A stretch of DNA of 64,000 nucleotides from Thermoanaerobaculia bacterium (GTDB taxonomy: Bacteria; Acidobacteriota; Thermoanaerobaculia; Multivoradales; Multivoraceae), in assembly GCA_963664405.1 (NCBI GenBank), contig OY761158.1:5792001-5856000 (forward strand), given 5' to 3'. Below are positions 1 to 64,000 of this stretch, piece after piece. A model generated the notes under the pieces. That model did no database searches. It saw only the letters and a program-made list of their open reading frames with translations, and was not told the DNA's origin. Positions within the stretch are counted from its first letter, which is position 1; every line of letters begins with the position of its first letter. The translations under genes were made by a program, and so were the position numbers.

Positions 1-1779
1 CGTCAGTCCAGGCTTGGCGTGATGGTCATCGCTGGCTGCCACCACGCCCACCTCGAAGCCCGCTCTGAGGTAGCGGTTGGCAAACCACTCGAAACTGCCG
101 TGCATCGAGTAGACCTCGACCAGTCGCTCGAGATCCGCGTCGCTCCGGGTCCAATCGCCGGCCTCGTGAGCGTGCGGGATGATCAGCACGTCGTCAGGCT
201 CCCAGCCCCGGCGCAGGCCTTGGTAGAGGGCTGGGAGGCGACTGGCGTCGTGCACTGAGACCCGCGGCCCTTCGGCGCGTCGGAAGAAGACGTTGTGGTG
301 ACCGCCGCGGTTACGAAAGGCGCTCCACTCGTATCCGAGAATGGCGGTAAAGGAGCCTTCGCGGGTGAACTCACGAGTGAGCCCCTGGAGCTCTTGCCAT
401 TCTGCGTCGTGCATCCAGATGTCGTGCTCCGAAAGGGTCACGAAGTCGAGTCGCGCGTCCTCGCGCGCGTATTCGAAGAAGGACCGTGCCGAGCCCTGCC
501 CCTCGGCCATGCTGGTATGACCATGAGTGTCGCCCCAGAAGATGCGGTGTCGCGGTTCCTCTTCCACCCAGATCGGGTTGCTCCAGGCCTGGAGGCGGTC
601 GTCCGCCGAGCGGATCTCGAAGCGAGCGACCCCCGGGGCTTCTACGCTCAGTCCGTCGACGCGGGCAACGGCCTCCTTCCCGGCGCTCAGGCTAGCCACC
701 CGCTCGCCGTCGCGGAGTACCTCGTAAGCCGGTATGTCACCGCTGGAGCGGTTCATCGCCAGGTCTTCGCTGCGGACTGTCAGGGAGAAGACCTCGCCTG
801 GAGTGAGCACCGAGGGCGCCAACAACCTGACTGCGGCCACCGCCGGCCGCCCCACGATCGCGAGCTCCGGCCAATCCGAGGTCAGGAAGACTCCCGACCC
901 GTCGAGATCGACGTAGATCGGCACGATGAAGCGGTCAACACTGAAAGTCGGCACCCGAAGGCCCGGCGAGCCTTGGCCGCGATCCCCCAACGTGAAGGTC
1001 ACAACGTCGCCCGGCTCGAGCGTACCTCCGGTGACTCGAAAACCGGGCAGGTCTTGGTTGCCTCGGGTCGAACCGTGGACGCCGGTCCAGGGGATGGTGA
1101 CGGGCTCGAGGAGAACGTCGGCGCGAGAGCTCCGTGCCGATACGTAGTTGGGCGCGGTCGGGTCGCTATGTTGGAGGCGCAGCTCGTCGGCCACCCAGGT
1201 CTTTGCGACGAGGAAGGACCCGCCTGATGGCATCGCCGCCGTGCCTAGGACATAGCTCTCCTCGACAGTTACAAGGTCGCCCGAGACCAGCGCCTCGTCA
1301 GGCGAGAAAGCCAGGCGACCGAGGGCTCCTGGGTGGTCTTCCTTGAGCGCGAGCTCGCGGATGTAGGAATCGATGCGTCGGATGTGGAAGGCGAGCGGAA
1401 GGTCGAGGCCGACTGGCAGCTCGGGCTCGCCGCCGTCGTCGGCGCCCCAGCGCACCAGTGCGGCGTGGAGAGGAAGATCCACCGGAATCGCGACCCCCGC
1501 CAACCCGAGAGCGTTGGCCCAGGGCCATAGCACTTCGTTGCGGTCGAACACGTTGGCGGCGGTGGTCGGCACGGTGAGAATCTCCTCCTTCAAGAGCTCC
1601 ACCCGTGTCCGAAGCTCGTCGCTGCCCAGATCCGGGAGAAAGGTGTTGGGCTGGCAGCCGGCGAGCGCCAACGCGAAAAGAAGAGGCGGCCGTCGCCGGT
1701 TTAGGCGAGAACGAGGCGAGATCATCGAAGAGCCCAAGAAACGAGGACGCGGCGGATACGGTGATTGCTGCCTCCCCAT
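1..1779 (-). CDS. Lipoprotein with C-terminal PHP-like/DUF3604 metallohydrolase domain; runs off the left edge (start 1779 or 1725)
   Basis: Manually translated open minus frame, absent from the track because there is no stop in the window: lipobox LALAGC, then FWGDTHGHT, LDFVTLSEHD, GYEWS, GHHNVFF, IIPHAH, VAASDDHH. Confidence 0.8.
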   Translation of the reverse strand, partial: MGRQQSPYPPRPRFLGSSMISPRSRLNRRRPPLLFALALAGCQPNTFLPDLGSDELRTRVELLKEEILTVPTTAANVFDRNEVLWPWANALGLAGVAIPVDLPLHAALVRWGADDGGEPELPVGLDLPLAFHIRRIDSYIRELALKEDHPGALGRLAFSPDEALVSGDLVTVEESYVLGTAAMPSGGSFLVAKTWVADELRLQHSDPTAPNYVSARSSRADVLLEPVTIPWTGVHGSTRGNQDLPGFRVTGGTLEPGDVVTFTLGDRGQGSPGLRVPTFSVDRFIVPIYVDLDGSGVFLTSDWPELAIVGRPAVAAVRLLAPSVLTPGEVFSLTVRSEDLAMNRSSGDIPAYEVLRDGERVASLSAGKEAVARVDGLSVEAPGVARFEIRSADDRLQAWSNPIWVEEEPRHRIFWGDTHGHTSMAEGQGSARSFFEYAREDARLDFVTLSEHDIWMHDAEWQELQGLTREFTREGSFTAILGYEWSAFRNRGGHHNVFFRRAEGPRVSVHDASRLPALYQGLRRGWEPDDVLIIPHAHEAGDWTRSDADLERLVEVYSMHGSFEWFANRYLRAGFEVGVVAASDDHHAKPGLT

Positions 1780-1845
1780 GCTACATCTTGCGCGCCTCGA
1801 AGCCGATGGCGGGACGGCTCGAGCGGGCGCTATCGTTACTCGGCG

Positions 1846-2094
1846 TCAGACTGCCGGAGTGGGGCCGTTGTGGTCGACCAGGTTGGCGCGTCTGCGATAT
1901 CGCAGGAAGTAGTAGAGCGCCGCGCCGAGGATCTTGGTGAAGACGATGACCAGCGTCCAGATCAACCGGTCCTGCCCCTCTCGCGACTCCTTGTTGAGGC
2001 AGTCGACGAGCATCCAGATCCAGAAACCCACCAGGGTAAGAGCGAAGGTCGCTGCGAGAGCTGTGAGGGATGTCTCTGCTATTCCAGCCATCAC
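1846..2094 (-). CDS. Small 2-TM membrane protein, PLDc N-terminal domain-like
   Basis: FWIWMLVDCL...DRLIWTLVIVF...GAALYY pattern; AAGGAG upstream. Confidence 0.75.
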   Translation of the reverse strand: MMAGIAETSLTALAATFALTLVGFWIWMLVDCLNKESREGQDRLIWTLVIVFTKILGAALYYFLRYRRRANLVDHNGPTPAV

Positions 2095-2160
2095 TGTCGG
2101 TACCGCTCCTTTCTAGGAGGAGCTACGAGCGACGAGGCGAAGTATTCTGACCGGCTACGC

Positions 2161-4416
2161 TCAGCGAAACACGTCGATGAGCCGGCTGTATTTGAGAACC
2201 AGACTGCGGTCCGGCTTTGCCAGGGCCATAGGGCCGAACTCCTCGACCTCGTTATAGACAACGAATAGACCGGTGTTGGCAGCGCCGAGCCAGCTGAAGC
2301 GCAAGTTGGTTGAGACATCGTCGGTGACGTCGTTGTATTGGACCAGTGACTGCAGCAAGATCTTGGTGCTGAAAGCGTAGGTCAGACGGAGTCGGCCGAG
2401 GTTGGTCTTGAAATCTCCGCCCTCGAGCTCGACGTCGTTGTAAGACCAGCCGATCTCCGAGCTCAGATATTCGCCGAGACGAACTAAGAGGGTGGGGTTG
2501 ATCACCAGGTGCCTACCGTCGAAGAAGCCGCCGCCCCGGATCGTTCCACTGAGACTGACCGCTCGGCCGCGGTTGGAGTTGGCCGAGAAGAAGAAGCTGT
2601 TGTTGGGATACCTTCCCGGCGGAACGACGATCCCCTCGATGATCTCGAAGGGCTCGGTCAACCCTTCCAGCGAGCCGCCCCCGGAGAAGCTGATCCGCGC
2701 GCCGTTGCGGTACTGGAGACCGGTGCCGAGCGAGGATCTCTCGGTGACGTGGAAGCCGCCGAAACCCCAGTAGCTGTCGTAGAAAATTCGAGGTCCGAAT
2801 TCCTTTATGCGGCTGCGTTTGCTGGCTTGAACTCGACGCGACACGAAGAAGTTCAGACGCCGATAGTCCGAACGATTGACGAAGCCCACCTCCGGGTTGA
2901 AGTCGCCGCCGACCTCCGAGTATCCGCCTCGCCCTCGCCACGAAGGAGAGCTGATGTTGGTCTCGAGCCCGAAAGCGTGGTCACGCCCGTCGAGGCCCGG
3001 CGTTTCGGTCTTGGCGGCAAAGGTGGTGAGCTCTGCGTATTGACCGATCCCGAGCTGGCCGTCGACGCCGAAGGTGCGGTTGTAGTCGTTGTCCGGAGCC
3101 AGCGACCCGGTGCCCTGGCGATTGACCACGATGAGGCCCGCACGGCTCCGGTTGCGGAACTCGCGATTGATACGGCCGACGGTGAAGTTGTTGGCGTGGA
3201 GATCGCCGAAGTCGTCGGTCTGCATGTTGAGGAAACCCACATTGAGGCCTGCGGCCTTGCCGGACAACCGAACACCGCCGAGGATGGGGATCTGCTCGCC
3301 GTCGTCGAGACCGATTCGACGGCTGAAGAAGAGGTCGACATTGCCGGAGCCGGAGAAGCTTGGACCGGTCGTTCCCACCTTGAAGAGCCCGGCGTTCTCG
3401 AGGAAGAAGGGTCTTTTCTCGGGGAAGAGAAGACTGAAACGGTCGAGGTTTATCTGCTGGTCGTCCACTTCGACCTGGGCGAAATCGGTGTTGACGGTCA
3501 GGTCGAGAGTCAGGCTCGGTGTGATGCTGTATTTGAGGTCGAAACCGGCCTCGACCTCGTCCGTTTGCTCGGTCTGGCCGTCGTCACGGGCCTCGCCGAG
3601 GACGTAGGGTGTGAGCTGAAGATTGCGCTGTGTGGGCGTCTCGATTCCCACCAGAGTGCCGGCCGCCGAGACCCGAAAGAGGTTGAACTCTCGGCCGAGC
3701 GGCGCCCAGAAGGCGATCTCGCTCCTGCGACGAATGTTGCGCTCGAAGTTGATGCCCCAGGTGGAGCCGCCAGACCTGTAGCGTAGGCTGCGAAAGGGGA
3801 TGGCGATCTCTGCGCTCCATCCGTAGTCCCCTGTCTTGGTCTGAACCGTCCACGAGGTATCCCAGTCGAGGTTGGCCGTACCGAACTGGCCTGAGCCCGA
3901 GCCGCGACTACGGCGGCTCGTCCCCCCGCCACCGCGCCCTTCGTTGTTCACTTGGCCGTCGTATTGAATCCCCGCCAGGTTGGTGCCGAAGATGAAGCCG
4001 TTCTGACGATCCAGAAAGGTGTCGAGGATGATTCGGAAGCTGTCTTCTCCGCTCAGATCGGCGTCACGGCGGCTGTCGGAGACCGCCAGCAGGTTTGGCT
4101 CGGAGTCGTAGCAGACGACGGCGATATAGAGCGCCTGATCGTCGAAGCCGATCCGCACTTCGGTCTTTTCAGTGGCCGCTTCGCCTTCGAAGGGCTGGAC
4201 TTGCACGAATCCTGTCGCTACATCGACGGCCTCCCACAGCGCCTCGGAGAGGACGTCCCCGTCTACCTGGGGTGCGGTGGTCAGCCTATGCGCTCGGAGC
4301 TCGGGTCTCATGCTTTGCTGCGCCTCAGCAGCTCCGACGAGCGTCACCAGGAAGACGAGAGCCGCCGCGACGCAGGCGCGGGAGAGCTGCGCTTTGATGA
4401 TCTCGTAGTGTTGCAT
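2161..4416 (-). CDS. Carbohydrate-binding family 9-like/DUF5916 protein (paralog B)
   Basis: Signal peptide; PQVDG..W..F.Q..P..G...TE.TEV; TVNTDFAQVEVD; FPEKRPFFLE; LFFSRRIG. True start MQHYE at 4416; the track's upstream extension is spurious. Confidence 0.85.
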   Translation of the reverse strand: MQHYEIIKAQLSRACVAAALVFLVTLVGAAEAQQSMRPELRAHRLTTAPQVDGDVLSEALWEAVDVATGFVQVQPFEGEAATEKTEVRIGFDDQALYIAVVCYDSEPNLLAVSDSRRDADLSGEDSFRIILDTFLDRQNGFIFGTNLAGIQYDGQVNNEGRGGGGTSRRSRGSGSGQFGTANLDWDTSWTVQTKTGDYGWSAEIAIPFRSLRYRSGGSTWGINFERNIRRRSEIAFWAPLGREFNLFRVSAAGTLVGIETPTQRNLQLTPYVLGEARDDGQTEQTDEVEAGFDLKYSITPSLTLDLTVNTDFAQVEVDDQQINLDRFSLLFPEKRPFFLENAGLFKVGTTGPSFSGSGNVDLFFSRRIGLDDGEQIPILGGVRLSGKAAGLNVGFLNMQTDDFGDLHANNFTVGRINREFRNRSRAGLIVVNRQGTGSLAPDNDYNRTFGVDGQLGIGQYAELTTFAAKTETPGLDGRDHAFGLETNISSPSWRGRGGYSEVGGDFNPEVGFVNRSDYRRLNFFVSRRVQASKRSRIKEFGPRIFYDSYWGFGGFHVTERSSLGTGLQYRNGARISFSGGGSLEGLTEPFEIIEGIVVPPGRYPNNSFFFSANSNRGRAVSLSGTIRGGGFFDGRHLVINPTLLVRLGEYLSSEIGWSYNDVELEGGDFKTNLGRLRLTYAFSTKILLQSLVQYNDVTDDVSTNLRFSWLGAANTGLFVVYNEVEEFGPMALAKPDRSLVLKYSRLIDVFR

Positions 4417-4487
4417 TGGCGAGCGGAGGTAACCGCGGCGAGAATCATAGTCGCCAAACGAGTGGATGGTTGCTCTGGGGTAGGGAG

Positions 4488-6785
4488 TCAGCGAAACACG
4501 TCGATGAGACGGCTGTACTTGAGAACCAGGCTGCGGTCGGGTTTTGCCAGGGCCATTGGTCCGAACTCCTCGACCTCGTTGTAGACCACGAAGAGACCTG
4601 TGTTGGCTGCTCCGAGCCAACTGAAACGGAGATTGGTCGAGACATCGTCGGTGACGTCGTTGTACTGAATCAGAGACTGGACCAGAATCCTGGTCGAGAA
4701 GGCGTAGGTCAGACGGAGGCGGCCGAGGTTGGTAACGAAGGCCCCTGCCTCGAGACTGACGTCGTGGTAGGACCAGCTGATCTCTGAGCTCAGATAATCC
4801 CCGAGACGAACCGTGAGAGTCGGAGTGAGCTCGAGGTGGCTCCCGTCGAAGAATCCTCCTCCGCGGGCAACCCCGGCGAGACTGACCGCGCGGCCCGGCT
4901 TGGTGTTGACCGAAAGGAAGAAGCGATTGTTCGAATAGCTGCCGATCGGAACCACGATCCCCTCGAAGATCTCGAAGGGCTCCAGCAGACCCTCCAGCGA
5001 GCCGCCGAGCGAAAAGCTGATCCGGCCGCCGTTGCGGAACTCGACCTCGCCACCGAGCGAAGACCTCTCGGTGACGTGGAACCCGTTGAAGTCCCAGTAG
5101 CTGTCGTAGAAAATCCTCGGTCCGATCTCCTTGATGTGGCGGCTCTTGGGCCGAATGCGCTGCGAGGCGAAGAAGTTGAGACGTTGATAGTCCGAGCGAT
5201 TGATGAAGCCGACTTCGGGATTGAAGTCCGCCCCGACCTCCGAGACTCCAACCCGCCAGCGCCACGACGGCGACCCGTAGTTCGTATCGAGGCTGAAGGC
5301 ATGGTCGCGGCCCTCGAGGCCCGGTGTCTCGGTCTTGGCCGCGAAGCCGGAGAGCTCGGCATATTGGCCGAGCCCTAGCTGCCCGTCGACGCCGAAGGTG
5401 CGGTTGTAGTCGTTGTCCGGAGCCAGAGAGCCCGAGCCCTGACGGTTGACGACGATGAGACCGGCTCGGCTTCGATTGCGGAACTCGCGACTGAGGCGGC
5501 CGACGCTGAAGTTGTTGGCGTGGACCTCGCCGAAGTCGTCGGTTTGCATGGTGAGGAAGCCGACGTTCAAGCCTGCGGCCTTGCCGGATAGCCGAAGGCC
5601 GCCGAATATGGGAATCTGCTGCCCTTCGTCGAGGCCAATCCTGCGGCTGAAGAAGAGGTCGACGATGCCCGAGGTGCGGGCGCCGGAGCCGGATGAACCT
5701 ACTTTGAACAGCCCGGCGTTCTCCAGGAAGAACGGCCTCTTCTCGGGGAAGAAGAGGCTGAAGCGGTCGAGATTGATCTGTTGGTCGTCGACCTCGACTT
5801 GGGCGAAGTCGGTATTGACGGTCACGTCGAGCGTGAGGCTCGGAGTGATGCCGTACTTGAGGTCGAATCCGGCGTCGGTCTCGTCGGTGCGCTCCGTCTG
5901 CCCATCGTCGCGGCCCTCGGCCAGAACATAGGGTGTGATTTGGAGATTGCGCTGCTTGGGCGTTTCGACTCCGACCAGAGTCCCGGCTTCAGAGATGCGG
6001 AAGAAGTTGAACTCTCGACCGATCGGGGCCCAGAACGAGGTCTCGCTCTTGCGACGAATATTGCGCTCCACGTTGAGACCCCAGGTCGAGACGCCCGATC
6101 CGAAACGTAGGCTGCGAAAGGGGATGGCCATCTCGGCACTCCAACCGAGCGCGCCGGTTTTGGTTCGCACCGTCCACGAAGTGTCCCAGTCGAGATTGGC
6201 GACGCCCGCTTCCCGAGAGCCGAAGCTCCCGCCACGACGGCTCGTTCCCCCGCCCCCGCGTCCTTCGTTGGTCACCTGGCCGTCGTACTGGATACCCGCC
6301 AGATTGGTACCGAAGACGAAGGCGTTCTGACCGTCATGAAAAGTGTCCAGAACGATCCTAAAGCTGTCTTCCCCCGCCAGGTCCGCATCGCGACGGCTGT
6401 CTGAGACGGCGAGTAGACCGGGCTCGGAGTCGTAGCAGACGACGGCGATATAGAGCGCCTGATCGTCGAAGGCGACTCGCACTTCGGTCTTCTCGGTAGC
6501 TTCCTCGCCTTCGAAGGGCTGGACCTGTACGAATCCTGTCGCTACATCGACTGCCTGCCACAGCACCTCGGAGAGGACCTCTCCGTCCACCTGGGGTGCC
6601 GTGGCCAGTCGATGCGCACGGAGCTCGGGTCGCGGGCTCGGCTGCTGTGCATCAGCGTTGCCGACGAGCGTCGCCAAAACGACCAGGGCCAAGGCGACGC
6701 CGGGTCGATCGGGTAGTGGGCTGATGAGCTTGCGAGGTTGCACGACTGGGGGGGGTATTGCCGCCGCGGGAATCACATTCGCCAT
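4488..6785 (-). CDS. Carbohydrate-binding family 9-like/DUF5916 protein (paralog A)
   Basis: Same motifs as paralog B; near-identical C-terminus; start approximate. Confidence 0.85.
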   Translation of the reverse strand: MANVIPAAAIPPPVVQPRKLISPLPDRPGVALALVVLATLVGNADAQQPSPRPELRAHRLATAPQVDGEVLSEVLWQAVDVATGFVQVQPFEGEEATEKTEVRVAFDDQALYIAVVCYDSEPGLLAVSDSRRDADLAGEDSFRIVLDTFHDGQNAFVFGTNLAGIQYDGQVTNEGRGGGGTSRRGGSFGSREAGVANLDWDTSWTVRTKTGALGWSAEMAIPFRSLRFGSGVSTWGLNVERNIRRKSETSFWAPIGREFNFFRISEAGTLVGVETPKQRNLQITPYVLAEGRDDGQTERTDETDAGFDLKYGITPSLTLDVTVNTDFAQVEVDDQQINLDRFSLFFPEKRPFFLENAGLFKVGSSGSGARTSGIVDLFFSRRIGLDEGQQIPIFGGLRLSGKAAGLNVGFLTMQTDDFGEVHANNFSVGRLSREFRNRSRAGLIVVNRQGSGSLAPDNDYNRTFGVDGQLGLGQYAELSGFAAKTETPGLEGRDHAFSLDTNYGSPSWRWRVGVSEVGADFNPEVGFINRSDYQRLNFFASQRIRPKSRHIKEIGPRIFYDSYWDFNGFHVTERSSLGGEVEFRNGGRISFSLGGSLEGLLEPFEIFEGIVVPIGSYSNNRFFLSVNTKPGRAVSLAGVARGGGFFDGSHLELTPTLTVRLGDYLSSEISWSYHDVSLEAGAFVTNLGRLRLTYAFSTRILVQSLIQYNDVTDDVSTNLRFSWLGAANTGLFVVYNEVEEFGPMALAKPDRSLVLKYSRLIDVFR

Positions 6786-6817
6786 TCACGCCGGCCACTA
6801 CCACGTAGACCCGCGTT

Positions 6818-7789
6818 TCAGAACATCGCGACGGGGTTGGCGGGGCTGCCTGTGCCGCGAGCGACCTTGAGCGGGAGCGCCATGAACATGAACTCGTAGC
6901 GCTCCTCCTCGGCGCAGGCATTGGCGAGCGGCTCGAGCAGCGCATTGTCGAGCAGGCCGACGCCGAAGTTGAAGAGGACTCCGTGCACTGGAAAAGTCAG
7001 ACCGTAGTCGTTCGGTCGCTCATCCATCATGTCCCAGCCGAGCAGCGATACGTCGTGATCGCGAATGAATTTCGCGCAGCTGACATGCAGGCCCGGTCGT
7101 GGCTCTGGCCCCCAGGTGCCTTCGCGCCGTTGGAACTCCTCGCGGCCACTGTGAACCAGGAGTGCATCGCCGGGCTCCAGCTCGACCCCCTGCGCGCGAG
7201 CGACCTCCTCGAGCTCCCAGCCGTGGACCGGCTTCTCGCGAGTGACGTGAGGCTCGCCGCGGTGGCGTGGCACGTCGAGGAGCACGCCGCGGGTGATGAT
7301 CCCGCCGCTCCAGGCGGTGATGTTGCCGAAGTGAGCGCCCGCCGTATCGATCTCCTTTTCGGCGTCACGACCCTGCCACATTCCGTCCGTATCCCACATA
7401 TGACACAGCGCGTCGATATGGGTGATCGTCAGGCCGTGATAGATGAAGCCGTAGTAGTCGACCACGGCGCCCGAGCCGCCGTCGCGGTTGTTCTTGCGGA
7501 TGAAGTGTTGCTCCGGTTCGAAGACTCGGCTCATCGAGACGGTGCGACCGTTGCTCACCAGCGCTGCCGCCTTGATCCGCTTCTCGGCGGTGATGAGGTT
7601 CATCGCCCCCATCTCGTCGTCCGCGCCCCAGCGTCCCCAGTTGCGACGTTCGCTGTATAGGGAGTCGACTTCGGCTTGAGTGGGAAGGCGGCGGCTTGAT
7701 TCCTGTGCTCTCAGGACCGGCTGGACCAGCGCGACTCCGCCGCTGATCGCCGCCGCGTTGCTTAGGAACTTTCTTCGTGTTGTCGTCAT
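6818..7789 (-). CDS. Tat-exported cyclase family (kynurenine formamidase-like) metallohydrolase
   Basis: TRRKFL Tat motif; NWGRWG..DE.G..N; HGLTITHIDALCH; GTGSPANP; RBS GGAGGG. Confidence 0.85.
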   Translation of the reverse strand: MTTTRRKFLSNAAAISGGVALVQPVLRAQESSRRLPTQAEVDSLYSERRNWGRWGADDEMGAMNLITAEKRIKAAALVSNGRTVSMSRVFEPEQHFIRKNNRDGGSGAVVDYYGFIYHGLTITHIDALCHMWDTDGMWQGRDAEKEIDTAGAHFGNITAWSGGIITRGVLLDVPRHRGEPHVTREKPVHGWELEEVARAQGVELEPGDALLVHSGREEFQRREGTWGPEPRPGLHVSCAKFIRDHDVSLLGWDMMDERPNDYGLTFPVHGVLFNFGVGLLDNALLEPLANACAEEERYEFMFMALPLKVARGTGSPANPVAMF

Positions 7790-7944
7790 GGTATTCCCTC
7801 CCATTGAAGGCGGGCCTGAATCCTCTCTTCCGCGATTTCCAGCTGCAGGTGATCGAGCTCAGAGATTATCAAGAGTGCGTTTTTCGGCCGAGCTGGTTGG
7901 CGCCGAGGTAGGATCGAGGCGCTGAAAGGAGTCTCAATCTTTTC

Positions 7945-10887
7945 GTGATGACGATCGGCGCAGGCCCCGTCTATCCTCAGGCTGACGTGCGATCCGTCCC
8001 CCTTGCGGCGTTTCGTGACGAGCTCGAGGCGAAGATCGAAGGCGAAGTCCGCTTCGACAAGATCTCCAGGGCTCTTTATTCCACCGACGCCAGCGTTTAC
8101 CGCATCGAGCCGGTTGGCGTAGTGGTGGTGAAGTCGCGTGAGGATGTCATCCGAGCGGTCGAGGTCTGCGCCAAGTTTCGCTGCCCGCTGACCCTGAGAG
8201 GCGGCGGCACCTCCCAGGCCGGCCAGGCCATCGGCCCGGGCCTTCAGATCGACACCTCGAAATACTTCAATCAGCTTCTCGAGCTCAACGTCCAAGAGCG
8301 CTGGGCGCGAGTGCAGCCTGGCATCGTGCTGGCCGAGCTGAACTCTCTCCTGGAGGCGAAGGGCCTTCGCTTCGCGCCTGACATCTCTACCGCCAATCGG
8401 GCCACCGTCGGCGGCATGATGGCAAACAACTCGAGTGGTGCGCGGTCGGTTCTCTACGGCAAGACGATCGATCACGTGCTCGAGCAAGAGGTCGTTCTCG
8501 CGGATGGCTCCGTGGTCTGCTTCGGGCCGCTGAAGGAGCAAGAGCTGAACGCTGTGTGCAGCGGTGACTCACTCGAGGCCGCTTGTTACCGAGTGTTGAG
8601 GGACGTAGTAAACGAGAACGCCGACGAGGTGGAGCGTCGTTTTCCCAAGATTCTGCGACGGGTGGGGGGCTACAACCTCGACTCCTTCATTCGGCGCGGT
8701 GAGCCCTTCAACATGACCAAGCTGATGGTGGGCTCGGAAGGGACCCTCGGGGTGGTACTGGAGGCGAAGATCAACCTCGTCCCGCTGCCGTGCGCGAAGG
8801 CCGTGCTGGTGATTCAGTTCCACGACCTGCTGCAGGCTCTGGAAGCGACGCCTGTGATCTTGCGCCACCAGCCGTCGGCGGTGGAAGTAATGGATCGCTT
8901 CATTCTCGACAACACCAAACAGAGTGCGCTCCTCGACGCTCTGCGTCGGACTTTCATAGAGGGCGATCCCGAGGCGCTCCTGTGCGTGGAGCTCTATGCG
9001 GATCGGGCCGAAGACCTGCCGCCTCGCTTGGAGGCCCTCGAGCGGGATCTTGCATCCCATGCATTCGGGTACCGGACTCACCGCGCCCTGGAAGACGCCG
9101 AGCAGCAACGGATATGGCAGTTGCGTGAGGCCGCGCTCGGTCTCTCGATGGCGACCAAAGAGGAGTCGAAATCGATCTCCTTCGTCGAAGACACCGCCGT
9201 TGCCCCCGACCGACTAAGAGACTACATCGATCGCTTTCTGAGCATCATACGGCGTCATGAGACGACGGCTGGTGTTTACGCACACGCCTCGGTCGGCTGT
9301 CTCCACGTGCGGCCGGTGGTCAACCTCAAGACCGAGGAGGGTGTGCAGAAGTTCGAGGCGATTGCCAACGACATCTCCGACCTGGTGCTCGAGTTCGGCG
9401 GCGCACTGTCCGGGGAGCATGGCGATGGATTGGTTCGCAGTCCCTTCATCGAGAAGATGTTCGGTCCGATCTTGTACGAGGCGTTTCGAAGCATCAAATA
9501 TACCTTCGACCCGGACGGCATCCTGAACCCTGGCAAGATCGTGGATGCGGCGCCGCTGACCGCCAATCTGCGCTACGGCCCCGGATACACGACGCCTCGG
9601 CCGAGCACCTACTTCGACTATTCGGAGTACGAGGGCATGGGCGGCGCGGTCGACATGTGTAGCGGCCTCGGGGCGTGCCGCAAGACCCTCGACGGGACCA
9701 TGTGCCCGTCCTACATGGCGACTCGCGAGGAGGCTCACTCGACACGGGGGCGGGCGAATGTGCTGCGCCTGGCGATGGCCGGTCAGCTGGGAGAGGCGGG
9801 GCTCGGTGACGAGGGTGTGCGCGAAGTGCTTGATCTCTGCCTGGAGTGCCGGGCGTGCAAGGCCGAGTGCCCGGTGGGCGTCGACATGGCCCGTTTCAAG
9901 AGCGAGTTTCTGGCCGACTACTGGAGCCGGCACGGCACCTCCACGAGGGCGCTGGTGTTTGGCCGAATCGATGAGATCGCCCGGTGGGGAAGTCGTCTCG
10001 CGCCGCTCTCGAACTGGGTGACAAGGAGCGCGCCGGCACGATGGCTGAGTCAGGGACTGCTTGGCCTCGACCGCAGGCGGAAGCCGCCGGCTTGGGTCCA
10101 TCGGACCTTCTCTCGACGCTTTGCCGATCGTGGTTCTGAGCGGTCGAGCTCGGATGCAGGGGTGAGGCTTTTCAACGACACTTTTACCAATCACTATCAT
10201 CCGGAGATCGGGATGGCCGGTACCCGGCTGCTCGAGGCGGCCGGTTTGACGGTGGGGCTGGCTGGGAACGTTTGCTGCGGAAGGCCTCTCATCTCCCAAG
10301 GTCTCCTTTCCGCGGCCCGCAGCCGCGGGGAGACGAATACGGAATTGCTCTTTCCCCTCGTAGAGAAGGGTGAAAAGTTGGTGTTCTTCGAGCCGAGCTG
10401 CCTCTCGGCAATGCGGGAAGACGTACCTGCGCTCTTGCGTGGCGAAGTCCGTCGAAACGCGCAACGGGTAGCCGATAGTTGTGTTCTCTTCGAGGAGTTT
10501 CTCGAACAGGAGCTTCACGAGGGGAAGGTGGATTTGGCCTTCCGGCCCGGACCCGCGGAGCTCCTTCTCCATGGTCACTGTCATCAGAAAGCGATGGGGC
10601 TGGTGGCGCCCGCGAAGGCTTTGTTGTCTCGCGTACCTGGCTCCACAGTGGTCGATCTCGACGCCGGTTGCTGCGGGATGGCTGGCTCCTTTGGCTACCA
10701 GCGCGATCATTTCGAGGTGTCGCAGAAGATCGCTGAGCGTCGGTTACTGCCCGCTGCGAGAAACCTGGGTCCCGACTCTGTGCTGGTCGCCTCGGGGATG
10801 TCGTGCCGGCATCAGGTGGCAGATCTAGCCGGAGTTCGTGCCCAGCACCCTGCCGAGCTTCTCTGGTCGCTGTTGGAACGAGGCTAG
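7945..10887 (+). CDS. FAD-binding/4Fe-4S oxidoreductase (GlcD-GlcF fusion, YdiJ-like 2-hydroxyacid dehydrogenase)
   Basis: RGGGTSQAGQ, GSEGTLG, SGEHGDG, CLECRACKAECP, CCG motifs, HGHCHQ. Confidence 0.9.
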   Translation: MMTIGAGPVYPQADVRSVPLAAFRDELEAKIEGEVRFDKISRALYSTDASVYRIEPVGVVVVKSREDVIRAVEVCAKFRCPLTLRGGGTSQAGQAIGPGLQIDTSKYFNQLLELNVQERWARVQPGIVLAELNSLLEAKGLRFAPDISTANRATVGGMMANNSSGARSVLYGKTIDHVLEQEVVLADGSVVCFGPLKEQELNAVCSGDSLEAACYRVLRDVVNENADEVERRFPKILRRVGGYNLDSFIRRGEPFNMTKLMVGSEGTLGVVLEAKINLVPLPCAKAVLVIQFHDLLQALEATPVILRHQPSAVEVMDRFILDNTKQSALLDALRRTFIEGDPEALLCVELYADRAEDLPPRLEALERDLASHAFGYRTHRALEDAEQQRIWQLREAALGLSMATKEESKSISFVEDTAVAPDRLRDYIDRFLSIIRRHETTAGVYAHASVGCLHVRPVVNLKTEEGVQKFEAIANDISDLVLEFGGALSGEHGDGLVRSPFIEKMFGPILYEAFRSIKYTFDPDGILNPGKIVDAAPLTANLRYGPGYTTPRPSTYFDYSEYEGMGGAVDMCSGLGACRKTLDGTMCPSYMATREEAHSTRGRANVLRLAMAGQLGEAGLGDEGVREVLDLCLECRACKAECPVGVDMARFKSEFLADYWSRHGTSTRALVFGRIDEIARWGSRLAPLSNWVTRSAPARWLSQGLLGLDRRRKPPAWVHRTFSRRFADRGSERSSSDAGVRLFNDTFTNHYHPEIGMAGTRLLEAAGLTVGLAGNVCCGRPLISQGLLSAARSRGETNTELLFPLVEKGEKLVFFEPSCLSAMREDVPALLRGEVRRNAQRVADSCVLFEEFLEQELHEGKVDLAFRPGPAELLLHGHCHQKAMGLVAPAKALLSRVPGSTVVDLDAGCCGMAGSFGYQRDHFEVSQKIAERRLLPAARNLGPDSVLVASGMSCRHQVADLAGVRAQHPAELLWSLLERG

Positions 10888-10889
10888 CG

Positions 10890-12224
10890 GTGATCACAGA
10901 CAGCCCCGGCGTTGCGCTACTCGGACTGCTTGCGGTCGTGGTGCTTCTGTTCTTGCTGATCGCTCGCTACAAGTGGCATGTCTTTATCGCGCTCTTGCTG
11001 CCCATTCTCCTCTTGGCGTTGGTGCCCGGTATCGATCGTCAGGCGTTCATCGAGGCCTTCGAGCACGGATTCGGTCGTACCATTCAGAGCATCGCGGTAG
11101 TCATCGTGCTCGGATCGATCCTCGCCGAGGCGCTCAAGCACACCGGCGGTATCGAGCGGATTACCACCTCGATGGTGCGCTGGGTAGGCGAGGGGCGCAT
11201 GCCCCTTGCGCTCACTCTGAGTGGCTTCGTCGTCGGACTGGCGATCTTCTCCGATGTCGGTTACGTGATTCTCAATCCGCTGGTTCATTCGGCGGCACTG
11301 AGCAGTGGTCTGAACATGAGTGTGATGGCCACCGGCCTGGTCGGAGCCATGCAACTGACTCACGCGATGGTGCCCCCTACCCCGGGTCCGCTTGCTGCGG
11401 CCGCGCTGGTCGGAGCCGACATCGGACGTGTCATCCTGTTCGGCAGCATCATTACTCTGGTGGCCTCTCTCGCGGGCTGGGCCTTTGCACTACTCGTCGG
11501 ACCGCGGATTGAATCGCCGCCATCATCCGAGTTCGTCGGCCAGACCTTGACCGACGGCGAGCTGCCGACGACCTGGCGGGCTTACGCGCCGATTTTAGTT
11601 CCGATGGCACTCATCGCAGGGCAGAGTGTGACGGCGTTCCTATTGCCGGCGGAGCATGTTGTGAACGCCGTGATGTTGTTTCTCGGGTGGCCTGTAGTGG
11701 CGCTCAGTGTCGGCATAGTGATGGCGTATCGCAGCACCACCAGCGCGCAGGGAGTGGCACGCACGAGCACCTGGATCGAAGACGGTCTGCGCACGTCGGC
11801 AATGATCATCATGGTGACCGGCCTGGGCGGCTCGCTGAGCCACATCTTGCGTGAAACTCCCGCGGTCGATGCTATTGCAGACACTGTGAGCGCGGTCGGA
11901 CTGCCCGCGATCTTCCTGCCTTTCGTGCTCGGCGTGGTGGGCAACATGGTCACCGGCTCGACGACGGTCGGCGTGATCACCGCCGCGTCGGTGACGGCAC
12001 CGATGATGGGTACCCTGGGGCTGAGTCCCGAGGCGACCATGCTGGCCGGCGCTGCCGGCTCGATGATCATCAAGTACGTCAACTCGAGCTACTTCTGGGT
12101 CTGCACCTCGCTGTCGAGGATGCCGCTCAAGTCTGCGTTGCTCTCTTTTGGCGGCGTGACCTTCGTCAACGGCGTGGTGGCGATGGTGATGGTGTACCTG
12201 CTGTGGAGCGTCGGGTTGATTTGA
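10890..12224 (+). CDS. GntP family (gluconate/sugar-acid) permease
   Basis: Multi-TM; HAMVPPTPGPLAAA, GSTTVG, VNSSYFW; GTG start 2 nt after upstream stop. Confidence 0.88.
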   Translation: MITDSPGVALLGLLAVVVLLFLLIARYKWHVFIALLLPILLLALVPGIDRQAFIEAFEHGFGRTIQSIAVVIVLGSILAEALKHTGGIERITTSMVRWVGEGRMPLALTLSGFVVGLAIFSDVGYVILNPLVHSAALSSGLNMSVMATGLVGAMQLTHAMVPPTPGPLAAAALVGADIGRVILFGSIITLVASLAGWAFALLVGPRIESPPSSEFVGQTLTDGELPTTWRAYAPILVPMALIAGQSVTAFLLPAEHVVNAVMLFLGWPVVALSVGIVMAYRSTTSAQGVARTSTWIEDGLRTSAMIIMVTGLGGSLSHILRETPAVDAIADTVSAVGLPAIFLPFVLGVVGNMVTGSTTVGVITAASVTAPMMGTLGLSPEATMLAGAAGSMIIKYVNSSYFWVCTSLSRMPLKSALLSFGGVTFVNGVVAMVMVYLLWSVGLI

Positions 12225-12271
12225 GCCGAGTCGATCGCTGATAAATATGGAGTCCTCAGAGGAGCCTGTGG

Positions 12272-13276
12272 ATGAAGAAAGTAGCTCGCTTTGCGTGCCT
12301 TGCGGTCGCGCTGGGTGTCGTTGCAGAGGTCGCGCCCGTCGACGCCGAGCCAACGGCGGAGCTGGGCACGCGGGGGATGGTCGAGCAGGCCTTGGAGTGG
12401 TACCTCGGGGTCTCGGGCCGGATCAACGATGCGGAGGCGCAGCGTCTGTTCCAGACTGCGGCAGACGCTGGAGATCCGCTGGCTACGATGTTTCTGGCTC
12501 GCAGCTACTTCAAAGGAAAGGTCGGCTTGGCAAGAGACCCTGCACTCGGGATCGAGCTCGCAGAGACAGTCATCGAAGTAGTAAAGGAGGAAGCTGACGG
12601 GGGCTCTCTCTTGGCTAAGACGTTACTTGCTTCCGCCTATCAAGAGGGCCTTGCTGTAGCCGTTGATGGGAAGTTGGCGGCGGAGCTCTACGGTAGCGCT
12701 TGCGATGGTGGGAGCCGCTGGGCCTGTGGCAATCTAGGCGGTATGTACGCCAACGGCTTCGGCGTGGCCGAGGACGATGGACGAGCCGTGGAGCTGTACA
12801 GAAGCGCTTGCAGTGGCGGGTATCAAGAGGCTTGCCGCAGTCTGGGCAATATGTACCGAGACGGTGCAGGGGTTGCCGAGGACGGCGAGCGGGCTGTGGT
12901 GCATTACCGGGCAGCTTGCGATGCCGGATCCCTCCTCGCATGCGTCAACCTGGGCTATATGTACCAAACCGGCCAGGGCGTCGAGGAGGACGACTCGCGA
13001 GCAGCGCAGCTGTACTCGTCGTCTTGCGATAGGGGTGCCTCATTGGGTTGCAACAATCTGGGTGTGAGGTACGACAGAGGCGAAGGGGTGCAGCAAGACG
13101 GCGTCCGAGCTGCGGGGTTGTACCGGCGGGCGTGCGACCGTGGGTACGCGTTGGGCTGTCGAAACTTGGGGTGGAAGTATCACGGTGAGAGTGTCCCCGG
13201 GAGCCAACAACGTGCCCGAGAGCTCTGGGGAAGGGCCTGCGTCTTGGGCGATGAAGTGGCTTGCAGCCTCGAGTGA
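12272..13276 (+). CDS. Secreted Sel1-like repeat protein
   Basis: Signal peptide and repeated AC.NLG.MY..G.GV.ED..RA..LY..AC units. Confidence 0.9.
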   Translation: MKKVARFACLAVALGVVAEVAPVDAEPTAELGTRGMVEQALEWYLGVSGRINDAEAQRLFQTAADAGDPLATMFLARSYFKGKVGLARDPALGIELAETVIEVVKEEADGGSLLAKTLLASAYQEGLAVAVDGKLAAELYGSACDGGSRWACGNLGGMYANGFGVAEDDGRAVELYRSACSGGYQEACRSLGNMYRDGAGVAEDGERAVVHYRAACDAGSLLACVNLGYMYQTGQGVEEDDSRAAQLYSSSCDRGASLGCNNLGVRYDRGEGVQQDGVRAAGLYRRACDRGYALGCRNLGWKYHGESVPGSQQRARELWGRACVLGDEVACSLE

Positions 13277-13324
13277 GCCGCCGATATCGAGGACGAGTGG
13301 TGCGATCGCGTCTGGGGAGCTCGC

Positions 13325-13415
13325 CTAGGAGCGTGTCCGAGAATTCGGACAGGCGAGTAGTTCTTAGGGGGGGATGGGCCGGAGAACGGGTCGAAGGCCC
13401 GTTTTCCGGGGCTAG
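13325..13415. repeat. 91-bp CTAG-bounded palindromic element, copy 1 (MITE/REP-like)
   Basis: Near-identical to 45132-45222; hairpins TGTCCGA-gaat-TCGGACA and CCGGAGAACGGG...CCCGTTTTCCGG. Confidence 0.8.
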
Positions 13416-15247
13416 GGCGTGATCCAGATCGGTGAAGACCAGGCGCGCTCCTGAATGGTCGCCGGAAGATCCGGACGCAGAGGCGAGCCGGCGTGCAGGG
13501 CGTCCCAGGTCGACCAACGGCAGGTCGGGTTCTCGAGCAGGCGGGCGTAGTAGAACGCCCGCTGTGTTTCATCGAAGTCGGGATCCTCCCAGACCTCGAT
13601 GAGCTCATCTGCGCCCTGTGTCGGCGTCGGGCTACAGTCGCTCAGGTCGACGTCGGCGCCGTTGTCGGGACACCGTTGGGTCTCGGCATCCGGCTCCAAC
13701 CCATCAGAGCAGGCGACGTCGAAGACGCGTTCTCGCGCTTGGCCGTCTTCCATCCAGCCCTTGACGACCTGGAGGCGTTGAAGCTTGGCGCCCTTCGGGT
13801 CCTGTTGGCCCCAGGCGAAGAATCGTGGCGCGCGACCCGGGCGCGGCGGAAGATCTCCACCCATGGATACGCCGCCGGCGTAGGCCGCTTGGGCCGGGTC
13901 TTGACGCGATGCCAGATCCTCGGGCAGATCGTAGCCGGCAAAGAAGCGCAGGCGCATACGTGGTCCGCTGGTGGCGAAGGTCTCCTTGCGCCGGAAGGCG
14001 TCGTAGATCGACTCGCGGGTATTCTCCTCGGCCCACACCGCGGCCAGGCCGGAAGCCGCCCACGGAGTAAAGAGCGTCACGGCGTAGGTCGGCTCCTCGG
14101 CGTCGATATCGACGGCTACCGATCCGCGCAGCCGGCCGCTGGCGTCGAGGAGGCCGAGCTTGGAAAAGAAGCTCGATTCGTCGAACGAGCCGCCGCCGCT
14201 ATGGGAGTCGCTCGAGCCGATGAGGCCAAAGCGATAGGGATTGAAGCCTTGCCCCTCCTCCAGCCGTAGGCCGTCGAGATAGGCCTCGCGCACATAGCTG
14301 CCGCGGGGCTTGCTGCGGAGCCAGCTGGCGGTGCGGTAGGGCGAGATCTCGAAGTCCGCCCACTCGTCGTTCGGTGACAGGATGGGGTGCGCTTCCGAGG
14401 TCCCCTTGACCTGGGTCACCTCGACCAGGGGCTCGTTGCGCATGCGGGTTTCGGCGTATGCGGCGTCGAGTGGCCGTCCGTCGAAGGTCTGGAGCGCGAA
14501 CATATGGCCATTCGAGGCGTTCGAGTTGTGGGGGATCGCCAGTGCCTCGATCCCTTCACCGCGGAGCTCGTCCATCCATGCCCACAGTTTCTCGGGGTTG
14601 AGCGAGTCCAGACGGCTGAAGAGGATCTCGGGCGCTGCCCGGCCGCGAAAGATCACATTGCGGTGCAGATTGCCACCGAAAGCCGAGGTGTACTCGTAGC
14701 CGATGAAGGTAGTGAGCTTGCCCGGCTCGTAATGCCGCTCGGCGGCCTCGATAGTGCGCTGCCAGGCCGAGCGCAGAACGTCGCGGTCGAGATGCTCCTC
14801 GACGTAAGAGGAGCCGAATAGAGCTGCCCAGGCCTCCGGCACGGTCCGAGCCTCGGTGTAGCGCTTGGCCTCGGGGAGCTGTGACAGCGGATGGGATGGA
14901 TCGGCCATGGCGTCGACCATGCCGAGGTAGTGGGCGTGGTCGGTGACGGCGTAAAAGTCGAGCGGTCGGTCGAGTCGGATCTCGAAGCCGGCCGGGTGGC
15001 GGAGACTCTCACCCTTGGCGAATCGATAGGCATCATCTGGTGTGGTGCGTGTGCCGACGGCGAAGGCATCGAAAGAAAAGCGAGTGTGGACATGGAGATC
15101 ACCGAAGTAGGCGTTACGTGTCTGTTGATGTTGCGCGGAACCTGCCGCGGGGCTCGCGGTCTCCGGCGGCTTGTCATCTCGAGGCCCTTCAGCTACGCCG
15201 CAGCCAAGGGCGAGAGCTAGGCCGAGCGAAAGGAAACCCAACTGCAT
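13412..15247 (-). CDS. DUF3604 domain (PHP-like) lipoprotein
   Basis: LALGC lipobox; AYFGDLHVHT, AVTDHA, GYEYTS, NLHRNVIF, IPHNSN, GSSDSH, QERAWSSPIW. Confidence 0.88.
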   Translation of the reverse strand: MQLGFLSLGLALALGCGVAEGPRDDKPPETASPAAGSAQHQQTRNAYFGDLHVHTRFSFDAFAVGTRTTPDDAYRFAKGESLRHPAGFEIRLDRPLDFYAVTDHAHYLGMVDAMADPSHPLSQLPEAKRYTEARTVPEAWAALFGSSYVEEHLDRDVLRSAWQRTIEAAERHYEPGKLTTFIGYEYTSAFGGNLHRNVIFRGRAAPEILFSRLDSLNPEKLWAWMDELRGEGIEALAIPHNSNASNGHMFALQTFDGRPLDAAYAETRMRNEPLVEVTQVKGTSEAHPILSPNDEWADFEISPYRTASWLRSKPRGSYVREAYLDGLRLEEGQGFNPYRFGLIGSSDSHSGGGSFDESSFFSKLGLLDASGRLRGSVAVDIDAEEPTYAVTLFTPWAASGLAAVWAEENTRESIYDAFRRKETFATSGPRMRLRFFAGYDLPEDLASRQDPAQAAYAGGVSMGGDLPPRPGRAPRFFAWGQQDPKGAKLQRLQVVKGWMEDGQARERVFDVACSDGLEPDAETQRCPDNGADVDLSDCSPTPTQGADELIEVWEDPDFDETQRAFYYARLLENPTCRWSTWDALHAGSPLRPDLPATIQERAWSSPIWITP

Positions 15248-15337
15248 CGATTGATTATGCACAAATGAAATATGACACATTACGCGGATGAGACTCATCA
15301 GAGAGGCCCACCGAGTAGGGCGAAAGGACGAGCTCTT

Positions 15338-16441
15338 GTGAAGATAACGAATGTCAAAGTCGACATGTTCAATTGGAAATCCGAGCCCTGGAAAACAGGG
15401 GTCGGCACCATGTTCGGGCAAACCAGGCAGCTCGGTATCGTCACCGTGGAGACCGATCAAGGTGTCAGCGGTAACGCTTTCTTGGGATCGTCTCGAATGG
15501 GGGCGGATCACTTTGCACTGGGATTGATCGAGTTCATCAAACCGATGCTCGTGGGGCGCAACCCGCAGGATATCGGGAAGTTGTGGTGGGAGATGTGGAA
15601 GATGAATCGTTCGGTCTCGACTTATGTGATCGGGGCCATCGATATCTGCTTGTGGGATATCAATGGCAAGGTCGCAGGACAGCCGATTCATCGGCTGATC
15701 GGAACCTGCAAGGATCAGGTTCCGGCCTACTCGAGCACGGCCTTCCACGAAACCACGGCGGCATACGCCGAAGAAGCGCTCAAGTTCAAAGAGCTAGGCT
15801 GGCCGGCCCACAAGATCCACCCCGACGGAGACCCGAAGAAAGACATCGAGATTTGTCAGGCGGTCCGGGAGGCGGTAGGGGATGAGATGAAACTGATGCT
15901 CGACTCGATGTGGGCTTATCAATATGAAGACGCCTTACGAGTAGGCAGAGCGATCGAAGACCTTGACTTCTATTGGTACGAGGATCCACTGGTTGAAGAG
16001 GATGTTTACAACTATGTGAAGCTCAATCAGAAGCTGGATATCCCGATCATGTCGACGGAGTTCGCGCCGGGTAGGTACTACGGAATGGCTTCCTGGATCA
16101 CCCAATACGCCACCGATATCCTGCGTGGCGATGTTGCACTCACAGGAGGTATTACGCCTCTAGTCAGACTCTGCAATTTAGCCGAAGGCTTCAATATGAA
16201 GTGCGAGATTCATCACGGCGGCAACAGCCTCAACAATGTGGCGAATCTACACGTCACCATGGCGGTGCCGAATTGTGAATTTTATGAAGTCTTCCCCTGT
16301 ACCGGCGCCAACAAGTACGGCCTGGTCGAAGACATCGAGGTCGACGATCGAGGGCTGGTCTATGCTCCAACCGAGCCGGGCCTCGGTTATGAGATCGATT
16401 GGGAGCTGGTGAAACGAGAGCACACCGCTACTCTCGAATAA
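15338..16441 (+). CDS. Mandelate racemase/muconate lactonizing enzyme family protein
   Basis: GAIDICLWDI.GK, K.H, D/E/E metal ligands (LMLD, WYEDP, STE), PGLG; GTG start. Confidence 0.9.
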   Translation: MKITNVKVDMFNWKSEPWKTGVGTMFGQTRQLGIVTVETDQGVSGNAFLGSSRMGADHFALGLIEFIKPMLVGRNPQDIGKLWWEMWKMNRSVSTYVIGAIDICLWDINGKVAGQPIHRLIGTCKDQVPAYSSTAFHETTAAYAEEALKFKELGWPAHKIHPDGDPKKDIEICQAVREAVGDEMKLMLDSMWAYQYEDALRVGRAIEDLDFYWYEDPLVEEDVYNYVKLNQKLDIPIMSTEFAPGRYYGMASWITQYATDILRGDVALTGGITPLVRLCNLAEGFNMKCEIHHGGNSLNNVANLHVTMAVPNCEFYEVFPCTGANKYGLVEDIEVDDRGLVYAPTEPGLGYEIDWELVKREHTATLE

Positions 16442-16467
16442 GGGTGCGATGTAAGCGCCGACGCTGT

Positions 16468-17514
16468 TCAGCGTCCGCTACTCTGACTTGCCTCGCTCTC
16501 GAGCAGTCGTGAGCCGCGGAGCATGTTCCCTATCGCATAGTTGCCTTCGTGGCAGGCGTACTCGTAGACCCGCCCCCCTCGCTTCATCAGCATGATTCCG
16601 GTGAAGGGCTTGGTGTAGGTCGCGGGGTCGTCGACGGTGAACTCGTAGCGCAGGGTGTCTTCGTCGACTCGCTGAAAGCGCTCGGTGACCCGCATGTGCT
16701 CGGCGCTGCCGACCGCGCCAAAGACGTTCCCCGAGAAGCTGGTGATCTTGGGGCTGAAGTTTGTCGTCTCGACGACCAACTCATCCCCTTCCCAACGCCC
16801 CAGCGAGGCCCCCATCCAGGGGCGCATATGCATCGGAAGACGACCGCGACCGTCGATGGGGACGATCCGCGCTTCGTGCACCATTTCGCTGAGGATGACG
16901 ACGTGATCACCGGTCTGCACGATCCTGATGTTCTGGTTGTAGCCGCCGGGGATGATCGGAGGCCCGGAGTTGAAGCCGAGCAGGCAACGCTCCGCTAGAC
17001 CGCGGCTCTCCGGCCCGTCGGTGCCAATGCCTCCGACCCGCAGTCGCACCGGCAGATCGGTCGGCAGATCGTCCCCAGGCGTCTGTTTCTTCACGCCCGG
17101 ATGGGTGGGCGGCAGTCGGCCGTTCGGCGGATCGACGATCAACGAAGTGCGGCGGTCCTCGCTGACCCCCGCTCCGCGGTCCATCCAAAAGGTGTTATAG
17201 CCGCCAACGTTGCCGCCCTGTGGGGGCGCCTTCCGGTTCGGGTCGCTCGGTTGATCACGCTGCTGCGTTCGCGCAGCGGCCTTCGACTCGATCTCGGCGA
17301 CATCCTGAGCACTCAAGACTGCCTGGTCTGCCCTTTCCTTGGGTCGAACGAGTGGGGTCAGAGTACGGAAGTCCCAAACCCCCTCGAGGTCGGGCCGGCC
17401 GTCCGAGAGATTCGCCTCGGCCGCAAGGCAGGGTACCCCCGTCAAGAGAACGGTCAGACCCATCAGCAGGACTGAGCTTGGCGTTCTGAAGCTGATTTGT
17501 CCTTGTCGAGGCAT
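16468..17514 (-). CDS. Uncharacterised secreted protein, 'YEYACHEGNY' family (copy 1)
   Basis: GRPDLEGVW, RTSLIVDPPNGRLP, ERC, GRWEGDELVVETTNF, YEYACHEGNY; start uncertain (17463-17583). Confidence 0.8.
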   Translation of the reverse strand: MPRQGQISFRTPSSVLLMGLTVLLTGVPCLAAEANLSDGRPDLEGVWDFRTLTPLVRPKERADQAVLSAQDVAEIESKAAARTQQRDQPSDPNRKAPPQGGNVGGYNTFWMDRGAGVSEDRRTSLIVDPPNGRLPPTHPGVKKQTPGDDLPTDLPVRLRVGGIGTDGPESRGLAERCLLGFNSGPPIIPGGYNQNIRIVQTGDHVVILSEMVHEARIVPIDGRGRLPMHMRPWMGASLGRWEGDELVVETTNFSPKITSFSGNVFGAVGSAEHMRVTERFQRVDEDTLRYEFTVDDPATYTKPFTGIMLMKRGGRVYEYACHEGNYAIGNMLRGSRLLESEASQSSGR

Positions 17515-17599
17515 TCGGGCACCCCTTTCGGTTGTGTCACCATAGACTACACTGCTTGCCCCTTCCGGCTCGACGGCCACCACGCTACAGTACGCGGCC

Positions 17600-17827
17600 G
17601 TGGCACGTAGCTCGATCCTGACTCTTGCAGTCTTGCTCGCGGCTCACCTTCCGGTGTGGGCCGACGGCCCACAGACCGGGACCATCGATGGCCGTGTCCT
17701 CGACGCGCAGGGGCAGCCTGTGGAAGGTGCCACAGTGATCTTGGCCGGTCAGCAGAGCACCAGAGCGACGAAAAGTGGTGCCGATGGCACCTATCGCGTC
17801 GGCCTCAGAGATCCATTATGGCGTTGA
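17600..17827 (+). pseudogene. Truncated N-terminus of a carboxypeptidase-regulatory-like domain protein (TonB-dependent receptor type)
   Basis: Signal peptide then QTGTIDGRVLDAQGQPVEGATV...GADGTYR; runs into the convergent symporter's 3' end. Confidence 0.65.
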
Positions 17828-19292
17828 CGCTTTTCGACAGCTGTGGTGGCTTCGAGAGCAACGAGATGCCGAAGAACAGGGTCAGCGACACGATCAGGGA
17901 GATTGCGCCGCCGTGAATGCCGTGGGGCACCTGGAAGCCGGAAAGCTCGATAGTGAAGTTGAGCGCGAGGCTGGTGATGATCGCAACGTTCGCGGCCAGC
18001 GCTGTTGCCCGTTTCCAGTTGAAGCCGATAGCGACGGTCGGTACCAGTGCCGCGGCGAAGGTGCCCCAGCCGAAGCTCCCTAGAAGTGCCACCAGCTCAG
18101 CCTTCGAGAAACTCACGAAGAGCGCAGCCCCTACCGCGATCAGAACGGTCGCGGTGCGCGCCCAGAAGAGCTCGCGATTGAGCGATCTGCCAATGATGGC
18201 TTTGGGGATGTCGTGGATGATCGCCGCGGCGCCGATATTCAAGAACCCGTCGGCCGTCGACATGATCGCGGCGAAGAGCGCCGAGAAGACAATGCCCGCC
18301 AGGATCGCGGGGACGTAGCCTTGCAGGAACGCGTAGGCCGCGTCGTCCGGTTGCCCGAGCTCCGGATGAACACCGCCGACGACCAGCGCCCTCATCGCCA
18401 ATCCGATCGCGATCCACAGCAGCGCTGCCATGGTTCCGGCGACAAAGCTCAACAGAAGGATCTGCTTGAAGTCTCGAATGCGCTTGTTCATCATCAGCTT
18501 GGTGATGATGTGCGGCTGACCGCAGGCGCCGACAACGAAGAGGAAGTACCAGGACAGGCAGCCCATGATGCCCAAGGTGCCCCACGGACCGATCGCCTCG
18601 GGGTCGTCCCTCAAGATCGTGGTGACCGCGCCGGCGACACCGCCTTCGACGGCCTGAATCGCCGCGAACAAGACCAAGACACCGGCGATCATCATCACCG
18701 CGCCCTGAACGACGTCGGTATAAACGCCGGCGATGATGCCTCCGGTGACGCAATAGAAGACGAGGACGGCACACGAGATCGCCATGCTGACTCCGATACC
18801 CACCTCCGGAATCGCATCGACGCCATTGAGGATCTCCTGCAGAACGATCGCCATCGCCATAATCTGCGCCGCCAAGTAGCCGACCACCCCCAAGAGGATG
18901 GCGATGGCGGTGAGAAAGCGGGTGAGCTCGCTCTTGTAGCGAATTGCGACCGCGTCCGGAAGGGAGACGGTGTTGTAGACCTCGGAGAAGAAACGCAGCC
19001 TTTTGGCGACCAGATAGAAGGTGAAACAGGTCGCTACCGTGCCGCAGACGATCATCCACAGCGAGCTGATTCCCATGTCGTAGACCAAGCCGGGTCCGCC
19101 GACGAAACCGAACCCGCTCAGGGTGCTGGAGAAGAGGGCAAAGGCGGTGACAACGATGCCAAGGTCGCGGCCGGCCATGAAGAAGTCGTGTGAAGACTTG
19201 GTGCGCTTCATCGCCCAGATTCCGACGCCGATGCACATGGCGAAGTACACCAAGAGGCAGAAGAGAATCACCAGATTGCGGGAGGCTTCCAT
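17805..19292 (-). CDS. Sodium:solute symporter (PutP/PanF-like)
   Basis: DFFMAGRDLG, SGFGFVGGPG, TGG...VYTDVVQG, GQPHI, AAIMSTAD. Confidence 0.92.
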   Translation of the reverse strand: MEASRNLVILFCLLVYFAMCIGVGIWAMKRTKSSHDFFMAGRDLGIVVTAFALFSSTLSGFGFVGGPGLVYDMGISSLWMIVCGTVATCFTFYLVAKRLRFFSEVYNTVSLPDAVAIRYKSELTRFLTAIAILLGVVGYLAAQIMAMAIVLQEILNGVDAIPEVGIGVSMAISCAVLVFYCVTGGIIAGVYTDVVQGAVMMIAGVLVLFAAIQAVEGGVAGAVTTILRDDPEAIGPWGTLGIMGCLSWYFLFVVGACGQPHIITKLMMNKRIRDFKQILLLSFVAGTMAALLWIAIGLAMRALVVGGVHPELGQPDDAAYAFLQGYVPAILAGIVFSALFAAIMSTADGFLNIGAAAIIHDIPKAIIGRSLNRELFWARTATVLIAVGAALFVSFSKAELVALLGSFGWGTFAAALVPTVAIGFNWKRATALAANVAIITSLALNFTIELSGFQVPHGIHGGAISLIVSLTLFFGISLLSKPPQLSKSVNAIMDL

Positions 19293-19870
19293 CAGAAGTC
19301 CTCCCCAGGGCTCCGTCGCTCTGTAGCCACGATCTCTTCGAAGCGTCTTTCGTCATCCTCGGTAAAGAACCAACGATCGAAGAGTCGGTAGTACAGCACG
19401 ATGAAGAAGATCGGGAACTGCCAGACCCCCAGCAGCATCCACGCCGTGGGTTTTGGCAGCGACAGGAAGAGGGTGTGGGTGTCTTCGTGCATGAATCGGT
19501 AGTAGGAGATGAACAGCCCAGTGAAGATCGCTGCGAGAACAAGCATTCCCCCAATGATCGGCGCTTTTGCCGGGCCGAGGGATCCGTGCCGAGTCATTCC
19601 CATCGCCAGAAATGAGGCGAACAACAGGATGGAGAGGGAGGCGAACACCCATCCGAGCCAGACCGTAACGGCGTGCCGCTCGGCGCCCGGTCCGCCCTGT
19701 TTCATGGTCGCGAATCTGTCGTGCTGGTAGCCATGGCTCTTGATGATCCGCTGCGTGCTGCCGTCCTCTCTCACCACGTCTTCGTAGGGCACTTGAGGCG
19801 TCAGGAAGGCGATCCCAAGAATCACGCACAGGGCTAAGAGCGTGCCGAAAATAAACCATGAGGGTTTCAT
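19292..19870 (-). CDS. 4-TM membrane protein translationally coupled to the symporter
   Basis: Hydrophobic segments; TGA/ATG overlap with the symporter start. Confidence 0.7.
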   Translation of the reverse strand: MKPSWFIFGTLLALCVILGIAFLTPQVPYEDVVREDGSTQRIIKSHGYQHDRFATMKQGGPGAERHAVTVWLGWVFASLSILLFASFLAMGMTRHGSLGPAKAPIIGGMLVLAAIFTGLFISYYRFMHEDTHTLFLSLPKPTAWMLLGVWQFPIFFIVLYYRLFDRWFFTEDDERRFEEIVATERRSPGEDF

Positions 19871-19993
19871 GCGATGAGCACCTTTCTCGAGTCTGGCAGC
19901 GGATTCTACACTGGCGAACAGCCGGCGCCTTGCTAGTTCGCTCTACTCTAAGGAAGCTGGGGCCTCCGCAGGGAACTTGCGACGGGCAGTTCT

Positions 19994-21859
19994 CTAAGGG
20001 CAGGTGGCGAAGGCCTGGGTGTCCTGGAGTGGGACGAAGGGCGTGCCTAGCGGACTCTCGTAGATGCGAGTCTGAGCGCTCACCGTATCTGTCACCTCTA
20101 TTCGTACCTCTACATTGGTGAGGCCGCCGGCAAATACCCAGAAGCGGTCGTTGACGGTGCAGCCGGCGAGGACCTTGAGCACTAGCTCCACGTTGGTGCT
20201 CTGGAAGAACCAGAAGTAGCCGGTGTCAGGTGTGAGTATTACCGGCTGCCCGATGCCGGTGGTACCCGAGGAGGTGCGCCACGTCGTCGACACCCGAAAG
20301 CGACCGTCGCCGAGGCAGAGATGATCGGGGCCGGCAAGGCAGAGGTCGTTATCGACGATGAGGATCTCCGCCTCCGACCGCGCGCCAAGTTCCGCGCCGC
20401 CCAAGGGCTGGACGAGTCTGAGCTGAATGGTCTCGTTGGCCTCGTCCTGAATGTCGTCGATGAGGTCGATGGCGAGACTCTCGAGTCCTTCTTGTCCGTC
20501 GTCCCAATTCACCACCGTAGATGTCAGGTCGAAGTCCTCGTCCGGGTCGGCGGTACCCGAGATGACCTTGACCGCCACACTGACAGCGCCGGCTGAGCCA
20601 CCGACTCGCCTCAGGCCGACAAGCAGCTGCCCCGCATCTTCTGAGGTCGTCATCGCCGCCTGGTCGAACTCGACCAAGCCCGCGGCCGGGAGGTCTCTGT
20701 CGACCAGCTGATAGACCGCGTCCAGGGTGGTCAGATAGATCTCGCCCCGGGAGTCCTCGCCGAAGGCGGTCAGATTGGGAAGCGCCACGGCGAGAAGGCT
20801 GGACTCGAGAAGGCCGTCGACCTCTGACGCCGCCCATACCGCGCCGCTGCAGAAGTCGCCGTAGAGAACCTTTCCGAAGAGGTGGGGGAGTAGGCGCCCA
20901 CGATAAACAGGGCCTCCGATGACGGAGCAGGCACCGTCGGAGTGGTTGTACTCGATCGCCGGCGCGATGAGGCTGGCGTCGTCGCAGGCGGGGAGATCCA
21001 CTCCGCAGCCGTCGAGGTCGCCGAGACAGCGGGTGCCCTACATGACCTTCCAGCCGAAGTTGGCTCCCCCTGGTGTACTGGCGTGGAGAAAGTTCATCTC
21101 CTCACGGCGCTCGTGCCCGACGTCGCTGATCCATAGGTCGCCTCCTTCAGGATCGAAGCTGAAGCGCCACGGATTGCGCAGGCCGAGTGCCCACACTTCG
21201 GGGCGCCCGGAATCGACGAAGGGGTTGTCGTCAGGGCTGGTGTGGAAGGGTGGAGCGTCGGAGCCCTGGTCGACATCGAGCCTGAGGATTTTGCCCTCCA
21301 GACTGTCGGGAGACTGGGCGACGCAACCCGGATCGGGGCCTCCCGACCGGCCCGTGCTGTCGCCGGTCGAAGCGTAGAGGTAGCCATCGGGCCCGAATCG
21401 GAGCTGGCCACCGTAGTGCACTTGGTTTGTCTTCGGCATCCTGAGGAGGACTGCCTCGCTGGACTCATCCAGCTCGTTTGGGTCGTCTGAGAGACGAAAG
21501 CGAGAGATGATGGAGTCACCGGTATCCACTTCGGCGTAGTGAGCGAAGACATACCCGTTCTCTTGATACCGGGGATGGAAGCCGATGCTCCACAGCCCGC
21601 GGCCGTCTCCCAGAGTACGGTCTGTGATGTCGAGGAAGGGTTGCCCGGAAACGCTACCGTTCTCGACGATGAGTACCCGCCCATCCAGAAATGTGACAAA
21701 GATACGAGCGTCCCCGGTGTGGGTGACGCTCACCGGCACTCCCAAGCCGGAGAACACCTCCTCGAGATCGAGCTCCAGGGCCGAGGTCGGCAGCGAAATG
21801 ACCAGGATCTGCGCCATCAATCCGGCGCGGATCCTGGTCATCGAGAGTCTGGGTCTCAT
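19994..21859 (-). pseudogene. Soluble PQQ-dependent sugar dehydrogenase (GSDH) + Calx-beta + C-terminal extracellular domain; in-frame TAG at 21038-21040
   Basis: HYGGQLRFGPDGYLY, GKILR, GLRNPWRFSFD, NFGWKVM*GTRC; the two track ORFs are in the same frame; Calx-beta-like DE.NETI...L; DTGYFWFF...NVE..KVL.GC..N..FWVFAGGLTNVEV. Confidence 0.8.
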
Positions 21860-21937
21860 CGTCAGTGATCATAGCTTGGGCGCACCGGACAGCTGTAACC
21901 AGGCTCGCCACCTCGACAAGAATAAGATGGGCGCACA

Positions 21938-23443
21938 TTGGTAGAAGAGAAAGACCCTCCGTCGCCAACTCCTGCCGTGGCGAAGGCCCTTCGTGGTATC
22001 GAGATGCCGTCGCTCCGGCCGCGAAGCCTGCTTCGCTCTTTCGGACCCGGCCTCATCCTGATGATGACCGGCATCGGTACCAGTCACCTGGTGACTGCCC
22101 CGGCGGCGGGGGGGCGCTTCGCGTTCGCGTTGCTCTGGTGCATCCCGGTGGCCTACATCTTCAAATACTCAGGGTTCGAGATGGCCTTCCGCTTCACCCA
22201 CGCGACCGGCCACAGCTTGCTCGACGCGTACGCCACGGCCCCGCGCTCGTGGCCACTGGTCTATGTCCTCGTCACGACTCTGATCCAGTGCGTGGTCGGG
22301 CAGGCCGGGCGGTTGATCGCCGCTTCCGCGGTTCTCTATTACGCCTTTTCTACCTTTGTCGGTGTGGAGGTGCCGATGGCCTTACTCGCCCTTTCGCTTG
22401 GCGTCGTATCGGTTGTAGTGCACTTGGCGGGCCGCTACGCGATCATGGAGACGGTCACCAAGGTCCTTGCCGGGGTCCTGGTGGTTTCGGCCCTCTTCAT
22501 CTACGTGTTGGAGCCGGCCCCCACCTCGGCACTCGCCCATTTCTTCATCCCGGAGATTCCGGGGGGCTCGTGGCTGATCCTGGCTGCATTCCTTGGTCTC
22601 CTGCCGACCGGAATCGATGTCTCGCTACAAGCATCGGAGTGGGGCAAGGCCCGCCGGGTCGGGCTGGGCCTTCTTCGCCCCGCGCTCGAGCGCGACGGCC
22701 TGGCCCCGCACTTCGATCCACGCACTTCGGCGAAGGAAGCGCTGGCTGTCGACCACGCCCGACTCCCGGACGAGGCGCGCGAGTATTGCCGCCGCTGGCT
22801 CACGATCGCGCTGTGGGACTTCCGGCTCGGTCATCTGATCTCGTTTGTCCTTGCCTGTCTCTTCTTGCTCTTGGCCGCCGTCCATCTCTACCCCAGCGCG
22901 GTCGAAGGCAATGCGGTGATGGGCGAGATCGGCCGCATTTTCACCGAGAGTGCCGGCCCGTGGATGATGGGCATCTTCCTCGTCGGCGCCTTCGCCGCGA
23001 CCTTCTCGACCGCCTTCAACTATTTCGACGGCTGGCCGAGAGTCGTGGGGGCGTGCTGCCGTAACCTCTTTGCCGCCACCGCCGATCGGCCCGGCCTCGA
23101 TCGAGCGGAGTTGACCCCGGAGTGTCTGCGTAACTTGGCGTCCGAGTACAACATCTACCGCGGCACCATGCTCTTCTCGTTGATCGCGTCGGTGGTGATC
23201 GCGGCGGGGGCGCCGCGGCCGGTGTGGCTGGTGCTGGTTGCCTCGGCACTGGCCTCCTTCATCGCGCCGGTGATCTTTTTCCTCAACCTCTACTACTGCT
23301 TTACCGTGATCCCACGCGATAGCGAGTTCTACCCCTCGCGACTGGCGACCTGGTTCGGCTGGGGGAGCCTCATCGTCTTTACCGGCATGACCGTGATCCT
23401 GATCGCGGCGCGCATCTTTGGCCTCACACTCTTCGGAGGATGA
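21938..23443 (+). CDS. Nramp-like divalent metal cation transporter
   Basis: FGPGLILMMTGIGTSHLV..P.AG; AATFST; multi-TM. Confidence 0.78.
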   Translation: MVEEKDPPSPTPAVAKALRGIEMPSLRPRSLLRSFGPGLILMMTGIGTSHLVTAPAAGGRFAFALLWCIPVAYIFKYSGFEMAFRFTHATGHSLLDAYATAPRSWPLVYVLVTTLIQCVVGQAGRLIAASAVLYYAFSTFVGVEVPMALLALSLGVVSVVVHLAGRYAIMETVTKVLAGVLVVSALFIYVLEPAPTSALAHFFIPEIPGGSWLILAAFLGLLPTGIDVSLQASEWGKARRVGLGLLRPALERDGLAPHFDPRTSAKEALAVDHARLPDEAREYCRRWLTIALWDFRLGHLISFVLACLFLLLAAVHLYPSAVEGNAVMGEIGRIFTESAGPWMMGIFLVGAFAATFSTAFNYFDGWPRVVGACCRNLFAATADRPGLDRAELTPECLRNLASEYNIYRGTMLFSLIASVVIAAGAPRPVWLVLVASALASFIAPVIFFLNLYYCFTVIPRDSEFYPSRLATWFGWGSLIVFTGMTVILIAARIFGLTLFGG

Positions 23444-23480
23444 TCGTTGTACCGGAGCCAAGCTACAGGCGCCCCAGGGA

Positions 23481-23681
23481 TTGAAAGAGATCGTCGAGAT
23501 CTACCAACCGGCCATTCCTCGGAGCCCGGAGGTCTCGGTCGCGGGCGCTGCGCGCGAGCTAGAGCTATTTCCCGCCCGCCGCCGGCCGCTGGATATGAGC
23601 GGGTTGGATCTGGCGGACTACGTCGACAATCGCTTCGCTCGCGAGGCAGTCACCGACGACCCCGGCCAGACGGTGCACTAG
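23481..23681 (+). pseudogene. Probable orphan C-terminal remnant of an ABC substrate-binding protein (NMT1/SsuA-like)
   Basis: EIYQPAIPRSPEVSVAG...DLADYVDNRFAREA resembles the C-terminus of such proteins; no RBS or N-terminal part. Confidence 0.4.
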
Positions 23682-23863
23682 ACCAGCGTTTCCAAAGTCG
23701 CGCTACAATAGCTCGCGGTCATTCTGTTCGCTGGCAAGGCGCGCCGACGCAGGCATATTGGGGAATATGTCGAGGAGGCGCAACGCCGCCAGCGGGGCAG
23801 AACGGGCCGAGATATGTAGCGCTACTTTGGAAACGCTGGTCTAGGCAGTGCTGCCTACTTGGG

Positions 23864-24787
23864 TCAATCGCTTACAGCGCGGGCCAGAAAGCGGCGGATC
23901 ATTTCATAGGCCTCTCGCGTCTCCTCGGTATCGAAGCCGCCGTGGCCTCCTCCGTGGATGGTGTGCAGCCTATTCGGTACCCCGGCCTCCTCGAGCTTGG
24001 CGTGGAGGCGGACCGCGTGGTCATAGGGGACGACAGGGTCGGCGTCACCGTGGATGGTCAGGACCGGCGGTAGGTCTTTACGCACCATGTTGAGCGGCGA
24101 GAGCTGGCCTGAGAGCTCGTCCTTATTCGGCAGGCTTCCCATCCACTCCACGGCGTAGGTCTTGGCATTCGGGCCCTCGACCAGGTCGCCGACGTCGGTG
24201 ATGCCGTACCAGTTGACGATCGCCGCGACCGGCATCTCTTCGGTGACCGCGTCGGCGGAGGTGGCCGAGCGCTTTGGGCAGCGATTGTCGAAGCCGTCGG
24301 CGGCCGTCAACATGCCGGTGGTCAGCGAGAGATGGCCTCCGGCTGAGTTACCGGTGACGACGATACGGTCGACATCGAGTGCGTATTCCGCGGCGTTGTT
24401 GCGGAGCCAGCGTAACGCGCAACGGCAGTCTTCCACTGCGCCGGGAGCAAGAGCCGTTCCACCCATACGATATTCGACGTTGGCAACCGCCCAGCCCATG
24501 CTGAGATAGGGCAGGAGACGCAGGTCGCTGCTCTCCTTGCTTCCTCTCATCCATCCGCCGCCGTGAATGTAGACGAGTATCGGCATGGGCGAGGGATTCT
24601 CGCCTTGGCGCGGCAGAATCAGATCGAGTTTGGACTCGTAGCCGTCCGCCACCAGGTAGGTTTGGTCGGGGACCACTCGGAAGTAGCTCTCGGCCTGCGT
24701 TGCCCAGTCGGCGGGCACGCTCAGCTGCCCTATCGCCGTTGCGGCAGCAAGAATCAAAGTGAGTAGTGCTAAGGAAACGATTCGCAT
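23864..24787 (-). CDS. Secreted alpha/beta hydrolase (HSL-like esterase)
   Basis: HGGGW, GNSAGG, HGDAD, GGHGG; signal peptide. Confidence 0.9.
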   Translation of the reverse strand: MRIVSLALLTLILAAATAIGQLSVPADWATQAESYFRVVPDQTYLVADGYESKLDLILPRQGENPSPMPILVYIHGGGWMRGSKESSDLRLLPYLSMGWAVANVEYRMGGTALAPGAVEDCRCALRWLRNNAAEYALDVDRIVVTGNSAGGHLSLTTGMLTAADGFDNRCPKRSATSADAVTEEMPVAAIVNWYGITDVGDLVEGPNAKTYAVEWMGSLPNKDELSGQLSPLNMVRKDLPPVLTIHGDADPVVPYDHAVRLHAKLEEAGVPNRLHTIHGGGHGGFDTEETREAYEMIRRFLARAVSD

Positions 24788-24961
24788 GAATTCCCCTCCC
24801 CAGTCGCGTGCGCGGCGGTGGCCGCGGTCTTGGGCGCGATTGGTTTTGTCCGAGAGTTCACTCTCGCACTAGAACATGGAGCTTGTCTACTACTCGTTCC
24901 CTACTCAGGAGGCCTCGACCAGCGCCCTCGACCATGCTCGGCCCACCTCTTCGAGCGGAGA

Positions 24962-26161
24962 CTACAGTCGACGGAGGGCCGTAGCCACCGGCAGACGCGC
25001 AGCGCGGAAGGCGGGAAAAAAGCCGCCGACAAGGCCCATCACCAGTGCAAAGATCGCCCCCTGGGTGAGCAATTGGGGAGTGACCGCGAAAGCGAAGGCG
25101 ACCTGACTGAAGTTCTGAAAGTTCATTGTTGCCGCGGTAAAGCCGTTGAACAACATATAGGCCACCGCGGCGCCGATGACTCCACCGGTGAGAGCCAGCG
25201 CCAGCGACTCGACCAGAACCGAGATCATCACGGGTCCCGCTCCGAAGCCGATGGCGCGAAGGGTCGCGATCTCGCGGGTTCGGGAGGACACGGCGCTGTA
25301 CATCGTGTTGAGGGCGCCGAAGACGGCGCCGACGGCCATCAAGGCGCCGACCAGGTAGCCGACGCCGCGGATGAGGGCGGTCATGGTCTGGGATTGCTCG
25401 GCGTAGAACTCAGAGGCCTGGAAGACGTTGACCGTGAGGCGGGGATCGGTCGTCAGCGCGTCTTTGAGAGCGGTGAAAGACTGAGGAGATTCGAGCCGTA
25501 GGTGGACCGAGCTGAACGAGGTGCCGCGACGGAAGGCCGGCTGTAGGACCTTGGCATCGGCCCAGATCTCCGACTCATCGGCGCTGCCTCCGGCGGCGAA
25601 GATTCCGACGACCGTCCATTCGACTTCGCCCCAGTTGAGCTTGCTGCCAAGCTCGAGTCCCTCAAACTCCCGAACAGCCGTTGTGCCCACTATGACTTCA
25701 TTCCGACCGGGCTCGAATCGGCGGCCTTCGACCAGCTCGATCGACTCGCGCACCGCGAACGCTTGCTGGTCGACGCCGCGCATCGGCACATTGACGTCAG
25801 TGCCGGTGCTGCGCTTTGGCACGCCGACGATGGCGAAGACCTCCGCAGACGCCACCCGTCCCTCGGCGTTGCTGAGGATCCCCGGCGCGTCGCCGATGAT
25901 GCGGGTCTCTTCGAGGGTGAGACCACTCGACATCTCTCCGGTTGCGCCGCCACGGAGCACGATCACTCCGTCGTCGCGGCCGGTCGACTCGAGTGTTCTC
26001 TGGAAGCCGACGGCCATCGAAAGGACGCCGACAAACACCATCACCACACCCGCAACCCCCACGACAGTAGCAAGCGAGGCGCCGAGACGCTGCCTGACGT
26101 TCTTGAGGTTGAGCCAGGTGACGGCGCCGACCTGAGCCAGCCAGCTGAAGAGTCCACCCAT
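24962..26161 (-). CDS. ABC transporter permease (MacB/FtsX-like)
   Basis: NTMYSAVSSRTREIATLRAIGF; 4-TM topology with large periplasmic loop. Confidence 0.92.
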   Translation of the reverse strand: MGGLFSWLAQVGAVTWLNLKNVRQRLGASLATVVGVAGVVMVFVGVLSMAVGFQRTLESTGRDDGVIVLRGGATGEMSSGLTLEETRIIGDAPGILSNAEGRVASAEVFAIVGVPKRSTGTDVNVPMRGVDQQAFAVRESIELVEGRRFEPGRNEVIVGTTAVREFEGLELGSKLNWGEVEWTVVGIFAAGGSADESEIWADAKVLQPAFRRGTSFSSVHLRLESPQSFTALKDALTTDPRLTVNVFQASEFYAEQSQTMTALIRGVGYLVGALMAVGAVFGALNTMYSAVSSRTREIATLRAIGFGAGPVMISVLVESLALALTGGVIGAAVAYMLFNGFTAATMNFQNFSQVAFAFAVTPQLLTQGAIFALVMGLVGGFFPAFRAARLPVATALRRL

Positions 26162-26163
26162 GC

Positions 26164-27351
26164 TCAGCCAGATGCGAGTGCGTTGACGATTCTGAGACGG
26201 AGCGCCTGCCAAGCCGGTAGCACTCCAGTCACCAGTCCTAGCAGGGCAACGAGGGCGACACCGATCCAGAGCTCCCGCGTGGGGATGTAGATCTGCGGTA
26301 TGAAGGCGACTCCGAGAGTGATCCTAGAGGTGACGAAATCGGCCACGGCAAGACCGGGGAGGCCGCCGACGACAGCGAGAATGAACGCCTCGGCCAACAC
26401 CAGCGCCATGATCTTGCGGTCACTGAAGCCCAGAGTCTTCAGCACTCCGAGCTCAGCCGTGCGCTCGCGAACAGATTGGGCCATGGTATTGCCGGCGACC
26501 AGCAGCAGGGTGAAGAAGACGACGCTGACGATCGCCGTTACGATGGTCGCCAGATCCCCCACCTGATTGGCGAAGCCCTGCGCCCAGGCCTTCTCGGTCG
26601 AAGTCTTGGTCTCGGCGGGGGAGTTGGCGAAGTGCGAGTCGATCTCCTCTACGATCTCGGCGGCCCGATCCGGGTCGTCGATTTTGAGATAGATCATCGA
26701 CACCGCGCCGAGCTCGTCGCCGACCCCTTCGGGCTGCTGGACGATCTCCGTGAAGGGGCCCGCCTGTTTCAGATAGTCGTAGTGCATGTAGACCTGGCCG
26801 TCGTTGCCGCTCTCTCCGGCGCCGATGATGCCTGCGATGTCGAACTCCCAGGTCGGCGAGCCGTCGGCCTGGAACCACATCTGGGTGTTGATGGGGACCC
26901 GGTCGCCGATCTCCCATCCGAAGCGCTTGGCAACCGAGTGGCCGACCACGATGCTGGTCCGGTTGGCTAGCCACGATTGCTGCTGCTCGATCGGGATCTC
27001 GTACTCGTCGAAGACCTCCACGAAGCCCTGGGCATCGGTGGCGAACATGATCAGCTGATTGCGACGATCCTGATAGTAACCACCGAACCAGGTCCAGTGG
27101 GTCACCGCCTCGACGCCTTCGACGGCCTCGATGAAGCCGAGGTACTTGATCGGAAGGAACTGGATCATCGAAACCTTGTGCACCGTCAGCAGCCGGTTCA
27201 AACCCGCCACTTCGACGCCCTGTCCGAAACCGGTGCGGAGCGCGACCAGGAGGCCGAAAAGCAGGAAGGAGACGAAGATCGAAAGCACGGTGAACGAAGT
27301 GCGCAACTTCTTGCGCGTCAGGTTGCAGCGAATCAGATGCAGATACTTCAT
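26164..27351 (-). CDS. ABC transporter permease (MacB/FtsX-like)
   Basis: NTMAQSVRERTAELGVLKTLGF. Confidence 0.92.
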   Translation of the reverse strand: MKYLHLIRCNLTRKKLRTSFTVLSIFVSFLLFGLLVALRTGFGQGVEVAGLNRLLTVHKVSMIQFLPIKYLGFIEAVEGVEAVTHWTWFGGYYQDRRNQLIMFATDAQGFVEVFDEYEIPIEQQQSWLANRTSIVVGHSVAKRFGWEIGDRVPINTQMWFQADGSPTWEFDIAGIIGAGESGNDGQVYMHYDYLKQAGPFTEIVQQPEGVGDELGAVSMIYLKIDDPDRAAEIVEEIDSHFANSPAETKTSTEKAWAQGFANQVGDLATIVTAIVSVVFFTLLLVAGNTMAQSVRERTAELGVLKTLGFSDRKIMALVLAEAFILAVVGGLPGLAVADFVTSRITLGVAFIPQIYIPTRELWIGVALVALLGLVTGVLPAWQALRLRIVNALASG

Positions 27352-28046
27352 GCCAGACGCTCCTCGGAGAGTGCTCCCTTGTCGAGATAGAGGGTGCGGC
27401 TGGCCCGTTGGGCTGCGTGAGGGTCGTGGGTGACCATGATGATGGTCTTGCCCTGGTCCTGGTTGAGTGCCTCGAGCAGGTCGAGGATCTCGTCGCCGCT
27501 TTTGCGGTCGAGGTCTCCAGTCGGCTCATCGCACAGCAGCAGAGTCGGGTCCGAGACGATCGCGCGAGCGATGCCGACCCGCTGCTCCTGGCCGCCGGAG
27601 AGCTGGCGCGGATAATGCTTGGCGCGATCCGAGAGCCCGACCACCTCGAGGGCGGTGGCGACATGTCCGAGCCGCTGCTGACGGCTCAGGCGAGTGAGTA
27701 AGAGCGGAAGCTCGACGTTGCGCTCCGCGGTGAGCACCGGTAACAGGTTGTAGTACTGGAAAATGAAGCCTATGTGGCGCGAGCGCCAGCGGGTTAGCTG
27801 ACGGTCCGGGGTCTCGTCGATTCGTTGGCCGGCTACCTCTATGCTGCCTTCCGACACGCGGTCCAGGCCACCGATGAGATTGAGCAAGGTGGTCTTGCCG
27901 GATCCCGAAGGACCCATGAGAGCGAGGAACTCGCCGTCCGCGACCTCCATGCTCAGGTCCTGCAGCACGTCGATGGTCTCGCCGCCGCGTTTGTAGAATT
28001 TGTGCAGATGCTCGATCTGGACGATGGTTCCGTTTTCCTCCGACAT
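27348..28046 (-). CDS. ABC transporter ATP-binding protein (LolD/MacB type)
   Basis: [26 protein letters not shown]. Confidence 0.95.
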
Positions 28047-28069
28047 ATCGTTCCTTCTCGTCGGAGACT

Positions 28070-29299
28070 TCAGGGTACTTTCACTTCATCGCCGTCGGCG
28101 AGATCGTCGGGCCCCTGGACGACCACTCGCTCGCCGCCGCGTAGGCCGGCGATCACTCCGACTAGCTTTCCTCGCTCTGGACCCAAGGTCACAGCTCGTC
28201 GCTCTACGGCGCCCCCGCCGTACACGAAGACGATGTCACGACCGCCGTCGCTTCGTACCGCTGTCGCGGGTACCAGTACCGTCGGGACCGCCTCCTCTTC
28301 ATTCTCGGCCTCGACGCTCTCGCCGAGAAAAGAGACCTTGGCTCCCATGTCGGGTAGAAGGCGTGGGTCGAGCTCGTCGAAGGCTATGCGTACTCGCACG
28401 GTCGCCTTCTGTCGATCCGCAGCCGGCACGGTGGTGATCACCGAGGCCGGGATCTTCCAGCCCTGATAAGCGTCGAGAGTCGCGATCACCTTCTGACCCG
28501 GCTTGACTCGATTGATATACGACTCGTTGACGTCGACCTCGATTTCCAGCGAGCTCATGTCGACGAGCGTACAGATGCCGGTGCGAGTGAAGCCGCCACC
28601 GGCGGAAACCGGCGAGATCATCTCTCCCGGCTGCGCGTTCTTGGTGATCACGACACCACTGAAAGGAGCGCGGATGACCGTGTCGGCGAGCTCTTGACGG
28701 CGCAGCTCGAGCTGCCGCTCCGTAACCTTGATGTCTTCGCGATTGCGAGCCACTCGGGCCTTCAATGCCTCCACTTCCGCCTCGGCGGTATCGAGGTCGG
28801 CCTCTGTCGTCACCCCCGCCCTGACCAACTCCTGTGTTCGCCGTAAGTCGATCTCAGCCTCGTCGAGCCGCACCTCGGCCTCGACCAGAGCGCTGCGTGC
28901 CGCGGCGATCTGAGCCTCCCCGAGCGCCACCTGGCGAGAGGCCATCGAGTCGTCGAGGCGGGCCAGGATCTGGCCCTCTACGACCTCGAGGCCTTCTTCC
29001 ACCCTGATCTCGACGATCTTGCCTGTGATTTTCGACGACACGGTCGCTTGCAGCCTGGCCACGACATAGCCGGAGGCGTCGAGTACCGTTTCACGACTCG
29101 AGGCAGAGCTGCTCGCTTCCGCGACTTCCGCCAGCGTCACGGCCGGCACGGACTCCTTAGCGAACCACCAAAAGACGGCGCCGGCCACGACGACGATGAC
29201 CAGGCTGATGACCAGGAGTGCCTTTCTCGGCGTCCTCGACCGGTCGCGCTGCTCGCGGTCTATTCGCAGCTCTGCAATTCGCTCGCGTGATGTGCTCAT
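28070..29299 (-). CDS. Efflux periplasmic adaptor (MacA-like membrane fusion protein)
   Basis: N-terminal TM, V.SKITGKI..I.V.EG..V..GQ.LA.L, coiled coil, IRAPFSGVV. Confidence 0.92.
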   Translation of the reverse strand: MSTSRERIAELRIDREQRDRSRTPRKALLVISLVIVVVAGAVFWWFAKESVPAVTLAEVAEASSSASSRETVLDASGYVVARLQATVSSKITGKIVEIRVEEGLEVVEGQILARLDDSMASRQVALGEAQIAAARSALVEAEVRLDEAEIDLRRTQELVRAGVTTEADLDTAEAEVEALKARVARNREDIKVTERQLELRRQELADTVIRAPFSGVVITKNAQPGEMISPVSAGGGFTRTGICTLVDMSSLEIEVDVNESYINRVKPGQKVIATLDAYQGWKIPASVITTVPAADRQKATVRVRIAFDELDPRLLPDMGAKVSFLGESVEAENEEEAVPTVLVPATAVRSDGGRDIVFVYGGGAVERRAVTLGPERGKLVGVIAGLRGGERVVVQGPDDLADGDEVKVP

Positions 29300-29361
29300 T
29301 TAAGTTTCTTAGCGGGGAAAAGTGGCGAGCCGTAGGCAGTGGTAGTCATCACCTCCGTAGG

Positions 29362-30185
29362 TTCTGGGTGCGCCGTCCTGGGCGCCATGTTCACTAGCCG
29401 CAGGAAATGATAGCAATCATTTCCGGAGATTCTGGGTGCGCCGTCCTCGGCGCCATGTTCACTAGCCGCAGGAAATGATAGCGATCATTTCCGGAGATTC
29501 TGGGTGCGCCGTCCTGGGCGCCATGTTCACTAGCCGCAGGAAATGATAGCGATCATTTCCGGAGATTCTGGGTGCGCCGTCCTCGGCGCCATGTTCACTA
29601 GCCGCAGGAGAAATGATAGCGATCATTTCCGGAGATTCTGGGTGCGCCGTCCTCGGCGCCATGTTCACTAGCCGCAGGAAATGATAGCGATCATTTCCGG
29701 AGGTTCTCGATGCGCCGTCCTGGGCGCCATGTTCACTAGCCGCAGGAAATGATAGCGATCATTTCCGGAGATTCTGGGTGCGCCGTCCTGGGCGCCATGT
29801 TCACTAGCCGCAGGAGAAATGATAGCGATCATTTCCGGAGGTTCTCGATGCGCCGTCCTGGGCGCCATGTTCACTAGCCGCAGGAAATGATAGCGATCAT
29901 TTCCGGAGATTCTGGGTGCGCCGTCCTGGGCGCCATGTTCACTAGCCGCAGGAGAAATGATAGCGATCATTTCCGGAGGTTCTCGATGCGCCGTCCTGGG
30001 CGCCATGTTCACTAGCCGCAGGAGAAATGATAGCGATCATTTCCGGAGATTCTGGGTGCGCCGTCCTCGGCGCCATGTTCACTAGCCGCAGGAAATGATA
30101 GCGATCATTTCCGGAGATTCTGGGTGCGCCGTCCTCGGCGCCATGTTCACTAGCCGCAGGAAATGATCGCGATCATTTCCGGAGG
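29362..30185. repeat. Tandem array of 12 units (8 x 68 bp, 4 x 70 bp), two hairpins per unit, no spacers
   Basis: Unit starts at 29362, 29430, 29498, 29566, 29636, 29704, 29772, 29842, 29910, 29980, 30050, 30118; stems GCGCC/GGCGC and GGAAATGAT/ATCATTTCC. Confidence 0.97.
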
Positions 30186-31070
30186 CTAGGCGAGGAGTTG
30201 CTGGAGTGCGGACGATACCGTTTCTGGCCTTTGCGAGGGCAGATTGTGCCCGGCACCTTGGACGATGTGTCGCCCCGCCAGCGAAGTGAATCGATCTTGG
30301 TCGGCGGCTGGATCGGGCGAGGGTCGGCCGAAGCCCCGATCGGCGCCGTGTAGCACGATCGCTGGAACCGTCACCCTCGGCCGCTCCGCCAGTTGTTGCT
30401 CGGCAGCGATGAAGCGCTCCTCTCCGGGTGCGTTGCGGTGTCGGTGACGATAAGAGTGAATCACGACATCGACGAAGTCGGGGTTGTCGAATGAGACCGC
30501 GGAGCGCTCGAAAGTCTCGTCGCTGAACTCCCAACCGGGCGACCACGTCTCCCACAGATATCTCGTGATCTCACGCCGATTCGCCTCGAGTCCCGCCCTT
30601 CCGCGGTCGGTATTGAAGTACCACTGATACCAGAGGCGCGCCTCGGCGACGGCCGTTGCTGGGGCTGAGGTGTTCACCGTGTCCTGCACCGAATAGCCGC
30701 CGATAGAGAGCTGCGCCCGTACCCGCTCTGGATGAAGGATCGAGGTGATACAGGCGGCCCGGTTCCCCCAATCGAAACCGGCGAGCGCAAACTCATCCAG
30801 TTCGAGTGCGTCGGCGAAGTCGATCACGTCCTGGCCGATCGCGGCCTGCTCCGCCATCCGCGGAGCCGAGGAGTCGCGAAAACGTGTGGGGCCGTAGCCC
30901 CGAAAGTAGGGCACGAGGACTCGGTATCCGGCGTCGCCGAGCGGCGGCACCGTCTCGTCCCAGGTGCGAACGTCGTAGGGGAAGCCGTGAAGGAGGATGA
31001 TCGGAAATCCGCCGGTATCTCCGCTTTCTTCGAAACCGATGTCGAGCACCGGAGTCTGGATCATTGGCAT
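30186..31070 (-). CDS. Alpha/beta hydrolase (epoxide hydrolase-like)
   Basis: LLHGFPYD, RGYGPT, GFDWG nucleophile motif, GAGHN. Confidence 0.9.
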   Translation of the reverse strand: MPMIQTPVLDIGFEESGDTGGFPIILLHGFPYDVRTWDETVPPLGDAGYRVLVPYFRGYGPTRFRDSSAPRMAEQAAIGQDVIDFADALELDEFALAGFDWGNRAACITSILHPERVRAQLSIGGYSVQDTVNTSAPATAVAEARLWYQWYFNTDRGRAGLEANRREITRYLWETWSPGWEFSDETFERSAVSFDNPDFVDVVIHSYRHRHRNAPGEERFIAAEQQLAERPRVTVPAIVLHGADRGFGRPSPDPAADQDRFTSLAGRHIVQGAGHNLPSQRPETVSSALQQLLA

Positions 31071-31083
31071 GGCTTGATCCCCC

Positions 31084-32379
31084 TTAGAGGTCGAGCCACT
31101 GGCCCGATTGCATCACCCACTCGATCGCGCGAGTATTCCCGATCTCGATCCTTGGATCGGCTCCGAGGATCACCAGATCTGCGATCTTTCCCGCCGCGAG
31201 CACTCCGAACTCAGCATCCCGGCCTTCCAGCACGCGCGCAGAATTGCCTGTTGCCGCGGCAATCGCTTCCATTGGGGTGAGGCCGGCGGCGACCAGTTGT
31301 GCCATCTCGTGATGCGTTCCCCAGCCGAAGGCGATCTGGCCGACCCCGCTGTCGGAGCCGACCGCGATCATCACACCGGCGTCATGCATGGTCTTGATGA
31401 AGCTCTGAGCCAAGGCGAAGTCGGCTTTCAGCTTTGCGAGGTTGGGGTTGGCGAGTAGCTGTTGGCGCCCCCCGGGCTGGAGCAGACGATCGGCCTTGGC
31501 CGCGGTGAAGGCCTGGCGGAAGTCTTCAGCGTGGAGATCGTCGGGGTTTTCGGCCAGGTACCAGAAGTGCTGAGCCTGGCCGAGAGCCGGCGCGAAAGAG
31601 AGACCCTTCTCCACTGCGTAGGCGACGAAAGAGGCGTCGACCTCGTGATCCCGCACACTGTGCACGAAATCGGTCACACCGATGTCGGCGAGCTGTCTCA
31701 CGTCTTCTTCGTCGTAGATGTGTGCCGCGGCAGGAATACCGTGCGTCGCCGCTTCCCTGACGATGGCCTCCCGGATCTCGGGAGTGATCTTGGTGACCGT
31801 GCCGAACTTGGTGTCGACCCACATCTTGACCACGTCCACCTCTTGCGTCGCCAGCTCTCGAACCCGCCAGCGGACCTCGTTCACGTCGGTCGGCAGAAAC
31901 CCGCGACCGTCCTCGGGACTGGAGAAGCCGCGGCCGGCGGTGAAGATACGGGGGGCTCGGATCTCTCCGGCTCTCGCCTTGGCGATGATCGCGAGATTTT
32001 CTTCCCCATCGGATCCGAGGCTGCGCGCGGTTGTTACCCCGAAGCGCAGCTGGGACAGAAAGGCGTGGGTGAACCCCTCCTCTCCGTCTCGATAGTGGCA
32101 GTGGAGGTCGACGAGACCAGGGATGACCACTTTGCCCTCACCTTCGACGATCACCGCGTCCGCCGGAACCGCGGTGTCGGAGCGAGTACCGACGCTCTCG
32201 ATGCGATCGCCGCGGATGACGATGACCGAGTCTTCGATCGGATCGGAGCCGGTGCCGTCGATCAGGGTCGCCCCGGTGATGGCGATGGGTGGCGAGCCGA
32301 CTTCGACCGCCGCAGGCGTCTCGCCGCAGGCGATCAAGCACAAAACCGGGACGATGAAACAGAGGCGCTGGCTGCGCAT
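31084..32379 (-). CDS. Amidohydrolase family lipoprotein
   Basis: LIAC lipobox; IPGLVDLHCH, GSDSG, G.L..GKIADLVIL. Confidence 0.9.
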   Translation of the reverse strand: MRSQRLCFIVPVLCLIACGETPAAVEVGSPPIAITGATLIDGTGSDPIEDSVIVIRGDRIESVGTRSDTAVPADAVIVEGEGKVVIPGLVDLHCHYRDGEEGFTHAFLSQLRFGVTTARSLGSDGEENLAIIAKARAGEIRAPRIFTAGRGFSSPEDGRGFLPTDVNEVRWRVRELATQEVDVVKMWVDTKFGTVTKITPEIREAIVREAATHGIPAAAHIYDEEDVRQLADIGVTDFVHSVRDHEVDASFVAYAVEKGLSFAPALGQAQHFWYLAENPDDLHAEDFRQAFTAAKADRLLQPGGRQQLLANPNLAKLKADFALAQSFIKTMHDAGVMIAVGSDSGVGQIAFGWGTHHEMAQLVAAGLTPMEAIAAATGNSARVLEGRDAEFGVLAAGKIADLVILGADPRIEIGNTRAIEWVMQSGQWLDL

Positions 32380-32660
32380 ACCCGACCCCCCCTTAGGATT
32401 GGCGTCTAGTCTAGTCGAAGGACACCTGTAACAATGGGTTGATCTGAAGCAGGGTCGAGGGAGAATTCAGTGCACCACTTCCATCGCGCACCGAAGACCC
32501 GATGTCGGCGCATCGTGGTGGCGGCAGTGGCCGCCGGTGCGTGGGCTGCCTGTGGCTTCGGCCAGCAAGGAGCCGTCGATGGCGAGTGGCGCCACCATGG
32601 CGGCGACCATGGCTTCACTCGCTACTCGCCGCTGAGCCAGATCGACGCCGGGAACTTCGA
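32298..32660. repeat. Duplicated cassette, copy 1: lipoprotein signal + divergent intergenic region + start of PQQ dehydrogenase
   Basis: Near-identical to about 40945-41305 (e.g. aggattggcgtctagtctagtcgaaggacacctgtaacaat...gatctgaagcagggtcgagggagaattcagtgcaccacttcc). Confidence 0.88.
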
Positions 32661-34539
32661 GCAGCTCGAAGTGGCTTGGCGCTGGGGGTCTGCAGACGAC
32701 CGCGTCGAGGACAGGATCCGGTCGGAACGGGCCGCAGCCTCGTCGCAATCGGCTGCGGGGAGATTGAGCTACGAGGACGCGCCGGCCGCCATGCTGAGGA
32801 GACCCTTCCCGCGGACCTACTTCCGAGGCTCCCCGCTGATGATCAAGGGCCGGATCTACGTGCCGACCGAGCTCAGCCAGGTCGCGGCCCTCGACGCCGG
32901 CAGCGGTGAGGAGTTCTGGGTCTACGACCCGAAGAGCTACGAGCGGCCGAGACCAGGGCTCGAGAATAATTTCACTCGTGGACTCGAGTACTGGACCGAC
33001 GGAGTCAAAGAGCGCATTCTCATCGCCACGCCCTCGAAACAACTGGTGTCGATCGACCTGGGGACGGGGCTCCCCGACCCCGACTTCGGCGAAGAAGGCA
33101 TGGTCGATCTGTCGCGAGATCTGGGGCGAGAGAACATCAACCTGCGCCACATCAGCCACGGCGCGCCGGGGATCGTGGTCGGTGACACCTATGTCATCGG
33201 GTCTCGGATCTACGATTTCCCGCTGCGCAACAACAATCCGCCGGGCCACGTGCGGGCTTACGATGTGCGCACGGGCGAGCTGCGATGGCGCTTCAACGTC
33301 ATCCCGCAAGAGGGCGAGGACTTCGTCGAGACCTGGGAGAACGAGTCGTGGAAGAAGATGGGCAACGCCAACGTGTGGGCGCCGCTGACCGCCGATGACG
33401 AGCTCGGCTACGTCTATCTCGCTACCAGCACTCCGACCAGCGACTACTACGGCGGCGATCGCCGCGGCGACAATCTCTTCGCCGAGAGCCTGGTCTGTGT
33501 CGACGTGGCCACCGGCAAGCGGGTCTGGCACTTTCAGACCGTGCATCACGGGATCTGGGATTACGACATCGCCTCGGCTCCGAACCTGATCGACGTCGTC
33601 GTCGAGGGCAAGCTGGTCAAGGCCGTAGCGCAGGCGTCGAAAACGGCCTTCACCTATGTCTTCGACCGCGTGACGGGGAAGCCGCTGTGGCCGATCGAAG
33701 AGCGGCCTGTGGACTACAACACTACGGTCCCAGGCGAGAAACTGGCGAGAACGCAACCCTTTCCGACCAAGCCGCCCCCCTTCGACCGCCAGGGGTTCAC
33801 CGTCGACGATCTCATCGACTTCACGCCCGAGCTCCGCAAGGAGGCTCTAGAGATCGCTTCGCAGTACCGAATGGGACCGATGTTCACGCCCTTGATCCTC
33901 GGAGGTGAAGGGGGCAAGTTGGCAACGATCTTCTTGCCGGGGGCCGGTGGAGGAGCCGGCCATGCGGGGTCTTCGGTCGATCCGGCGACCGGTTTCTTCT
34001 ACGTGATGTCGAGGACGGTGCCGACGGCGATGGCTCTGGTCGAGCCGGACCCGGCGCGGACAGAGTGGAGGTACGTGCGCGATCGAGTACCCCTCGAAGG
34101 GCCGCGCGGGCTGCCGCTGACCAAGCCGCCGTATCGGCGCATCACAGCGATCGACTTGAAAACGGGAGAGCAAGCCTGGCAGGTCCCCCTCGGCGAGGGC
34201 CCGACCAACCACCCGGCGATCAAGCATCTCGATCTCGGACCTCTGGGCAGTCACCCGGTCGGCCGCGAAGATGCCGATGGGCTTCTCGTCACTCGAACTT
34301 TGCTCATCACTTCGATCATGCGGGCCGAGGATGAGCGAGAGCGCGGCATCAAGGGGAACTATCTCCAGGCCTTCGACAAGGCTACGGGGAAGCTCCTGGC
34401 CCAGATCGAGGCCGACCCGCGCCTCCACGGCGTGCCCGCGACCTATCTGCACGGAGGCCGTCAGTACATCGTGATCGCGGCGGGCGGGGTGACCGAGAAG
34501 GCGGAGCTTATGGCGTTTGCTCTGCCCGAGGTCCGCTGA
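32470..34539 (+). CDS. PQQ-dependent dehydrogenase, glucose/quinate DH-like (paralog 1)
   Basis: RYSPLSQI, GHVRAYDVRTGELRW, GNANVW, WHFQTVHHGIWDYD, TQPFP, KPPY. Confidence 0.9.
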   Translation: MHHFHRAPKTRCRRIVVAAVAAGAWAACGFGQQGAVDGEWRHHGGDHGFTRYSPLSQIDAGNFEQLEVAWRWGSADDRVEDRIRSERAAASSQSAAGRLSYEDAPAAMLRRPFPRTYFRGSPLMIKGRIYVPTELSQVAALDAGSGEEFWVYDPKSYERPRPGLENNFTRGLEYWTDGVKERILIATPSKQLVSIDLGTGLPDPDFGEEGMVDLSRDLGRENINLRHISHGAPGIVVGDTYVIGSRIYDFPLRNNNPPGHVRAYDVRTGELRWRFNVIPQEGEDFVETWENESWKKMGNANVWAPLTADDELGYVYLATSTPTSDYYGGDRRGDNLFAESLVCVDVATGKRVWHFQTVHHGIWDYDIASAPNLIDVVVEGKLVKAVAQASKTAFTYVFDRVTGKPLWPIEERPVDYNTTVPGEKLARTQPFPTKPPPFDRQGFTVDDLIDFTPELRKEALEIASQYRMGPMFTPLILGGEGGKLATIFLPGAGGGAGHAGSSVDPATGFFYVMSRTVPTAMALVEPDPARTEWRYVRDRVPLEGPRGLPLTKPPYRRITAIDLKTGEQAWQVPLGEGPTNHPAIKHLDLGPLGSHPVGREDADGLLVTRTLLITSIMRAEDERERGIKGNYLQAFDKATGKLLAQIEADPRLHGVPATYLHGGRQYIVIAAGGVTEKAELMAFALPEVR

Positions 34540-34618
34540 GCACAACGACCCCCAAGGGCGGAACCAGCGCGATAGCATTGCTGGCACCGAAAGGAAGCCT
34601 TATACCTTCGCTCGCGTC

Positions 34619-37600
34619 ATGGTTCTAGACTCAGGCACTCGCCTGGCCAGCTACGAGATCCTCTCCGCTCTCGGAGCGGGAGGTATGGGAGAGGTCTATC
34701 GGGCCCGCGATACCAAGCTCGGACGCGAGGTTGCGATCAAGGTGCTGCCCGAGGAGGTGGCCCAGAATGCCGACCGGCTTGCGCGCTTCGAGCGTGAGGC
34801 TCGGGTTCTGGCATCGCTGAATCATCCTCATATCGTCACCATCTACTCCGTCGAGGCGGAAGACGGTGTCCGCTTCTTCACCATGGAGCTGGTCGAAGGC
34901 CGAACGCTGGCGGACCATCTGGTCGGGGGCCCGCTGGCCGTCGATCAGTGCTTCGAGCACGGCGTGGCGATCGCCGACGCACTGAGCGCAGCCCACCGCC
35001 GCGGGGTGACCCATCGCGATCTGAAGCCCGGCAACATCATGGTCAACGACGAAGGCTGGCTCAAAGTGCTCGACTTTGGCCTGGCGAAGGCGGGCGCTCC
35101 CAACCGAGGCGCAGAGGGCAGTGATGCCTCCACCGATACGCTGACCGAAGCCGGCAAAGTGCTCGGCACCGTCCCCTACATGTCGCCCGAGCAACTCCAT
35201 GGTCGTCCGGTCGAGCCGCCCTCGGACGTTTTCTCCCTCGGCGTCGTGCTCTATGAGATGGCCACCGGCAGCAGGCCCTTCCGCGGCAGCAGCCAGGCCG
35301 AGCTGGTCTCTTCGATTCTTCGAGATACGCCCGGCAGGCCGAGCGAGTTGCGCTCGAGCCTGCCGGTGAGCGTCGACGGTCTCGTGCTGCGATGCCTGCA
35401 GAAGGAGCCTGGCCAGCGCTACGAAACGGCCACCGAATTGCTCCAAGAGCTGCGCCGACTCCAAGAAGATTCGAGGTCGAGCGCGGGCCCGCGCTCCCTG
35501 AGCGGTTCGGACGAGATCCAGGCGATCCGGCAGGCCTATCGGACTCCGATGATCGGTCGCGATGCCGAGGCCGCGGAGCTGCGCCAGTTCCTAAGCCGCG
35601 CCAAGGAAGGGGAAGGGGCCCTGGTCAGCCTGACCGGGGAGCCCGGGGTGGGAAAGAGCCGTCTGGCGTGGGATCTCATCGAGGGTGCCCGCGAGGAAGG
35701 ATTCTTCACCCTGGTCGGCAACTGCTACGAGGGCGAGGGAATGGCGGCCTTCACGCCGTGGGTGGAAGTGCTCGAGACCTCGGCCAGGCGCGCCGACCCC
35801 GAGGTTCTGCGTGAGCTGCTCGGCGATGCGGCTCCGGAGCTGGCCCGGCTGCTGCCGGAGCTGCGCCGCCTCTTCCCCGACATGCCGCAGCCTCTCGAGC
35901 TGCCGGCCGAAGAAGCCCGCCGCTACCTCTTCCGCAGCTTCTGCGAGTTCGTGGCCCGGTCGAGCCGATTGCAGCCGCTGCTCATTGTGCTCGAGGACGT
36001 GCACTGGTCCGACGAGCCCAGCCTGATGCTGCTGCAGCACCTGGCGCAACAGGTCGACCAGATGGCGGTGCTGGTGATTGCGACCTATCGCGAGGTCGAG
36101 CTCGACGTGTATCGCCCGCTGGCCGGTGCCCTGCGCGAGCTGGTGCGCAGCCGGTTGGTGCACCGTATCGTTCTGCGCCGCTTGGGCGAGGAGGGGGTGG
36201 CCGGCATCCTCGAGTCTCTCAGCGGTCGCAAGCCGCCCACGGCGCTGATCAGGGCGGTGTACGAGGAGACCGAGGGCAATCCCTTCTTCGTCGAGGAGGT
36301 CTATGCGCATCTAGACGAAGAGAGCCGGCTCTTCGAGGACAGCGGCGAGTGGCGCCAGGACCTCACCCTGGAGGCCCTCGACGTCCCAGAGGGCGTGCGT
36401 CTGGTGGTGGGTCGCCGCCTCGAGCGTCTCGATGACGACGGCCGCAGGGTGCTGACCGCGGCAGCGGTACTCGGTCGTCGCTTCAACTACTCGATCCTCG
36501 AGGAGGTGGTCGGAATCGAGGCCGACGAGCTGCTGAATGGGATCGAGCAGGCGGAGACCCTGCACCTGGTCGAAGCGGAGAGCTCGTCGAGCTCGCGAGA
36601 GGCGCGCTACCACTTCTCGCACGAGCTGATCCGACAAACCTTGTTGCAGGGCCTCTCTTTACCGCGCCGACAGCGCTTGCATCTGCGCATCGCCGAGGTA
36701 CTCGAGGCCAGGCCAGACGCGCAGAAGCGAGCCTCCGCCCTGGCCCATCACCTCTACGAGGCCGGAGCCGCCGCGGACGCTGAGATGACGGTTCGATACC
36801 TGATCCTGGCCGCGGGCGAGGCGATCGAGACAGCGGCCTTCGAGGAGGCGCTGGGCCGGCTCGACCTGGCGATTGACCTGGTCGAAGAGGGCGAGGAGGA
36901 GCGCTGGGCCGAGATCCATCGACTGCGCGGGCTGGCGCACCGCAACCTCGGTGAACTGGAAGAAGCCGTCGACGAATTTGAGGGGGCGTTGGAGATCTAC
37001 CTGCGACGGAAGATGGGCCGTGAAGGTGTCGAGATCGTCCATGATCTCACCTGGCTTTATGGGTGGTCCGCCAGGTTGGAAGCGGCCGACCGGACCGTTC
37101 AGCGAGTCCTCGATGCGCTGCAGCCCGATGGGGCCGACCGTTGCCTCGTGCTGGCGGAAGCTGCGATGGTGACCGCAATCGCGGGAAGACTGAAAGTAGC
37201 CGCTGCCCATGCCGAGGAGGCCGAGGCCCTGTTGGAGCTGGTCGATGACGATGCGATTCGGGCCCGCGTGGCAGTCTGCCTCTACATGCCTGTGCACGCC
37301 AGCGCACGATTTCACGAGGCCGGGCCAGTGGGCACTCGCGCTGCTTCTCTGTTGGAGAGTGCCGGCCTGCTGTGGGATCTGTGCAGTCTCCTGCAGTGGT
37401 TCGGAGAAGCGCATTGTTGGGCTGGTGACTGGCCTGCAGTTCTTGCTAGCGTCAAAGAAGCACGGCCGATAGCCGAGCGATTTGGGCATTGGGAAGTGCT
37501 TCGTTCGCTGAACGAGTTTCAATTGTGGGCAGAGTGGGCCACGAGGGCGGATCGGCAGCGGTTACTGCAGCTGGTCGAGACTGACGTAGCGCTCAGCACC

Positions 37601-38275
37601 GAGCGGCAGCTCGGTTACGGGTGCTTTGCTCTTCACTGGCGCAGCGCGGCTCACCTGTGGACGGGGAACCTCGAGCAGGCGCTCGCCGACGCGGAAGAGG
37701 GAGCGGAGCGGGAGGTCGTGGAAGTGTTTATGTACCCGCTCATCCAGGGCCTGCTCATGCTGTGCCGGGCCTGGGCCGGTGACAGAGACGGGGCTCTCTC
37801 GGTCCTGGAACGGCTTCGGGACCACCTTCCCACAGCCGGAGGACTGAGCTCGACCGGCTCACGCGTGTTCGGTTGCTACGCCGTCGAGGCGCTTGCGCTT
37901 CTCGGTGAGGTCGACGAGGCGGCGAGCCTATACCCAGCCCTCCTCCATTCTCGGACCATCGGCCTTCGAGTGAGTCCTTGCCAACTTCTCGAGACGCTGC
38001 TTGGCGTCTCCGCCGCCTGCGCACGACAGTGGGAGCAAGCCGAGGAGCACTTCGAGGCTGCTCGGAAGCAGGCGGATGAGCTCCCCCACATCCCGTGTGC
38101 CGCTGAGACCCGGCGCTGGCAGGCCTGGGCTCTTCTCGAGCGTGGCGAGGCGGGCGACCGCAAGCGGGCTCACGCCCTCTTGGAAGACGCGATCGAGCGC
38201 TATCGCGAGATCGGCATGCCGATGCACGAAGCGCGCGCTCGGGAGCTCGTGTCGGATCAACGGCCGGCTCCATGA
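34619..38275 (+). CDS. Ser/Thr protein kinase fused to AAA ATPase and TPR-like region
   Basis: LGAGGMGEVY, HRDLKPGN, DFG, YMSPE; GEPGVGKS Walker A; LEDVHW Walker B; GNPFF. Confidence 0.92.
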   Translation: MVLDSGTRLASYEILSALGAGGMGEVYRARDTKLGREVAIKVLPEEVAQNADRLARFEREARVLASLNHPHIVTIYSVEAEDGVRFFTMELVEGRTLADHLVGGPLAVDQCFEHGVAIADALSAAHRRGVTHRDLKPGNIMVNDEGWLKVLDFGLAKAGAPNRGAEGSDASTDTLTEAGKVLGTVPYMSPEQLHGRPVEPPSDVFSLGVVLYEMATGSRPFRGSSQAELVSSILRDTPGRPSELRSSLPVSVDGLVLRCLQKEPGQRYETATELLQELRRLQEDSRSSAGPRSLSGSDEIQAIRQAYRTPMIGRDAEAAELRQFLSRAKEGEGALVSLTGEPGVGKSRLAWDLIEGAREEGFFTLVGNCYEGEGMAAFTPWVEVLETSARRADPEVLRELLGDAAPELARLLPELRRLFPDMPQPLELPAEEARRYLFRSFCEFVARSSRLQPLLIVLEDVHWSDEPSLMLLQHLAQQVDQMAVLVIATYREVELDVYRPLAGALRELVRSRLVHRIVLRRLGEEGVAGILESLSGRKPPTALIRAVYEETEGNPFFVEEVYAHLDEESRLFEDSGEWRQDLTLEALDVPEGVRLVVGRRLERLDDDGRRVLTAAAVLGRRFNYSILEEVVGIEADELLNGIEQAETLHLVEAESSSSSREARYHFSHELIRQTLLQGLSLPRRQRLHLRIAEVLEARPDAQKRASALAHHLYEAGAAADAEMTVRYLILAAGEAIETAAFEEALGRLDLAIDLVEEGEEERWAEIHRLRGLAHRNLGELEEAVDEFEGALEIYLRRKMGREGVEIVHDLTWLYGWSARLEAADRTVQRVLDALQPDGADRCLVLAEAAMVTAIAGRLKVAAAHAEEAEALLELVDDDAIRARVAVCLYMPVHASARFHEAGPVGTRAASLLESAGLLWDLCSLLQWFGEAHCWAGDWPAVLASVKEARPIAERFGHWEVLRSLNEFQLWAEWATRADRQRLLQLVETDVALSTERQLGYGCFALHWRSAAHLWTGNLEQALADAEEGAEREVVEVFMYPLIQGLLMLCRAWAGDRDGALSVLERLRDHLPTAGGLSSTGSRVFGCYAVEALALLGEVDEAASLYPALLHSRTIGLRVSPCQLLETLLGVSAACARQWEQAEEHFEAARKQADELPHIPCAAETRRWQAWALLERGEAGDRKRAHALLEDAIERYREIGMPMHEARARELVSDQRPAP

Positions 38276-38356
38276 GCAGGCCGTCACGGTGAACAGACCT
38301 GACGTACTTTGAGCTAGGGCGCGGACATCTCCTTCTCGATCAGATGCCCGCGGTCG

Positions 38357-39478
38357 TCAGCGCTCGGTCTCCTGGAACGACTCCTGCTCCAGCAAGCGCG
38401 CACCGCGCAGTACGTTCCCCATTGTGTAGTTGCCTGCGTGACAGGCGTACTCGTAGAGATGTTCGTCGATCCGCGGCCATGGGAACGAGCCGGTGTAGGG
38501 GGCCCTGCGATCGGGGTCCTCGACCGTGAACTCGTAGAACAGAGTGTCGGAGTCCAGCTGTCGGAAGCGCTCGACGAGGCGCAGTCCTTCGTGGGGCGCG
38601 CCAGGCTCTCGCTGGTAGTTGCCCGTGCTGCGGATGAAGCCTGTGGTCTCGATCACCAGGGTGTCGCCCTCCCACCAGCCGATCGAGTCGCCGGCGAAAG
38701 AGCGCACTTCGGCGGGCGGATGCTCGGGGGGGCGCCCCTCGGCGCCGAGTCGGACGATGCGAGCCCAGTGGAACCACTCGGTCAAGATCACGACGTGGGT
38801 CTCGGTTTGGGTGATGGTGTTCACGGAGTTGTATCCGCCGGGCATTACCGGCGCGATCCGTCCCGAGTTGTAGATGCAGCGGGTACCGAGAGACTGCAGC
38901 TCCGGATGGTCGAAGATCAGATGCTCCCCATCGGACTTGGCCAGTAGCTCTCCTTTGTTGCCGACCGGCTCCGCCTCGAGCCACCAGGCGCCCTCAGGAT
39001 CCCGTGGCCCCTGATAGTCGCTGAATTTGAAAGGCGCCTGATGCTTCTTACCCGCTTCGGTTAGCGGTGGCAAGCGGCCGTCAGGTGGGTCGGTGAGGAT
39101 CGAGGTCCGGTACTCTCCGTCGACGGCAAAGGGCATCGTGCCGCGGTCGAAAAACTGGCGGCCGTGTCCACCGACGTTACTCTGGTGGTCTGGAGTGCCT
39201 CCGGGAGGCGGTGCGGCACGATCCGGATCGAGGGGGCTGTTTTCCCTGGCCACAGTCGCCGCCGCTGCTTCCCCGACTTCTCCTGCCTCCTCGGCGCTCA
39301 TGAAGAGGCTGTTGCCGTACTTCGGGTCGCGCTGGTAAGGCGTCAGAGTCTTGACGTCGTAGGTACCGGAGAGGTCCGGTCTGCCACTTGGCATGCGCGG
39401 AGTGCCCTTCTCCGCAGCCAGGCTCGGTAGGCAGATGAGGCCGAGAGTGAGAGTGAGGCTGAAAATAGGGTTCTTCAT
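38357..39478 (-). CDS. Uncharacterised secreted protein, 'YEYACHEGNY' family (copy 2)
   Basis: GRPDLSGTY, RTSILTDPPDGRLP, GDSIGWWEGDTLV, YEYACHAGNY. Confidence 0.85.
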   Translation of the reverse strand: MKNPIFSLTLTLGLICLPSLAAEKGTPRMPSGRPDLSGTYDVKTLTPYQRDPKYGNSLFMSAEEAGEVGEAAAATVARENSPLDPDRAAPPPGGTPDHQSNVGGHGRQFFDRGTMPFAVDGEYRTSILTDPPDGRLPPLTEAGKKHQAPFKFSDYQGPRDPEGAWWLEAEPVGNKGELLAKSDGEHLIFDHPELQSLGTRCIYNSGRIAPVMPGGYNSVNTITQTETHVVILTEWFHWARIVRLGAEGRPPEHPPAEVRSFAGDSIGWWEGDTLVIETTGFIRSTGNYQREPGAPHEGLRLVERFRQLDSDTLFYEFTVEDPDRRAPYTGSFPWPRIDEHLYEYACHAGNYTMGNVLRGARLLEQESFQETER

Positions 39479-39496
39479 TCTGAGGCTCCTGATCGC

Positions 39497-41026
39497 TCAA
39501 CTATCGGGATACTGCCATCTCGGGGGCGGCTCGAAGCCCTCCTGGCCAACGCGGAACGGCGGCACGGGGTTCGGCGGCTGCAGGGAGCGAAAAGCGATGG
39601 CTTTCTCCAGCAGCCGGGCCACCTGCTCGGGATTTTCGGCGGCGAGGTCATGCTCTTCGTAGGGATCTTCGTCGATGCGAAAGAGCAGTTTCCGAGAGGT
39701 TTCTGCGGAGCCCGGACGGGTGAGCGGCTGGCCGATCGTGACCAGCTTCCATTCCGGCTCGATCACCGCCACTTGCTCACGCTCGGGGTCGAGTTGGGCG
39801 ATGAAGGAGTATAGATCCCGGTCCAGAGTGGGATTGCTGCCGTCGAGCACCTTCGAGACGTCCGTGCCGTCGAGAGCCTTGCCACCATGGTCGCTGATGC
39901 CGGCGATTGCCATCAAGGTGGGCAATACGTCGATGTAGGACATCGGTGTCGAGATCGTCCCGCCACCCGTGACCTTTCCCCCCGGCCAGCGGGCCGCGGC
40001 GGCGACCCGGATGCCGCCTTCGAATACACTGCCCTTGGCGCCTCGGAACGCGCCGTTGTCGCTGACTGCGACCGAGCCGCCATTGTCGCTGAAGAAGAGC
40101 ACCAGCGTGTTGTCGGCGATCCCGTTCTCTTCCAGAGCCTGGAGGATACGTCCGATGCCGACATCGAGGGCGTGCACCGCCGAGCCGATGACTCGGCGAG
40201 TGTCACGCCGGCTTTCGACCGGGGGGAGAGGCCTGCCGGCCGTCGACTCCTCCCAGCTCCGCGGCTCTTCGAGCGCAGGTAGGTCGGCATATAGGGGCAG
40301 GTCTTCCTCTTTTGCCTCGATCGGGCCGTGCGGAGCATTGAAGGGGACATAGCAGAGGAAGGGTGTCGCGTCGTCGGCGTGGGCGTTGATGAAGCGCACC
40401 GCATATTCGGCGGTCAGGTCGGTGGCGTAGCCTTCTTCCTCGACGGTCTCGTAGTCGTGCCTCCAGTCGAGCTCGCCGTTGCGCAGGTGGCTGAAGTACT
40501 CGATTCCGCCGTTGAGGTGGCCCACGAACTCGGTGAAGCCGCGGCGCATCGGGTGATAACGGATCGAGGTGTGGCCGAGGTGCCACTTGCCGAAGATGCC
40601 CCGGTGCTCATAACCGGCCTTGGCCAAGATTTCGGGCATCGTGACCTCGCTGAGATCCATCCCGTAGTCACGCCACGGTGGAATGACCGCCCGCATAAGC
40701 CCGAAGCGAATGGGGTAGCGGCCGGTCATCAGTCCTGCGCGGGTGGGGGAGCAGACCGGGGCGGAGTAGAAGCGATCGAGGGTCACCCCCTCCTCTGCGA
40801 TGCGGTCGATATTGGGGGTCGCGATGTCGCCGCTTTCGAAACCGACGTCGTCGTGGCCGAGGTCGTCGGGGAGGAGAATGACGATGTTGGGGAGCCGTTC
40901 CTCGTCTGCTGTCGAGCCCGTATCCGTCGCCGGCGCCGAGGTCGCGACTTCGACCGGCGCAGGCGTCTCGCTGCAGGCGACCGAGAACAGAAACGGGACG
41001 ATGAAAAAGAGGCGCTGGCTGCGCAT
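39497..41026 (-). CDS. Arylsulfatase (Cys-type) lipoprotein
   Basis: PNIVILLPDDLG, CSPTRAGLMTGRY, GKWHLG, FFSDNG. Confidence 0.93.
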   Translation of the reverse strand: MRSQRLFFIVPFLFSVACSETPAPVEVATSAPATDTGSTADEERLPNIVILLPDDLGHDDVGFESGDIATPNIDRIAEEGVTLDRFYSAPVCSPTRAGLMTGRYPIRFGLMRAVIPPWRDYGMDLSEVTMPEILAKAGYEHRGIFGKWHLGHTSIRYHPMRRGFTEFVGHLNGGIEYFSHLRNGELDWRHDYETVEEEGYATDLTAEYAVRFINAHADDATPFLCYVPFNAPHGPIEAKEEDLPLYADLPALEEPRSWEESTAGRPLPPVESRRDTRRVIGSAVHALDVGIGRILQALEENGIADNTLVLFFSDNGGSVAVSDNGAFRGAKGSVFEGGIRVAAAARWPGGKVTGGGTISTPMSYIDVLPTLMAIAGISDHGGKALDGTDVSKVLDGSNPTLDRDLYSFIAQLDPEREQVAVIEPEWKLVTIGQPLTRPGSAETSRKLLFRIDEDPYEEHDLAAENPEQVARLLEKAIAFRSLQPPNPVPPFRVGQEGFEPPPRWQYPDS

Positions 41027-41305
41027 AACCGACCCCCTCGAGGATTGGCGTCTAGTCTAGTCGAAGGACACCTGTAACAATCGGCTGATCTGAAGCAGGG
41101 TCGAGGGAGAATTCAGTGCACCACTTCCATCGCGCACCGAAGGCCCGATGTCGGCGCATCGCGGTAGCGGCAGTGGCCGCCGGTGCGTGGGCTGCCTGTG
41201 TCTTCGGCCAGCAAGGAGCTGTCGATGGCGAGTGGCGCCATCATGGCGGCGACCATGGCTTCACTCGCTACTCGCCGCTGAGCCAGATCGACGCCGGGAA
41301 CTTCG
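40945..41305. repeat. Duplicated cassette, copy 2
   Basis: Matches 32298-32660. Confidence 0.88.
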
Positions 41306-43176
41306 CACGGCTCGAGGTTGCGTGGCGTTGGGAGTCGGCCGATAGTCGAATCGAGAAGGAGCTCAGCTCCGTCGCCCCCGGACAGCAAGGCTCAAGCGGC
41401 GCCGGGTACGAGGACCGTCCTGCAGCCCTCGCCAGAGCTCCGATCCGTCGGCTGGTTTGGCGGGGGGCTGGAGCGCTGATGATCGGCGGTAGGGTGTACG
41501 TACCGACCGAGCTGAGCCAGGTCGCGGCGCTCGCGGCCGGTAGCGGTGAGGAGATCTGGGTCTACGATCCGAAGATCTACGAGCACCCGAGGGCGGTGTT
41601 CCCCAACAACTTCACTCGTGGCCTCGAGTATTGGACCGATGGGGTGGAAGAGCGCATCCTCATCGCCACTCCGGCCAAGCAGCTGGTGTCGATCGATGTC
41701 GCGACCGGCCGACCGGACCCCGCATTCGGCGAGGATGGCATTGTCGATCTGTCCCGAGATCTGGGGCGCGAGGACATTGTTCTCCGTAATATCAACCATG
41801 CTGCCCCTGGAATCGTGGTCGGAGACGTCTTCATCCTAGGCTCGCGGATCTTCGATTTTCCGTTACGGAACAAGAACCCGCCCGGCCACGTGCGAGCTTA
41901 CGACGTGCGCACAGGCGAGCTGCGCTGGCGCTTCCACACCGTCCCGCAGGAGGGCGAGGAGTTCACCGAGACCTGGGAGAACGATTCCTGGAAGACGATG
42001 GGCAATGCCAACGTCTGGGCGTCGCTCACCGCCGATGACGAGCTCGGCTACGTCTATCTCGCCACCAGTACCCCGACCAGCGATTACTACGGGGGAGACC
42101 GGCACGGCGACAACGTTTTCGCGGAGAGTCTGGTCTGCGTCGACGTCGCCACCGGCAAGCGCGTCTGGCACTTTCAGACCGTGCATCACGGCATCTGGGA
42201 CTACGACCTCGCCTCGGCGCCCAATCTGGTCGACGTGGTCGTTGGGGGCCGAGTGAGGAAGGCGGTCGCGCAGGTGTCGAAAACGGCCTTCGCCTATGTC
42301 TTCGATCGGGTGACCGGCGAGCCGTTGTGGCCGATCGAAGAGCGCCCGGTCCCGCTGAGTACGGCGCCGGGTGAGAAGCTTTCCGCAACCCAGCCTTTTC
42401 CGACCAAGCCACCACCTTTCGATCGCCAGGGCACCCGGGTCGAGGATCTCATCGACTTCACCCCGGAGCTGCGCCGCGAGGCTCTCGAGATCGCCGAGCG
42501 GTTCCGTCTCGGGCCGATTTTTACGCCCTTGATCGTCGAAGGTGAGGGAGGCAAACAGGCGACACTGGCGCTACCCGGCGCCGGTGGTGGAGCGAACCAT
42601 CCGGGCGCCTCGGTCGATCCTGTCGCCGGCATCCTCTACGTGCAGTCGAAGACGGCGCCGAGTGGAATGGTTCTGCAGCAACCGGATCCGGCACGCACCG
42701 ACTGGAGATACATCAACGGCAGAGCCTCGACCGCAGGACCACAGGGGCTGCCGCTGTTGAAACCGCCCTATCGACGGATCACGGCGATCGATCTCAAAAC
42801 GGGAGAGCTGGCCTGGCAGGTTCCCCTGGGCGAGGGCCCGACCGATCACCCTGCCATTCGGCATCTCGATCTCGGGCCTCTGGGCAGTCGTGGCTCCAGT
42901 GGCGTCGACGAGGGCGGGCTTCTGATAACGAGAACCCTGCTCATCACCTATGTGCCGAATTGGGAGCACTGGGACGACCGCCTGCCGAAGGGCAGCATCT
43001 TGCAGGCGTACGACAAGGCCACCGGAGCGCTCTTGGCGGAGGTGGAGACCGACCGTACCCTGCACGGGGTGCCGATCACCTATCTCCACCGAGGCCGCCA
43101 GTACATCGCCGTACCGGGCGGCGGCGTCACCGAGAAGGCGGAGCTGATGTCGTTCGCACTGCCCGACGCTCGCTGA
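41116..43176 (+). CDS. PQQ-dependent dehydrogenase, glucose/quinate DH-like (paralog 2)
   Basis: Colinear and highly similar to 32470-34539. Confidence 0.9.
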   Translation: MHHFHRAPKARCRRIAVAAVAAGAWAACVFGQQGAVDGEWRHHGGDHGFTRYSPLSQIDAGNFARLEVAWRWESADSRIEKELSSVAPGQQGSSGAGYEDRPAALARAPIRRLVWRGAGALMIGGRVYVPTELSQVAALAAGSGEEIWVYDPKIYEHPRAVFPNNFTRGLEYWTDGVEERILIATPAKQLVSIDVATGRPDPAFGEDGIVDLSRDLGREDIVLRNINHAAPGIVVGDVFILGSRIFDFPLRNKNPPGHVRAYDVRTGELRWRFHTVPQEGEEFTETWENDSWKTMGNANVWASLTADDELGYVYLATSTPTSDYYGGDRHGDNVFAESLVCVDVATGKRVWHFQTVHHGIWDYDLASAPNLVDVVVGGRVRKAVAQVSKTAFAYVFDRVTGEPLWPIEERPVPLSTAPGEKLSATQPFPTKPPPFDRQGTRVEDLIDFTPELRREALEIAERFRLGPIFTPLIVEGEGGKQATLALPGAGGGANHPGASVDPVAGILYVQSKTAPSGMVLQQPDPARTDWRYINGRASTAGPQGLPLLKPPYRRITAIDLKTGELAWQVPLGEGPTDHPAIRHLDLGPLGSRGSSGVDEGGLLITRTLLITYVPNWEHWDDRLPKGSILQAYDKATGALLAEVETDRTLHGVPITYLHRGRQYIAVPGGGVTEKAELMSFALPDAR

Positions 43177-43213
43177 GGGTTTCGCTCCAGCTCACCCCGA
43201 CTAACCGCCGCCG

Positions 43214-44992
43214 CTACTTTGGCCGCGCCGAGACGTCGATCCAGAACCCCTTGTGCGGTGAGCCCGGCTCTCTCGCTTTCAGCTCGCTGATGGGGTAGGG
43301 AGTACAGGGGAGGGGTGCATCTCCGCACTGCTCTCCCTCGCTCGGCACGTGCACTTCGAGTGGCGGCTTCTGCCCGTTCTCGATCCTGACGACTCTGGTG
43401 GGCCGCGAGACCATCTTGCCCAGAGGCCAGGAGGCCGGCAGCCGGCCCGGCACCAGATCGAAGCGAAACGAAGTGAAGAACTGGGCTACGAAGAGAATAC
43501 CGAGCAGCTTCGCGGTATTGGGCCGGACGATGCCTGAGGTGAACAGCATCGAAGCGCCTAGACCCATCCAGGCCCAAAAAAATCCGTCGCCGAAACGTAA
43601 GTCGGGGGCGGTGCTAAACCAGAACAGGAGGTTCAGCGCCGCCAATGCGGTGAGAAAGAGATCCATTCTCACACCCTCTTTACCTTGACGACCCCGACTG
43701 CGGATGTAGAAGTATGCGAAGAAGAATAGAGTCCCTGAGAAGAGGAGCCTGGGCTCCAGCGACTGCCTGAATCTCTGATACCACTGCGGGTACCAAAACG
43801 CGGCCCCCTCGCTGTCCGCCCTCATCGACTCCGCTCCGGGTGCTCGCGCAAAGGCCTTGATCGCTCGGTAGAGCCCGTCGGTGGATTGCAGCTGATGGCC
43901 GTTGTCCTCCGCCAGCGGCTGTGCCGGCACCGCCCAATCCACCGCCAGTCCGCCCACCGGTGCCGGGTATAGGAGCCATCCGGAGAGTACGACGTTGCGG
44001 GCGAAGTAGCCCGTGAGCAAGAGCGCCGGGAGGACGACCCCTGGGACGAGGCGCCGAACTGGGGCGGAAGCAACCACGAACGCCACCGTCAGCCCAAGGG
44101 ACACTGCACCCATGGGCTTGAACAGAAACCCGAGGGTGGCGATCGTGACCAGATAGGAGAGAGCGATCTCACGATTGCGCGGGAGCTCCGCGGAGTTGCC
44201 CGGCGGTGCCGAGAAACTCGACTGATAGCGCAGGAGCTCGAGGACCAGAACCAGGAGCAGGATGTGGGTGGGCGTGTCGTCGTTGAGACCGGGGCCCAGG
44301 TAGGCGAGCTTGAGGAGGAGATAGGGCATTGTGAACAGTGCGAACAGTCGCACCCGAAGGGCTTGTGTGCCTCCCACCGATAGGAGGATCGAGAGCCAGT
44401 GCATACAGGCGAGGACGACGAAGAAGCCCTGGGCGAACCAGGCCGACCGGAGATCCCACCACAGGTTGTCGACAACTGGCGAAAAGAGCAGGAAGCCGGC
44501 ATTGAAGCCCAGCCGGGAGTGGAGGTTGGCGAGACCGGGGACGGCGGGATGCTGGTTCGCCCAGCGCACCCAGCTGGCGTGGTAGAGATCGGTGTCGTAG
44601 GCCACCGTCGAGGCGCTGGTGGCGAGGTTCGCCGCTCCGACCAGAATCACGACGAGAAGCGCGGCAAGAAACAGGAGCAGGGGTCCCCGGCCGAGGGTCT
44701 CTGGTTCAGCCGGGGGCACTGATCGAGCGCGAGCGATTGCCCTGGCCGTAGGCAATCCCAGGAGGCCCAGAACGATCATCGCGATCAATACGCTGCCGTT
44801 GATGGGGGTGAGGAGACTGAGGATCTGCACGATGGCGAGCATTGCTGCCAGGCCGAGCCAAGGCAGACGAAAGAGACCCAGCTGACGCCCGACCTCACAA
44901 CGGGTGATGCGCCCCCAGACAACGCTCAGCAGAGATCCAAGCCCCAGCAGGATCGTGAACAGACACAGCCAGGAAAGAACAATGAAGATCAA
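43214..44992 (-). CDS. Polytopic membrane protein, LIC_10190-like (possible GT-C fold)
   Basis: YDTDLYH..V.W....P..PGLANLH.RLGFN, SGWLLYP, APDLRFG, C.DAPLPC; start uncertain (44992 TTG or 45055). Confidence 0.7.
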   Translation of the reverse strand: MIFIVLSWLCLFTILLGLGSLLSVVWGRITRCEVGRQLGLFRLPWLGLAAMLAIVQILSLLTPINGSVLIAMIVLGLLGLPTARAIARARSVPPAEPETLGRGPLLLFLAALLVVILVGAANLATSASTVAYDTDLYHASWVRWANQHPAVPGLANLHSRLGFNAGFLLFSPVVDNLWWDLRSAWFAQGFFVVLACMHWLSILLSVGGTQALRVRLFALFTMPYLLLKLAYLGPGLNDDTPTHILLLVLVLELLRYQSSFSAPPGNSAELPRNREIALSYLVTIATLGFLFKPMGAVSLGLTVAFVVASAPVRRLVPGVVLPALLLTGYFARNVVLSGWLLYPAPVGGLAVDWAVPAQPLAEDNGHQLQSTDGLYRAIKAFARAPGAESMRADSEGAAFWYPQWYQRFRQSLEPRLLFSGTLFFFAYFYIRSRGRQGKEGVRMDLFLTALAALNLLFWFSTAPDLRFGDGFFWAWMGLGASMLFTSGIVRPNTAKLLGILFVAQFFTSFRFDLVPGRLPASWPLGKMVSRPTRVVRIENGQKPPLEVHVPSEGEQCGDAPLPCTPYPISELKAREPGSPHKGFWIDVSARPK

Positions 44993-45131
44993 GCGGCGCC
45001 TCAGCGATGGTGTCGCGGTGTCATGGAGTCTGGTGCCCGAGAGGCAGGATAGCAAGAAGGCGTTGCGGCGCCGGTGGCCGGAGTGAGGGCGAAGGGGTCT
45101 CTAGTGGTCTCTGATTCGGAGAAAGCGAGGG

Positions 45132-45222
45132 CTAGGAGCGTGTCCGAGAATTCGGACAGGCGAGTAGTTCTCAGGCGGGGATGGGCCGGAAAACGGGCCG
45201 AAGGCGCGTTTTCTGGGGCTAG
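45132..45222. repeat. 91-bp CTAG-bounded palindromic element, copy 2
   Basis: Same length and near-identical sequence to 13325-13415. Confidence 0.8.
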
Positions 45223-46307
45223 CGCGCCGTGAGGCGGGCAACAGCGGTCTCATTCAGCTCGATTCCGAGCCCCGGACGATCGGACAGCTCCATGACGCCG
45301 TCCTGTGGGAGCACGTGCTCACCGTAGAGGTCGGCGACGTCATCGAGCGCTCCCGAGAACTCGGTCGAGAACTCGTGCGGCCGGGTCGCGTTTTGCACCG
45401 TGGCGTAGGCGTGTAGCGATGCCATCGAGTTGATGCCTGCCTGCGGGCTGTGCGGCATCACCGGCTTGTCGAGCGTCGTGGCGTAGTCGTAGATCCGCTT
45501 CACTTCGGACGGCCCGCCCGCGTTGAGAATGTCCGGCTGCAGGATGTCGGGATTGCCGAGCAGCACGAGCTGGTGGAACCACCAGCGGAAAGCATCCTGC
45601 TCGCCCGCGGAGACGGCGACGTCGAGAGCCTCGGAGACCTGCTTGAGCCCCGGTAGATCCCAGTTCGGGATCGGCTCCTCGAAATGATCGATGCCGAGCG
45701 CCTCGAAGCGCCGCCCCTGCTGAATCGCGGTCGACACCGAGTAACCGTTATTGGCGTCGAATCCCAGGTAGATCTCGGGTGGAAGAAACTCACGCACCCG
45801 CTCGAAGATGCGGAAGTCCTTGTCGGGGTCGGCGTCCTGGCGCCAGCCTTTCCAGTCCATGCGGATCTTGAAGGCGCGGAAGCCCATCTCCCAGCCCTGC
45901 TCGACCAGGGTGAGCATCTCCGGCGGTTGCATCCGCCATCCCGAGCCGGTGCTCCAGTACAGGGGAATCGTCGTCCGCGCGGCGCCGCCCATCAGCGTGT
46001 AGACCGGCAGGCCCGTTTCCTTGCCGAGGAGATCCCAGAGTGCAACGTCGATGGTGCCGACGACCCATCCCGGAAGCTTGTTCATCCTCTCCCCGCGGCC
46101 GAGCGCCAGGGTCTCCCAGTGACGATCGATCGTGCGAGGGTCTTCGCCGACCAACGCAGGCTCGATCACGCTGTCGAGATAGGCGTTGAAGACCTTGCCG
46201 CTTCGACCCGGGGCCTCGGCCCAGCCTTCGACGCCGGCGTCGGTCTGAATCCTCAGCAGACCCTTGCCGGTGGTGAGCGGGGTGTTCGTGATGTCGGTGA
46301 TCTTCAA
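45219..46307 (-). CDS. Mandelate racemase/muconate lactonizing enzyme family protein
   Basis: IDVALWDLLGK, K.R, DAN, FEEP, GEQ, QPD, PGLG; RBS GGAGGT. Confidence 0.9.
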   Translation of the reverse strand: MKITDITNTPLTTGKGLLRIQTDAGVEGWAEAPGRSGKVFNAYLDSVIEPALVGEDPRTIDRHWETLALGRGERMNKLPGWVVGTIDVALWDLLGKETGLPVYTLMGGAARTTIPLYWSTGSGWRMQPPEMLTLVEQGWEMGFRAFKIRMDWKGWRQDADPDKDFRIFERVREFLPPEIYLGFDANNGYSVSTAIQQGRRFEALGIDHFEEPIPNWDLPGLKQVSEALDVAVSAGEQDAFRWWFHQLVLLGNPDILQPDILNAGGPSEVKRIYDYATTLDKPVMPHSPQAGINSMASLHAYATVQNATRPHEFSTEFSGALDDVADLYGEHVLPQDGVMELSDRPGLGIELNETAVARLTAR

Positions 46308-46497
46308 GCTGACACCTCCCTGGATCTTCGGCTAGGTATCTCCAATGGCTCACATCGTGACGTATGAATCAAGTTTTTCTCGAAGCGAACTCGTGCCGGC
46401 CGTTCAGGGTGCCCCAGATCGCCGCAGCACAGGAGCGAGGCGACGTAGGCGTACTGAGGAGTACGTTGGCGGCGAGTGGGGTGCCCTGGACGGCCGG

Positions 46498-48012
46498 CTA
46501 AGGGCCCGGTCGGCGGACGACGGTGCGGTCGAGATAGCGGTGGGTGCCGACGACGGAGAAGTGGGCGGTGAGCTCGTAGCCCGGCGTCCTGGCGGTGTGC
46601 TGCACCGACTCGACCGCGACTGTGGACGGGTCGGGTCCGCCACTGAGCACCTCCGCCAGCACCCTCCCCGTCATCGTGGCGGGTCGGGTGAGGCCAAGCA
46701 AGTGGCAGAGGGTTGGGGCCAGGTCGACATTGGAGGAGGGGACCGCGGTGCGTAGGGATTTCTTCAGATCGGGACCCGCCGCGACCAGAGTGTTGTGGAT
46801 GTCCCAGGGGCTGGTGGTGCCGTGCCCGGCGACGCCGGGTTGCGTGGTGGAGCCTTTGTAACCGAAACGGTTGGCTTCGTCCGACCAGTCGGCGGACACC
46901 AGGAGATCGCCGGCGCGTTCATGGCTCCAGCCGATGAGATCGAAGGAGAGGGTACCGGCCACGGCGCCAAGCGCGTCACCCGGTCGCACGGCACGGGTGA
47001 AGATGGCGCCTGCCCACTTGGCCTCCTGCAGGGCGCGCACGACTTCGGCGAGTCTCGCCGGCCCTTGTCGCAGATACACGGCTCCGTCAGCGACGACAGC
47101 GCCATCCGGACCCAGCGTCCGCTCGACGATACCCGCTGGGTCTGCACCGCCGCGATGAGTGGAGAAACCGTGATCGGAGGTGACGAAGATGTTCACGCTT
47201 CCGCCGAGGTCGCGCTCTTCTAGGCCGGCGACGAGACGGCCTACTTCGCCATCGACGGCGGCCAGTGCCTGGAGTGTCTCCGGAGCGCCGATGCCGTGAG
47301 CGTGAGCGGTGGAATCGGGATCCGAGAGCCAGAGGATCGCGGCCTCCGCGTCGAGCTGGTCGAGCCCGACTTCGAGATAGGCGTTCACGATCCAGCGGTG
47401 ACGGGAAAAGGCGGGGCTGCTCTCGGCGGGCGGCGGCCCGATCGTCTCCTGCACCTTCGCTCGCAGCTCTTCCGGCAGCACGTAGTCGTAGTGGACGATT
47501 GCCCCGCCCGCAACAGTGTGGTTGAGCAGGTAGGAAGACCCGGTAGAGCCTGAGCTTCCCACCATGAGCTTGCCGCCACTATCCGCAAGCACTTCGCCCA
47601 GAGTGACCGCTTCGAGCAACCGGCCGCCGGTCGCCTTCTCGATCCGTAGCAGGTTGTCGCGCTCGGAGGTCGTGAGGCTGTCCTCGGCGTCGACCTGGGG
47701 GAAGTAGACCGAGTTCCCCATCAGTCCGTGCCGCGCGGGGTAGGTGCCGGTGGAGATGGAGGGGGAGTTGACGCGGGTGACGGTGGGGTAGACGGAGTGG
47801 TGGTTTTCGAAGAAGACGCCGCGCTCGGCGAGACCATGGAGATTGGGCATGAGCTCGGGAGTCACGTAGTCGGGGCGGAGGCCATCGAGAACGACCAAGA
47901 GCTGCTTCGTCTCGGCGGCGGGGGAGAAAGAGGGTGCCAGGAGACATAGGGCGACGGCCCAAGAGAGTGGCCGTTGGGCTGCGACGACTAACCTCGGAGC
48001 GCGGTTGCGCAT
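46498..48012 (-). CDS. Alkaline phosphatase superfamily / nucleotide pyrophosphatase-phosphodiesterase
   Basis: LDGLRPD, YPTVTRVN (Thr nucleophile), DPDSTAH, TSDHG, GHG. Confidence 0.88.
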   Translation of the reverse strand: MRNRAPRLVVAAQRPLSWAVALCLLAPSFSPAAETKQLLVVLDGLRPDYVTPELMPNLHGLAERGVFFENHHSVYPTVTRVNSPSISTGTYPARHGLMGNSVYFPQVDAEDSLTTSERDNLLRIEKATGGRLLEAVTLGEVLADSGGKLMVGSSGSTGSSYLLNHTVAGGAIVHYDYVLPEELRAKVQETIGPPPAESSPAFSRHRWIVNAYLEVGLDQLDAEAAILWLSDPDSTAHAHGIGAPETLQALAAVDGEVGRLVAGLEERDLGGSVNIFVTSDHGFSTHRGGADPAGIVERTLGPDGAVVADGAVYLRQGPARLAEVVRALQEAKWAGAIFTRAVRPGDALGAVAGTLSFDLIGWSHERAGDLLVSADWSDEANRFGYKGSTTQPGVAGHGTTSPWDIHNTLVAAGPDLKKSLRTAVPSSNVDLAPTLCHLLGLTRPATMTGRVLAEVLSGGPDPSTVAVESVQHTARTPGYELTAHFSVVGTHRYLDRTVVRRPGP

Positions 48013-48037
48013 TCTGGCCGCCCTTTCTCAGGAGAGA

Positions 48038-50186
48038 TCATGGTTCACTCGACTGTCTCTGGAGCTGGGCATCTCTCTTTTCGATCGCTCGCGAAATGAT
48101 GAAGGCGCGGATTGCGCTCAGGGACTCCTCGTCCAGTGAGTCGCCGAAGCCGGGCATACCCAACTCCTGCTTCGTGCCATCGTGAACGATCTCGGAGAAT
48201 TTCTTGTGGGTGTCGAGCGTCATCATTCTGAGGTCGGGCGCCGCGGCGGCGATCACCATGGGCACGCCGAGGCCGCGATGGCAGTTGGCGCAGATCTGGT
48301 GGTAGAGCGCGTTCCCGCGATCCACAGTCTCGGCCGACGCTGTGAGTGTTGGCGGTTGCGGAATCTCGGTACTGCGCAGCGGCGGCTGCGGTAGCGTCTG
48401 CGCGCCGCCGAGCTTGAACACGATCAGCTTCCCAGGCGAGTCGTACTCGGCACCGCTGCCGGCGATCGCCGCGAGATACTGGATGCCATCGATCATGTAG
48501 GTGACAGGCGCTGCAGAGAACGAGCCGTACGCGTCGAATCGCCAGAGTAGCTCACCGCTGTCGGTGTTGTAAGCCGAGAGCTGCCCTTTCCCATCTCCCT
48601 GAAAGAGTAGGCCGGTCACCGTTGCCAGGACTCCGCCGTTGAACCCGGTGGGTAGCTCCAGCTTCCAGCGCGACTCTCCGGAAAGCGGGTCGAAGGCGAT
48701 CAAGAAGCCTCTGGTCTCGGGGCGCGGTGGGGCCTTCGCTTCCAGTGCGGAGCGATAGGGGCCCAATCCCAGGCCGAGACTTAGTCCGATCTTATTGATC
48801 TCGTACTTGCCGGTCGCGACAAAGGTCTCGTCGAGCGAGTAGAAATTCGCGTAGTCGTGGTAATAGAAATACATGATGCCGCTCGCTTCGTCGAACGACA
48901 TCGGCTCCCAGTTGTGGGCGCCCGCGTTTGCGGGGAGGATCCACTGCGGGTCGGTCTCGTACACAACGTCAGGGTTCTCCACCGGTCGTCCGGTCTCCAT
49001 GTCGACGTGGGTCGCCCAGGTGATGCCCTCGGTGTAGGGGTGGGCACGCAGGAGCTCGCCGTCGGTGCGATCGATGACGTAGAAGAAGCCGTTCTTCGGT
49101 GCCTGGAGGAGTACCTTGCGCTCTACTCCGTCGACGGTCATGTCCCCGAGAGCGATAGGCATGGCAGAGCTGTAGTCCCAGTTGTCGCCAGGCACGGTCT
49201 GGTAGTACCAGTTCATTCGGCCGCTCTCGACGTCGACCGAGACGATGGCGGTCAGAAACAGATCGTCGCCGCCACCGGGCGAGCGGATCTGGCGAGGCCA
49301 GGGAGCGCCGTTGCCGACGCCGATGTAGAGGCTTCCCAGCTCCTCGTCATAGACCAGCGAGCTCCACGCGGTCCCTCCTCCGCCGTACTTCCACCACTCT
49401 CCCCCCCCAGGTCTTGGCGGCGAGCTCCATCTCCGGGTGCTCGAAAGGCTTGGAGGGGTCCCCGGGTACCAGGTAGAAGCGCCATGCCACTTCTCCGCTG
49501 TCGGCATCGTAAGCGGTGACATAGCCGCGGCGGTGGCCGCTCTCGGAGCTGCCCTGGCCGATGAAGACCTTGCCCGCTGCGGCGCGAGGTGCACCGGTGA
49601 TGTTGAAGCGACCCAGCGCGGACGGGTGATAGGTGTCGACGTCCCAGACCTCCTCGCCGGTAGCGGCATCGACCGAGATCAAGCGGCCGTCGAAAGTGGC
49701 GACGTAGACCCTACCCTTGTAAACCGCGACGCCTCGATTCGCGGCCCCACCACAGCAGGCGTATTTGATGTACTCGCGGTCGGTCTTGGGGTCGTAAGTC
49801 CAGATCTCCGCCCCGGTGCCGGCATCGAGCGCGTAAATCACGCTCCAACCGTTGGTCACGTACATGACGCCGTCGACGATGAGGGGCGTGCTTTGCATTT
49901 TGTCTCGGCCATCGCCGATGGCCTTGAACCAGGCGACGCCGAGCTCCTGCAAGCCGTCTCGGCCGATCTGGGTCAGCGTGGAGAAGCGCTGCTCTTTGTA
50001 GGTTTGCCCGTAGGTCAGCCAACTGCCGGGCTCGTCCATGGCCGCGCGCTTGATGCGCTCGTCGTCGACTCGACCGGCAGGCGGCGACTCTGTCGGCTCG
50101 GTCGAGCGCCCGACGTCCACTTCTGAGCGCCCGCCGCAGCAAACGAGGGAGAGTGCAACCAGGGCTGTGACGGCTCTTGTCGTCAA
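48038..50186 (-). pseudogene. Quinohemoprotein alcohol dehydrogenase (type II PQQ-ADH with cytochrome c); +1 frameshift in the C8 run at 49401-49408
   Basis: N-part RFSTLTQI, ACCGGAANRG, ITGAP; C-part GGGGTAW, GNGAPW, WDY, QAPKNGFFY, CANCH heme motif; removing one G restores TWGGEWWK. Confidence 0.88.
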
Positions 50187-51322
50187 CGGTATGACTTGAC
50201 AGGTGGCAAGCGGGCCCCGTTCTCGCCCTCGGGCCGTTGGCCGGCCTCGGCGGTCAGCCGCAGGGTGCCGATGCCGTCGATGCTGGCCTCGATCAACTCG
50301 CCCGGCTTGAGGTAGCGGTCCTCTTTGCCGCGGGTTGCGGCAGAGCCGGCCGCGGTGCCGCCGGACGTTCCGTTGTTGATCACATCGCCGGGATACAGGG
50401 TAATGATGGAGGAGGCATACTCGATGAGCTCCCAGAGGGAATGGATCATGTCGCCGGCTCTCGCCTCCTGCAGCTGCTGGCCGTCGACACTCAGCGTCTG
50501 GCGAAGCTTCTCCATCGGGTCTCCGTAGAACTCCTTCGGTACGATCCAGGGGCCCTGCGGCGCGAAAGTGTCGTGACCCTTGCCCACGAACCAGTCCGAG
50601 GTCATTGGGTTCCCTCCAGGCGGCCGTCCTCCACGGTCGGAGACGTCGATCGATACCGTGTAGCCGAATACATAGTCCTGCGCGTCGGAGGCTGACACGT
50701 ACTTGGCCGTTCGCCCGATCACAGTCCCCAGCTCGACCTCCCAGTCGGTTCGGTCACGACCGTAGGGAATCACGATCGAATCGTCGGTGCCGATGACCGC
50801 GCCTCTAGAGGGTTTCAGGAATAGGTAGGGTACGCCGCGCTGCTCGCGTCTCTGGCGCCGGGCTGACGCCTGCTTTTCGGGAGTGTCGGCCTCATTGACG
50901 TGGCTGTAGAAGTTGACCGCCGCGTTGAGGATCTTGCCCGGATACATGATCGGGGGCAGCGTGCGGATCTCGCTCACATTGTGAATGTAGGCCGCCCGAC
51001 CGCTACCGGTTACCTGATTGTTCGCCACCAGGTGGTTGACGATTTCGTAGAGTCGATACTTGAAGCCGTAGTCATAGAGACCGATCAGCTCGAGCATGTC
51101 CTCGGGCAGCGGAACCTTGGGATAGGCCGGATCCGCCTCGAGGGCCATATTGGCCGACTCGAGATCGACGACCAGGCTGTCGCGAAGCACCAGGCCCAAG
51201 TGGGGAACGCCGTGGAGCTCGAAAGTACCGAGCTTGAACGGCTCGGCTGAGTCCGTTGCCTGAGCCGGCACGAAGGCAGGGCTCGCCAGCGCTACGAGCA
51301 GAATGAGAAAAAGTGATCGCAT
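50183..51322 (-). CDS. Fumarylacetoacetate hydrolase family protein with signal peptide
   Basis: AVNFYSH, DWEVELG, DVSDR, GKGHDTFAPQGP, PGDVI..GT. Confidence 0.88.
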   Translation of the reverse strand: MRSLFLILLVALASPAFVPAQATDSAEPFKLGTFELHGVPHLGLVLRDSLVVDLESANMALEADPAYPKVPLPEDMLELIGLYDYGFKYRLYEIVNHLVANNQVTGSGRAAYIHNVSEIRTLPPIMYPGKILNAAVNFYSHVNEADTPEKQASARRQRREQRGVPYLFLKPSRGAVIGTDDSIVIPYGRDRTDWEVELGTVIGRTAKYVSASDAQDYVFGYTVSIDVSDRGGRPPGGNPMTSDWFVGKGHDTFAPQGPWIVPKEFYGDPMEKLRQTLSVDGQQLQEARAGDMIHSLWELIEYASSIITLYPGDVINNGTSGGTAAGSAATRGKEDRYLKPGELIEASIDGIGTLRLTAEAGQRPEGENGARLPPVKSYR

Positions 51323-51466
51323 GAGCTTCCTCCTCTGGGATCTCGACCGAAACCAATGACGGCTCGATTGCTGAGATTGGCAAATCCGATTTCTACGCCT
51401 GCACGCCCGGCCTGTCAAGCTCGATTCGGCGCCCAGCGCGAGTGCTTCGTGGCGAAGAGGTACTAT

Positions 51467-51490
51467 CTATGCACGCCACTATGCACGCCA
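51467..51490 (+). repeat. 12-bp tandem direct repeat CTATGCACGCCA x2 in a divergent intergenic region
   Basis: Read directly from sequence; 25 bp upstream of the 51516 ATG. Confidence 0.7.
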
Positions 51491-51515
51491 CGGTGTCGGC
51501 AGGAGGAGGTTTTTC

Positions 51516-52586
51516 ATGCGCAGACGAATTCTGAGCTCGATCTTTGTCGTCGCCCTACTTGCTCTGACCGGAACAGCGGTCCTGGCCGCCGCGGCCGACG
51601 AGAGCTGGACGGTCTCTCGTAACGACTACGGCCATCCCGACCTCGAGGGCGTCTGGGCGAATAACAATGCAATCCCGATGGAGCGGCCCGCGGAGTGGGA
51701 GGGCAAAGACCGCCTGACCGAAGCCGAGCTCCAGGAGCTCGTCGAGGCGGCGAAGGAAGCCTCCAACCCCGGAGAGGATGCGCTCTTTGGCGACCAGTTG
51801 GTGCTCGCCGCCATCGCCAAGACGAAAGCCGAGAGCTACGATCCGGCGACCGGCAATTACAATCAGTTCTGGGTGGCCGAGCGCGACTTCTCGAACCGCA
51901 CATCTCTCGTCGTGGAGCCGCCGGACGGGAGGATCCCGCCGCTGACGGAGGCGGCGCGGCGCAAGATGTGCGCGCAGATCGAGTACGCGAGCGAGCACCC
52001 TGCCGACTCGTGGCTGGATCGGTCGCTGTCGGAGCGCTGTGTCAGCTTCGGCGTACCCTTCGTCGGAGCCGGCTACAACGGTTATTTCCAGATCTTTCAG
52101 AGCTTGGACCACGTCGTCATCGTGCAAGAGATGATCCACGACGCGCGCATCATTCCCCTCGTCGACAGGCCATCCCTCAGCGACGACATCCGCCTCTTAC
52201 ACGGCGATTCCCGGGGCCACTGGGACGGAGACACCCTGGTCGTGGAGACCAGGAATTACTCTCCCAAGAGCAGCTTCAGGGGCTCGTCGGAGAATCTACA
52301 ACTGACCGAGCGCTTCACTCGTCTCGGGCCTACGCACCTCGAGTGGGAGCTCACGATCAGCGATCCCAGCACTTGGACGGCTCCTTGGAGCATCTCGATA
52401 CCGCTCAAGGGTACCGACGAGGCGATCTTCGAGTACGCCTGTCACGAGGGCAACTACGGCATGTCCGGCATCTTGGCCGGCCATCGCGCGCACGAGGCCC
52501 AAGGGAAGGCTCCACAACAGGCCCCGCTCAACCTCCGCTACCAGACTCTCGGTTGTGAAGAGACGCCCTCCGCGGGCGCCGACTAG
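51516..52586 (+). CDS. Uncharacterised secreted protein, 'YEYACHEGNY' family (copy 3)
   Basis: GHPDLEGVW, RTSLVVEPPDGRIP, ERC, GDSRGHWDGDTLVVET, FEYACHEGNY; RBS AGGAGG. Confidence 0.85.
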   Translation: MRRRILSSIFVVALLALTGTAVLAAAADESWTVSRNDYGHPDLEGVWANNNAIPMERPAEWEGKDRLTEAELQELVEAAKEASNPGEDALFGDQLVLAAIAKTKAESYDPATGNYNQFWVAERDFSNRTSLVVEPPDGRIPPLTEAARRKMCAQIEYASEHPADSWLDRSLSERCVSFGVPFVGAGYNGYFQIFQSLDHVVIVQEMIHDARIIPLVDRPSLSDDIRLLHGDSRGHWDGDTLVVETRNYSPKSSFRGSSENLQLTERFTRLGPTHLEWELTISDPSTWTAPWSISIPLKGTDEAIFEYACHEGNYGMSGILAGHRAHEAQGKAPQQAPLNLRYQTLGCEETPSAGAD

Positions 52587-54265
52587 TTGGGAAGCGCGAA
52601 GACGAATAGGTTGTTGCCTGAGCTCGGGCGCAGCTCGGGTGTGAGCCCGGCGCCAAGCGCTGCCGATCTAGAGCCGGTCGAGGCGACGACATACTGGCGT
52701 CCGTTTACGGCATAGCTGATCGGAAAGCCGGTGACCGCCGAGCCCAGATTGATCTCCCACAGCACGTCGCCCGTTTCTTGGTCCAAGGCCTTGAAGCGTC
52801 CATTGGAATCGCCTACGAAAACGAGCCCACCACCGCTCGTAAAGAGCGACTGGGTAGCGGCTCGCTGCTCGTAGGTCCACTTCGTCTTTCCTGTTTTCAC
52901 CGAAACCGCGTAAACGGTCCCCAGCTGGTCGGTGCCGGGGGCGATCTCGTGCTCCGCGCGGAGCGCGTAGATGGCGAGTCGTTGTCCCTCGTTGGTAGCT
53001 GTCATGCGCGCGCAGGTGTTGCGAAGGGGGAAGTACATGGTGCCCGTCAGGGGGCTGTAGGCGCCGGCCTGCCAATCTTTACCTCCTATATAGGTCGGAC
53101 AGACGAGGACCTCCTGGCCCAGCTCGCTGAACACGACCTCCGCGTTCTCGGTCACCTCACCGGTAGCGCCGTCGATATCGCTGATCACGTTCTGCGGCAC
53201 GGTGGGGGTGGCCCACAGAAACTCCCCGGTCTCGCGGTCGAGGGTGTAGACCACCCCGGTCTTGCCGGGAATGCCGGTCACTACCTTGCGGACCTCACCC
53301 GGCACGAGGCGCGGATTGGTCCACCGGACTTCGCTCTGGTCGGGCTCGACCGCGGTGTCGACAAGGAGGCGCTCGAAGGGGTGGTCCAGATCCCAGTGGT
53401 CGACGAGATGTTGGTAGTACCACGCGATCTCGCCGGTGCCGGCCTCGAGCGCGAGCGTCGAGTTGTGGTAGAGGTGCTTGTGGTCTGAGCCCCCCAGCAG
53501 GAACTTGGGTGCCGGCGAAGTCACACTCGTTCCGATGTAGATGAGGTCCAGGCCCGGCTCGCCCGGCGCCGGAATCGTGCGCCGTCGCCAAAGCTCCTTG
53601 CCGGTCATCGCGTCGTGGGCGGTAATGACACACGCATCAGGTCCGCCGCGATCCGAACAGGAGCGCCCTGAGATCACCTTGCCGTTGGCGATGATGGGCC
53701 CGGAGCTTTGGAGGACGGGCAGCTTCTTGTAATCGACGATCTCGGTTTCCCAGGCGAGCGCCCCGGTGGTCGCATCGAGGGCGAAGACGTAGGCGTCGGC
53801 GCTGGTGTCGATGATCAGATGGCCGTAGATCGCGATATTCCGGTTGTTTTCAGCCAGCCCACGGCCGGTGCCGTCCGGAAGCTCCCGGCGATACTCCCAG
53901 ACGAGGTCACCGGTGACCGCGTCGATCGCCTGGATCACATCCTTCGGGTTCGGCATATAGAGGACGCCGTCGTAGACCAGCGGCGTGCCCTGTTGGCGAC
54001 CCTCGTTCATGCCCCGCGACCAGACCAGTTGCAGGTCCTTCACGTTGTCGCGGGTAATCTCGTCGAGGGGGCTGTAGCCCCAACCGTCGAGGGTGCGACG
54101 CCACATCAGCCAGTCGTCATCGCTGGGGCTCTGCAGCATCGCGTCGGTGACCGGGACGAATTCGTCCACTGAGTTGCGTCGGGCGGTGATGGGAGCTGAG
54201 GCGGCTGTGGCGACGGCTATTGAGATCAGAAAGACATGGGGGGCCGTAAAATACCGACTCGTCAT
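52583..54265 (-). CDS. PQQ-dependent alcohol dehydrogenase-like beta-propeller with apparent internal in-frame deletion
   Basis: WLMWRRT..GWGYSPL, TPLVYDG, GKTG, GFPISYAVNGRQY; PAPGEPG joined directly to LDLIYIGTS. Confidence 0.8.
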   Translation of the reverse strand: MTSRYFTAPHVFLISIAVATAASAPITARRNSVDEFVPVTDAMLQSPSDDDWLMWRRTLDGWGYSPLDEITRDNVKDLQLVWSRGMNEGRQQGTPLVYDGVLYMPNPKDVIQAIDAVTGDLVWEYRRELPDGTGRGLAENNRNIAIYGHLIIDTSADAYVFALDATTGALAWETEIVDYKKLPVLQSSGPIIANGKVISGRSCSDRGGPDACVITAHDAMTGKELWRRRTIPAPGEPGLDLIYIGTSVTSPAPKFLLGGSDHKHLYHNSTLALEAGTGEIAWYYQHLVDHWDLDHPFERLLVDTAVEPDQSEVRWTNPRLVPGEVRKVVTGIPGKTGVVYTLDRETGEFLWATPTVPQNVISDIDGATGEVTENAEVVFSELGQEVLVCPTYIGGKDWQAGAYSPLTGTMYFPLRNTCARMTATNEGQRLAIYALRAEHEIAPGTDQLGTVYAVSVKTGKTKWTYEQRAATQSLFTSGGGLVFVGDSNGRFKALDQETGDVLWEINLGSAVTGFPISYAVNGRQYVVASTGSRSAALGAGLTPELRPSSGNNLFVFALPN

Positions 54266-54301
54266 TCGAGGCTCCTTCGCGGAAGGTGCGGGAAGGTGCG
54301 A

Positions 54302-55456
54302 TTATGCACGAACGGAGGGGCCAGTGCTCCCGTCCGATGTATCTCCGTCACGCGGGATCTTCCGCCTCTCTGATCGTGCCTCGGCGAGCAATCGTTTCGC
54401 CCGAATCTCTTCTCCCTCGGGATTCGACCGTTCTGCCTGCCGCAGATACTCCAGGGCCTTATCGGGCTGCCCTTTGATCAGCCAGATCGTGCCCAGGAGG
54501 CCCCATGCGTACTCGCCGAAGAGTCGGCGGTCATAGCCGAGATCGCGCGGCCGATCGGGATCGCCTCGATCGATCAGATCCTCGAGGTATCGGCAGGCTA
54601 TATCCCAACGGCTTTCAGCGACTCTTTGGCGAGCCGCCCACCAAAGGATCAGGGGATCGCTAGGGTGCCGTTCCAGGGCCTCGTCGACCAACGCGGCGGC
54701 GTCCATCAGCTCGGTGTCGTCGGAGAAGTGCAGGGCGAGCAGGTCAGAGTAGGCGAGCGCGTCACCGGGTGATGGCTCGCCGGCTCGCACCACTGCTAGA
54801 CCTTGTCGAAAGGCGATCTCTGCCGCCGCGGCGTCGCCCAGTGCCAGCTCCGCTTCACCCAGGGCATGCCACAGATAAGGTCGCTCGGGGTCGCTCTTGA
54901 TGGCTTTTCTCAGCAGAGGAAGGTTACGAACGTGCTTCGCGGTGAGATCTCCCTCATAGCCGAGGTGCTCGATGAATATCGGCGCGTCGATGATGCGAGC
55001 GGATTCTTCGCGCACGATTCGGTGAACATCTGGGAGCACCGTCTCGTGGATTGCTCCCCTGAAGCGCAGGTCGGCGCGATTTCTGAACAGGCGATATTCG
55101 AGATAGGGAGTCAGGCCGCTTGCGGCTCGAAATCCGACCCGCGCCGCGACGATGCCGGGATCCTCGAGGGCTTGCCTCAGATCTCCTTGAAGATCGATTC
55201 GCTCGTCGGCGTCAATGTAGAGAATCCACTCTGTGCCCGCGGCGTCGAGACCCGTGTTTCGAGCCTGAGAGAAGTCGTCACGCCAAGGCTGTTGGAGCAC
55301 TGTGGCCCCGAACGAACGGCAGATCTCTACGCTCGAGTCCTGGGAGCCGGTGTCGACGACTACGACTTCATCGACGATGTCTTGCAGAGCACCGAGGCAG
55401 GCAGGGAGGTGTCGGGCCTCGTCGCGGACGATCAGTGCAGCAGCGATCCCGGCCAA
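54302..55456 (-). CDS. GT2 glycosyltransferase with TPR region (SunS/flagellin-GT-like architecture)
   Basis: LIVRDEA..L..CL, VVVDTGS, W.DDFS.ARN, IDADE, IHE, HLGY, then TPR-like helices. Confidence 0.88.
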   Translation of the reverse strand: MAGIAAALIVRDEARHLPACLGALQDIVDEVVVVDTGSQDSSVEICRSFGATVLQQPWRDDFSQARNTGLDAAGTEWILYIDADERIDLQGDLRQALEDPGIVAARVGFRAASGLTPYLEYRLFRNRADLRFRGAIHETVLPDVHRIVREESARIIDAPIFIEHLGYEGDLTAKHVRNLPLLRKAIKSDPERPYLWHALGEAELALGDAAAAEIAFRQGLAVVRAGEPSPGDALAYSDLLALHFSDDTELMDAAALVDEALERHPSDPLILWWAARQRVAESRWDIACRYLEDLIDRGDPDRPRDLGYDRRLFGEYAWGLLGTIWLIKGQPDKALEYLRQAERSNPEGEEIRAKRLLAEARSERRKIPRDGDTSDGSTGPSVRA

Positions 55457-55463
55457 GGCGGCT

Positions 55464-55631
55464 CTACGCTGGGATCGAAGAATTCGACTGCGCCGCGGCA
55501 GGGCGGCTCATCAGACCCGCCATCGTGAAGCTTGCGACGACAGGAGCTACGAAGCTTGTCGATGCGGCCTTACGAATGAAGTCACGGCGCGATTCGTCGA
55601 ACTCTTTGAGGATCTCGTCGTTCTTTGGCAT
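55464..55631 (-). CDS. 55-aa peptide, candidate RiPP precursor: MPKNDEILKEFDESRRDFIRKAASTSFVAPVVASFTMAGLMSRPAAAQSNSSIPA
   Basis: Manually translated (below the track's 60-aa cutoff); GGAG upstream; fills the gap between the kinase-like and GT2 genes on the same strand. Confidence 0.8.
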   Translation of the reverse strand: MPKNDEILKEFDESRRDFIRKAASTSFVAPVVASFTMAGLMSRPAAAQSNSSIPA

Positions 55632-55670
55632 CAGCTGAGCTCCGGGTTGCAGGTTCTCGATGGAACTATT

Positions 55671-56540
55671 CTAGCGCAAGAAGGTGTCCTGTTCCCAGGC
55701 CTTCAGGATGGGACTGTAGCTCTCGTGGGCGACCTCTTCGAGGTGAGCGACCCCGTCCTTGGGCTCTCCGAGCTTCAACCTGTGGCCTCCGTACCGGCTC
55801 AGACGGGTCGCTGCCGCGACCAGCGTCGACGGGGACTGAACCCAACCCAGCGAGCTTTCGACCAGGCTCCGGAGCGTTTCGAAGATCGGAAGGCGCTGAC
55901 TCTCGGTCGCGCCATCATGATTGGCTTCGAGGACGATGACTCCGTCTATGGGATGCGGAGAGATGACCCACTCGAAGCCGGCTTCACCCGGGTCGAAACC
56001 CACGACTCTTTGACCGACTGTCGAAGCGATGGGCTGGTCCGCCAACAAGGGGGCGATTTCCGGGACCAGGCTTTCGATACCTGTCTTGAGATGCAGTCGG
56101 CGGGGTACAGCCAAGACCTGGCTGTCGCGCTCGAGCACCATCTCATCGCCCTCGATGGTGTAGCCGCTGTAGAGGAGGGCCGTAGCCAGTGTCGTTTTGC
56201 CTACTCCCTTCTCTCCTAACAGCAAGAGTCTTGCGCCGCGGATGTTGACGAGGGCGCCGTGGAACACCGACCACCCGGCGAGCGAGTATCGCTCGAGCAC
56301 GCGGCTGTGAAGTCGGAGGTAGATCGTCCACAAGACATCGTCGACCTGGTGTAGGACATCGACGAGATCGCCGTCCTCCCGCACCAGCCAAGGCCCTTCG
56401 CCTTCGACTTGATAGCGCATCACCTTCCGAACTTCGACATCCTGCCGCGCGCTCGTCGGCAAGTAGTTGAGGCGCTCGGCCAGGTTCGGGTCGTCGACCT
56501 CCAGCTCGACCCGCACACTGAGGAGTTGAAAGGAGGTCAC
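55671..56540 (-). CDS. HPr kinase-related P-loop kinase
   Basis: FHGALV....RLLLLGEKGVGKTTL...L...GY....DE; start overlaps the PqqD stop. Confidence 0.82.
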   Translation of the reverse strand: MTSFQLLSVRVELEVDDPNLAERLNYLPTSARQDVEVRKVMRYQVEGEGPWLVREDGDLVDVLHQVDDVLWTIYLRLHSRVLERYSLAGWSVFHGALVNIRGARLLLLGEKGVGKTTLATALLYSGYTIEGDEMVLERDSQVLAVPRRLHLKTGIESLVPEIAPLLADQPIASTVGQRVVGFDPGEAGFEWVISPHPIDGVIVLEANHDGATESQRLPIFETLRSLVESSLGWVQSPSTLVAAATRLSRYGGHRLKLGEPKDGVAHLEEVAHESYSPILKAWEQDTFLR

Positions 56541-56839
56541 TCGCTGCCGGTGTCGATCTGTCGCACCACACCCTCGCGTAACAGCAGATCCAGGCCGTCT
56601 TCGAGGGTGCTGAGTGGCGAAGCGTCAAGGGAGAATAGCTCGGTGACGATTCGGCCCATCTCCTCGAGACTGCGAGAACCGTCGCAGAGCTCGAAGAGAA
56701 CCGCTGCTGTCGCATTCAAGTGATGAATGCGATCGGTCCGGGGGTCGAAGACCACCATCCCCTCCTCGGCCTCGTGAGCCTCGAGACCGGGGATTCGCTC
56801 GAATGTTCTGGCGTCACTCAATTTGCGAGAGGCTATCAT
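56537..56839 (-). CDS. PqqD family protein (RiPP recognition element)
   Basis: MVVFDP.TD.IHHLNATAAVLFELCDGSRS.EE....L..L...G.V. Confidence 0.9.
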   Translation of the reverse strand: MIASRKLSDARTFERIPGLEAHEAEEGMVVFDPRTDRIHHLNATAAVLFELCDGSRSLEEMGRIVTELFSLDASPLSTLEDGLDLLLREGVVRQIDTGSE

Positions 56840-58103
56840 CGAGATCGGAGCCGTGAGGCCAGTGCGCTCCGGGTCCAGTCGGCGATTGAGCGAGAGACTT
56901 GCTCTACTTGGTAGCGCTCCTCGACTGCTCTTCGAGCGTTGCGAACGAGCCGGGCCGAGAGCTCCGGGTCTTTCAGAACACGAACCGCTGCCTGGGCCAG
57001 ATCGTCGTTCGAAGAGGCGAGCAGGAGATCGGTGTCGTTGCGCAGATCCAGGCCAGCGGCGGCTAATGGCGTCGCCACCACCGGCACTGCATTCGCAGCC
57101 GCCTCCAGGATCTTGAGGCGGCTTCCACCGCCAGCACGGAGGGGCACGACAGCTACGTCGGCTTGCCGGTACTGTGGGCTGAGATCGTTCACGGCTCCGG
57201 TCGACTGGACCCCAGGCAAGCGAGAAAGCTGGTCCAGAGCTTCCTTTCGTCCGCCCCCGACGAGCGTCAGGTCCGCGCTTGCAATTCGCTCCCTAGTGCG
57301 CGGCAGAATCTCGCACGCGAGCCGCTGCGCCGCGTCGAGGTTCGGGAGGTAGCCGAAGTTGCCGACGTAGAGCAGTCGTTTACCGCCGACGCTTCTAGCC
57401 TCTCTGGGCGGGCATCGAACTGCGTTCGGCAATACCGCGACCTTCTCGATGAGGCAAGACCGTGCCAGTGATCTGGAGTCGGATTCGGCTGCTGCCGCAA
57501 CACCGTCGAAGAGTGGCGAGCAGACCGCGCCGAAGCGGCGAAAACTCTCTGCTTCAGCTAGACACTTGAACGACGAGGTGTGCTCATTGCGAAGTTGGTG
57601 GAGGGCGGCGATCGACTCCAGGGTGGCGACGTCGTCTTCGTCCGCGTCGAGCAGCAGGCAGGGTCGCGATTCAGACTCTGCGAAGGGTAGAGCGGCCCCA
57701 GCCATATACAGGCGCAAGATCACGACGACATCGAAGCTCTCCTCAAAAACATGCTGCGAAGCCGGTGGCCGAGAGCCGGCGATGCTTGCCTGGCCCTTTC
57801 TGGCAGTGCCCGAGAGGCTCTTACGATGCTTCGACCGAGTCCGCTCTGCAACCAGCCGACCGCGGACTCATGCGGCCCAAGAAGCGGTACGACTTCGACG
57901 CGGTCGCAGTGCTGTGAAGCCCACTCCGAATTACCGATCTCGGCTTCCGGGTCAGACACAGGTAGCACGGCGACGCTCAGCGCTCCGACTTGCGCGAGTC
58001 CCTCCACCGCGAGGGCGGCCCGCATCGCCAGGCCATTGCCCGTTGGCGACGGGATGATCGGCGAGATCAGCAGAAGGCGGGTGGCCCCCGATGCTAAGCT
58101 CAA
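56836..58103 (-). pseudogene. GT4 glycosyltransferase; frameshift at the A5 run 57745-57749
   Basis: N-part LLLISPIIP.P.GNG..MR; C-part LLYVGNFGY.PN.DA, VVPLRAGGGSRLKILEA...VPVVAT; one extra T joins the frames; start uncertain. Confidence 0.8.
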
Positions 58104-58114
58104 CGCGCTCTCCG

Positions 58115-58974
58115 ATGCCCGGTATCCCCCGCATTGCGCACTTTGTTTTCGGGCTGCGTCAGCAGCACGAGCCCTTTCATCCGCTCCACTTTTTGGCATT
58201 GGAGACCTGTCGCCGGGTGCTTCAGCCCGATGCCATCTACCTCCACTACCATTGGCTTCCTTTCGGGGCGCTGTGGGACACCATCCGGCCGCATCTCACC
58301 CTGGTGCGTGTTGATCGGGTCGAGGCTGTCGACCGCGCAACCTACGACGATCGGCTGGTGCCGGAAGAATACCGTTATGCGCACCACGCAGACTTTTTGC
58401 GCCTCGATGCTCTGATCGAGCACGGAGGTATTTACGCCGATATCGATACGCTTTTTTTGCGACCGCTTCCCGAGTCGCTGTGGCGCCAGCCCTTCGTGAT
58501 CGGCCGCGAGCCTGACGTGGTCGATGAGCACACCGGCGAAAGGCGTGCGTCACTCTGCAATGCGCTTCTGATGTCGAGGCCGCCGCCGACTTCGCTCGAG
58601 CCTGGCGAGAGGAGATGGCGTCGGAGCTGGATGGCTCTTGGAGCAACCACTCTGGATTTCTCGCCCAGCGCTTGAGCGAGGAGCGGCCGCAGTCTGTCCA
58701 CGTAGAGCCGGAGGAGTCGTTCTTTCCTGTGCCCTCGACGCCCGCGGGACTGGCCTCGCTGTTCTCCGTAGAGCCGCTCTCCATAGGGTCCAGCTACTCC
58801 ATCCACCTCTGGGAGCACTTGTGGTGGCGGCACGAGCGGACGGACTTTTCTCAGCACCACGGTGATGAGATCACCTTCGCTTTCCTGCGCCGGTCGACGA
58901 CGGCGCTGGCTCGTTTGGCGAGGCCTTGCTTGCCCGAGCTCGACGTCGACGACTTGATCCGGCGCACCCCGTGA
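58115..58974 (+). pseudogene. GT32-like DXD glycosyltransferase (Gly_transf_sug); -1 frameshift near 58582
   Basis: IPRIAHFVFG, AHHADFLRL..L..HGGIYADID, CNA; continues W..HS...HLWE in the next frame. Confidence 0.8.
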
Positions 58975-61403
58975 GCTCGGCGGGACGAGGAATCCGCTGG
59001 GTGTCCCTGATGCCCGGTTGTGGGTACGGTGATGCGGCAGCGCTATACCTCTCTGGTCTCGACCGGCTCGGAGTTCCCATCAGCTGGACACCGATCTCAC
59101 GCGGGCTCGAGACTGTCGGCGCGAGAGATCGCCTGCCGGGATCGAGCCCTGTTGTCGACGAACGCATGGTGGATCTGTGGCAGAAGCCGATAGTGGCGGA
59201 CACTCTAGTGATCGACGTTCCTCCCCCGAAGCTCCACAAGCACTGGCTTGCGAAATACCCCGATCTGACGCCCTACGCATACGTAGCCTGGGAGATGGAC
59301 CGGCTCCCTCGCGGATGGGCCCGGGTTCTCAATCGCTTCGAGAGCATCTTTGTTCCGTCGGAGTTCAACCGCAGCGTGATGAGAGAGTGTGGGATCGATC
59401 GCCCGATCGACGTCATCCCGCACATCGCCCGACGGGTCGAGCCGGTGGCGACACCGAGACTGCTCAGCACTCTCGCCGATGATGACTTCGTCTTCTACAC
59501 GATTGGAACGTGGACCGATCGCAAGGCGATGGCGGAAACAGTACGGGCTTACCTGGAGACGTTTCGTGGCGACGAGCGTGTCGTTCTGGTGGTCAAGACC
59601 GATTCGGTCGACAGGACTCAGCGGAGTGGATCGAGTGTCTGGCGGCGTAACAGCTCTGCGTCTCGGTCGAGGATGGTCTGGTGGACGCTGGCGCGGCTCC
59701 TGGCCGAGTATCCGGGGGCCGGCAGAGTGCATCTCGTCGCGGGGGAAGTGAGCCCTCGCACCATCGACGGGATCCACAGCCGAGGCGATTGCTTTTTGTC
59801 CCTCACCCGCAGCGAAGGGTGGGGCCTGGGTCCTTTCGAGGCCCTGCTGTTCGGCAATCCGGCAATTGTGACGGGTTGGGGCGGGCAGATGGACTACCTG
59901 GGTTCGGACTATCCTCTCGCGCTTCGCTATCAGCTCGAGGATGCGCCGGCCGACGAGTACGATCGAGGAGTCCCTGCGCCGCGTTGGGCGCGAGCCGATC
60001 GCGGGCACGCCGGCGAGCTGCTGCGATGGGTCTTCGAGCATCGAGCCGAGGCTCGAGCTGATGCTGACTCCCTGCGCCGGTCGCTGTCGACGACCTATTC
60101 GGCCGATGCCGTCTGTCGGGAGCTCGCTCGGGGACTGGGCTTTCCGACAGGGACACTCACCGATGGCAACCCGCCAATCTCGTGGGATCGATACCAACCC
60201 GTCTCTGTCGACGCTGCTGTCGATGACTTGATGGATGCCTGCAGTAAGTATCTCGCGGGCGAAAGGGCCAAGGTGACCCGCGTTTGGAAAGGCGATCCAA
60301 AGCGCATCGCCGAGTTGGCGTCGGCTCATCGCCTACAGCCCTTGTTGAGCTCGCTGGTGCGGAGCGGGCGGCTGGAGCAGAATCTCCCACAGGATCTGCT
60401 CGACGACTGGTTCGGCGCCTACTGTTTGACGGCGTTGCGAAACGGCCGCTTGTTGCAGGTGCTTGGCGAGCTCACCGCGCGCTGCCACGCCGCGGGTCTT
60501 CGACCCCTCGCCCTGAAGGGGCCGGTAGACATCGCTCGCGGCTACCGCGACCCGGGGCTTCGTCCCATGGTCGATCTCGATATTCTCTGCCGGGCCCTCG
60601 AAGTGGAGCCCGTGCTCGGTCATTGCTACGATCTCGGGTTTCGCTACAAACGTCAGACAACTCCCTTTCATGTCGAGCTTTGCCATCCCGACAACGACGC
60701 CACAGTAGAAGTCCATTTCGACCTCTGGGAAGAGGTCGCGAATCGAGAGCGTTTTCTCGAGGAGCTGTGGCGCGACGCCGAAAGTTGCGAGGTCGCCGGT
60801 GTTTGTTTCGAGGCCCCATCGGCCGCGTGCTCCCTAGTTCTCGGCGTCGCGCACCTTGTGCATCACGACTTCCTGATCGGCATGAAGCCCATCCTCGATT
60901 TCGCCCTCCTGCTCACCAAGAGCCCTGCAACGGATGGAGACCGTGTCCTCTCCATGGCTAGACTCGGTGATCTCCACAAAGAGTTAGGCAGTCTCAGTAG
61001 GGCGCTCATTCGGGACCTCGCCTGGAGCTCCACAGAGCCGCCCTGGCTCGAGTCGGGCTTGATCGCCGGCGAAGAGGGCCTCGACCGGACCCTTGCCATC
61101 CAACTCCTTGCTCACTGGCGCCGGCTGCCCGAGTGGGCTGGCCCCGGCGCCTTCGACGAGATCGCGACCCGGCCCGGTCTCGTCGGCAAGCTCGGCTTCG
61201 CGCGCCGTGTACTTTTACCGCCACCAAGAGAGTTCCGACTTGCTTCGAGAGAGAGAGGTGCCGCGGGCGCTCGTCTCAAGCACGTCGCGGCGGCGGTGGC
61301 GGCTGTGGTAGACGCAGCGTTGCATCGCAGCTGGCGCGCGCGTAGGCGGGGCGGCTCACTGAAGCGCGAGCTTCATCATCGCCGGGCCGCCAGGCGAGAG
61401 TGA
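58971..61403 (+). CDS. Fusion of GT4 glycosyltransferase and NTP_transf_5-like nucleotidyltransferase
   Basis: GYG, WE.DRLP, PSEFN, RSEGWGL..FEA; C-half LKGP.....Y.DPGLRPMVDLDIL, VEVH; GTGA overlap with upstream gene. Confidence 0.85.
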   Translation: MSSAGRGIRWVSLMPGCGYGDAAALYLSGLDRLGVPISWTPISRGLETVGARDRLPGSSPVVDERMVDLWQKPIVADTLVIDVPPPKLHKHWLAKYPDLTPYAYVAWEMDRLPRGWARVLNRFESIFVPSEFNRSVMRECGIDRPIDVIPHIARRVEPVATPRLLSTLADDDFVFYTIGTWTDRKAMAETVRAYLETFRGDERVVLVVKTDSVDRTQRSGSSVWRRNSSASRSRMVWWTLARLLAEYPGAGRVHLVAGEVSPRTIDGIHSRGDCFLSLTRSEGWGLGPFEALLFGNPAIVTGWGGQMDYLGSDYPLALRYQLEDAPADEYDRGVPAPRWARADRGHAGELLRWVFEHRAEARADADSLRRSLSTTYSADAVCRELARGLGFPTGTLTDGNPPISWDRYQPVSVDAAVDDLMDACSKYLAGERAKVTRVWKGDPKRIAELASAHRLQPLLSSLVRSGRLEQNLPQDLLDDWFGAYCLTALRNGRLLQVLGELTARCHAAGLRPLALKGPVDIARGYRDPGLRPMVDLDILCRALEVEPVLGHCYDLGFRYKRQTTPFHVELCHPDNDATVEVHFDLWEEVANRERFLEELWRDAESCEVAGVCFEAPSAACSLVLGVAHLVHHDFLIGMKPILDFALLLTKSPATDGDRVLSMARLGDLHKELGSLSRALIRDLAWSSTEPPWLESGLIAGEEGLDRTLAIQLLAHWRRLPEWAGPGAFDEIATRPGLVGKLGFARRVLLPPPREFRLASRERGAAGARLKHVAAAVAAVVDAALHRSWRARRRGGSLKRELHHRRAARRE

Positions 61404-61410
61404 CAGATCG

Positions 61411-62481
61411 CTACCGGCCCGAGTCAGGAGTGGCTCGCACTTGATTCTCTTCGAAACGGGCGCCACGCAGAGTGTTGCCCATAGAGTAGTTTCCTTCGTG
61501 GCATGCGTACTCGTACATCTTGTCTGGAGTCGCCGGCCAGCTGTATTCGCCGCTGTAGGGCGTCTCGTAGTCGCCGTTTTCGAGCGTGAACTGGTACAAC
61601 AGCGTGTCCTCGTCGGTGAGGGTCAAGCGCTCGACGACGCGCTGATCGCGAGGTGGGGAGGGCTCGCCGAAGAGAGTGGTGGCCAGCCACTCTTCTTCGA
61701 GAAAGTTTGTGGTTTCGACGACCAAAGTGTCGCCCTCCCACCAGCCGATCGAGTCTCCGCCTCGCGAAAGCAGCCCCGGCGGTCTGTGCTCGGGCTTGGC
61801 CGATGGAGTGCCCAAGCGAATGATCCGCGCCTCGTGCATCCACTCGACCAGGATCATGACGTAGCTCTCCGTTTGCATGATGGTCTTGATGTTGTTGTAG
61901 TTCTTGGGCAGCACCGGGATCGTCGCCTCTAGCGAAAAGATGCAGCGATCGGCGATCGACAGCGACTCGGGCCCGTCATAAGGGCCGACTTCGCGGTCGA
62001 GCCACCAAGCCGTACCGGTGTTTTTCTTGGAGAAGGGATAGAGACCGCCTCTGCGCTCTCGGCCCCTCTCGGTGAGTGGCGGAAAGCGACCGTTGGGTGG
62101 ATCGGTGATGAGAGAGGTCCGGAACCTGCCATCTACGGCAACGGCCTGGGTGCCTCGGTCCATGTAGAAGTCGTTGTAGGCGCCTATGCTGCCACCAGCG
62201 GGGGGTGCCTGGCGATTCGGATCGCTGGCTTTCGCACGCTGCGCGCTCCTGGTGGCTGCGCTCTGCTGGATCTCCTCAGCCTCGGCTGGCGTCAGGAAGA
62301 GTCGATTCCCGTACTCGGGAAGCCTCTGCATCGGTGTCAGGGTGCCGATGTCGTAATTTCCCGAGAGGTTGGGTCTGCCCTGGAGCGTTCTCGGGATGTC
62401 GCCTGCCGATGCAATCTCGAGCGGGCAGATTACGAACATGAATACGAAACCAAGTAGCCAGCGAGTTGCGCTGTCGTTCAT
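61411..62481 (-). CDS. Uncharacterised secreted protein, 'YEYACHEGNY' family (copy 4)
   Basis: GRPNLSGNY, RTSLITDPPNGRFP, DRC, GDSIGWWEGDTLVVETTNF, YEYACHEGNY. Confidence 0.85.
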   Translation of the reverse strand: MNDSATRWLLGFVFMFVICPLEIASAGDIPRTLQGRPNLSGNYDIGTLTPMQRLPEYGNRLFLTPAEAEEIQQSAATRSAQRAKASDPNRQAPPAGGSIGAYNDFYMDRGTQAVAVDGRFRTSLITDPPNGRFPPLTERGRERRGGLYPFSKKNTGTAWWLDREVGPYDGPESLSIADRCIFSLEATIPVLPKNYNNIKTIMQTESYVMILVEWMHEARIIRLGTPSAKPEHRPPGLLSRGGDSIGWWEGDTLVVETTNFLEEEWLATTLFGEPSPPRDQRVVERLTLTDEDTLLYQFTLENGDYETPYSGEYSWPATPDKMYEYACHEGNYSMGNTLRGARFEENQVRATPDSGR

Positions 62482-62588
62482 GAGGCCTCCAGCGTTTTCC
62501 GAAAGTCGAGGCGTGGCCGTGTGCGTTCTCGCGATTCTATCTCTCCGCTGGGGGTGGAGGGGCGCGAGTCCGGTACGATTGAATAAAG

Positions 62589-63247
62589 ATGCCCGAGCCC
62601 CTAGAGATCGACGTCTACTGGTCCTTCCGCAGTCCCTGGTCCTATCTCGCGACGCCGCGGCTTGCCGAGTGGCAGCGCCGCTACGATCTTCAGGTCCGCT
62701 TTCGGCCGGTTTACCCGATCGCGATCCGTACGCCTGAGTTCTTTGGATCGGTGGACCCTCTGTGGTTCTCCTACTTCGTCCAGGACGTCGTCCGTGTCGC
62801 CAAGTTTCTCGATCTGAGCTTCGCCCGACCCAGCCCTGACCCGGTAGTAGAGGAGCAGCGGGACGGCGAACGCTTCTTTCCCGCCGAGCAGCCCCATATC
62901 CATCGCCTGACGCGTTTGGGCGTACTGGCTGAGGAGCGTAGTCACGGTATCGACTTCGCGGACAGCGTGTCCCGTTGATCTGGGGTGGAACTGAGGGCTG
63001 GAACGAGGGTAAGCAAGAGGCGGCGGCTCGAGCCGGTCTCGATCTTGCGGAGATCGATGCGGCTGCGGTGGCCGAGTGCGAACGTCTCGCCGCGGTGATC
63101 GAGGGAAACCAAGCGGATCATCGGGCTGCCGGTCATTGGGGTGTACCCACCTGTGCTTTCCGGTGTGAGCCCTTCTTTGGTCAGGACCGGCTCGACGTCC
63201 TGCTTTGGCGGCTGAAGAAATGCGGGCTCAGGGAGCGCGTGGGCTAG
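62589..63247 (+). pseudogene. 2-hydroxychromene-2-carboxylate isomerase/DsbA family; frameshift near 62975
   Basis: YWSFRSPWSYLA, then IWGG...GHWGVPT...EPFFGQDR in the next frame. Confidence 0.82.
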
Positions 63248-63352
63248 GCTCTCTGTGCGCAGAATCGCCACTTCTCCGAGAGCGCCGTGCTCCCCCAGGG
63301 CAGCTCCATCTTGCGCATAGTCGTTCACGTCGTGAGGGGAGGAGGGGAGCAC

Positions 63353-63755
63353 GTGCCGAGCAACATCCGCATCCGTCAGATCTGCATGGTCGCCCACGAC
63401 CTCGAGCGTGTCCGCGGCCAGTTTGAGTTTGTTTTGGCGTCGAGGTCTGCTACCACGCCCCGGGGGGCCTTGGTTTCACGACTGCTTGATCCCGATCGGG
63501 AACCAGTTTCTCGAGATCGTCTCGCCGAAGCAGCACGACACTGCAGCCGGCCGGTACCTTGAAGTCTCGTGGCGGAGAAGGAGGTGCCATGGTGATCATT
63601 CAGGTCTCGGCGGCCTGCGATCACGCCCTTCGAAGGCGGATCGAAGCCAGGGGCGTGCCCATCGTGTCCGCGAGTCTGGCGGCCAGCACACTGGCGATGG
63701 TTTTCGTCTGATCCTCGTGACGTACCGGGTGCCATTCCCGAAGTTCAGTCTCTAG
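63353..63755 (+). pseudogene. Degraded VOC/glyoxalase-like gene with multiple frameshifts
   Basis: Pieces in different frames: IRIRQICMVAHDL / GVEVCY / LIPIGNQFLEIVSP...TAAGRYL / RGGEGG.MVIIQ; strong RBS. Confidence 0.7.
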
Positions 63756-63886
63756 TCCACCCACGCCGAGGTCCCACCCGATTAGTCGGAGGAAGCCCCG
63801 GAGAAGGTGGCTCAAGAAGTCGAGCGTTCTACGCAAGGGCCTAGTCCTCACTTACGTCTATTGATGTCAGGAGGAATTGCAAAGAA

Positions 63887-64000
63887 GTGCGGAAACCCAG
63901 AGGACTGGTCGCAAACCGCCTGGTGGAGATTACCTGCCGGACACAGCAGGGACGCTTTCTCCTGTGCCCCTCGCCGGAGGTGAATCGGATCATCCTCGGC
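63887..64000 (+). mobile_element. Probable 5' end of an IS200-like/RAYT Y1 tyrosine transposase, cut by the window edge
   Basis: GTG-start frame MRKPRGLVANRLVEITCRTQQGRFLLCPSPEVNRIILG resembles the N-terminus of this group; AGGAGG at 63869; HUH motif not in the window. Confidence 0.55.

Follow-up and report, generated by a model that had tools for sequence, protein, structure and literature searches.

The 64,000-nucleotide stretch of DNA analysed here (the window) carries a gene cluster that appears to put phosphate and sugars on a tiny ribosomal peptide with a twin-arginine-like leader. Gene content, conservation, peptide motifs and protein folds are directly established, and the cluster probably encodes a conserved, lasso-free phospho-/glyco-peptide pathway guided by an RRE, whose product would leave the cell by way of Tat. 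Among described systems, the LPP family of Bacillota comes closest; it was published in May 2026 and is presented, in the part of the report available, as a linear, lasso-free family combining an RRE, an HprK-like kinase and an NTP-transferase (PMC13381572).

Gene content, conservation and integrity of the cluster

A preliminary description had read an operon at 54302..61403, and the open reading frames (ORFs) were found at these positions. Judging from ORF coordinates and domain HMMs, the cluster is real and its gene set had been read almost correctly. The families GT4 and GT32 were properly named, but neither is the single intact gene that had been described, each being split over two frames. 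The features are as follows.

54302-55456, minus strand: GT2-TPR glycosyltransferase (Glycos_transf_2 PF00535, 57.6 bits, plus TPR families; D-A-D motif)
55464-55631, minus strand: precursor peptide, 55-aa ORF (translation; GGAG located 9-12 nt before the ATG)
55671-56540, minus strand: HPr-kinase-like P-loop kinase (Hpr_kinase_C, 27.6 bits, cut-off 33.3; Walker A GEKGVGKTT)
56537-56839, minus strand: PqqD-fold RRE (PqqD PF05402, 33.0 bits, cut-off 23.4)
56836-57723 (ORF; same-frame homology to 57759), minus strand: GT4, C-terminal part (Glyco_trans_1_4, 82.5 bits)
57720-58199 (homology 58079-57738), minus strand: GT4, N-terminal part, in the other frame (tblastn)
58115-58974, in two frames, plus strand: GT32-type glycosyltransferase, DXD region (Gly_transf_sug PF04488, 36.7 bits over ORF 58091-58675)
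58926-61403, plus strand: GT4-like + NTP_transf_5 fusion (NTP_transf_5 PF14907, 128.2 bits, preceded by an N-terminal half that is GT4-like)

The minus-strand set thus comprises GT4, the RRE, the kinase, the peptide and GT2-TPR, while GT32 and the fusion gene diverge from it on the plus strand. Overlaps of 4 nt join GT4 to PqqD and PqqD to the kinase gene, and the intergenic gaps measure 39 nt between kinase and peptide and 7 nt between peptide and GT2. Three proteobacterial MAG loci show the order GT4-PqqD-kinase-peptide-GT2/TPR together with divergent GT32 and GT4, and so do metagenome contigs L020-L024, L026 and L028 and G009, a genome of the window's phylum. Since this complete arrangement is found again in other organisms, it is not due to chance. 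Some loci additionally include a GT10 gene, and the kinase-less variants L027 and L030 retain the RRE, the peptide and GT2-TPR. The PqqD domain of L027 forms one protein with a glycosyltransferase, and there are kinase homologues that carry a fused GT4, GT2 or mannosyltransferase domain. Such kinase-less loci and domain fusions suggest a link between RRE, kinase and glycosylation.

As two glycosyltransferase genes are frameshifted, the glycan part of the product may be impaired in this strain. By tblastn, GT4 is divided into 57720-58199 and 56836-57723, and GT32 into 58115-58582 and 58591-58974, one base being absent between the two pieces. Each gene is 1 nt off the uninterrupted ORF found in L017 and L020, and the GT32 pieces show identities of 75% and 57% to their L017 counterpart. 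It is conceivable, if rather unlikely, that the cluster of this strain is a decaying remnant whose full product is no longer made. Besides the frameshifts themselves, this reading is favoured by the patchy distribution of the system, none of nine genomes of the same family carrying the kinase, and by a second HprK/PqqD/NTP locus of the genome that is interrupted by an IS21 element. Over 55400-59400, runs X1, X3 and X4, which represent three samples from two studies, gave contigs with exactly the sequence of the window, frameshifts included, although these contigs may stem from the window's own source and perhaps are not independent of it. Decay is opposed by the other genes of the cluster, which are intact, and by the GT4 pieces, whose overlap in a GTGA stop/start would permit coupled translation of two half-enzymes. 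Moreover, a near-identical contig from the marine-sediment run X8, at a depth of only 3, carries an extra G after 57750 that puts GT4 in one frame.

The precursor peptide and its putative maturation enzymes

The 55-aa ORF represents a genuine gene, present in single copy in the genome. Its product, MPKNDEILKEFDESRRDFIRKAASTSFVAPVVASFTMAGLMSRPAAAQSNSSIPA, displays a twin arginine (R15-R16), the sequence F-V-A-P-V-V at positions 27-32, an A-A-A at 45-47 and the tail QSNSSIPA. The twin-arginine-like leader is a feature absent from the preliminary description. Peptides encoded at the same position were identified in 14 further homologous loci (3 proteobacterial MAGs, 10 metagenome contigs and 1 genome of the window's phylum), a conserved small peptide being what the neighbourhood analysis suggested earlier was to look for; those of L017-L024 are 50-61% identical to the window peptide. 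The twin arginine is found in 14 of the 15 peptides and is KR in the remaining one (L026). The motif [F/Y]xxPxV has its Pro in all 15, the Val two residues past it in 14 and F/Y at the third position ahead of the Pro in 13; in sequence it resembles the docking motif known from the leaders of lasso peptides and LPPs. A stretch P-V-V-A-S-F-S-M-x-G-L is nearly invariant across the aligned peptides. All 15 share an Ala-x-Ala-type site followed by a very short Ser/Thr tail, this region counting 5-20 residues with an N/H-x-Ser/Thr motif, N-x-S/T in 12 of them. Four peptides end in Ser, three stopping exactly at the Ser of N-x-S and the fourth with H-G-S.

Structure models and Foldseek support the folds of both proteins that would handle this peptide. 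The RRE model (pLDDT 89.6) has PqqD, TbiB1, TfuB1 and other RREs as top matches, with TfuB1 also reached by profile search against the PDB (E 1.6e-4), and the AlphaFold2 model of the kinase (pLDDT 95.2) matches PEP carboxykinases and HprK/P. A profile search with the kinase returned 170 clusters at E<=1e-30, and a weak TIGR04352 match occurs in 89 of 102 members of its family that were scanned (best E 2.5e-18). Binding of the peptide by the RRE, a check proposed in the preliminary description, is consistent with an in-silico complex prediction, which reached its mark weakly (0.53 against 0.00 for the best control), with a partner pLDDT of at least 64 and runs agreeing in at least 96% of contacts. 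In the tool's own calibration, passes at or below 0.60 comprise 18 of 157 solved complexes and both of the two mismatched pairs, out of 215, that pass.

The GT2-TPR protein is a candidate for the direct glycosylation of the precursor. Among proteins of solved structure, GmaR (73.4 bits) and SunS (60.7 bits) are closest to it in sequence; both are protein/peptide glycosyltransferases and therefore fit this role. The GT2-TPR gene immediately follows that of the peptide in 14 of the 15 loci (the 15th, L025, is not assessable). The fusion protein combines a GT4-like domain (approximately residues 20-415), on which GT4 families score just under their cut-offs, with an NTP_transf_5 domain (residues 457-688, V-D-L-D-I-L motif), and a sequence search returned no solved relative for it. 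Both halves are encoded by separate genes in L017-L020 and L023, and are apparently fused in L024 as in the window.

We infer each enzymatic step of the pathway as follows. The precursor would consist of a long leader, made of a twin-arginine n-region, the [F/Y]xxPxV docking motif inside a hydrophobic stretch and Ala-x-Ala, and of a short core. The PqqD-fold RRE would bind the docking motif and offer the tail to the enzymes. Then, the kinase would phosphorylate a tail Ser as do PadeK, PsmK and LppK, and the NTP_transf_5 domain would attach a sugar to the phosphate, a step for which PsmN is needed in the known precedent. In the accessible portions of the corresponding papers, LppK phosphorylates Ser3 of a linear core from which a signal-peptidase homolog takes off the leader (PMC13381572), and PsmN is required for the hexose on phospho-Ser, a precedent for the NTP_transf_5 domain (PMC6993621). 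GT2-TPR would glycosylate Ser/Thr of the tail directly, and the glycan would be extended by the GT4s and GT32, with GT10 in some loci. The bulky cytoplasmic product would finally exit via the general Tat system and be cleaved after Ala-x-Ala by a housekeeping signal peptidase, which would explain the absence of a dedicated exporter and protease. The linear phospho/glyco-peptide reading already put forward is supported by the conserved peptide, the lack of a lasso B2 protein and the GmaR/SunS-like GT2-TPR.

Proposed export and other readings of the cluster

Export through Tat is suggested by several features of the peptides, the Tat HMMs scoring below cut-off: TIGR01409 gives 11.3 bits on the window peptide (cut-off 16.7) and matches at E<=1 in 2 of 13 aligned peptides, and Pfam TAT_signal gave no match. 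TatC is encoded in the genome. A scan with the peptide pattern also retrieved ordinary Tat-type substrates (HiPIP, molybdopterin oxidoreductase and DctP), so that the n-region of the peptides is indistinguishable from their Tat signals. The same enzymology might, with rather low probability, operate without Tat export, the RR and the hydrophobic segment acting only to dock the precursor or to anchor it, uncleaved and N-in, in the membrane, so that the modified tail would remain on the membrane or exit by an unlinked route. Apart from the HMM scores, the hydrophobic stretch points in this direction: it is far more conserved than a usual signal-peptide h-region, contains the docking motif and has as its only PDB look-alike a transmembrane helix of PsaJ, and could alternatively serve for docking or for anchoring in the membrane. 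Tat export is nevertheless favoured by the near-constant RR with F/L and K/R at Tat consensus positions, and by the basic or Pro residue, then Ala-x-Ala, after the hydrophobic stretch. The L027 peptide ends in an IPTL-CTERM-like, exosortase-type sorting tail (20.2 bits, cut-off 20.5), which implies translocation, and ABC exporter/peptidase families were absent from the ORFs scanned around L017-L020, L023, L024, L030 and the window cluster.

It is very unlikely that the cluster is an ordinary surface-polysaccharide locus in which the small protein, PqqD and the kinase regulate or organise glycosyltransferases instead of being substrate, chaperone and modifier. Several of the glycosyltransferases are exopolysaccharide-like, GT4 reaching 122 bits with TIGR03087 of the PEP-CTERM/XrtA system (below the cut-off of 316), and LPP and paeninodin clusters too sit in capsule loci, according to the available text (PMC13381572). 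However, flippases, polymerases, chain-length regulators and initiating phosphotransferases are missing from the scanned ORFs, nearly all fold matches of the 100-aa protein are peptide-binding RREs, and the peptide gene adjoins that of a GT2-TPR nearest to protein/peptide enzymes.

The absence of lasso cyclase, lasso protease and radical SAM genes from the window, noted earlier, was borne out by a search of the genome (6.78 Mb, one contig, 97% complete). The lasso protease PF13471 has no match genome-wide; there are five Asn_synthase matches, none in the window and none within 30 kb of any of the three PqqD matches; and Radical_SAM has 26 matches, the nearest lying about 9 kb beyond the window end. 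PqqC also gave no match, but neither did it in control genomes. A lasso B2/C pair elsewhere, named beforehand as a finding against the peptide reading, is thus contradicted by the lack of B2 in the genome and of a cyclase-like gene near the cluster. That the genes are a tailoring set for a lasso peptide made by a remote protease and cyclase is hardly credible, even if HprK-like kinases and NTP_transf_5 typify paeninodin-type clusters in what could be consulted of the sources (PMC13381572; PMC6993621) and an Asn-synthase-like gene lies at 1.81 Mb, since the tail QSNSSIPA offers no acidic residue for a macrolactam and the homologous loci all lack lasso genes.

Relation to described peptide systems

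The cluster shares with paeninodin and pseudomycoidin, compared at the level of protein families and from partial accounts of both, the pair of a PadeK/PsmK-type kinase and a PsmN-like nucleotidyltransferase and, as likely acceptor, a Ser in or close to C-terminal position, but has no macrolactam synthetase, B2 protease or ABC exporter. Like SunS, ThuS and GmaR, which act directly on peptide or protein, GT2-TPR is made of a GT2 domain and then helical/TPR repeats, yet its best NCBIfam match, SunS (TIGR04195), stands at 70.7 bits, far under the equivalog cut-off of 350. Glycocins have double-glycine leaders and dedicated exporters. They are not known to need an RRE, and the present peptide has neither Cys nor their helical-hairpin core. 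The HPr-rel-A system, which we take to consist of a PqqD-like peptide chaperone (TIGR04353) with an HprK-related kinase (TIGR04352), resembles the present pair, but both proteins score far below its NCBIfam cut-offs (RRE 21.1 bits against 35, kinase 26.1 against 200); no paper on it was found in the literature searched. DUF2282 systems rely on a different chemistry, with MNIO enzymes. Their precursors also carry a general export signal instead of a class-specific leader, pairing with DUF2063 RREs, but these are Sec and not twin-arginine signals as far as the source text at hand goes (PMC12710340).

For LPP, with the cluster lppA-K-B-S-D-N in Paenibacillus alginolyticus, Popov et al. (Nat Commun 2026; PMC13381572) had already described the lasso-free principle of RRE, HprK-like kinase and NTP-transferase, so that the earlier qualification "undescribed" holds for the present architecture, which differs from LPP and was not found in the literature searched, and not for the principle. 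The likeness, within the portion of that paper available, extends to signal-peptidase-type leader removal, proposed for the present cluster, and to a location among glycan genes. A-Q-S-N opens the phosphorylated fragment of LPP, and 8 of the 15 present peptides read A-Q-S/T-N, which may be a coincidence because the Ser of AQS is not conserved among them. In contrast to LPP as that text describes it, the present cluster has no SipW-like peptidase or MsbA-like exporter, its leader has a twin arginine where LPP has the remainder of its motif, its core counts only 5-20 residues, and its conserved set adds the adjacent GT2-TPR and 3-5 further glycosyltransferases. The RRE profile reaches LppB (9x8z_B) only at E 0.35. 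Whereas LPP is called there "restricted to the Bacillota" (PMC13381572), the present hosts are Proteobacteria and the window's phylum, and the cluster looks like a previously undescribed Gram-negative cousin of LPP.

Organisation of the cluster and its interrupted glycosyltransferase genes

The genome carrying the window is a single contig of 6.78 Mb with a G+C content of about 63%, of which the window spans positions 5792001-5856000. Five reading units lie on the minus strand at 54302-58199, joined by 4-nt overlaps or separated by gaps of 7-39 nt, and two further genes diverge from them.

Genes of the cluster in the window
Minus strand, within 54302-58199: GT4 glycosyltransferase (Glyco_trans_1_4, 82.5 bits)
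Minus strand, same interval: PqqD-fold protein, 100 aa (PF05402, 33.0 bits, cut-off 23.4)
Minus strand, same interval: P-loop kinase-like protein, 289 aa (Hpr_kinase_C, 27.6 bits, and TIGR04352, 26.1 bits, both under cut-off)
Minus strand, same interval: peptide ORF, 55 aa, between the kinase and the GT2-TPR gene
Minus strand, same interval: GT2 + TPR protein, 384 aa
Divergent from the minus-strand units: GT32-type gene (PF04488, 36.7 bits)
Divergent from the minus-strand units: GT4-like half fused to NTP_transf_5, 825 aa (PF14907, 128.2 bits)

Pfam and NCBIfam profile scans and ORF translations bear out the domain assignments of the preliminary description, in which the two-frame state of the GT4 and GT32 genes and the twin-arginine-like leader of the peptide had escaped notice. 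GT2-TPR retains a D-A-D motif and GT32 a D-I-D motif, and a D-L-D is present in the NTP_transf_5 domain. A scan of 53800-61800 returned no promoter-like and one terminator-like site, fewer than in shuffled sequences, a result that carries no information in so GC-rich an organism. Two 356-aa proteins with signal-like N-terminal starts flank the region (51516-52586, plus strand; 61411-62481, minus strand) and have no Pfam or NCBIfam match. Their family, found by tblastn at well over 50 paralogous places genome-wide, appears to be a very large unexplained expansion in this genome.

Set beside their single-ORF homologs in L017, from a proteobacterial MAG, and L020, a metagenome contig, the GT4 and GT32 genes each stand in two frames, one base being missing near 57740-57750 (GT4) and one between 58583 and 58590 (GT32). 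Over 55400-59400, contigs of three samples from two studies (sequencing runs X1, X3 and X4) match the window without a difference, also at the frameshifts; these contigs may represent the window's own source. In a marine sediment run, X8, one 252-nt contig of depth 3, which covers the GT4 site with the GT32 site outside it, carries an extra G after 57750 that brings the GT4 pieces into one frame. Among the sequencing runs found to contain the window sequence, none was an RNA run. The window strain may therefore be impaired in its glycan part, or the half-enzymes may work split. A PQQ-dependent dehydrogenase-like gene at 48038-50186 (minus strand) also seems, from its translations, to be broken into two ORFs of 543 aa and 279 aa that overlap, a possible third frameshift within 14 kb.

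Conservation of the peptide gene and its neighbours

Comparison across genomes and metagenomes indicates that the 55-aa ORF, single-copy in this genome, is a genuine gene. A pattern scan of genomes with a five-row kinase alignment (A2) yielded, from 87 pattern matches, three loci in proteobacterial MAGs. In all three, the gene set is complete and its order unchanged, with a peptide 50-58% identical to that of the window between the kinase and GT2-TPR. A scan of metagenome contigs with a peptide alignment (A5) gave 14 confirmed loci from 292 pattern matches, 10 of them true relatives (L020-L028 and L030). The other four, alike only in their N-terminal signal, encode ordinary exported proteins: one is a HiPIP, one a molybdopterin oxidoreductase and one a DctP-type binding protein, and the fourth is of unknown family. 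Within the window's phylum, a kinase match at E<=1e-10 occurs in 4 of 401 sampled genomes, that of the window counted, and in none of nine genomes of the same family; the strongest of the four, G009, again shows the order PqqD-kinase-peptide-GT2/TPR. The small peptide around which the preliminary description had built the system is thus kept at homologous loci, with 15 peptides in all, the window's included.

Gene context of the 15 peptides, as far as each contig lets one judge
GT2-TPR directly downstream of the peptide: 14/15 (the L025 contig stops about 195 nt past the peptide)
PqqD upstream: 13/15 (the L021 contig opens within the kinase gene; no PqqD visible in L025)
Kinase between PqqD and peptide: 12/15 (missing in L027 and L030; not observed in L025)
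NTP_transf_5 in fetched flanks: 7 of the 9 loci whose flanks span several kb (L030 and L039 show none; L024 by tblastn only)

Two metagenome loci, L027 and L030, have no kinase and retain the RRE (PqqD-fold RiPP recognition element), the peptide and GT2-TPR. Therefore, the invariant core consists of an RRE, a peptide and a peptide-type glycosyltransferase, and the kinase and NTP_transf_5 form a frequent accompanying module. L027 carries its PqqD domain as the C-terminal part of a glycosyltransferase; at positions 501-3506 of this locus, the 468-aa fusion is followed by a 93-aa peptide and then GT2-TPR. GT10-family fucosyltransferase genes occur in the homologous clusters of two proteobacterial MAGs (L017:4142-5143 and L018:5002-6018) and are absent from that of the window; the L017 cluster also has an additional GT32.

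The kinase model (pLDDT 95.2) has the PEP-carboxykinase/HprK fold. A profile of nine close homologs searched against 1.84 billion cluster representatives gave 4970 matches at E<=1e-3, of which 170 reached E<=1e-30. An alignment was made of the window's kinase and 101 full-length-looking proteins among the 150 matches listed, fragments and fusions being dropped. TIGR04352 matches 89 of these 102 kinases, with a best E of 2.5e-18, far under its cut-off, so that these kinases stand as an uncurated family, a sister to the HprK-related ones. Five longer representatives carry, fused to the kinase, a GT4, GT2, mannosyltransferase or methyltransferase domain. By sequence, the best solved relatives of GT2-TPR are SunS and GmaR, the latter being the flagellin O-GlcNAc transferase. 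For the GT4-NTP_transf_5 fusion, comparison by sequence gives no solved relative at E<=0.01.

The recognition element and the anatomy of the peptide

The RRE model (pLDDT 89.6) shows a winged helix with a three-stranded sheet, the type that pairs with a leader strand, and its Foldseek matches are almost exclusively RREs (PqqD, TbiB1, TfuB1, PbtF and heterocyclase RREs), so that the predicted structure belongs with this class. Searched as a profile against solved structures, it matches TfuB1 best (E 1.6e-4), followed at much weaker values by 9x8z_B (E 0.35) and 9x90_B (E 0.57), which are LppB and PbaB1, respectively, according to PMC13381572. The predicted RRE-peptide complex scores 0.53 against 0.00 for the best control, in a range (up to 0.60) where passes are wrong more often than right unless the pairing is already likely. 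With a partner pLDDT of at least 64 and runs agreeing in at least 96% of contacts, it lends weak support to a pairing of the RRE with the peptide leader.

The window peptide, MPKNDEILKEFDESRRDFIRKAASTSFVAPVVASFTMAGLMSRPAAAQSNSSIPA, contains S-R-R-D-F-I-R-K, followed by a 20-residue uncharged stretch and A-A-A. The twin arginine is present in 14 of the 15 peptides, with KR in L026, and is followed by F, A or L, then an aliphatic residue, then K or R. Tat signals comprise an S/T-R-R-x-F-L-K motif, a moderately hydrophobic h-region and an Ala-x-Ala site, and the residues following RR appear to conform to this consensus. Within the uncharged stretch lies a docking-type [F/Y]-[V/I]-x-P-x-V element (Pro in 15/15, Val in 14/15, F/Y in 13/15), succeeded by a near-invariant A-S-F-S/T-M-x-G-L. 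An Ala-x-Ala triplet was recognised by eye in 14 of the 15. Discrete RREs of lasso peptides and of linear polyphosphorylated peptides (LPPs) are described as recognising [Y/W]xxPx[L/V/I/F/A] (PMC13381572), a motif that the [F/Y]xxPxV element matches. Among PDB chains, a profile of 13 peptides (A7; L022, a near-duplicate of L019, was omitted and L039 was found later) retrieved no leader peptide, only the PsaJ transmembrane helix (E 0.31) and designed repeat proteins.

Export through Tat is predicted because the RR motif is conserved, because it resembles the signals of the genuine Tat-type proteins caught by the same pattern, because the L027 homolog ends in an exosortase-type tail (IPTL-CTERM-like, 20.2 bits, cut-off 20.5), and because no dedicated exporter was found. 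Family scans of the ORFs in the window cluster with its flanks, and in L017-L020, L023, L024 and L030, showed no ABC exporter or peptidase. The window peptide combines an RR motif, an uncharged stretch and Ala-x-Ala, as Tat substrates do, and TatC is encoded in the genome. Alternatively, the hydrophobic stretch may be a docking segment or membrane anchor and not a Tat signal: it is unusually conserved, and matches to Tat HMMs remain under the cut-offs (for TIGR01409, 11.3 bits for the window peptide against 16.7, with E<=1 in 2 of 13 peptides).

The tail after Ala-x-Ala counts 5-8 residues in eight of the 15 peptides; the other seven are lengthened by sequence rich in Pro or in His/Asn, or by a hydrophobic C-terminal segment with many Arg residues. 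It contains N-x-S/T in all peptides but those of L025, L030 and L039; three peptides end on the Ser of this motif and that of L039 on H-G-S. The motif may be an N-glycosylation sequon, although the Asn is missing in these three of the 15 peptides and the nearest glycosyltransferase relatives are O/S-transferases. A match of 'AQSN' to a phosphorylated LPP fragment was rejected as proof of the acceptor Ser because this residue is Pro or Val-Pro in L021, L024, L027 and L039.

Relation to described pathways and proposed route

LPPs are the closest comparison, as an RRE in discrete form, a kinase resembling HprK and an NTP transferase occur together in the window cluster (PF05402 and PF14907 above cut-offs, the kinase by fold and weak HMM matches). 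They are described in Bacillota, and said to be restricted to them, with a core Ser3 that is polyphosphorylated and a leader presented to the peptidase by the RRE (Popov et al. 2026, PMC13381572). Whereas LPP clusters include an SpI-like (SipW-type) leader peptidase and an MsbA-like export pump, the window cluster and the homologous loci scanned (L017-L020, L023, L024, L030) have neither such a peptidase nor an ABC transporter family. Moreover, only the [F/Y]xxPxV part of the LPP leader motif YxxPxVLxHQxIxFETxxS is found here (in 13-15 of 15 peptides by position), the rest being replaced by A-S-F-S/T-M-x-G-L. For pseudomycoidin, PsmK is reported to phosphorylate the C-terminal Ser and PsmN to be needed for the hexose on the phosphate (Zyubko et al. 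2019, PMC6993621).

Other known families are more distant. In line with the preliminary description, no lasso B2/C pair stands beside the RRE: the B2 protease profile PF13471 has no match in it, and the five matches of the cyclase profile PF00733 are all far from the three PqqD matches. The HPr-rel-A system is matched far under cut-offs, the kinase scoring 26.1 against 200 (TIGR04352) and the RRE 21.1 against 35 (TIGR04353). Although SunS is among the nearest solved relatives of GT2-TPR, the latter scores 70.7 against 350 for the glycocin model TIGR04195, and the 55-aa peptide lacks Cys, unlike the Cys-containing hairpin core of glycocins. The PqqC profile has no match in the genome, nor in any control genome, so that its absence here carries no information.

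A second HprK-like/PqqD/NTP_transf_5 locus lies at 1545200-1554400 of the contig (L015:5210-14343). Its HprK-related kinase scores 78.1 bits with TIGR04352 (cut-off 200), and an IS21-type insertion (IstA/IstB) interrupts its NTP_transf_5 gene. It further encodes a JmjC protein, a 97-aa PqqD, a PMT_2-type GT-C and a 192-aa protein with a Tat-like leader, R-A-R-R-K-L-L-K, that reaches 15.2 bits with TIGR01409 (cut-off 16.7). At 6121259-6122581, a third PqqD-like domain opens a frame of about 440 aa in which, by eye in translation, a helical-repeat region and an apparent SAM-methyltransferase motif follow. Far from the PqqD matches, a PP-loop protein resembling Asn synthase (PF00733, 44.7 bits) adjoins a radical SAM gene (37.1 bits) at 1812134-1814343. 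Near the contig end, radical SAM matches at 6768190-6768711 and 6775988-6776509 score identically and lie 7.8 kb from each other; either a stretch may be duplicated, or closure of the assembly may have left an overlap.

A full-text search, whose scope took in neither about 1.7 million PubMed Central articles nor any paper of subscription journals, covered HPr kinase/PqqD/nucleotidyltransferase/glycosyltransferase combinations, twin-arginine RiPPs, LPP kinases and glycocin/PqqD/SunS; it found no such cluster or architecture described, nor any paper with the NCBIfam names. Passages of two RRE surveys mention RRE-glycosyltransferase fusions and Sec-signal precursors; neither a kinase nor a Tat leader appears in them (PMC12710340, PMC7470986).

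The cluster is thus a genuine, conserved and uncharacterised system akin to the LPP- and paeninodin-type phospho-glyco-peptide pathways, distinguished by its Tat-like leader, an always-adjacent peptide-type GT2-TPR, a built-in glycosyltransferase set, and the lack of a dedicated peptidase or exporter. In the proposed route, the RRE would dock on [F/Y]xxPxV of the leader, the kinase would phosphorylate a Ser of the tail, and NTP_transf_5 would cap the phosphate with a sugar. GT2-TPR would O-glycosylate Ser/Thr in the tail, and GT4, GT32 and GT10 enzymes would lengthen the glycan. The bulky product would then leave through the general Tat system, with signal peptidase cutting after Ala-x-Ala. 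A bolder reading, tentative and rather doubtful at present, has the leader double as a Tat signal masked by the RRE, in the manner of a proofreading chaperone, until the kinase and the glycosyltransferases have assembled, in the cytoplasm, a phospho-linked oligosaccharide on the 5-8-residue tail. Jointly with this Tat-signal and masking reading, and just as speculatively, Tat could export the finished glycan-peptide and a housekeeping signal peptidase free it. If true, this would be a peptide-primed export of a cytoplasmic glycan without lipid carrier or dedicated transporter, and the first natural RiPP class using the Tat pathway.

To our knowledge, the tailoring pair of kinase and nucleotidyltransferase had been described solely for lasso peptides of Bacillota until 2026, when their linear LPP relatives were added. 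The same module is now found in Gram-negative lineages, tied to a defined and very short predicted acceptor peptide and a complete glycosyltransferase set. It offers a compact testable system for the function of NTP_transf_5, the service of an RRE to glycosyltransferases, and the carriage by Tat of a cytoplasmically glycosylated peptide. The repertoire of RiPP leaders would gain a Tat-type signal for general export, with consequences for genome mining, since such precursors resemble ordinary signal peptides.

Follow-up and report, generated by a model that had tools for sequence, protein, structure and literature searches.

The closest known system to the peptide family reported here, judged by analogy, is that of the linear polyphosphorylated peptides (LPPs) of Bacillota, for which LppA, LppB, LppK, LppN, LppS and LppD have been described (Popov et al., Nat Commun 2026, PMC13381572). 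In the text of that paper, the HprK-like kinase of the LPP system adds several phosphates to Ser3 of a core starting AQSNWK, and LPP clusters contain the same set of RRE, kinase and NTP transferase that is found in one cluster around the peptide of this locus. The RRE-binding leader motif is quoted there as [Y/W]xxPx[L/V/I/F/A], the Tyr hydroxyl of the LPP leader motif forms a hydrogen bond, and LPPs are called restricted to Bacillota (PMC13381572). The same text describes paeninodin/pseudomycoidin-type lasso peptides, in which an HprK-like kinase and a nucleotidyltransferase tailor a Ser of the RRE-bound precursor (PMC13381572). A term search of the text of the LPP paper for Tat, twin-arginine, TPR and SunS found no mention of them. 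Neither a Tat-type RiPP leader nor the present peptide family was described in the literature searched, and the supplement of the LPP paper might list related clusters outside Bacillota. Here we examine a 55-residue ORF that probably encodes the substrate peptide of an RRE-guided phospho- and glyco-modification system related to the LPPs, a peptide that may be exported by Tat.

The ORF lies on the minus strand of the window, the whole stretch of 64,000 nucleotides of Thermoanaerobaculia DNA that was analysed, with its start ATG at 55631 and its stop codon at 55464-55466. The gene and the features read from it are as follows.
55464..55631, minus strand: gene of the 55-aa precursor peptide, including the stop codon, with syntenic homologues in G008, G068 and 34 of 35 related loci
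55640..55643, minus strand: GGAG ribosome-binding site, 8 nt 5' of the ATG, read from the upstream sequence
55569..55592, minus strand: Tat-like motif S14-R-R-D-F-I-R-K21, read from the sequence; curated Tat models match below threshold
55521..55553, minus strand: conserved hydrophobic block F27-VAPVVASFT-M37, including FxxPxV; putative RRE-docking strand and signal h-region
55491..55499, minus strand: A45-A46-A47, putative signal peptidase I site (A-x-A), with cleavage proposed from the family pattern
55467..55490, minus strand: putative core Q48-SNSSIPA55, with S49-N50 and N50-S51-S52, based on tail-motif enrichment in the family and likeness to the LPP core

The translation is MPKNDEILKEFDESRRDFIRKAASTSFVAPVVASFTMAGLMSRPAAAQSNSSIPA. 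The elements named in the preliminary description are all present in this translation exactly as given there, SRRDFIRK at residues 14-21, FVAPVV at 27-32, AAA at 45-47 and QSNSSIPA at 48-55; residues 22-41 are hydrophobic or small and are followed by A45-A-A47. Its label of a hidden precursor was mistaken, since an identical 55-aa predicted protein is already catalogued in a protein collection, where it occurs on 2 contigs. GC3 of the peptide gene is 0.68, compared with 0.68-0.77 in the neighbouring genes. In G008, which belongs to another genus, the counterpart peptide of 54 aa occupies the same genomic place and is 69% identical, whereas the kinase beside it is only 49% identical. Over codons 1-48 the leader has a dN/dS of 0.197/1.004, about 0.2, and the N-x-S motif in the tail is kept in both G000 and G008. 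On the basis of the ribosome-binding site, codon bias, conservation, selection and synteny, the 55-residue ORF is a real, conserved small gene, and the earlier suggestion of a small gene next to a PqqD/RRE gene was borne out by this comparison.

By sequence comparison, the peptide belongs to a large, previously undescribed family of small precursor peptides. A single-sequence search of a 5.8-billion protein set returned no match beyond the peptide itself. Profile searching, starting from 10 peptides, retrieved 154 small proteins and yielded 1113 cluster representatives at E<=1e-3 (298 at <=1e-10). Homologues in six loci escaped a strict regular expression and were recovered by ORF listing. The family is characterized by a Tat-like [R/K]RxF[L/V][K/R] motif, an invariant FxxPxV...SFSM block, an AxA-Q site and a variable tail. 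Motif conservation was counted over 261 unique members, and the motifs singled out in the preliminary description proved to be the most conserved positions. Its picture of a conserved leader with a short variable tail was likewise upheld: the predicted mature part is no longer than 15 aa in 107 of the 261 members, and the family shows the RiPP-like combination of a conserved leader, a hypervariable core or tail and multiple copies per locus, with two to four peptide copies in L057, L059, L060, L061, L065, L066 and L079. In the Protein Atlas, the nearest clusters are unnamed proteins of ~60 aa (0.95-0.96) and the nearest named clusters are proteins bearing Tat signals (0.87-0.90); both serve as leads only.

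Around the peptide gene the window holds a set of enzyme genes.
55671..56540, minus strand: HprK-like P-loop kinase, 289 aa (PF07475 2.5e-6, TIGR00679 1e-6, TIGR04352 4e-6, all below cut-offs)
56537..56839, minus strand: discrete PqqD-family RRE, 100 aa (PF05402 7.9e-8, above cut-off)
54302..55456, minus strand: GT2 glycosyltransferase with a C-terminal TPR domain, 384 aa (PF00535 2e-15 plus TPR families)
56836..58199, minus strand: GT4 glycosyltransferase in two frames, 57720-58199 and 56836-57723 (PF13692 4e-23)
58091..58675, plus strand: DXD-motif glycosyltransferase, Gly_transf_sug (PF04488 7e-9), conserved in L046, L048, L051 and L088
58926..61403, plus strand: GT1 domain fused to a PF14907 nucleotidyltransferase, 825 aa (PF14907 5e-37)

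Kinase orthologues adjoin the peptide in all related loci: of the 35 reached through the kinase, 34 have between one and four family genes next to it, and in the 35th the contig ends at the kinase. The hosts are Acidobacteriota, Acidimicrobiales, Deltaproteobacteria and Rokubacteria. The usual gene order is PqqD(RRE)-kinase-peptide(s)-GT2/TPR, mostly with a PF14907 nucleotidyltransferase, genes for which lie in or beside the cluster in L046, L048, L050, L051, L052 and L061. The window keeps the order PqqD, kinase, peptide, with the PqqD gene lying one gene upstream, and the GT2-TPR gene starts 7 nt past the peptide stop. A PqqD gene precedes the kinase in 18 of the 35 loci, and in most others the contig begins at or just before the kinase or an upstream peptide gene; GT2-TPR is present in 27 of the 35, with most misses at contig ends. 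Across 401 genomes of the phylum, a strong kinase orthologue and a strong peptide match each turned up only once, both in G068, and five weak peptide-profile matches (E 4.5e-7 to 2.5e-4) were found in other Acidobacteriota. Searched against solved structures, the kinase-family profile matched only P-loop and HprK fragments, and the solved relatives of GT2-TPR were GmaR (1.8e-19) and SunS (1.3e-15). The split GT4 gene corresponds colinearly to one ORF in G041, the frame changing near 57745-57771; because the gene is frameshifted, the pathway may be incomplete in this genome.

The preliminary description had read FVAPVV as an RRE-type leader motif. In the family this block is the best-preserved element: the F of FxxP is kept in 92% of the 261 members (Y in 5%), P in 100%, V/I/M/L two residues on in 99%, and the further S/T, F and M in 99%, 99% and 87%. 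The motif F27-V-A-P30-V-V32 stands as an invariant family core that fits xxPxV, but its F falls outside the published first-position set of Y or W. Among solved structures, the best match to the RRE is the lasso B1 protein TfuB1 (6jx3, 5.9e-5); the RRE entries of LPP and paeninodin did not appear among the matches at E<=1, either because they are too divergent or because the set searched does not include them. A model of the complex of RRE and peptide scored 0.55 against 0.01 for the best of 3 controls, with at least 93% of contacts agreeing between runs and a partner pLDDT of at least 66. Of 157 solved complexes, 116 attained the mark used, as did 2 of 215 mismatched pairs. The score is above the controls, but it lies in the range up to 0.60, which held only 18 of the 157 solved complexes and both of the mismatches, and because RRE-leader complexes have already been solved, this weak pass may reflect likeness to them. 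The modelling gives weak support to the view that the leader may bind the RRE.

The consensus of Tat signals is S/T-R-R-x-F-L-K, which SRRDFIRK matches. Across the 261 members the first position of the motif is R in 59% and K in 23%, the second is R in 97% and F is kept in 67%, and basic residues come 4-5 places on. The curated Tat-signal model TIGR01409 gave the peptide 11.3 bits, short of its cut-off of 16.7; it matched 16 of 58 family members at E<=1, and PF10518 matched 2 of the 58. The basic residue of the c-region (R43 in the 55-aa peptide) is not conserved. The genome itself encodes one TatC, three TatA/B/E and three LepB-type signal peptidases, all over cut-offs, and TatC was found in 4 of 5 other host genomes, with none seen in the fifth, a MAG. 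As had been claimed, the locus is without a dedicated protease or transporter: S26/SipW peptidases are absent from the cluster, the window flanks and 8 longer loci, ABC pumps are absent among ORFs of at least 170 aa in the window at 39.5-62.5 kb and in the 8 longer loci, and the archaeal-type signal peptidase model TIGR02228 had 0 matches in the 97% complete genome. The leader is built like a twin-arginine signal peptide, and we therefore propose Tat export of the modified peptide, with signal peptidase probably cutting after AAA. General export machinery may in this way do the work for which related systems have a protease and a pump of their own.

Sequence conservation of this degree is unusual for signal h-regions, so the block could serve recognition only. 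If so, the leader would be just a recognition element and membrane anchor, and the peptide would be modified by the same enzymes without being a Tat substrate or being cleaved: the hydrophobic block would insert as a signal anchor, or exit would be through Sec, and the short tail would display a phosphoglycan on the membrane surface, acting either as a glycan anchored by its peptide or as the primer from which a polymer is made. Besides an h-region conserved far beyond ordinary signal peptides, the subthreshold Tat matches, the K-R that replaces R-R in 47 of the 261 members and the richness of the cluster in glycosyltransferases agree with this, as does the report that capsule loci house LPP clusters, made in the text of the LPP paper (PMC13381572). 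We nevertheless judge it unlikely. The A-x-A pattern is kept, with A in 70% of the members at -3 and 66% at -1, then Q in 34%; RRxF[L/V][K/R] is the best-kept stretch of the n-region; and the soluble surface-type domains and C-terminal sorting anchors of the long family members described below need a cleavable export signal.

Under the preferred reading, in which a modified peptide leaves through Tat, the modification would fall on the tail. Tail motifs of the 261 members were compared with shuffles of the same 18 residues, and SN was observed 104 times against a shuffled mean of 40, N-x-S/T 146 times against 58 and SN-x-S/T 60 times against 7. The acceptor residue is not uniform, because the G008 tail, A-P-N-Q-S, lacks a Ser before Asn and one subfamily ends in P-H-G-S. 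This last subfamily has His in place of Asn, from which we infer Ser/Thr as the acceptor. We also weighed N-glycosylation of the Asn by a periplasmic oligosaccharyltransferase but did not favour it, given that the cluster has no such gene and that one subfamily has P-H-G-S.

By analogy with the LPPs and with GmaR/SunS, we suggest the following order of events. The discrete PqqD-type RRE would bind the invariant FxxPxV...SF block of the leader in the cytoplasm and hand the tail to the HprK-like kinase, which would phosphorylate a Ser in S-N or N-x-S/T, the likeliest site being S49 of A-Q-S-N. The PF14907 nucleotidyltransferase, the GmaR/SunS-like GT2-TPR and other glycosyltransferases would then elaborate the tail, and the modified peptide would leave via the general Tat system, where signal peptidase I would cut after A45-A-A47. 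The end product would be a decorated octapeptide with an N-terminal Gln. The preliminary description had anticipated a leader that doubles as docking site and export signal, and the conserved motifs and the Tat and LepB proteins of the host agree with that part; the kinase, nucleotidyltransferase and glycosyltransferase chemistry and the link to LPPs it did not foresee. More tentatively, and as something we consider possible rather than probable, the peptides may form a class of RiPPs that is widespread beyond Bacillota and whose ~47-residue leader is at once RRE docking strand, twin-arginine signal and signal-peptidase substrate. The PqqD protein would act like a Tat-proofreading chaperone, holding the signal until kinase, nucleotidyltransferase and glycosyltransferases have finished a phosphoglycan on the 6-15-residue tail, and export through Tat would need no dedicated protease or pump. 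The Tat pore accepts bulky finished cargo.

The same leader also heads proteins of up to 429 aa, and 51 of 142 newly found representatives exceed 130 aa. Fourteen of these 51 have a Pfam match, with surface-type domains that comprise DUF11 in 6, plus Ig-like, CHRD, Gmad2 and S74, and some long members end in PEP-CTERM-like anchors. In G041 the full enzyme set is located with a 165-aa DUF11 protein. The leader might accordingly be a specialised signal peptide of secreted glycoproteins and the enzymes a general system of phosphorylation and glycosylation before export, the 55-aa form being a minimal or decayed substrate, a remnant or decoy without a product function of its own; the frameshifted GT4 gene of the genome would suit such decay. 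We find this improbable, as short forms are common and conserved (33 of the 142 representatives are no longer than 70 aa, next to the many short mature parts noted above) and the leader is under purifying selection with its N-x-S retained. S74 is a self-cleaving domain, and in several long members it begins right behind an S-N-x-T tail, so that these forms appear made to shed their C-terminal part. The concern that the ORF is the truncated signal peptide of a longer gene applies only in a limited way: longer secreted-type proteins elsewhere do begin with this leader, yet short forms occur widely and purifying selection acts on them. It is scarcely credible that the ORF arose by chance or is non-coding in a GC-rich stretch between genes, or that it encodes an ordinary small Tat substrate with no tie to the adjacent genes, for although the ORF is small and overlapped by longer opposite-strand ORFs, conservation, selection, the ribosome-binding site and invariant synteny across four phyla contradict this.

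If the proposed pathway is true, it would be a way of making RiPPs that relies on Tat and signal peptidase, both general machinery of the cell, which would explain how clusters free of protease and transporter still yield an exported product, and polyphosphorylated-peptide chemistry would reach beyond Bacillota to at least four other phyla. The locus also makes it possible to test whether an RRE binds an export signal, and it provides a precursor family searchable by its leader profile (A3/A6) for genome mining and tiny natural substrates of 6-15 residues for working out the role of the PF14907 transferase, which by the text of the LPP study was beyond its reach.

Among the known systems, lasso peptides share the kinase/nucleotidyltransferase pair and the RRE, which is most like TfuB1. 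Lasso kinases target a C-terminal Ser, and one peptide subfamily ends in Ser. The B2 cysteine protease and the ATP-dependent macrolactam cyclase of lasso systems are absent among the ORFs of the cluster, and the peptide cannot be a lasso peptide because its 8-residue core has no Asp/Glu ring acceptor. Glycocins (SunA/SunS, ThuS) and the flagellin O-GlcNAc transferase GmaR resemble the locus in having helical repeats behind a GT2 catalytic domain and in direct glycosylation of a peptide or protein. In contrast to glycocins, GT2-TPR reaches 70.7 bits (1e-19) against the cut-off of 350 of the SunS family TIGR04195, the peptide has neither Cys nor a helical hairpin, a double-glycine leader and a SunT-type transporter are missing, and the system is dependent on an RRE and a kinase. 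The NCBIfam 'HPr-rel-A system' (TIGR04352 kinase A, TIGR04353 PqqD-family chaperone) likewise pairs an HprK-related kinase with a PqqD-family chaperone, but both proteins fall far short of the equivalog thresholds, with 26.1 bits where 200 are required and 21.1 bits where 35 are; judged by these scores, the kinase and PqqD protein are relatives, not members, of that system.

The Tat proofreading chaperones include TorD, DmsD and NapD. The present system resembles Tat signals and their chaperones in its S-R-R-x-F-x-K, moderately hydrophobic h-region and A-x-A, and in the small cytoplasmic protein proposed to hold the signal until the cargo is finished. It differs in a cargo of only 8 residues, an h-region whose sequence is conserved across phyla and a curated Tat threshold that is not reached, and the proposed binder is a PqqD-fold RRE instead of a TorD- or NapD-type chaperone.

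The comparison with LPPs, as presented in the text of the LPP paper, shows both kinship and departure. The present loci are set apart by an almost constant GmaR/SunS-like GT2-TPR gene, and the SipW-like LppS peptidase and MsbA-like pump of LPPs have no equivalent in the cluster or, for the peptidase, the genome (TIGR02228) and, for the pump, the flanks. The present leader carries a twin-arginine motif, a hydrophobic block and A-x-A, has F for Y in its leader motif and is without the rest of the LPP logo (VLxHQxIxFET); in a comparison with LPP leaders at the level of the logo YxxPxVLxHQxIxFETxxS, only xxPxV and the A-Q-S-N core start are shared. The hosts, too, are Acidobacteriota, Acidimicrobiales, Deltaproteobacteria and Rokubacteria instead of Bacillota. 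In common with LPPs, the system has a discrete PqqD-type RRE, an HprK-like kinase and an uncharacterised NTP transferase, in clusters set among glycosyltransferases, with one to several precursors whose N-terminal part is conserved and whose C-terminal part varies. The leader motif is of the aromatic-xxPxV type, leader removal would follow a type I signal-peptidase mechanism, and where the LPP core A-Q-S-N is polyphosphorylated at Ser3, the 55-aa peptide has A47-Q48-S49-N50.

The preliminary description had proposed a hidden 55-aa precursor combining a Tat-like motif, an RRE-type FxxPxV motif and a Ser-rich core. Translation of the 55-codon frame gives MPKNDEILKEFDESRRDFIRKAASTSFVAPVVASFTMAGLMSRPAAAQSNSSIPA, in which all named motifs are present, namely SRRDFIRK (residues 14–21), FVAPVV (27–32) and AAA (45–47), followed by the short Ser-bearing core QSNSSIPA (48–55). 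Its outline of a leader that resembles an RRE docking site as well as an export signal stands. Because the public protein collection already includes an identical predicted protein of 55 aa, the gene counts as small but not as hidden. It has a GGAG 8 nt upstream of its ATG, its GC content at third codon positions is 0.68 (0.68–0.77 in its neighbours), and its stop lies 7 nt before the start of the next gene. On the minus strand the order is GT4, PqqD, kinase, peptide and GT2-TPR, and two genes diverge from this series.

Genes of the cluster in the window
54302–55456, minus: GT2 glycosyltransferase with a TPR tail (solved relatives GmaR, 1.8e-19, and SunS, 1.3e-15)
55464–55631, minus: precursor peptide gene, 55 codons, ATG at 55631 and stop at 55464–55466 (ORF listing and translation)
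55671–56540, minus: HprK-like P-loop kinase (family match)
56537–56839, minus: discrete PqqD-family protein (best solved relative the lasso-peptide RRE TfuB1, 5.9e-5)
56836–58199, minus: GT4 glycosyltransferase, in two frames here (family match)
58091–58675, plus, divergent: DXD-motif glycosyltransferase (family match)
58926–61403, plus, divergent: GT1 domain fused to a PF14907 'uncharacterised nucleotidyltransferase' (family match)

The ORF is conserved. Genome G008, from another genus of the same family, encodes a 54-aa peptide with 69% identity to that of the window and in the same position, with an HprK-like kinase gene on one side and a GT2-TPR gene on the other; the two kinases share only 49% identity. 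Over leader codons 1–48, dN is 0.197 versus a dS of 1.004, indicating purifying selection on the amino-acid sequence of the peptide, and the tails past AAAQ diverge (SNSSIPA in the window, APNQSP in G008). The 55-aa peptide gene is real.

The flanks of the cluster hold PQQ dehydrogenases, sulfatase-type enzymes, an FAA hydrolase and unknowns. One PQQ-dependent dehydrogenase (48038–50186, minus) seems split, with ORF 49347–50186 covering PQQ profile positions 1–221 and the overlapping ORF 48038–49669 running from position 220 on and adding a cytochrome c domain; either a second frameshift or a misassembly could account for this. Two 356-aa ORFs flank the cluster region (51516–52586, plus; 61411–62481, minus) with no Pfam match. 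Each begins with a signal-like N-terminus, and the two look alike by eye, with common motifs such as 'YACHEGNY'; they may be paralogues of one unknown exported protein.

Through kinase relatives, 35 related loci were collected, 8 from species genomes and 27 from metagenomes, some being near-duplicates of each other. By record title, the 8 belong to Acidobacteriota, Vicinamibacterales, Acidimicrobiales, Deltaproteobacteria/Syntrophus and Rokuibacteriota. With a peptide profile, one to four family genes were detected directly beside the kinase in 34 of the 35 loci, and the contig of the 35th stops at the last codon of the kinase. The commonest order is PqqD-kinase-peptide(s)-GT2/TPR. GT2-TPR is present in 27 of 35 loci; of the eight without a match, seven sit on contigs that end shortly past the peptide genes, and locus L066 has 3.3 kb of further sequence. 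PqqD genes, beside which the preliminary description had proposed to look for such peptides, were found in 18 of the 35; in most others the contig begins at the kinase or at an upstream peptide gene, or shortly ahead of one of these. PF14907 genes lie inside or adjoining the cluster in L046, L048, L050, L051, L052 and L061. The eight-gene arrangement of the window recurs in full in the Acidimicrobiales loci and in G008, which fits transfer of the cluster as one unit. Among 401 sampled genomes of the phylum, the sole strong kinase orthologue besides that of the window (2.5e-37) and the sole strong peptide match (1.3e-23) both fall in genome G068; none of the conclusions relies on the unpublished genome G083. 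Two to four tandem precursor genes with Thr-, Gly- or Pro-rich tails occur in L066 (four copies), L065, L061, L057 and L060; in L061 the kinase-peptide pair is duplicated and a radical SAM gene lies upstream.

A family profile built from ten peptides retrieved 154 proteins of 29–123 aa from a 5.8-billion set (E<=1e-3), whose only names are 'hypothetical' or 'twin-arginine translocation signal domain-containing protein', and 1113 cluster representatives from a 1.84-billion set (E<=1e-3; 298 at <=1e-10). No curated Pfam or NCBIfam model describing the family was found. When 261 unique members are anchored on their invariant Pro, the n-region takes the form [R 59% / K 23%]-R(97%)-x-F(67%)-[L/V/F/I]-[K/R]-[R/K], with R-R in 212 members and only K-R in 47. 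For the hydrophobic block the pattern is G(82%)-x-A-F(92%, Y 5%)-A-V-P(100%)-V-[V/I/M/L 99%]-A-S(88%, T 11%)-F(99%)-S-M(87%)-x-G-L, and A(70%)-x-A(66%) follows 15–17 residues C-terminal of the Pro, then Q (34%). The tail past A-x-A has a median of 27 residues (<=10 in 67 members) and is variable yet non-random: compared with shuffles of the same 18 residues after A-x-A, S-N occurs in 104 members (shuffled mean 40), N-x-S/T in 146 (58) and S-N-x-S/T in 60 (7), counts that describe the family and carry no probability because the members are kin to one another. The window has S49-N50 and N50-S51-S52, G008 has N-Q-S, and one subfamily ends P-H-G-S.

The preliminary description had raised the case that the ORF is the truncated signal peptide of a longer gene. 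The same leader does head longer proteins, up to 429 aa, but short tails are common (<=15 residues in 107 of 261). Pfam domains were found in 14 of the 51 members >130 aa, and most are of the kinds seen on surface or secreted proteins: six members have DUF11, and the others include He_PIG, Big_3_5, CHRD, Gmad2, Peptidase_S74, Hint and pentapeptide repeats. Some shorter members end in a PEP-CTERM-like hydrophobic-basic anchor, and further tails are mucin-like Ser/Thr, Gly-rich, Pro-rich or His/Lys/Asp-rich. In genome G041, a 165-aa DUF11 member lies beside the full enzyme set (GT2-TPR, two GT1, DXD-GT, GT4, kinase, PqqD). The leader thus behaves as a portable N-terminal module that is joined to genuine exported-type domains, which supports a role in secretion and makes the short peptides the minimal members of a broader substrate family. 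Between the DUF11 member and GT2-TPR of G041 (L003, 776–1159, minus) lies a 127-aa ORF with a signal-like N-terminal segment and a hydrophobic-basic C-terminal end like a PEP-CTERM sorting signal; ends of this kind also occur in family members P0093, P0113 and P0111. In Rokubacteria-type loci (L052, L063, L069, L072, L077, L080), a Peptidase_S74 (endosialidase chaperone) domain starting SDRNAKE directly follows the leader and a short S-N-x-T tail. In phage tail spikes such a domain is released by self-cleavage at its first Ser; if this holds here, these long members would likewise yield a short tail.

In the proposed mechanism, the PqqD protein would act as an RRE and bind the F-x-x-P-x-V strand of the leader. 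A PqqD-peptide complex was modelled, as the preliminary description had suggested, with custom alignments of 14 and 58 rows. It scored 0.55, versus 0.01 for the best of three controls, which supports the pairing weakly: 116 of 157 solved complexes attain the mark, as do 2 of 215 mismatched pairs, and scores <=0.60 comprise only 18 of those 157 plus both passing mismatches. Runs agreed in at least 93% of contacts with a partner pLDDT of at least 66; since RRE-leader complexes have already been solved, likeness to these may account for the pass. By analogy with linear polyphosphorylated peptides (LPPs), the kinase would phosphorylate a tail Ser, here most likely S49, and the PF14907 enzyme and glycosyltransferases would then extend the modified tail. 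GmaR is the flagellin O-GlcNAc transferase and SunS the sublancin S-glycosyltransferase; being GmaR/SunS-like, GT2-TPR may glycosylate the Ser/Thr of N-x-S/T directly. The subfamily with His in place of Asn (P-H-G-S) argues for Ser/Thr, rather than Asn, as the acceptor.

Export and release would proceed via the general machinery of the cell, and cleavage past A47 would free Q-S-N-S-S-I-P-A. In line with the preliminary description, no peptidase or ABC transporter occurs among ORFs >=170 aa in 39.5–62.5 kb of the window, and the flanks of 8 longer loci contain neither an S26 peptidase nor an ABC pump. The leader is shaped like a Tat signal, and TatC is encoded in the host genome along with three TatA/B-type proteins and three LepB-type peptidases; no archaeal-type signal peptidase was found in it, and TatC is present in 4 of 5 other host genomes. 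Counting against the Tat reading, the peptide falls under the curated cut-off (TIGR01409, 11.3 versus 16.7 bits; a match at E<=1 was obtained for only 16 of 58 members, and the Tat model PF10518 matches only 2 of 58), about one fifth of members carry K-R, and the conservation of the h-region far exceeds the needs of export. Natural K-R Tat signals exist. The export route is therefore the weakest link of the model, with a membrane-anchored, uncleaved product or the Sec route as a possible alternative.

GT4 consists of two overlapping ORFs in different frames in the window and of one in G041 (L088:14499–15917). The frame change maps near 57745–57771. In three sequencing runs labelled with the organism, contigs of X3 and X4 match the window throughout 55300–58300 and those of X6 over 56991–58300, all with zero differences; a single marine-sediment metagenome contig of depth 3 (run X8) has one additional G behind 57750. 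The pathway may thus be impaired in this strain. The genes for peptide, RRE, kinase, GT2-TPR and nucleotidyltransferase are intact. The top model for the window GT4 is a PEP-CTERM/XrtA-system glycosyltransferase (3e-35, under its cut-off).

The nearest known system is that of the LPPs, defined in Bacillota and stated as confined to them (Popov et al., Nat Commun 2026; PMC13381572). LPP clusters, frequently within polysaccharide loci, combine the SipW-like signal peptidase I LppS with the discrete RRE LppB, the HprK-like kinase LppK, the uncharacterised NTP transferase LppN and an MsbA-like pump; precursors of 35–200 aa share the N-terminal logo YxxPxVLxHQxIxFETxxS and have variable C-termini (PMC13381572). 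LppB contacts leader Y(-16) and P(-13) and offers the cleavage site to LppS, LppK adds up to four phosphates to Ser3 of a core beginning AQSNWK, LppN was inactive in the authors' host and the final product is unknown (PMC13381572). The terms twin-arginine, Tat, Acidobacter, signal peptide, TPR and SunS are all absent from the text of PMC13381572, and no description of a Tat-leader LPP-like system was found in the literature searched. The AQSN core start is matched by A47-Q48-S49-N50 of the window peptide, and the S-N enrichment of the family falls at the same place. By this analogy, the window cluster is an LPP-like set sharing RRE, kinase and nucleotidyltransferase chemistry; systems of its type differ in having a Tat-type leader, an almost constant GmaR/SunS-like glycosyltransferase and hosts outside Bacillota.
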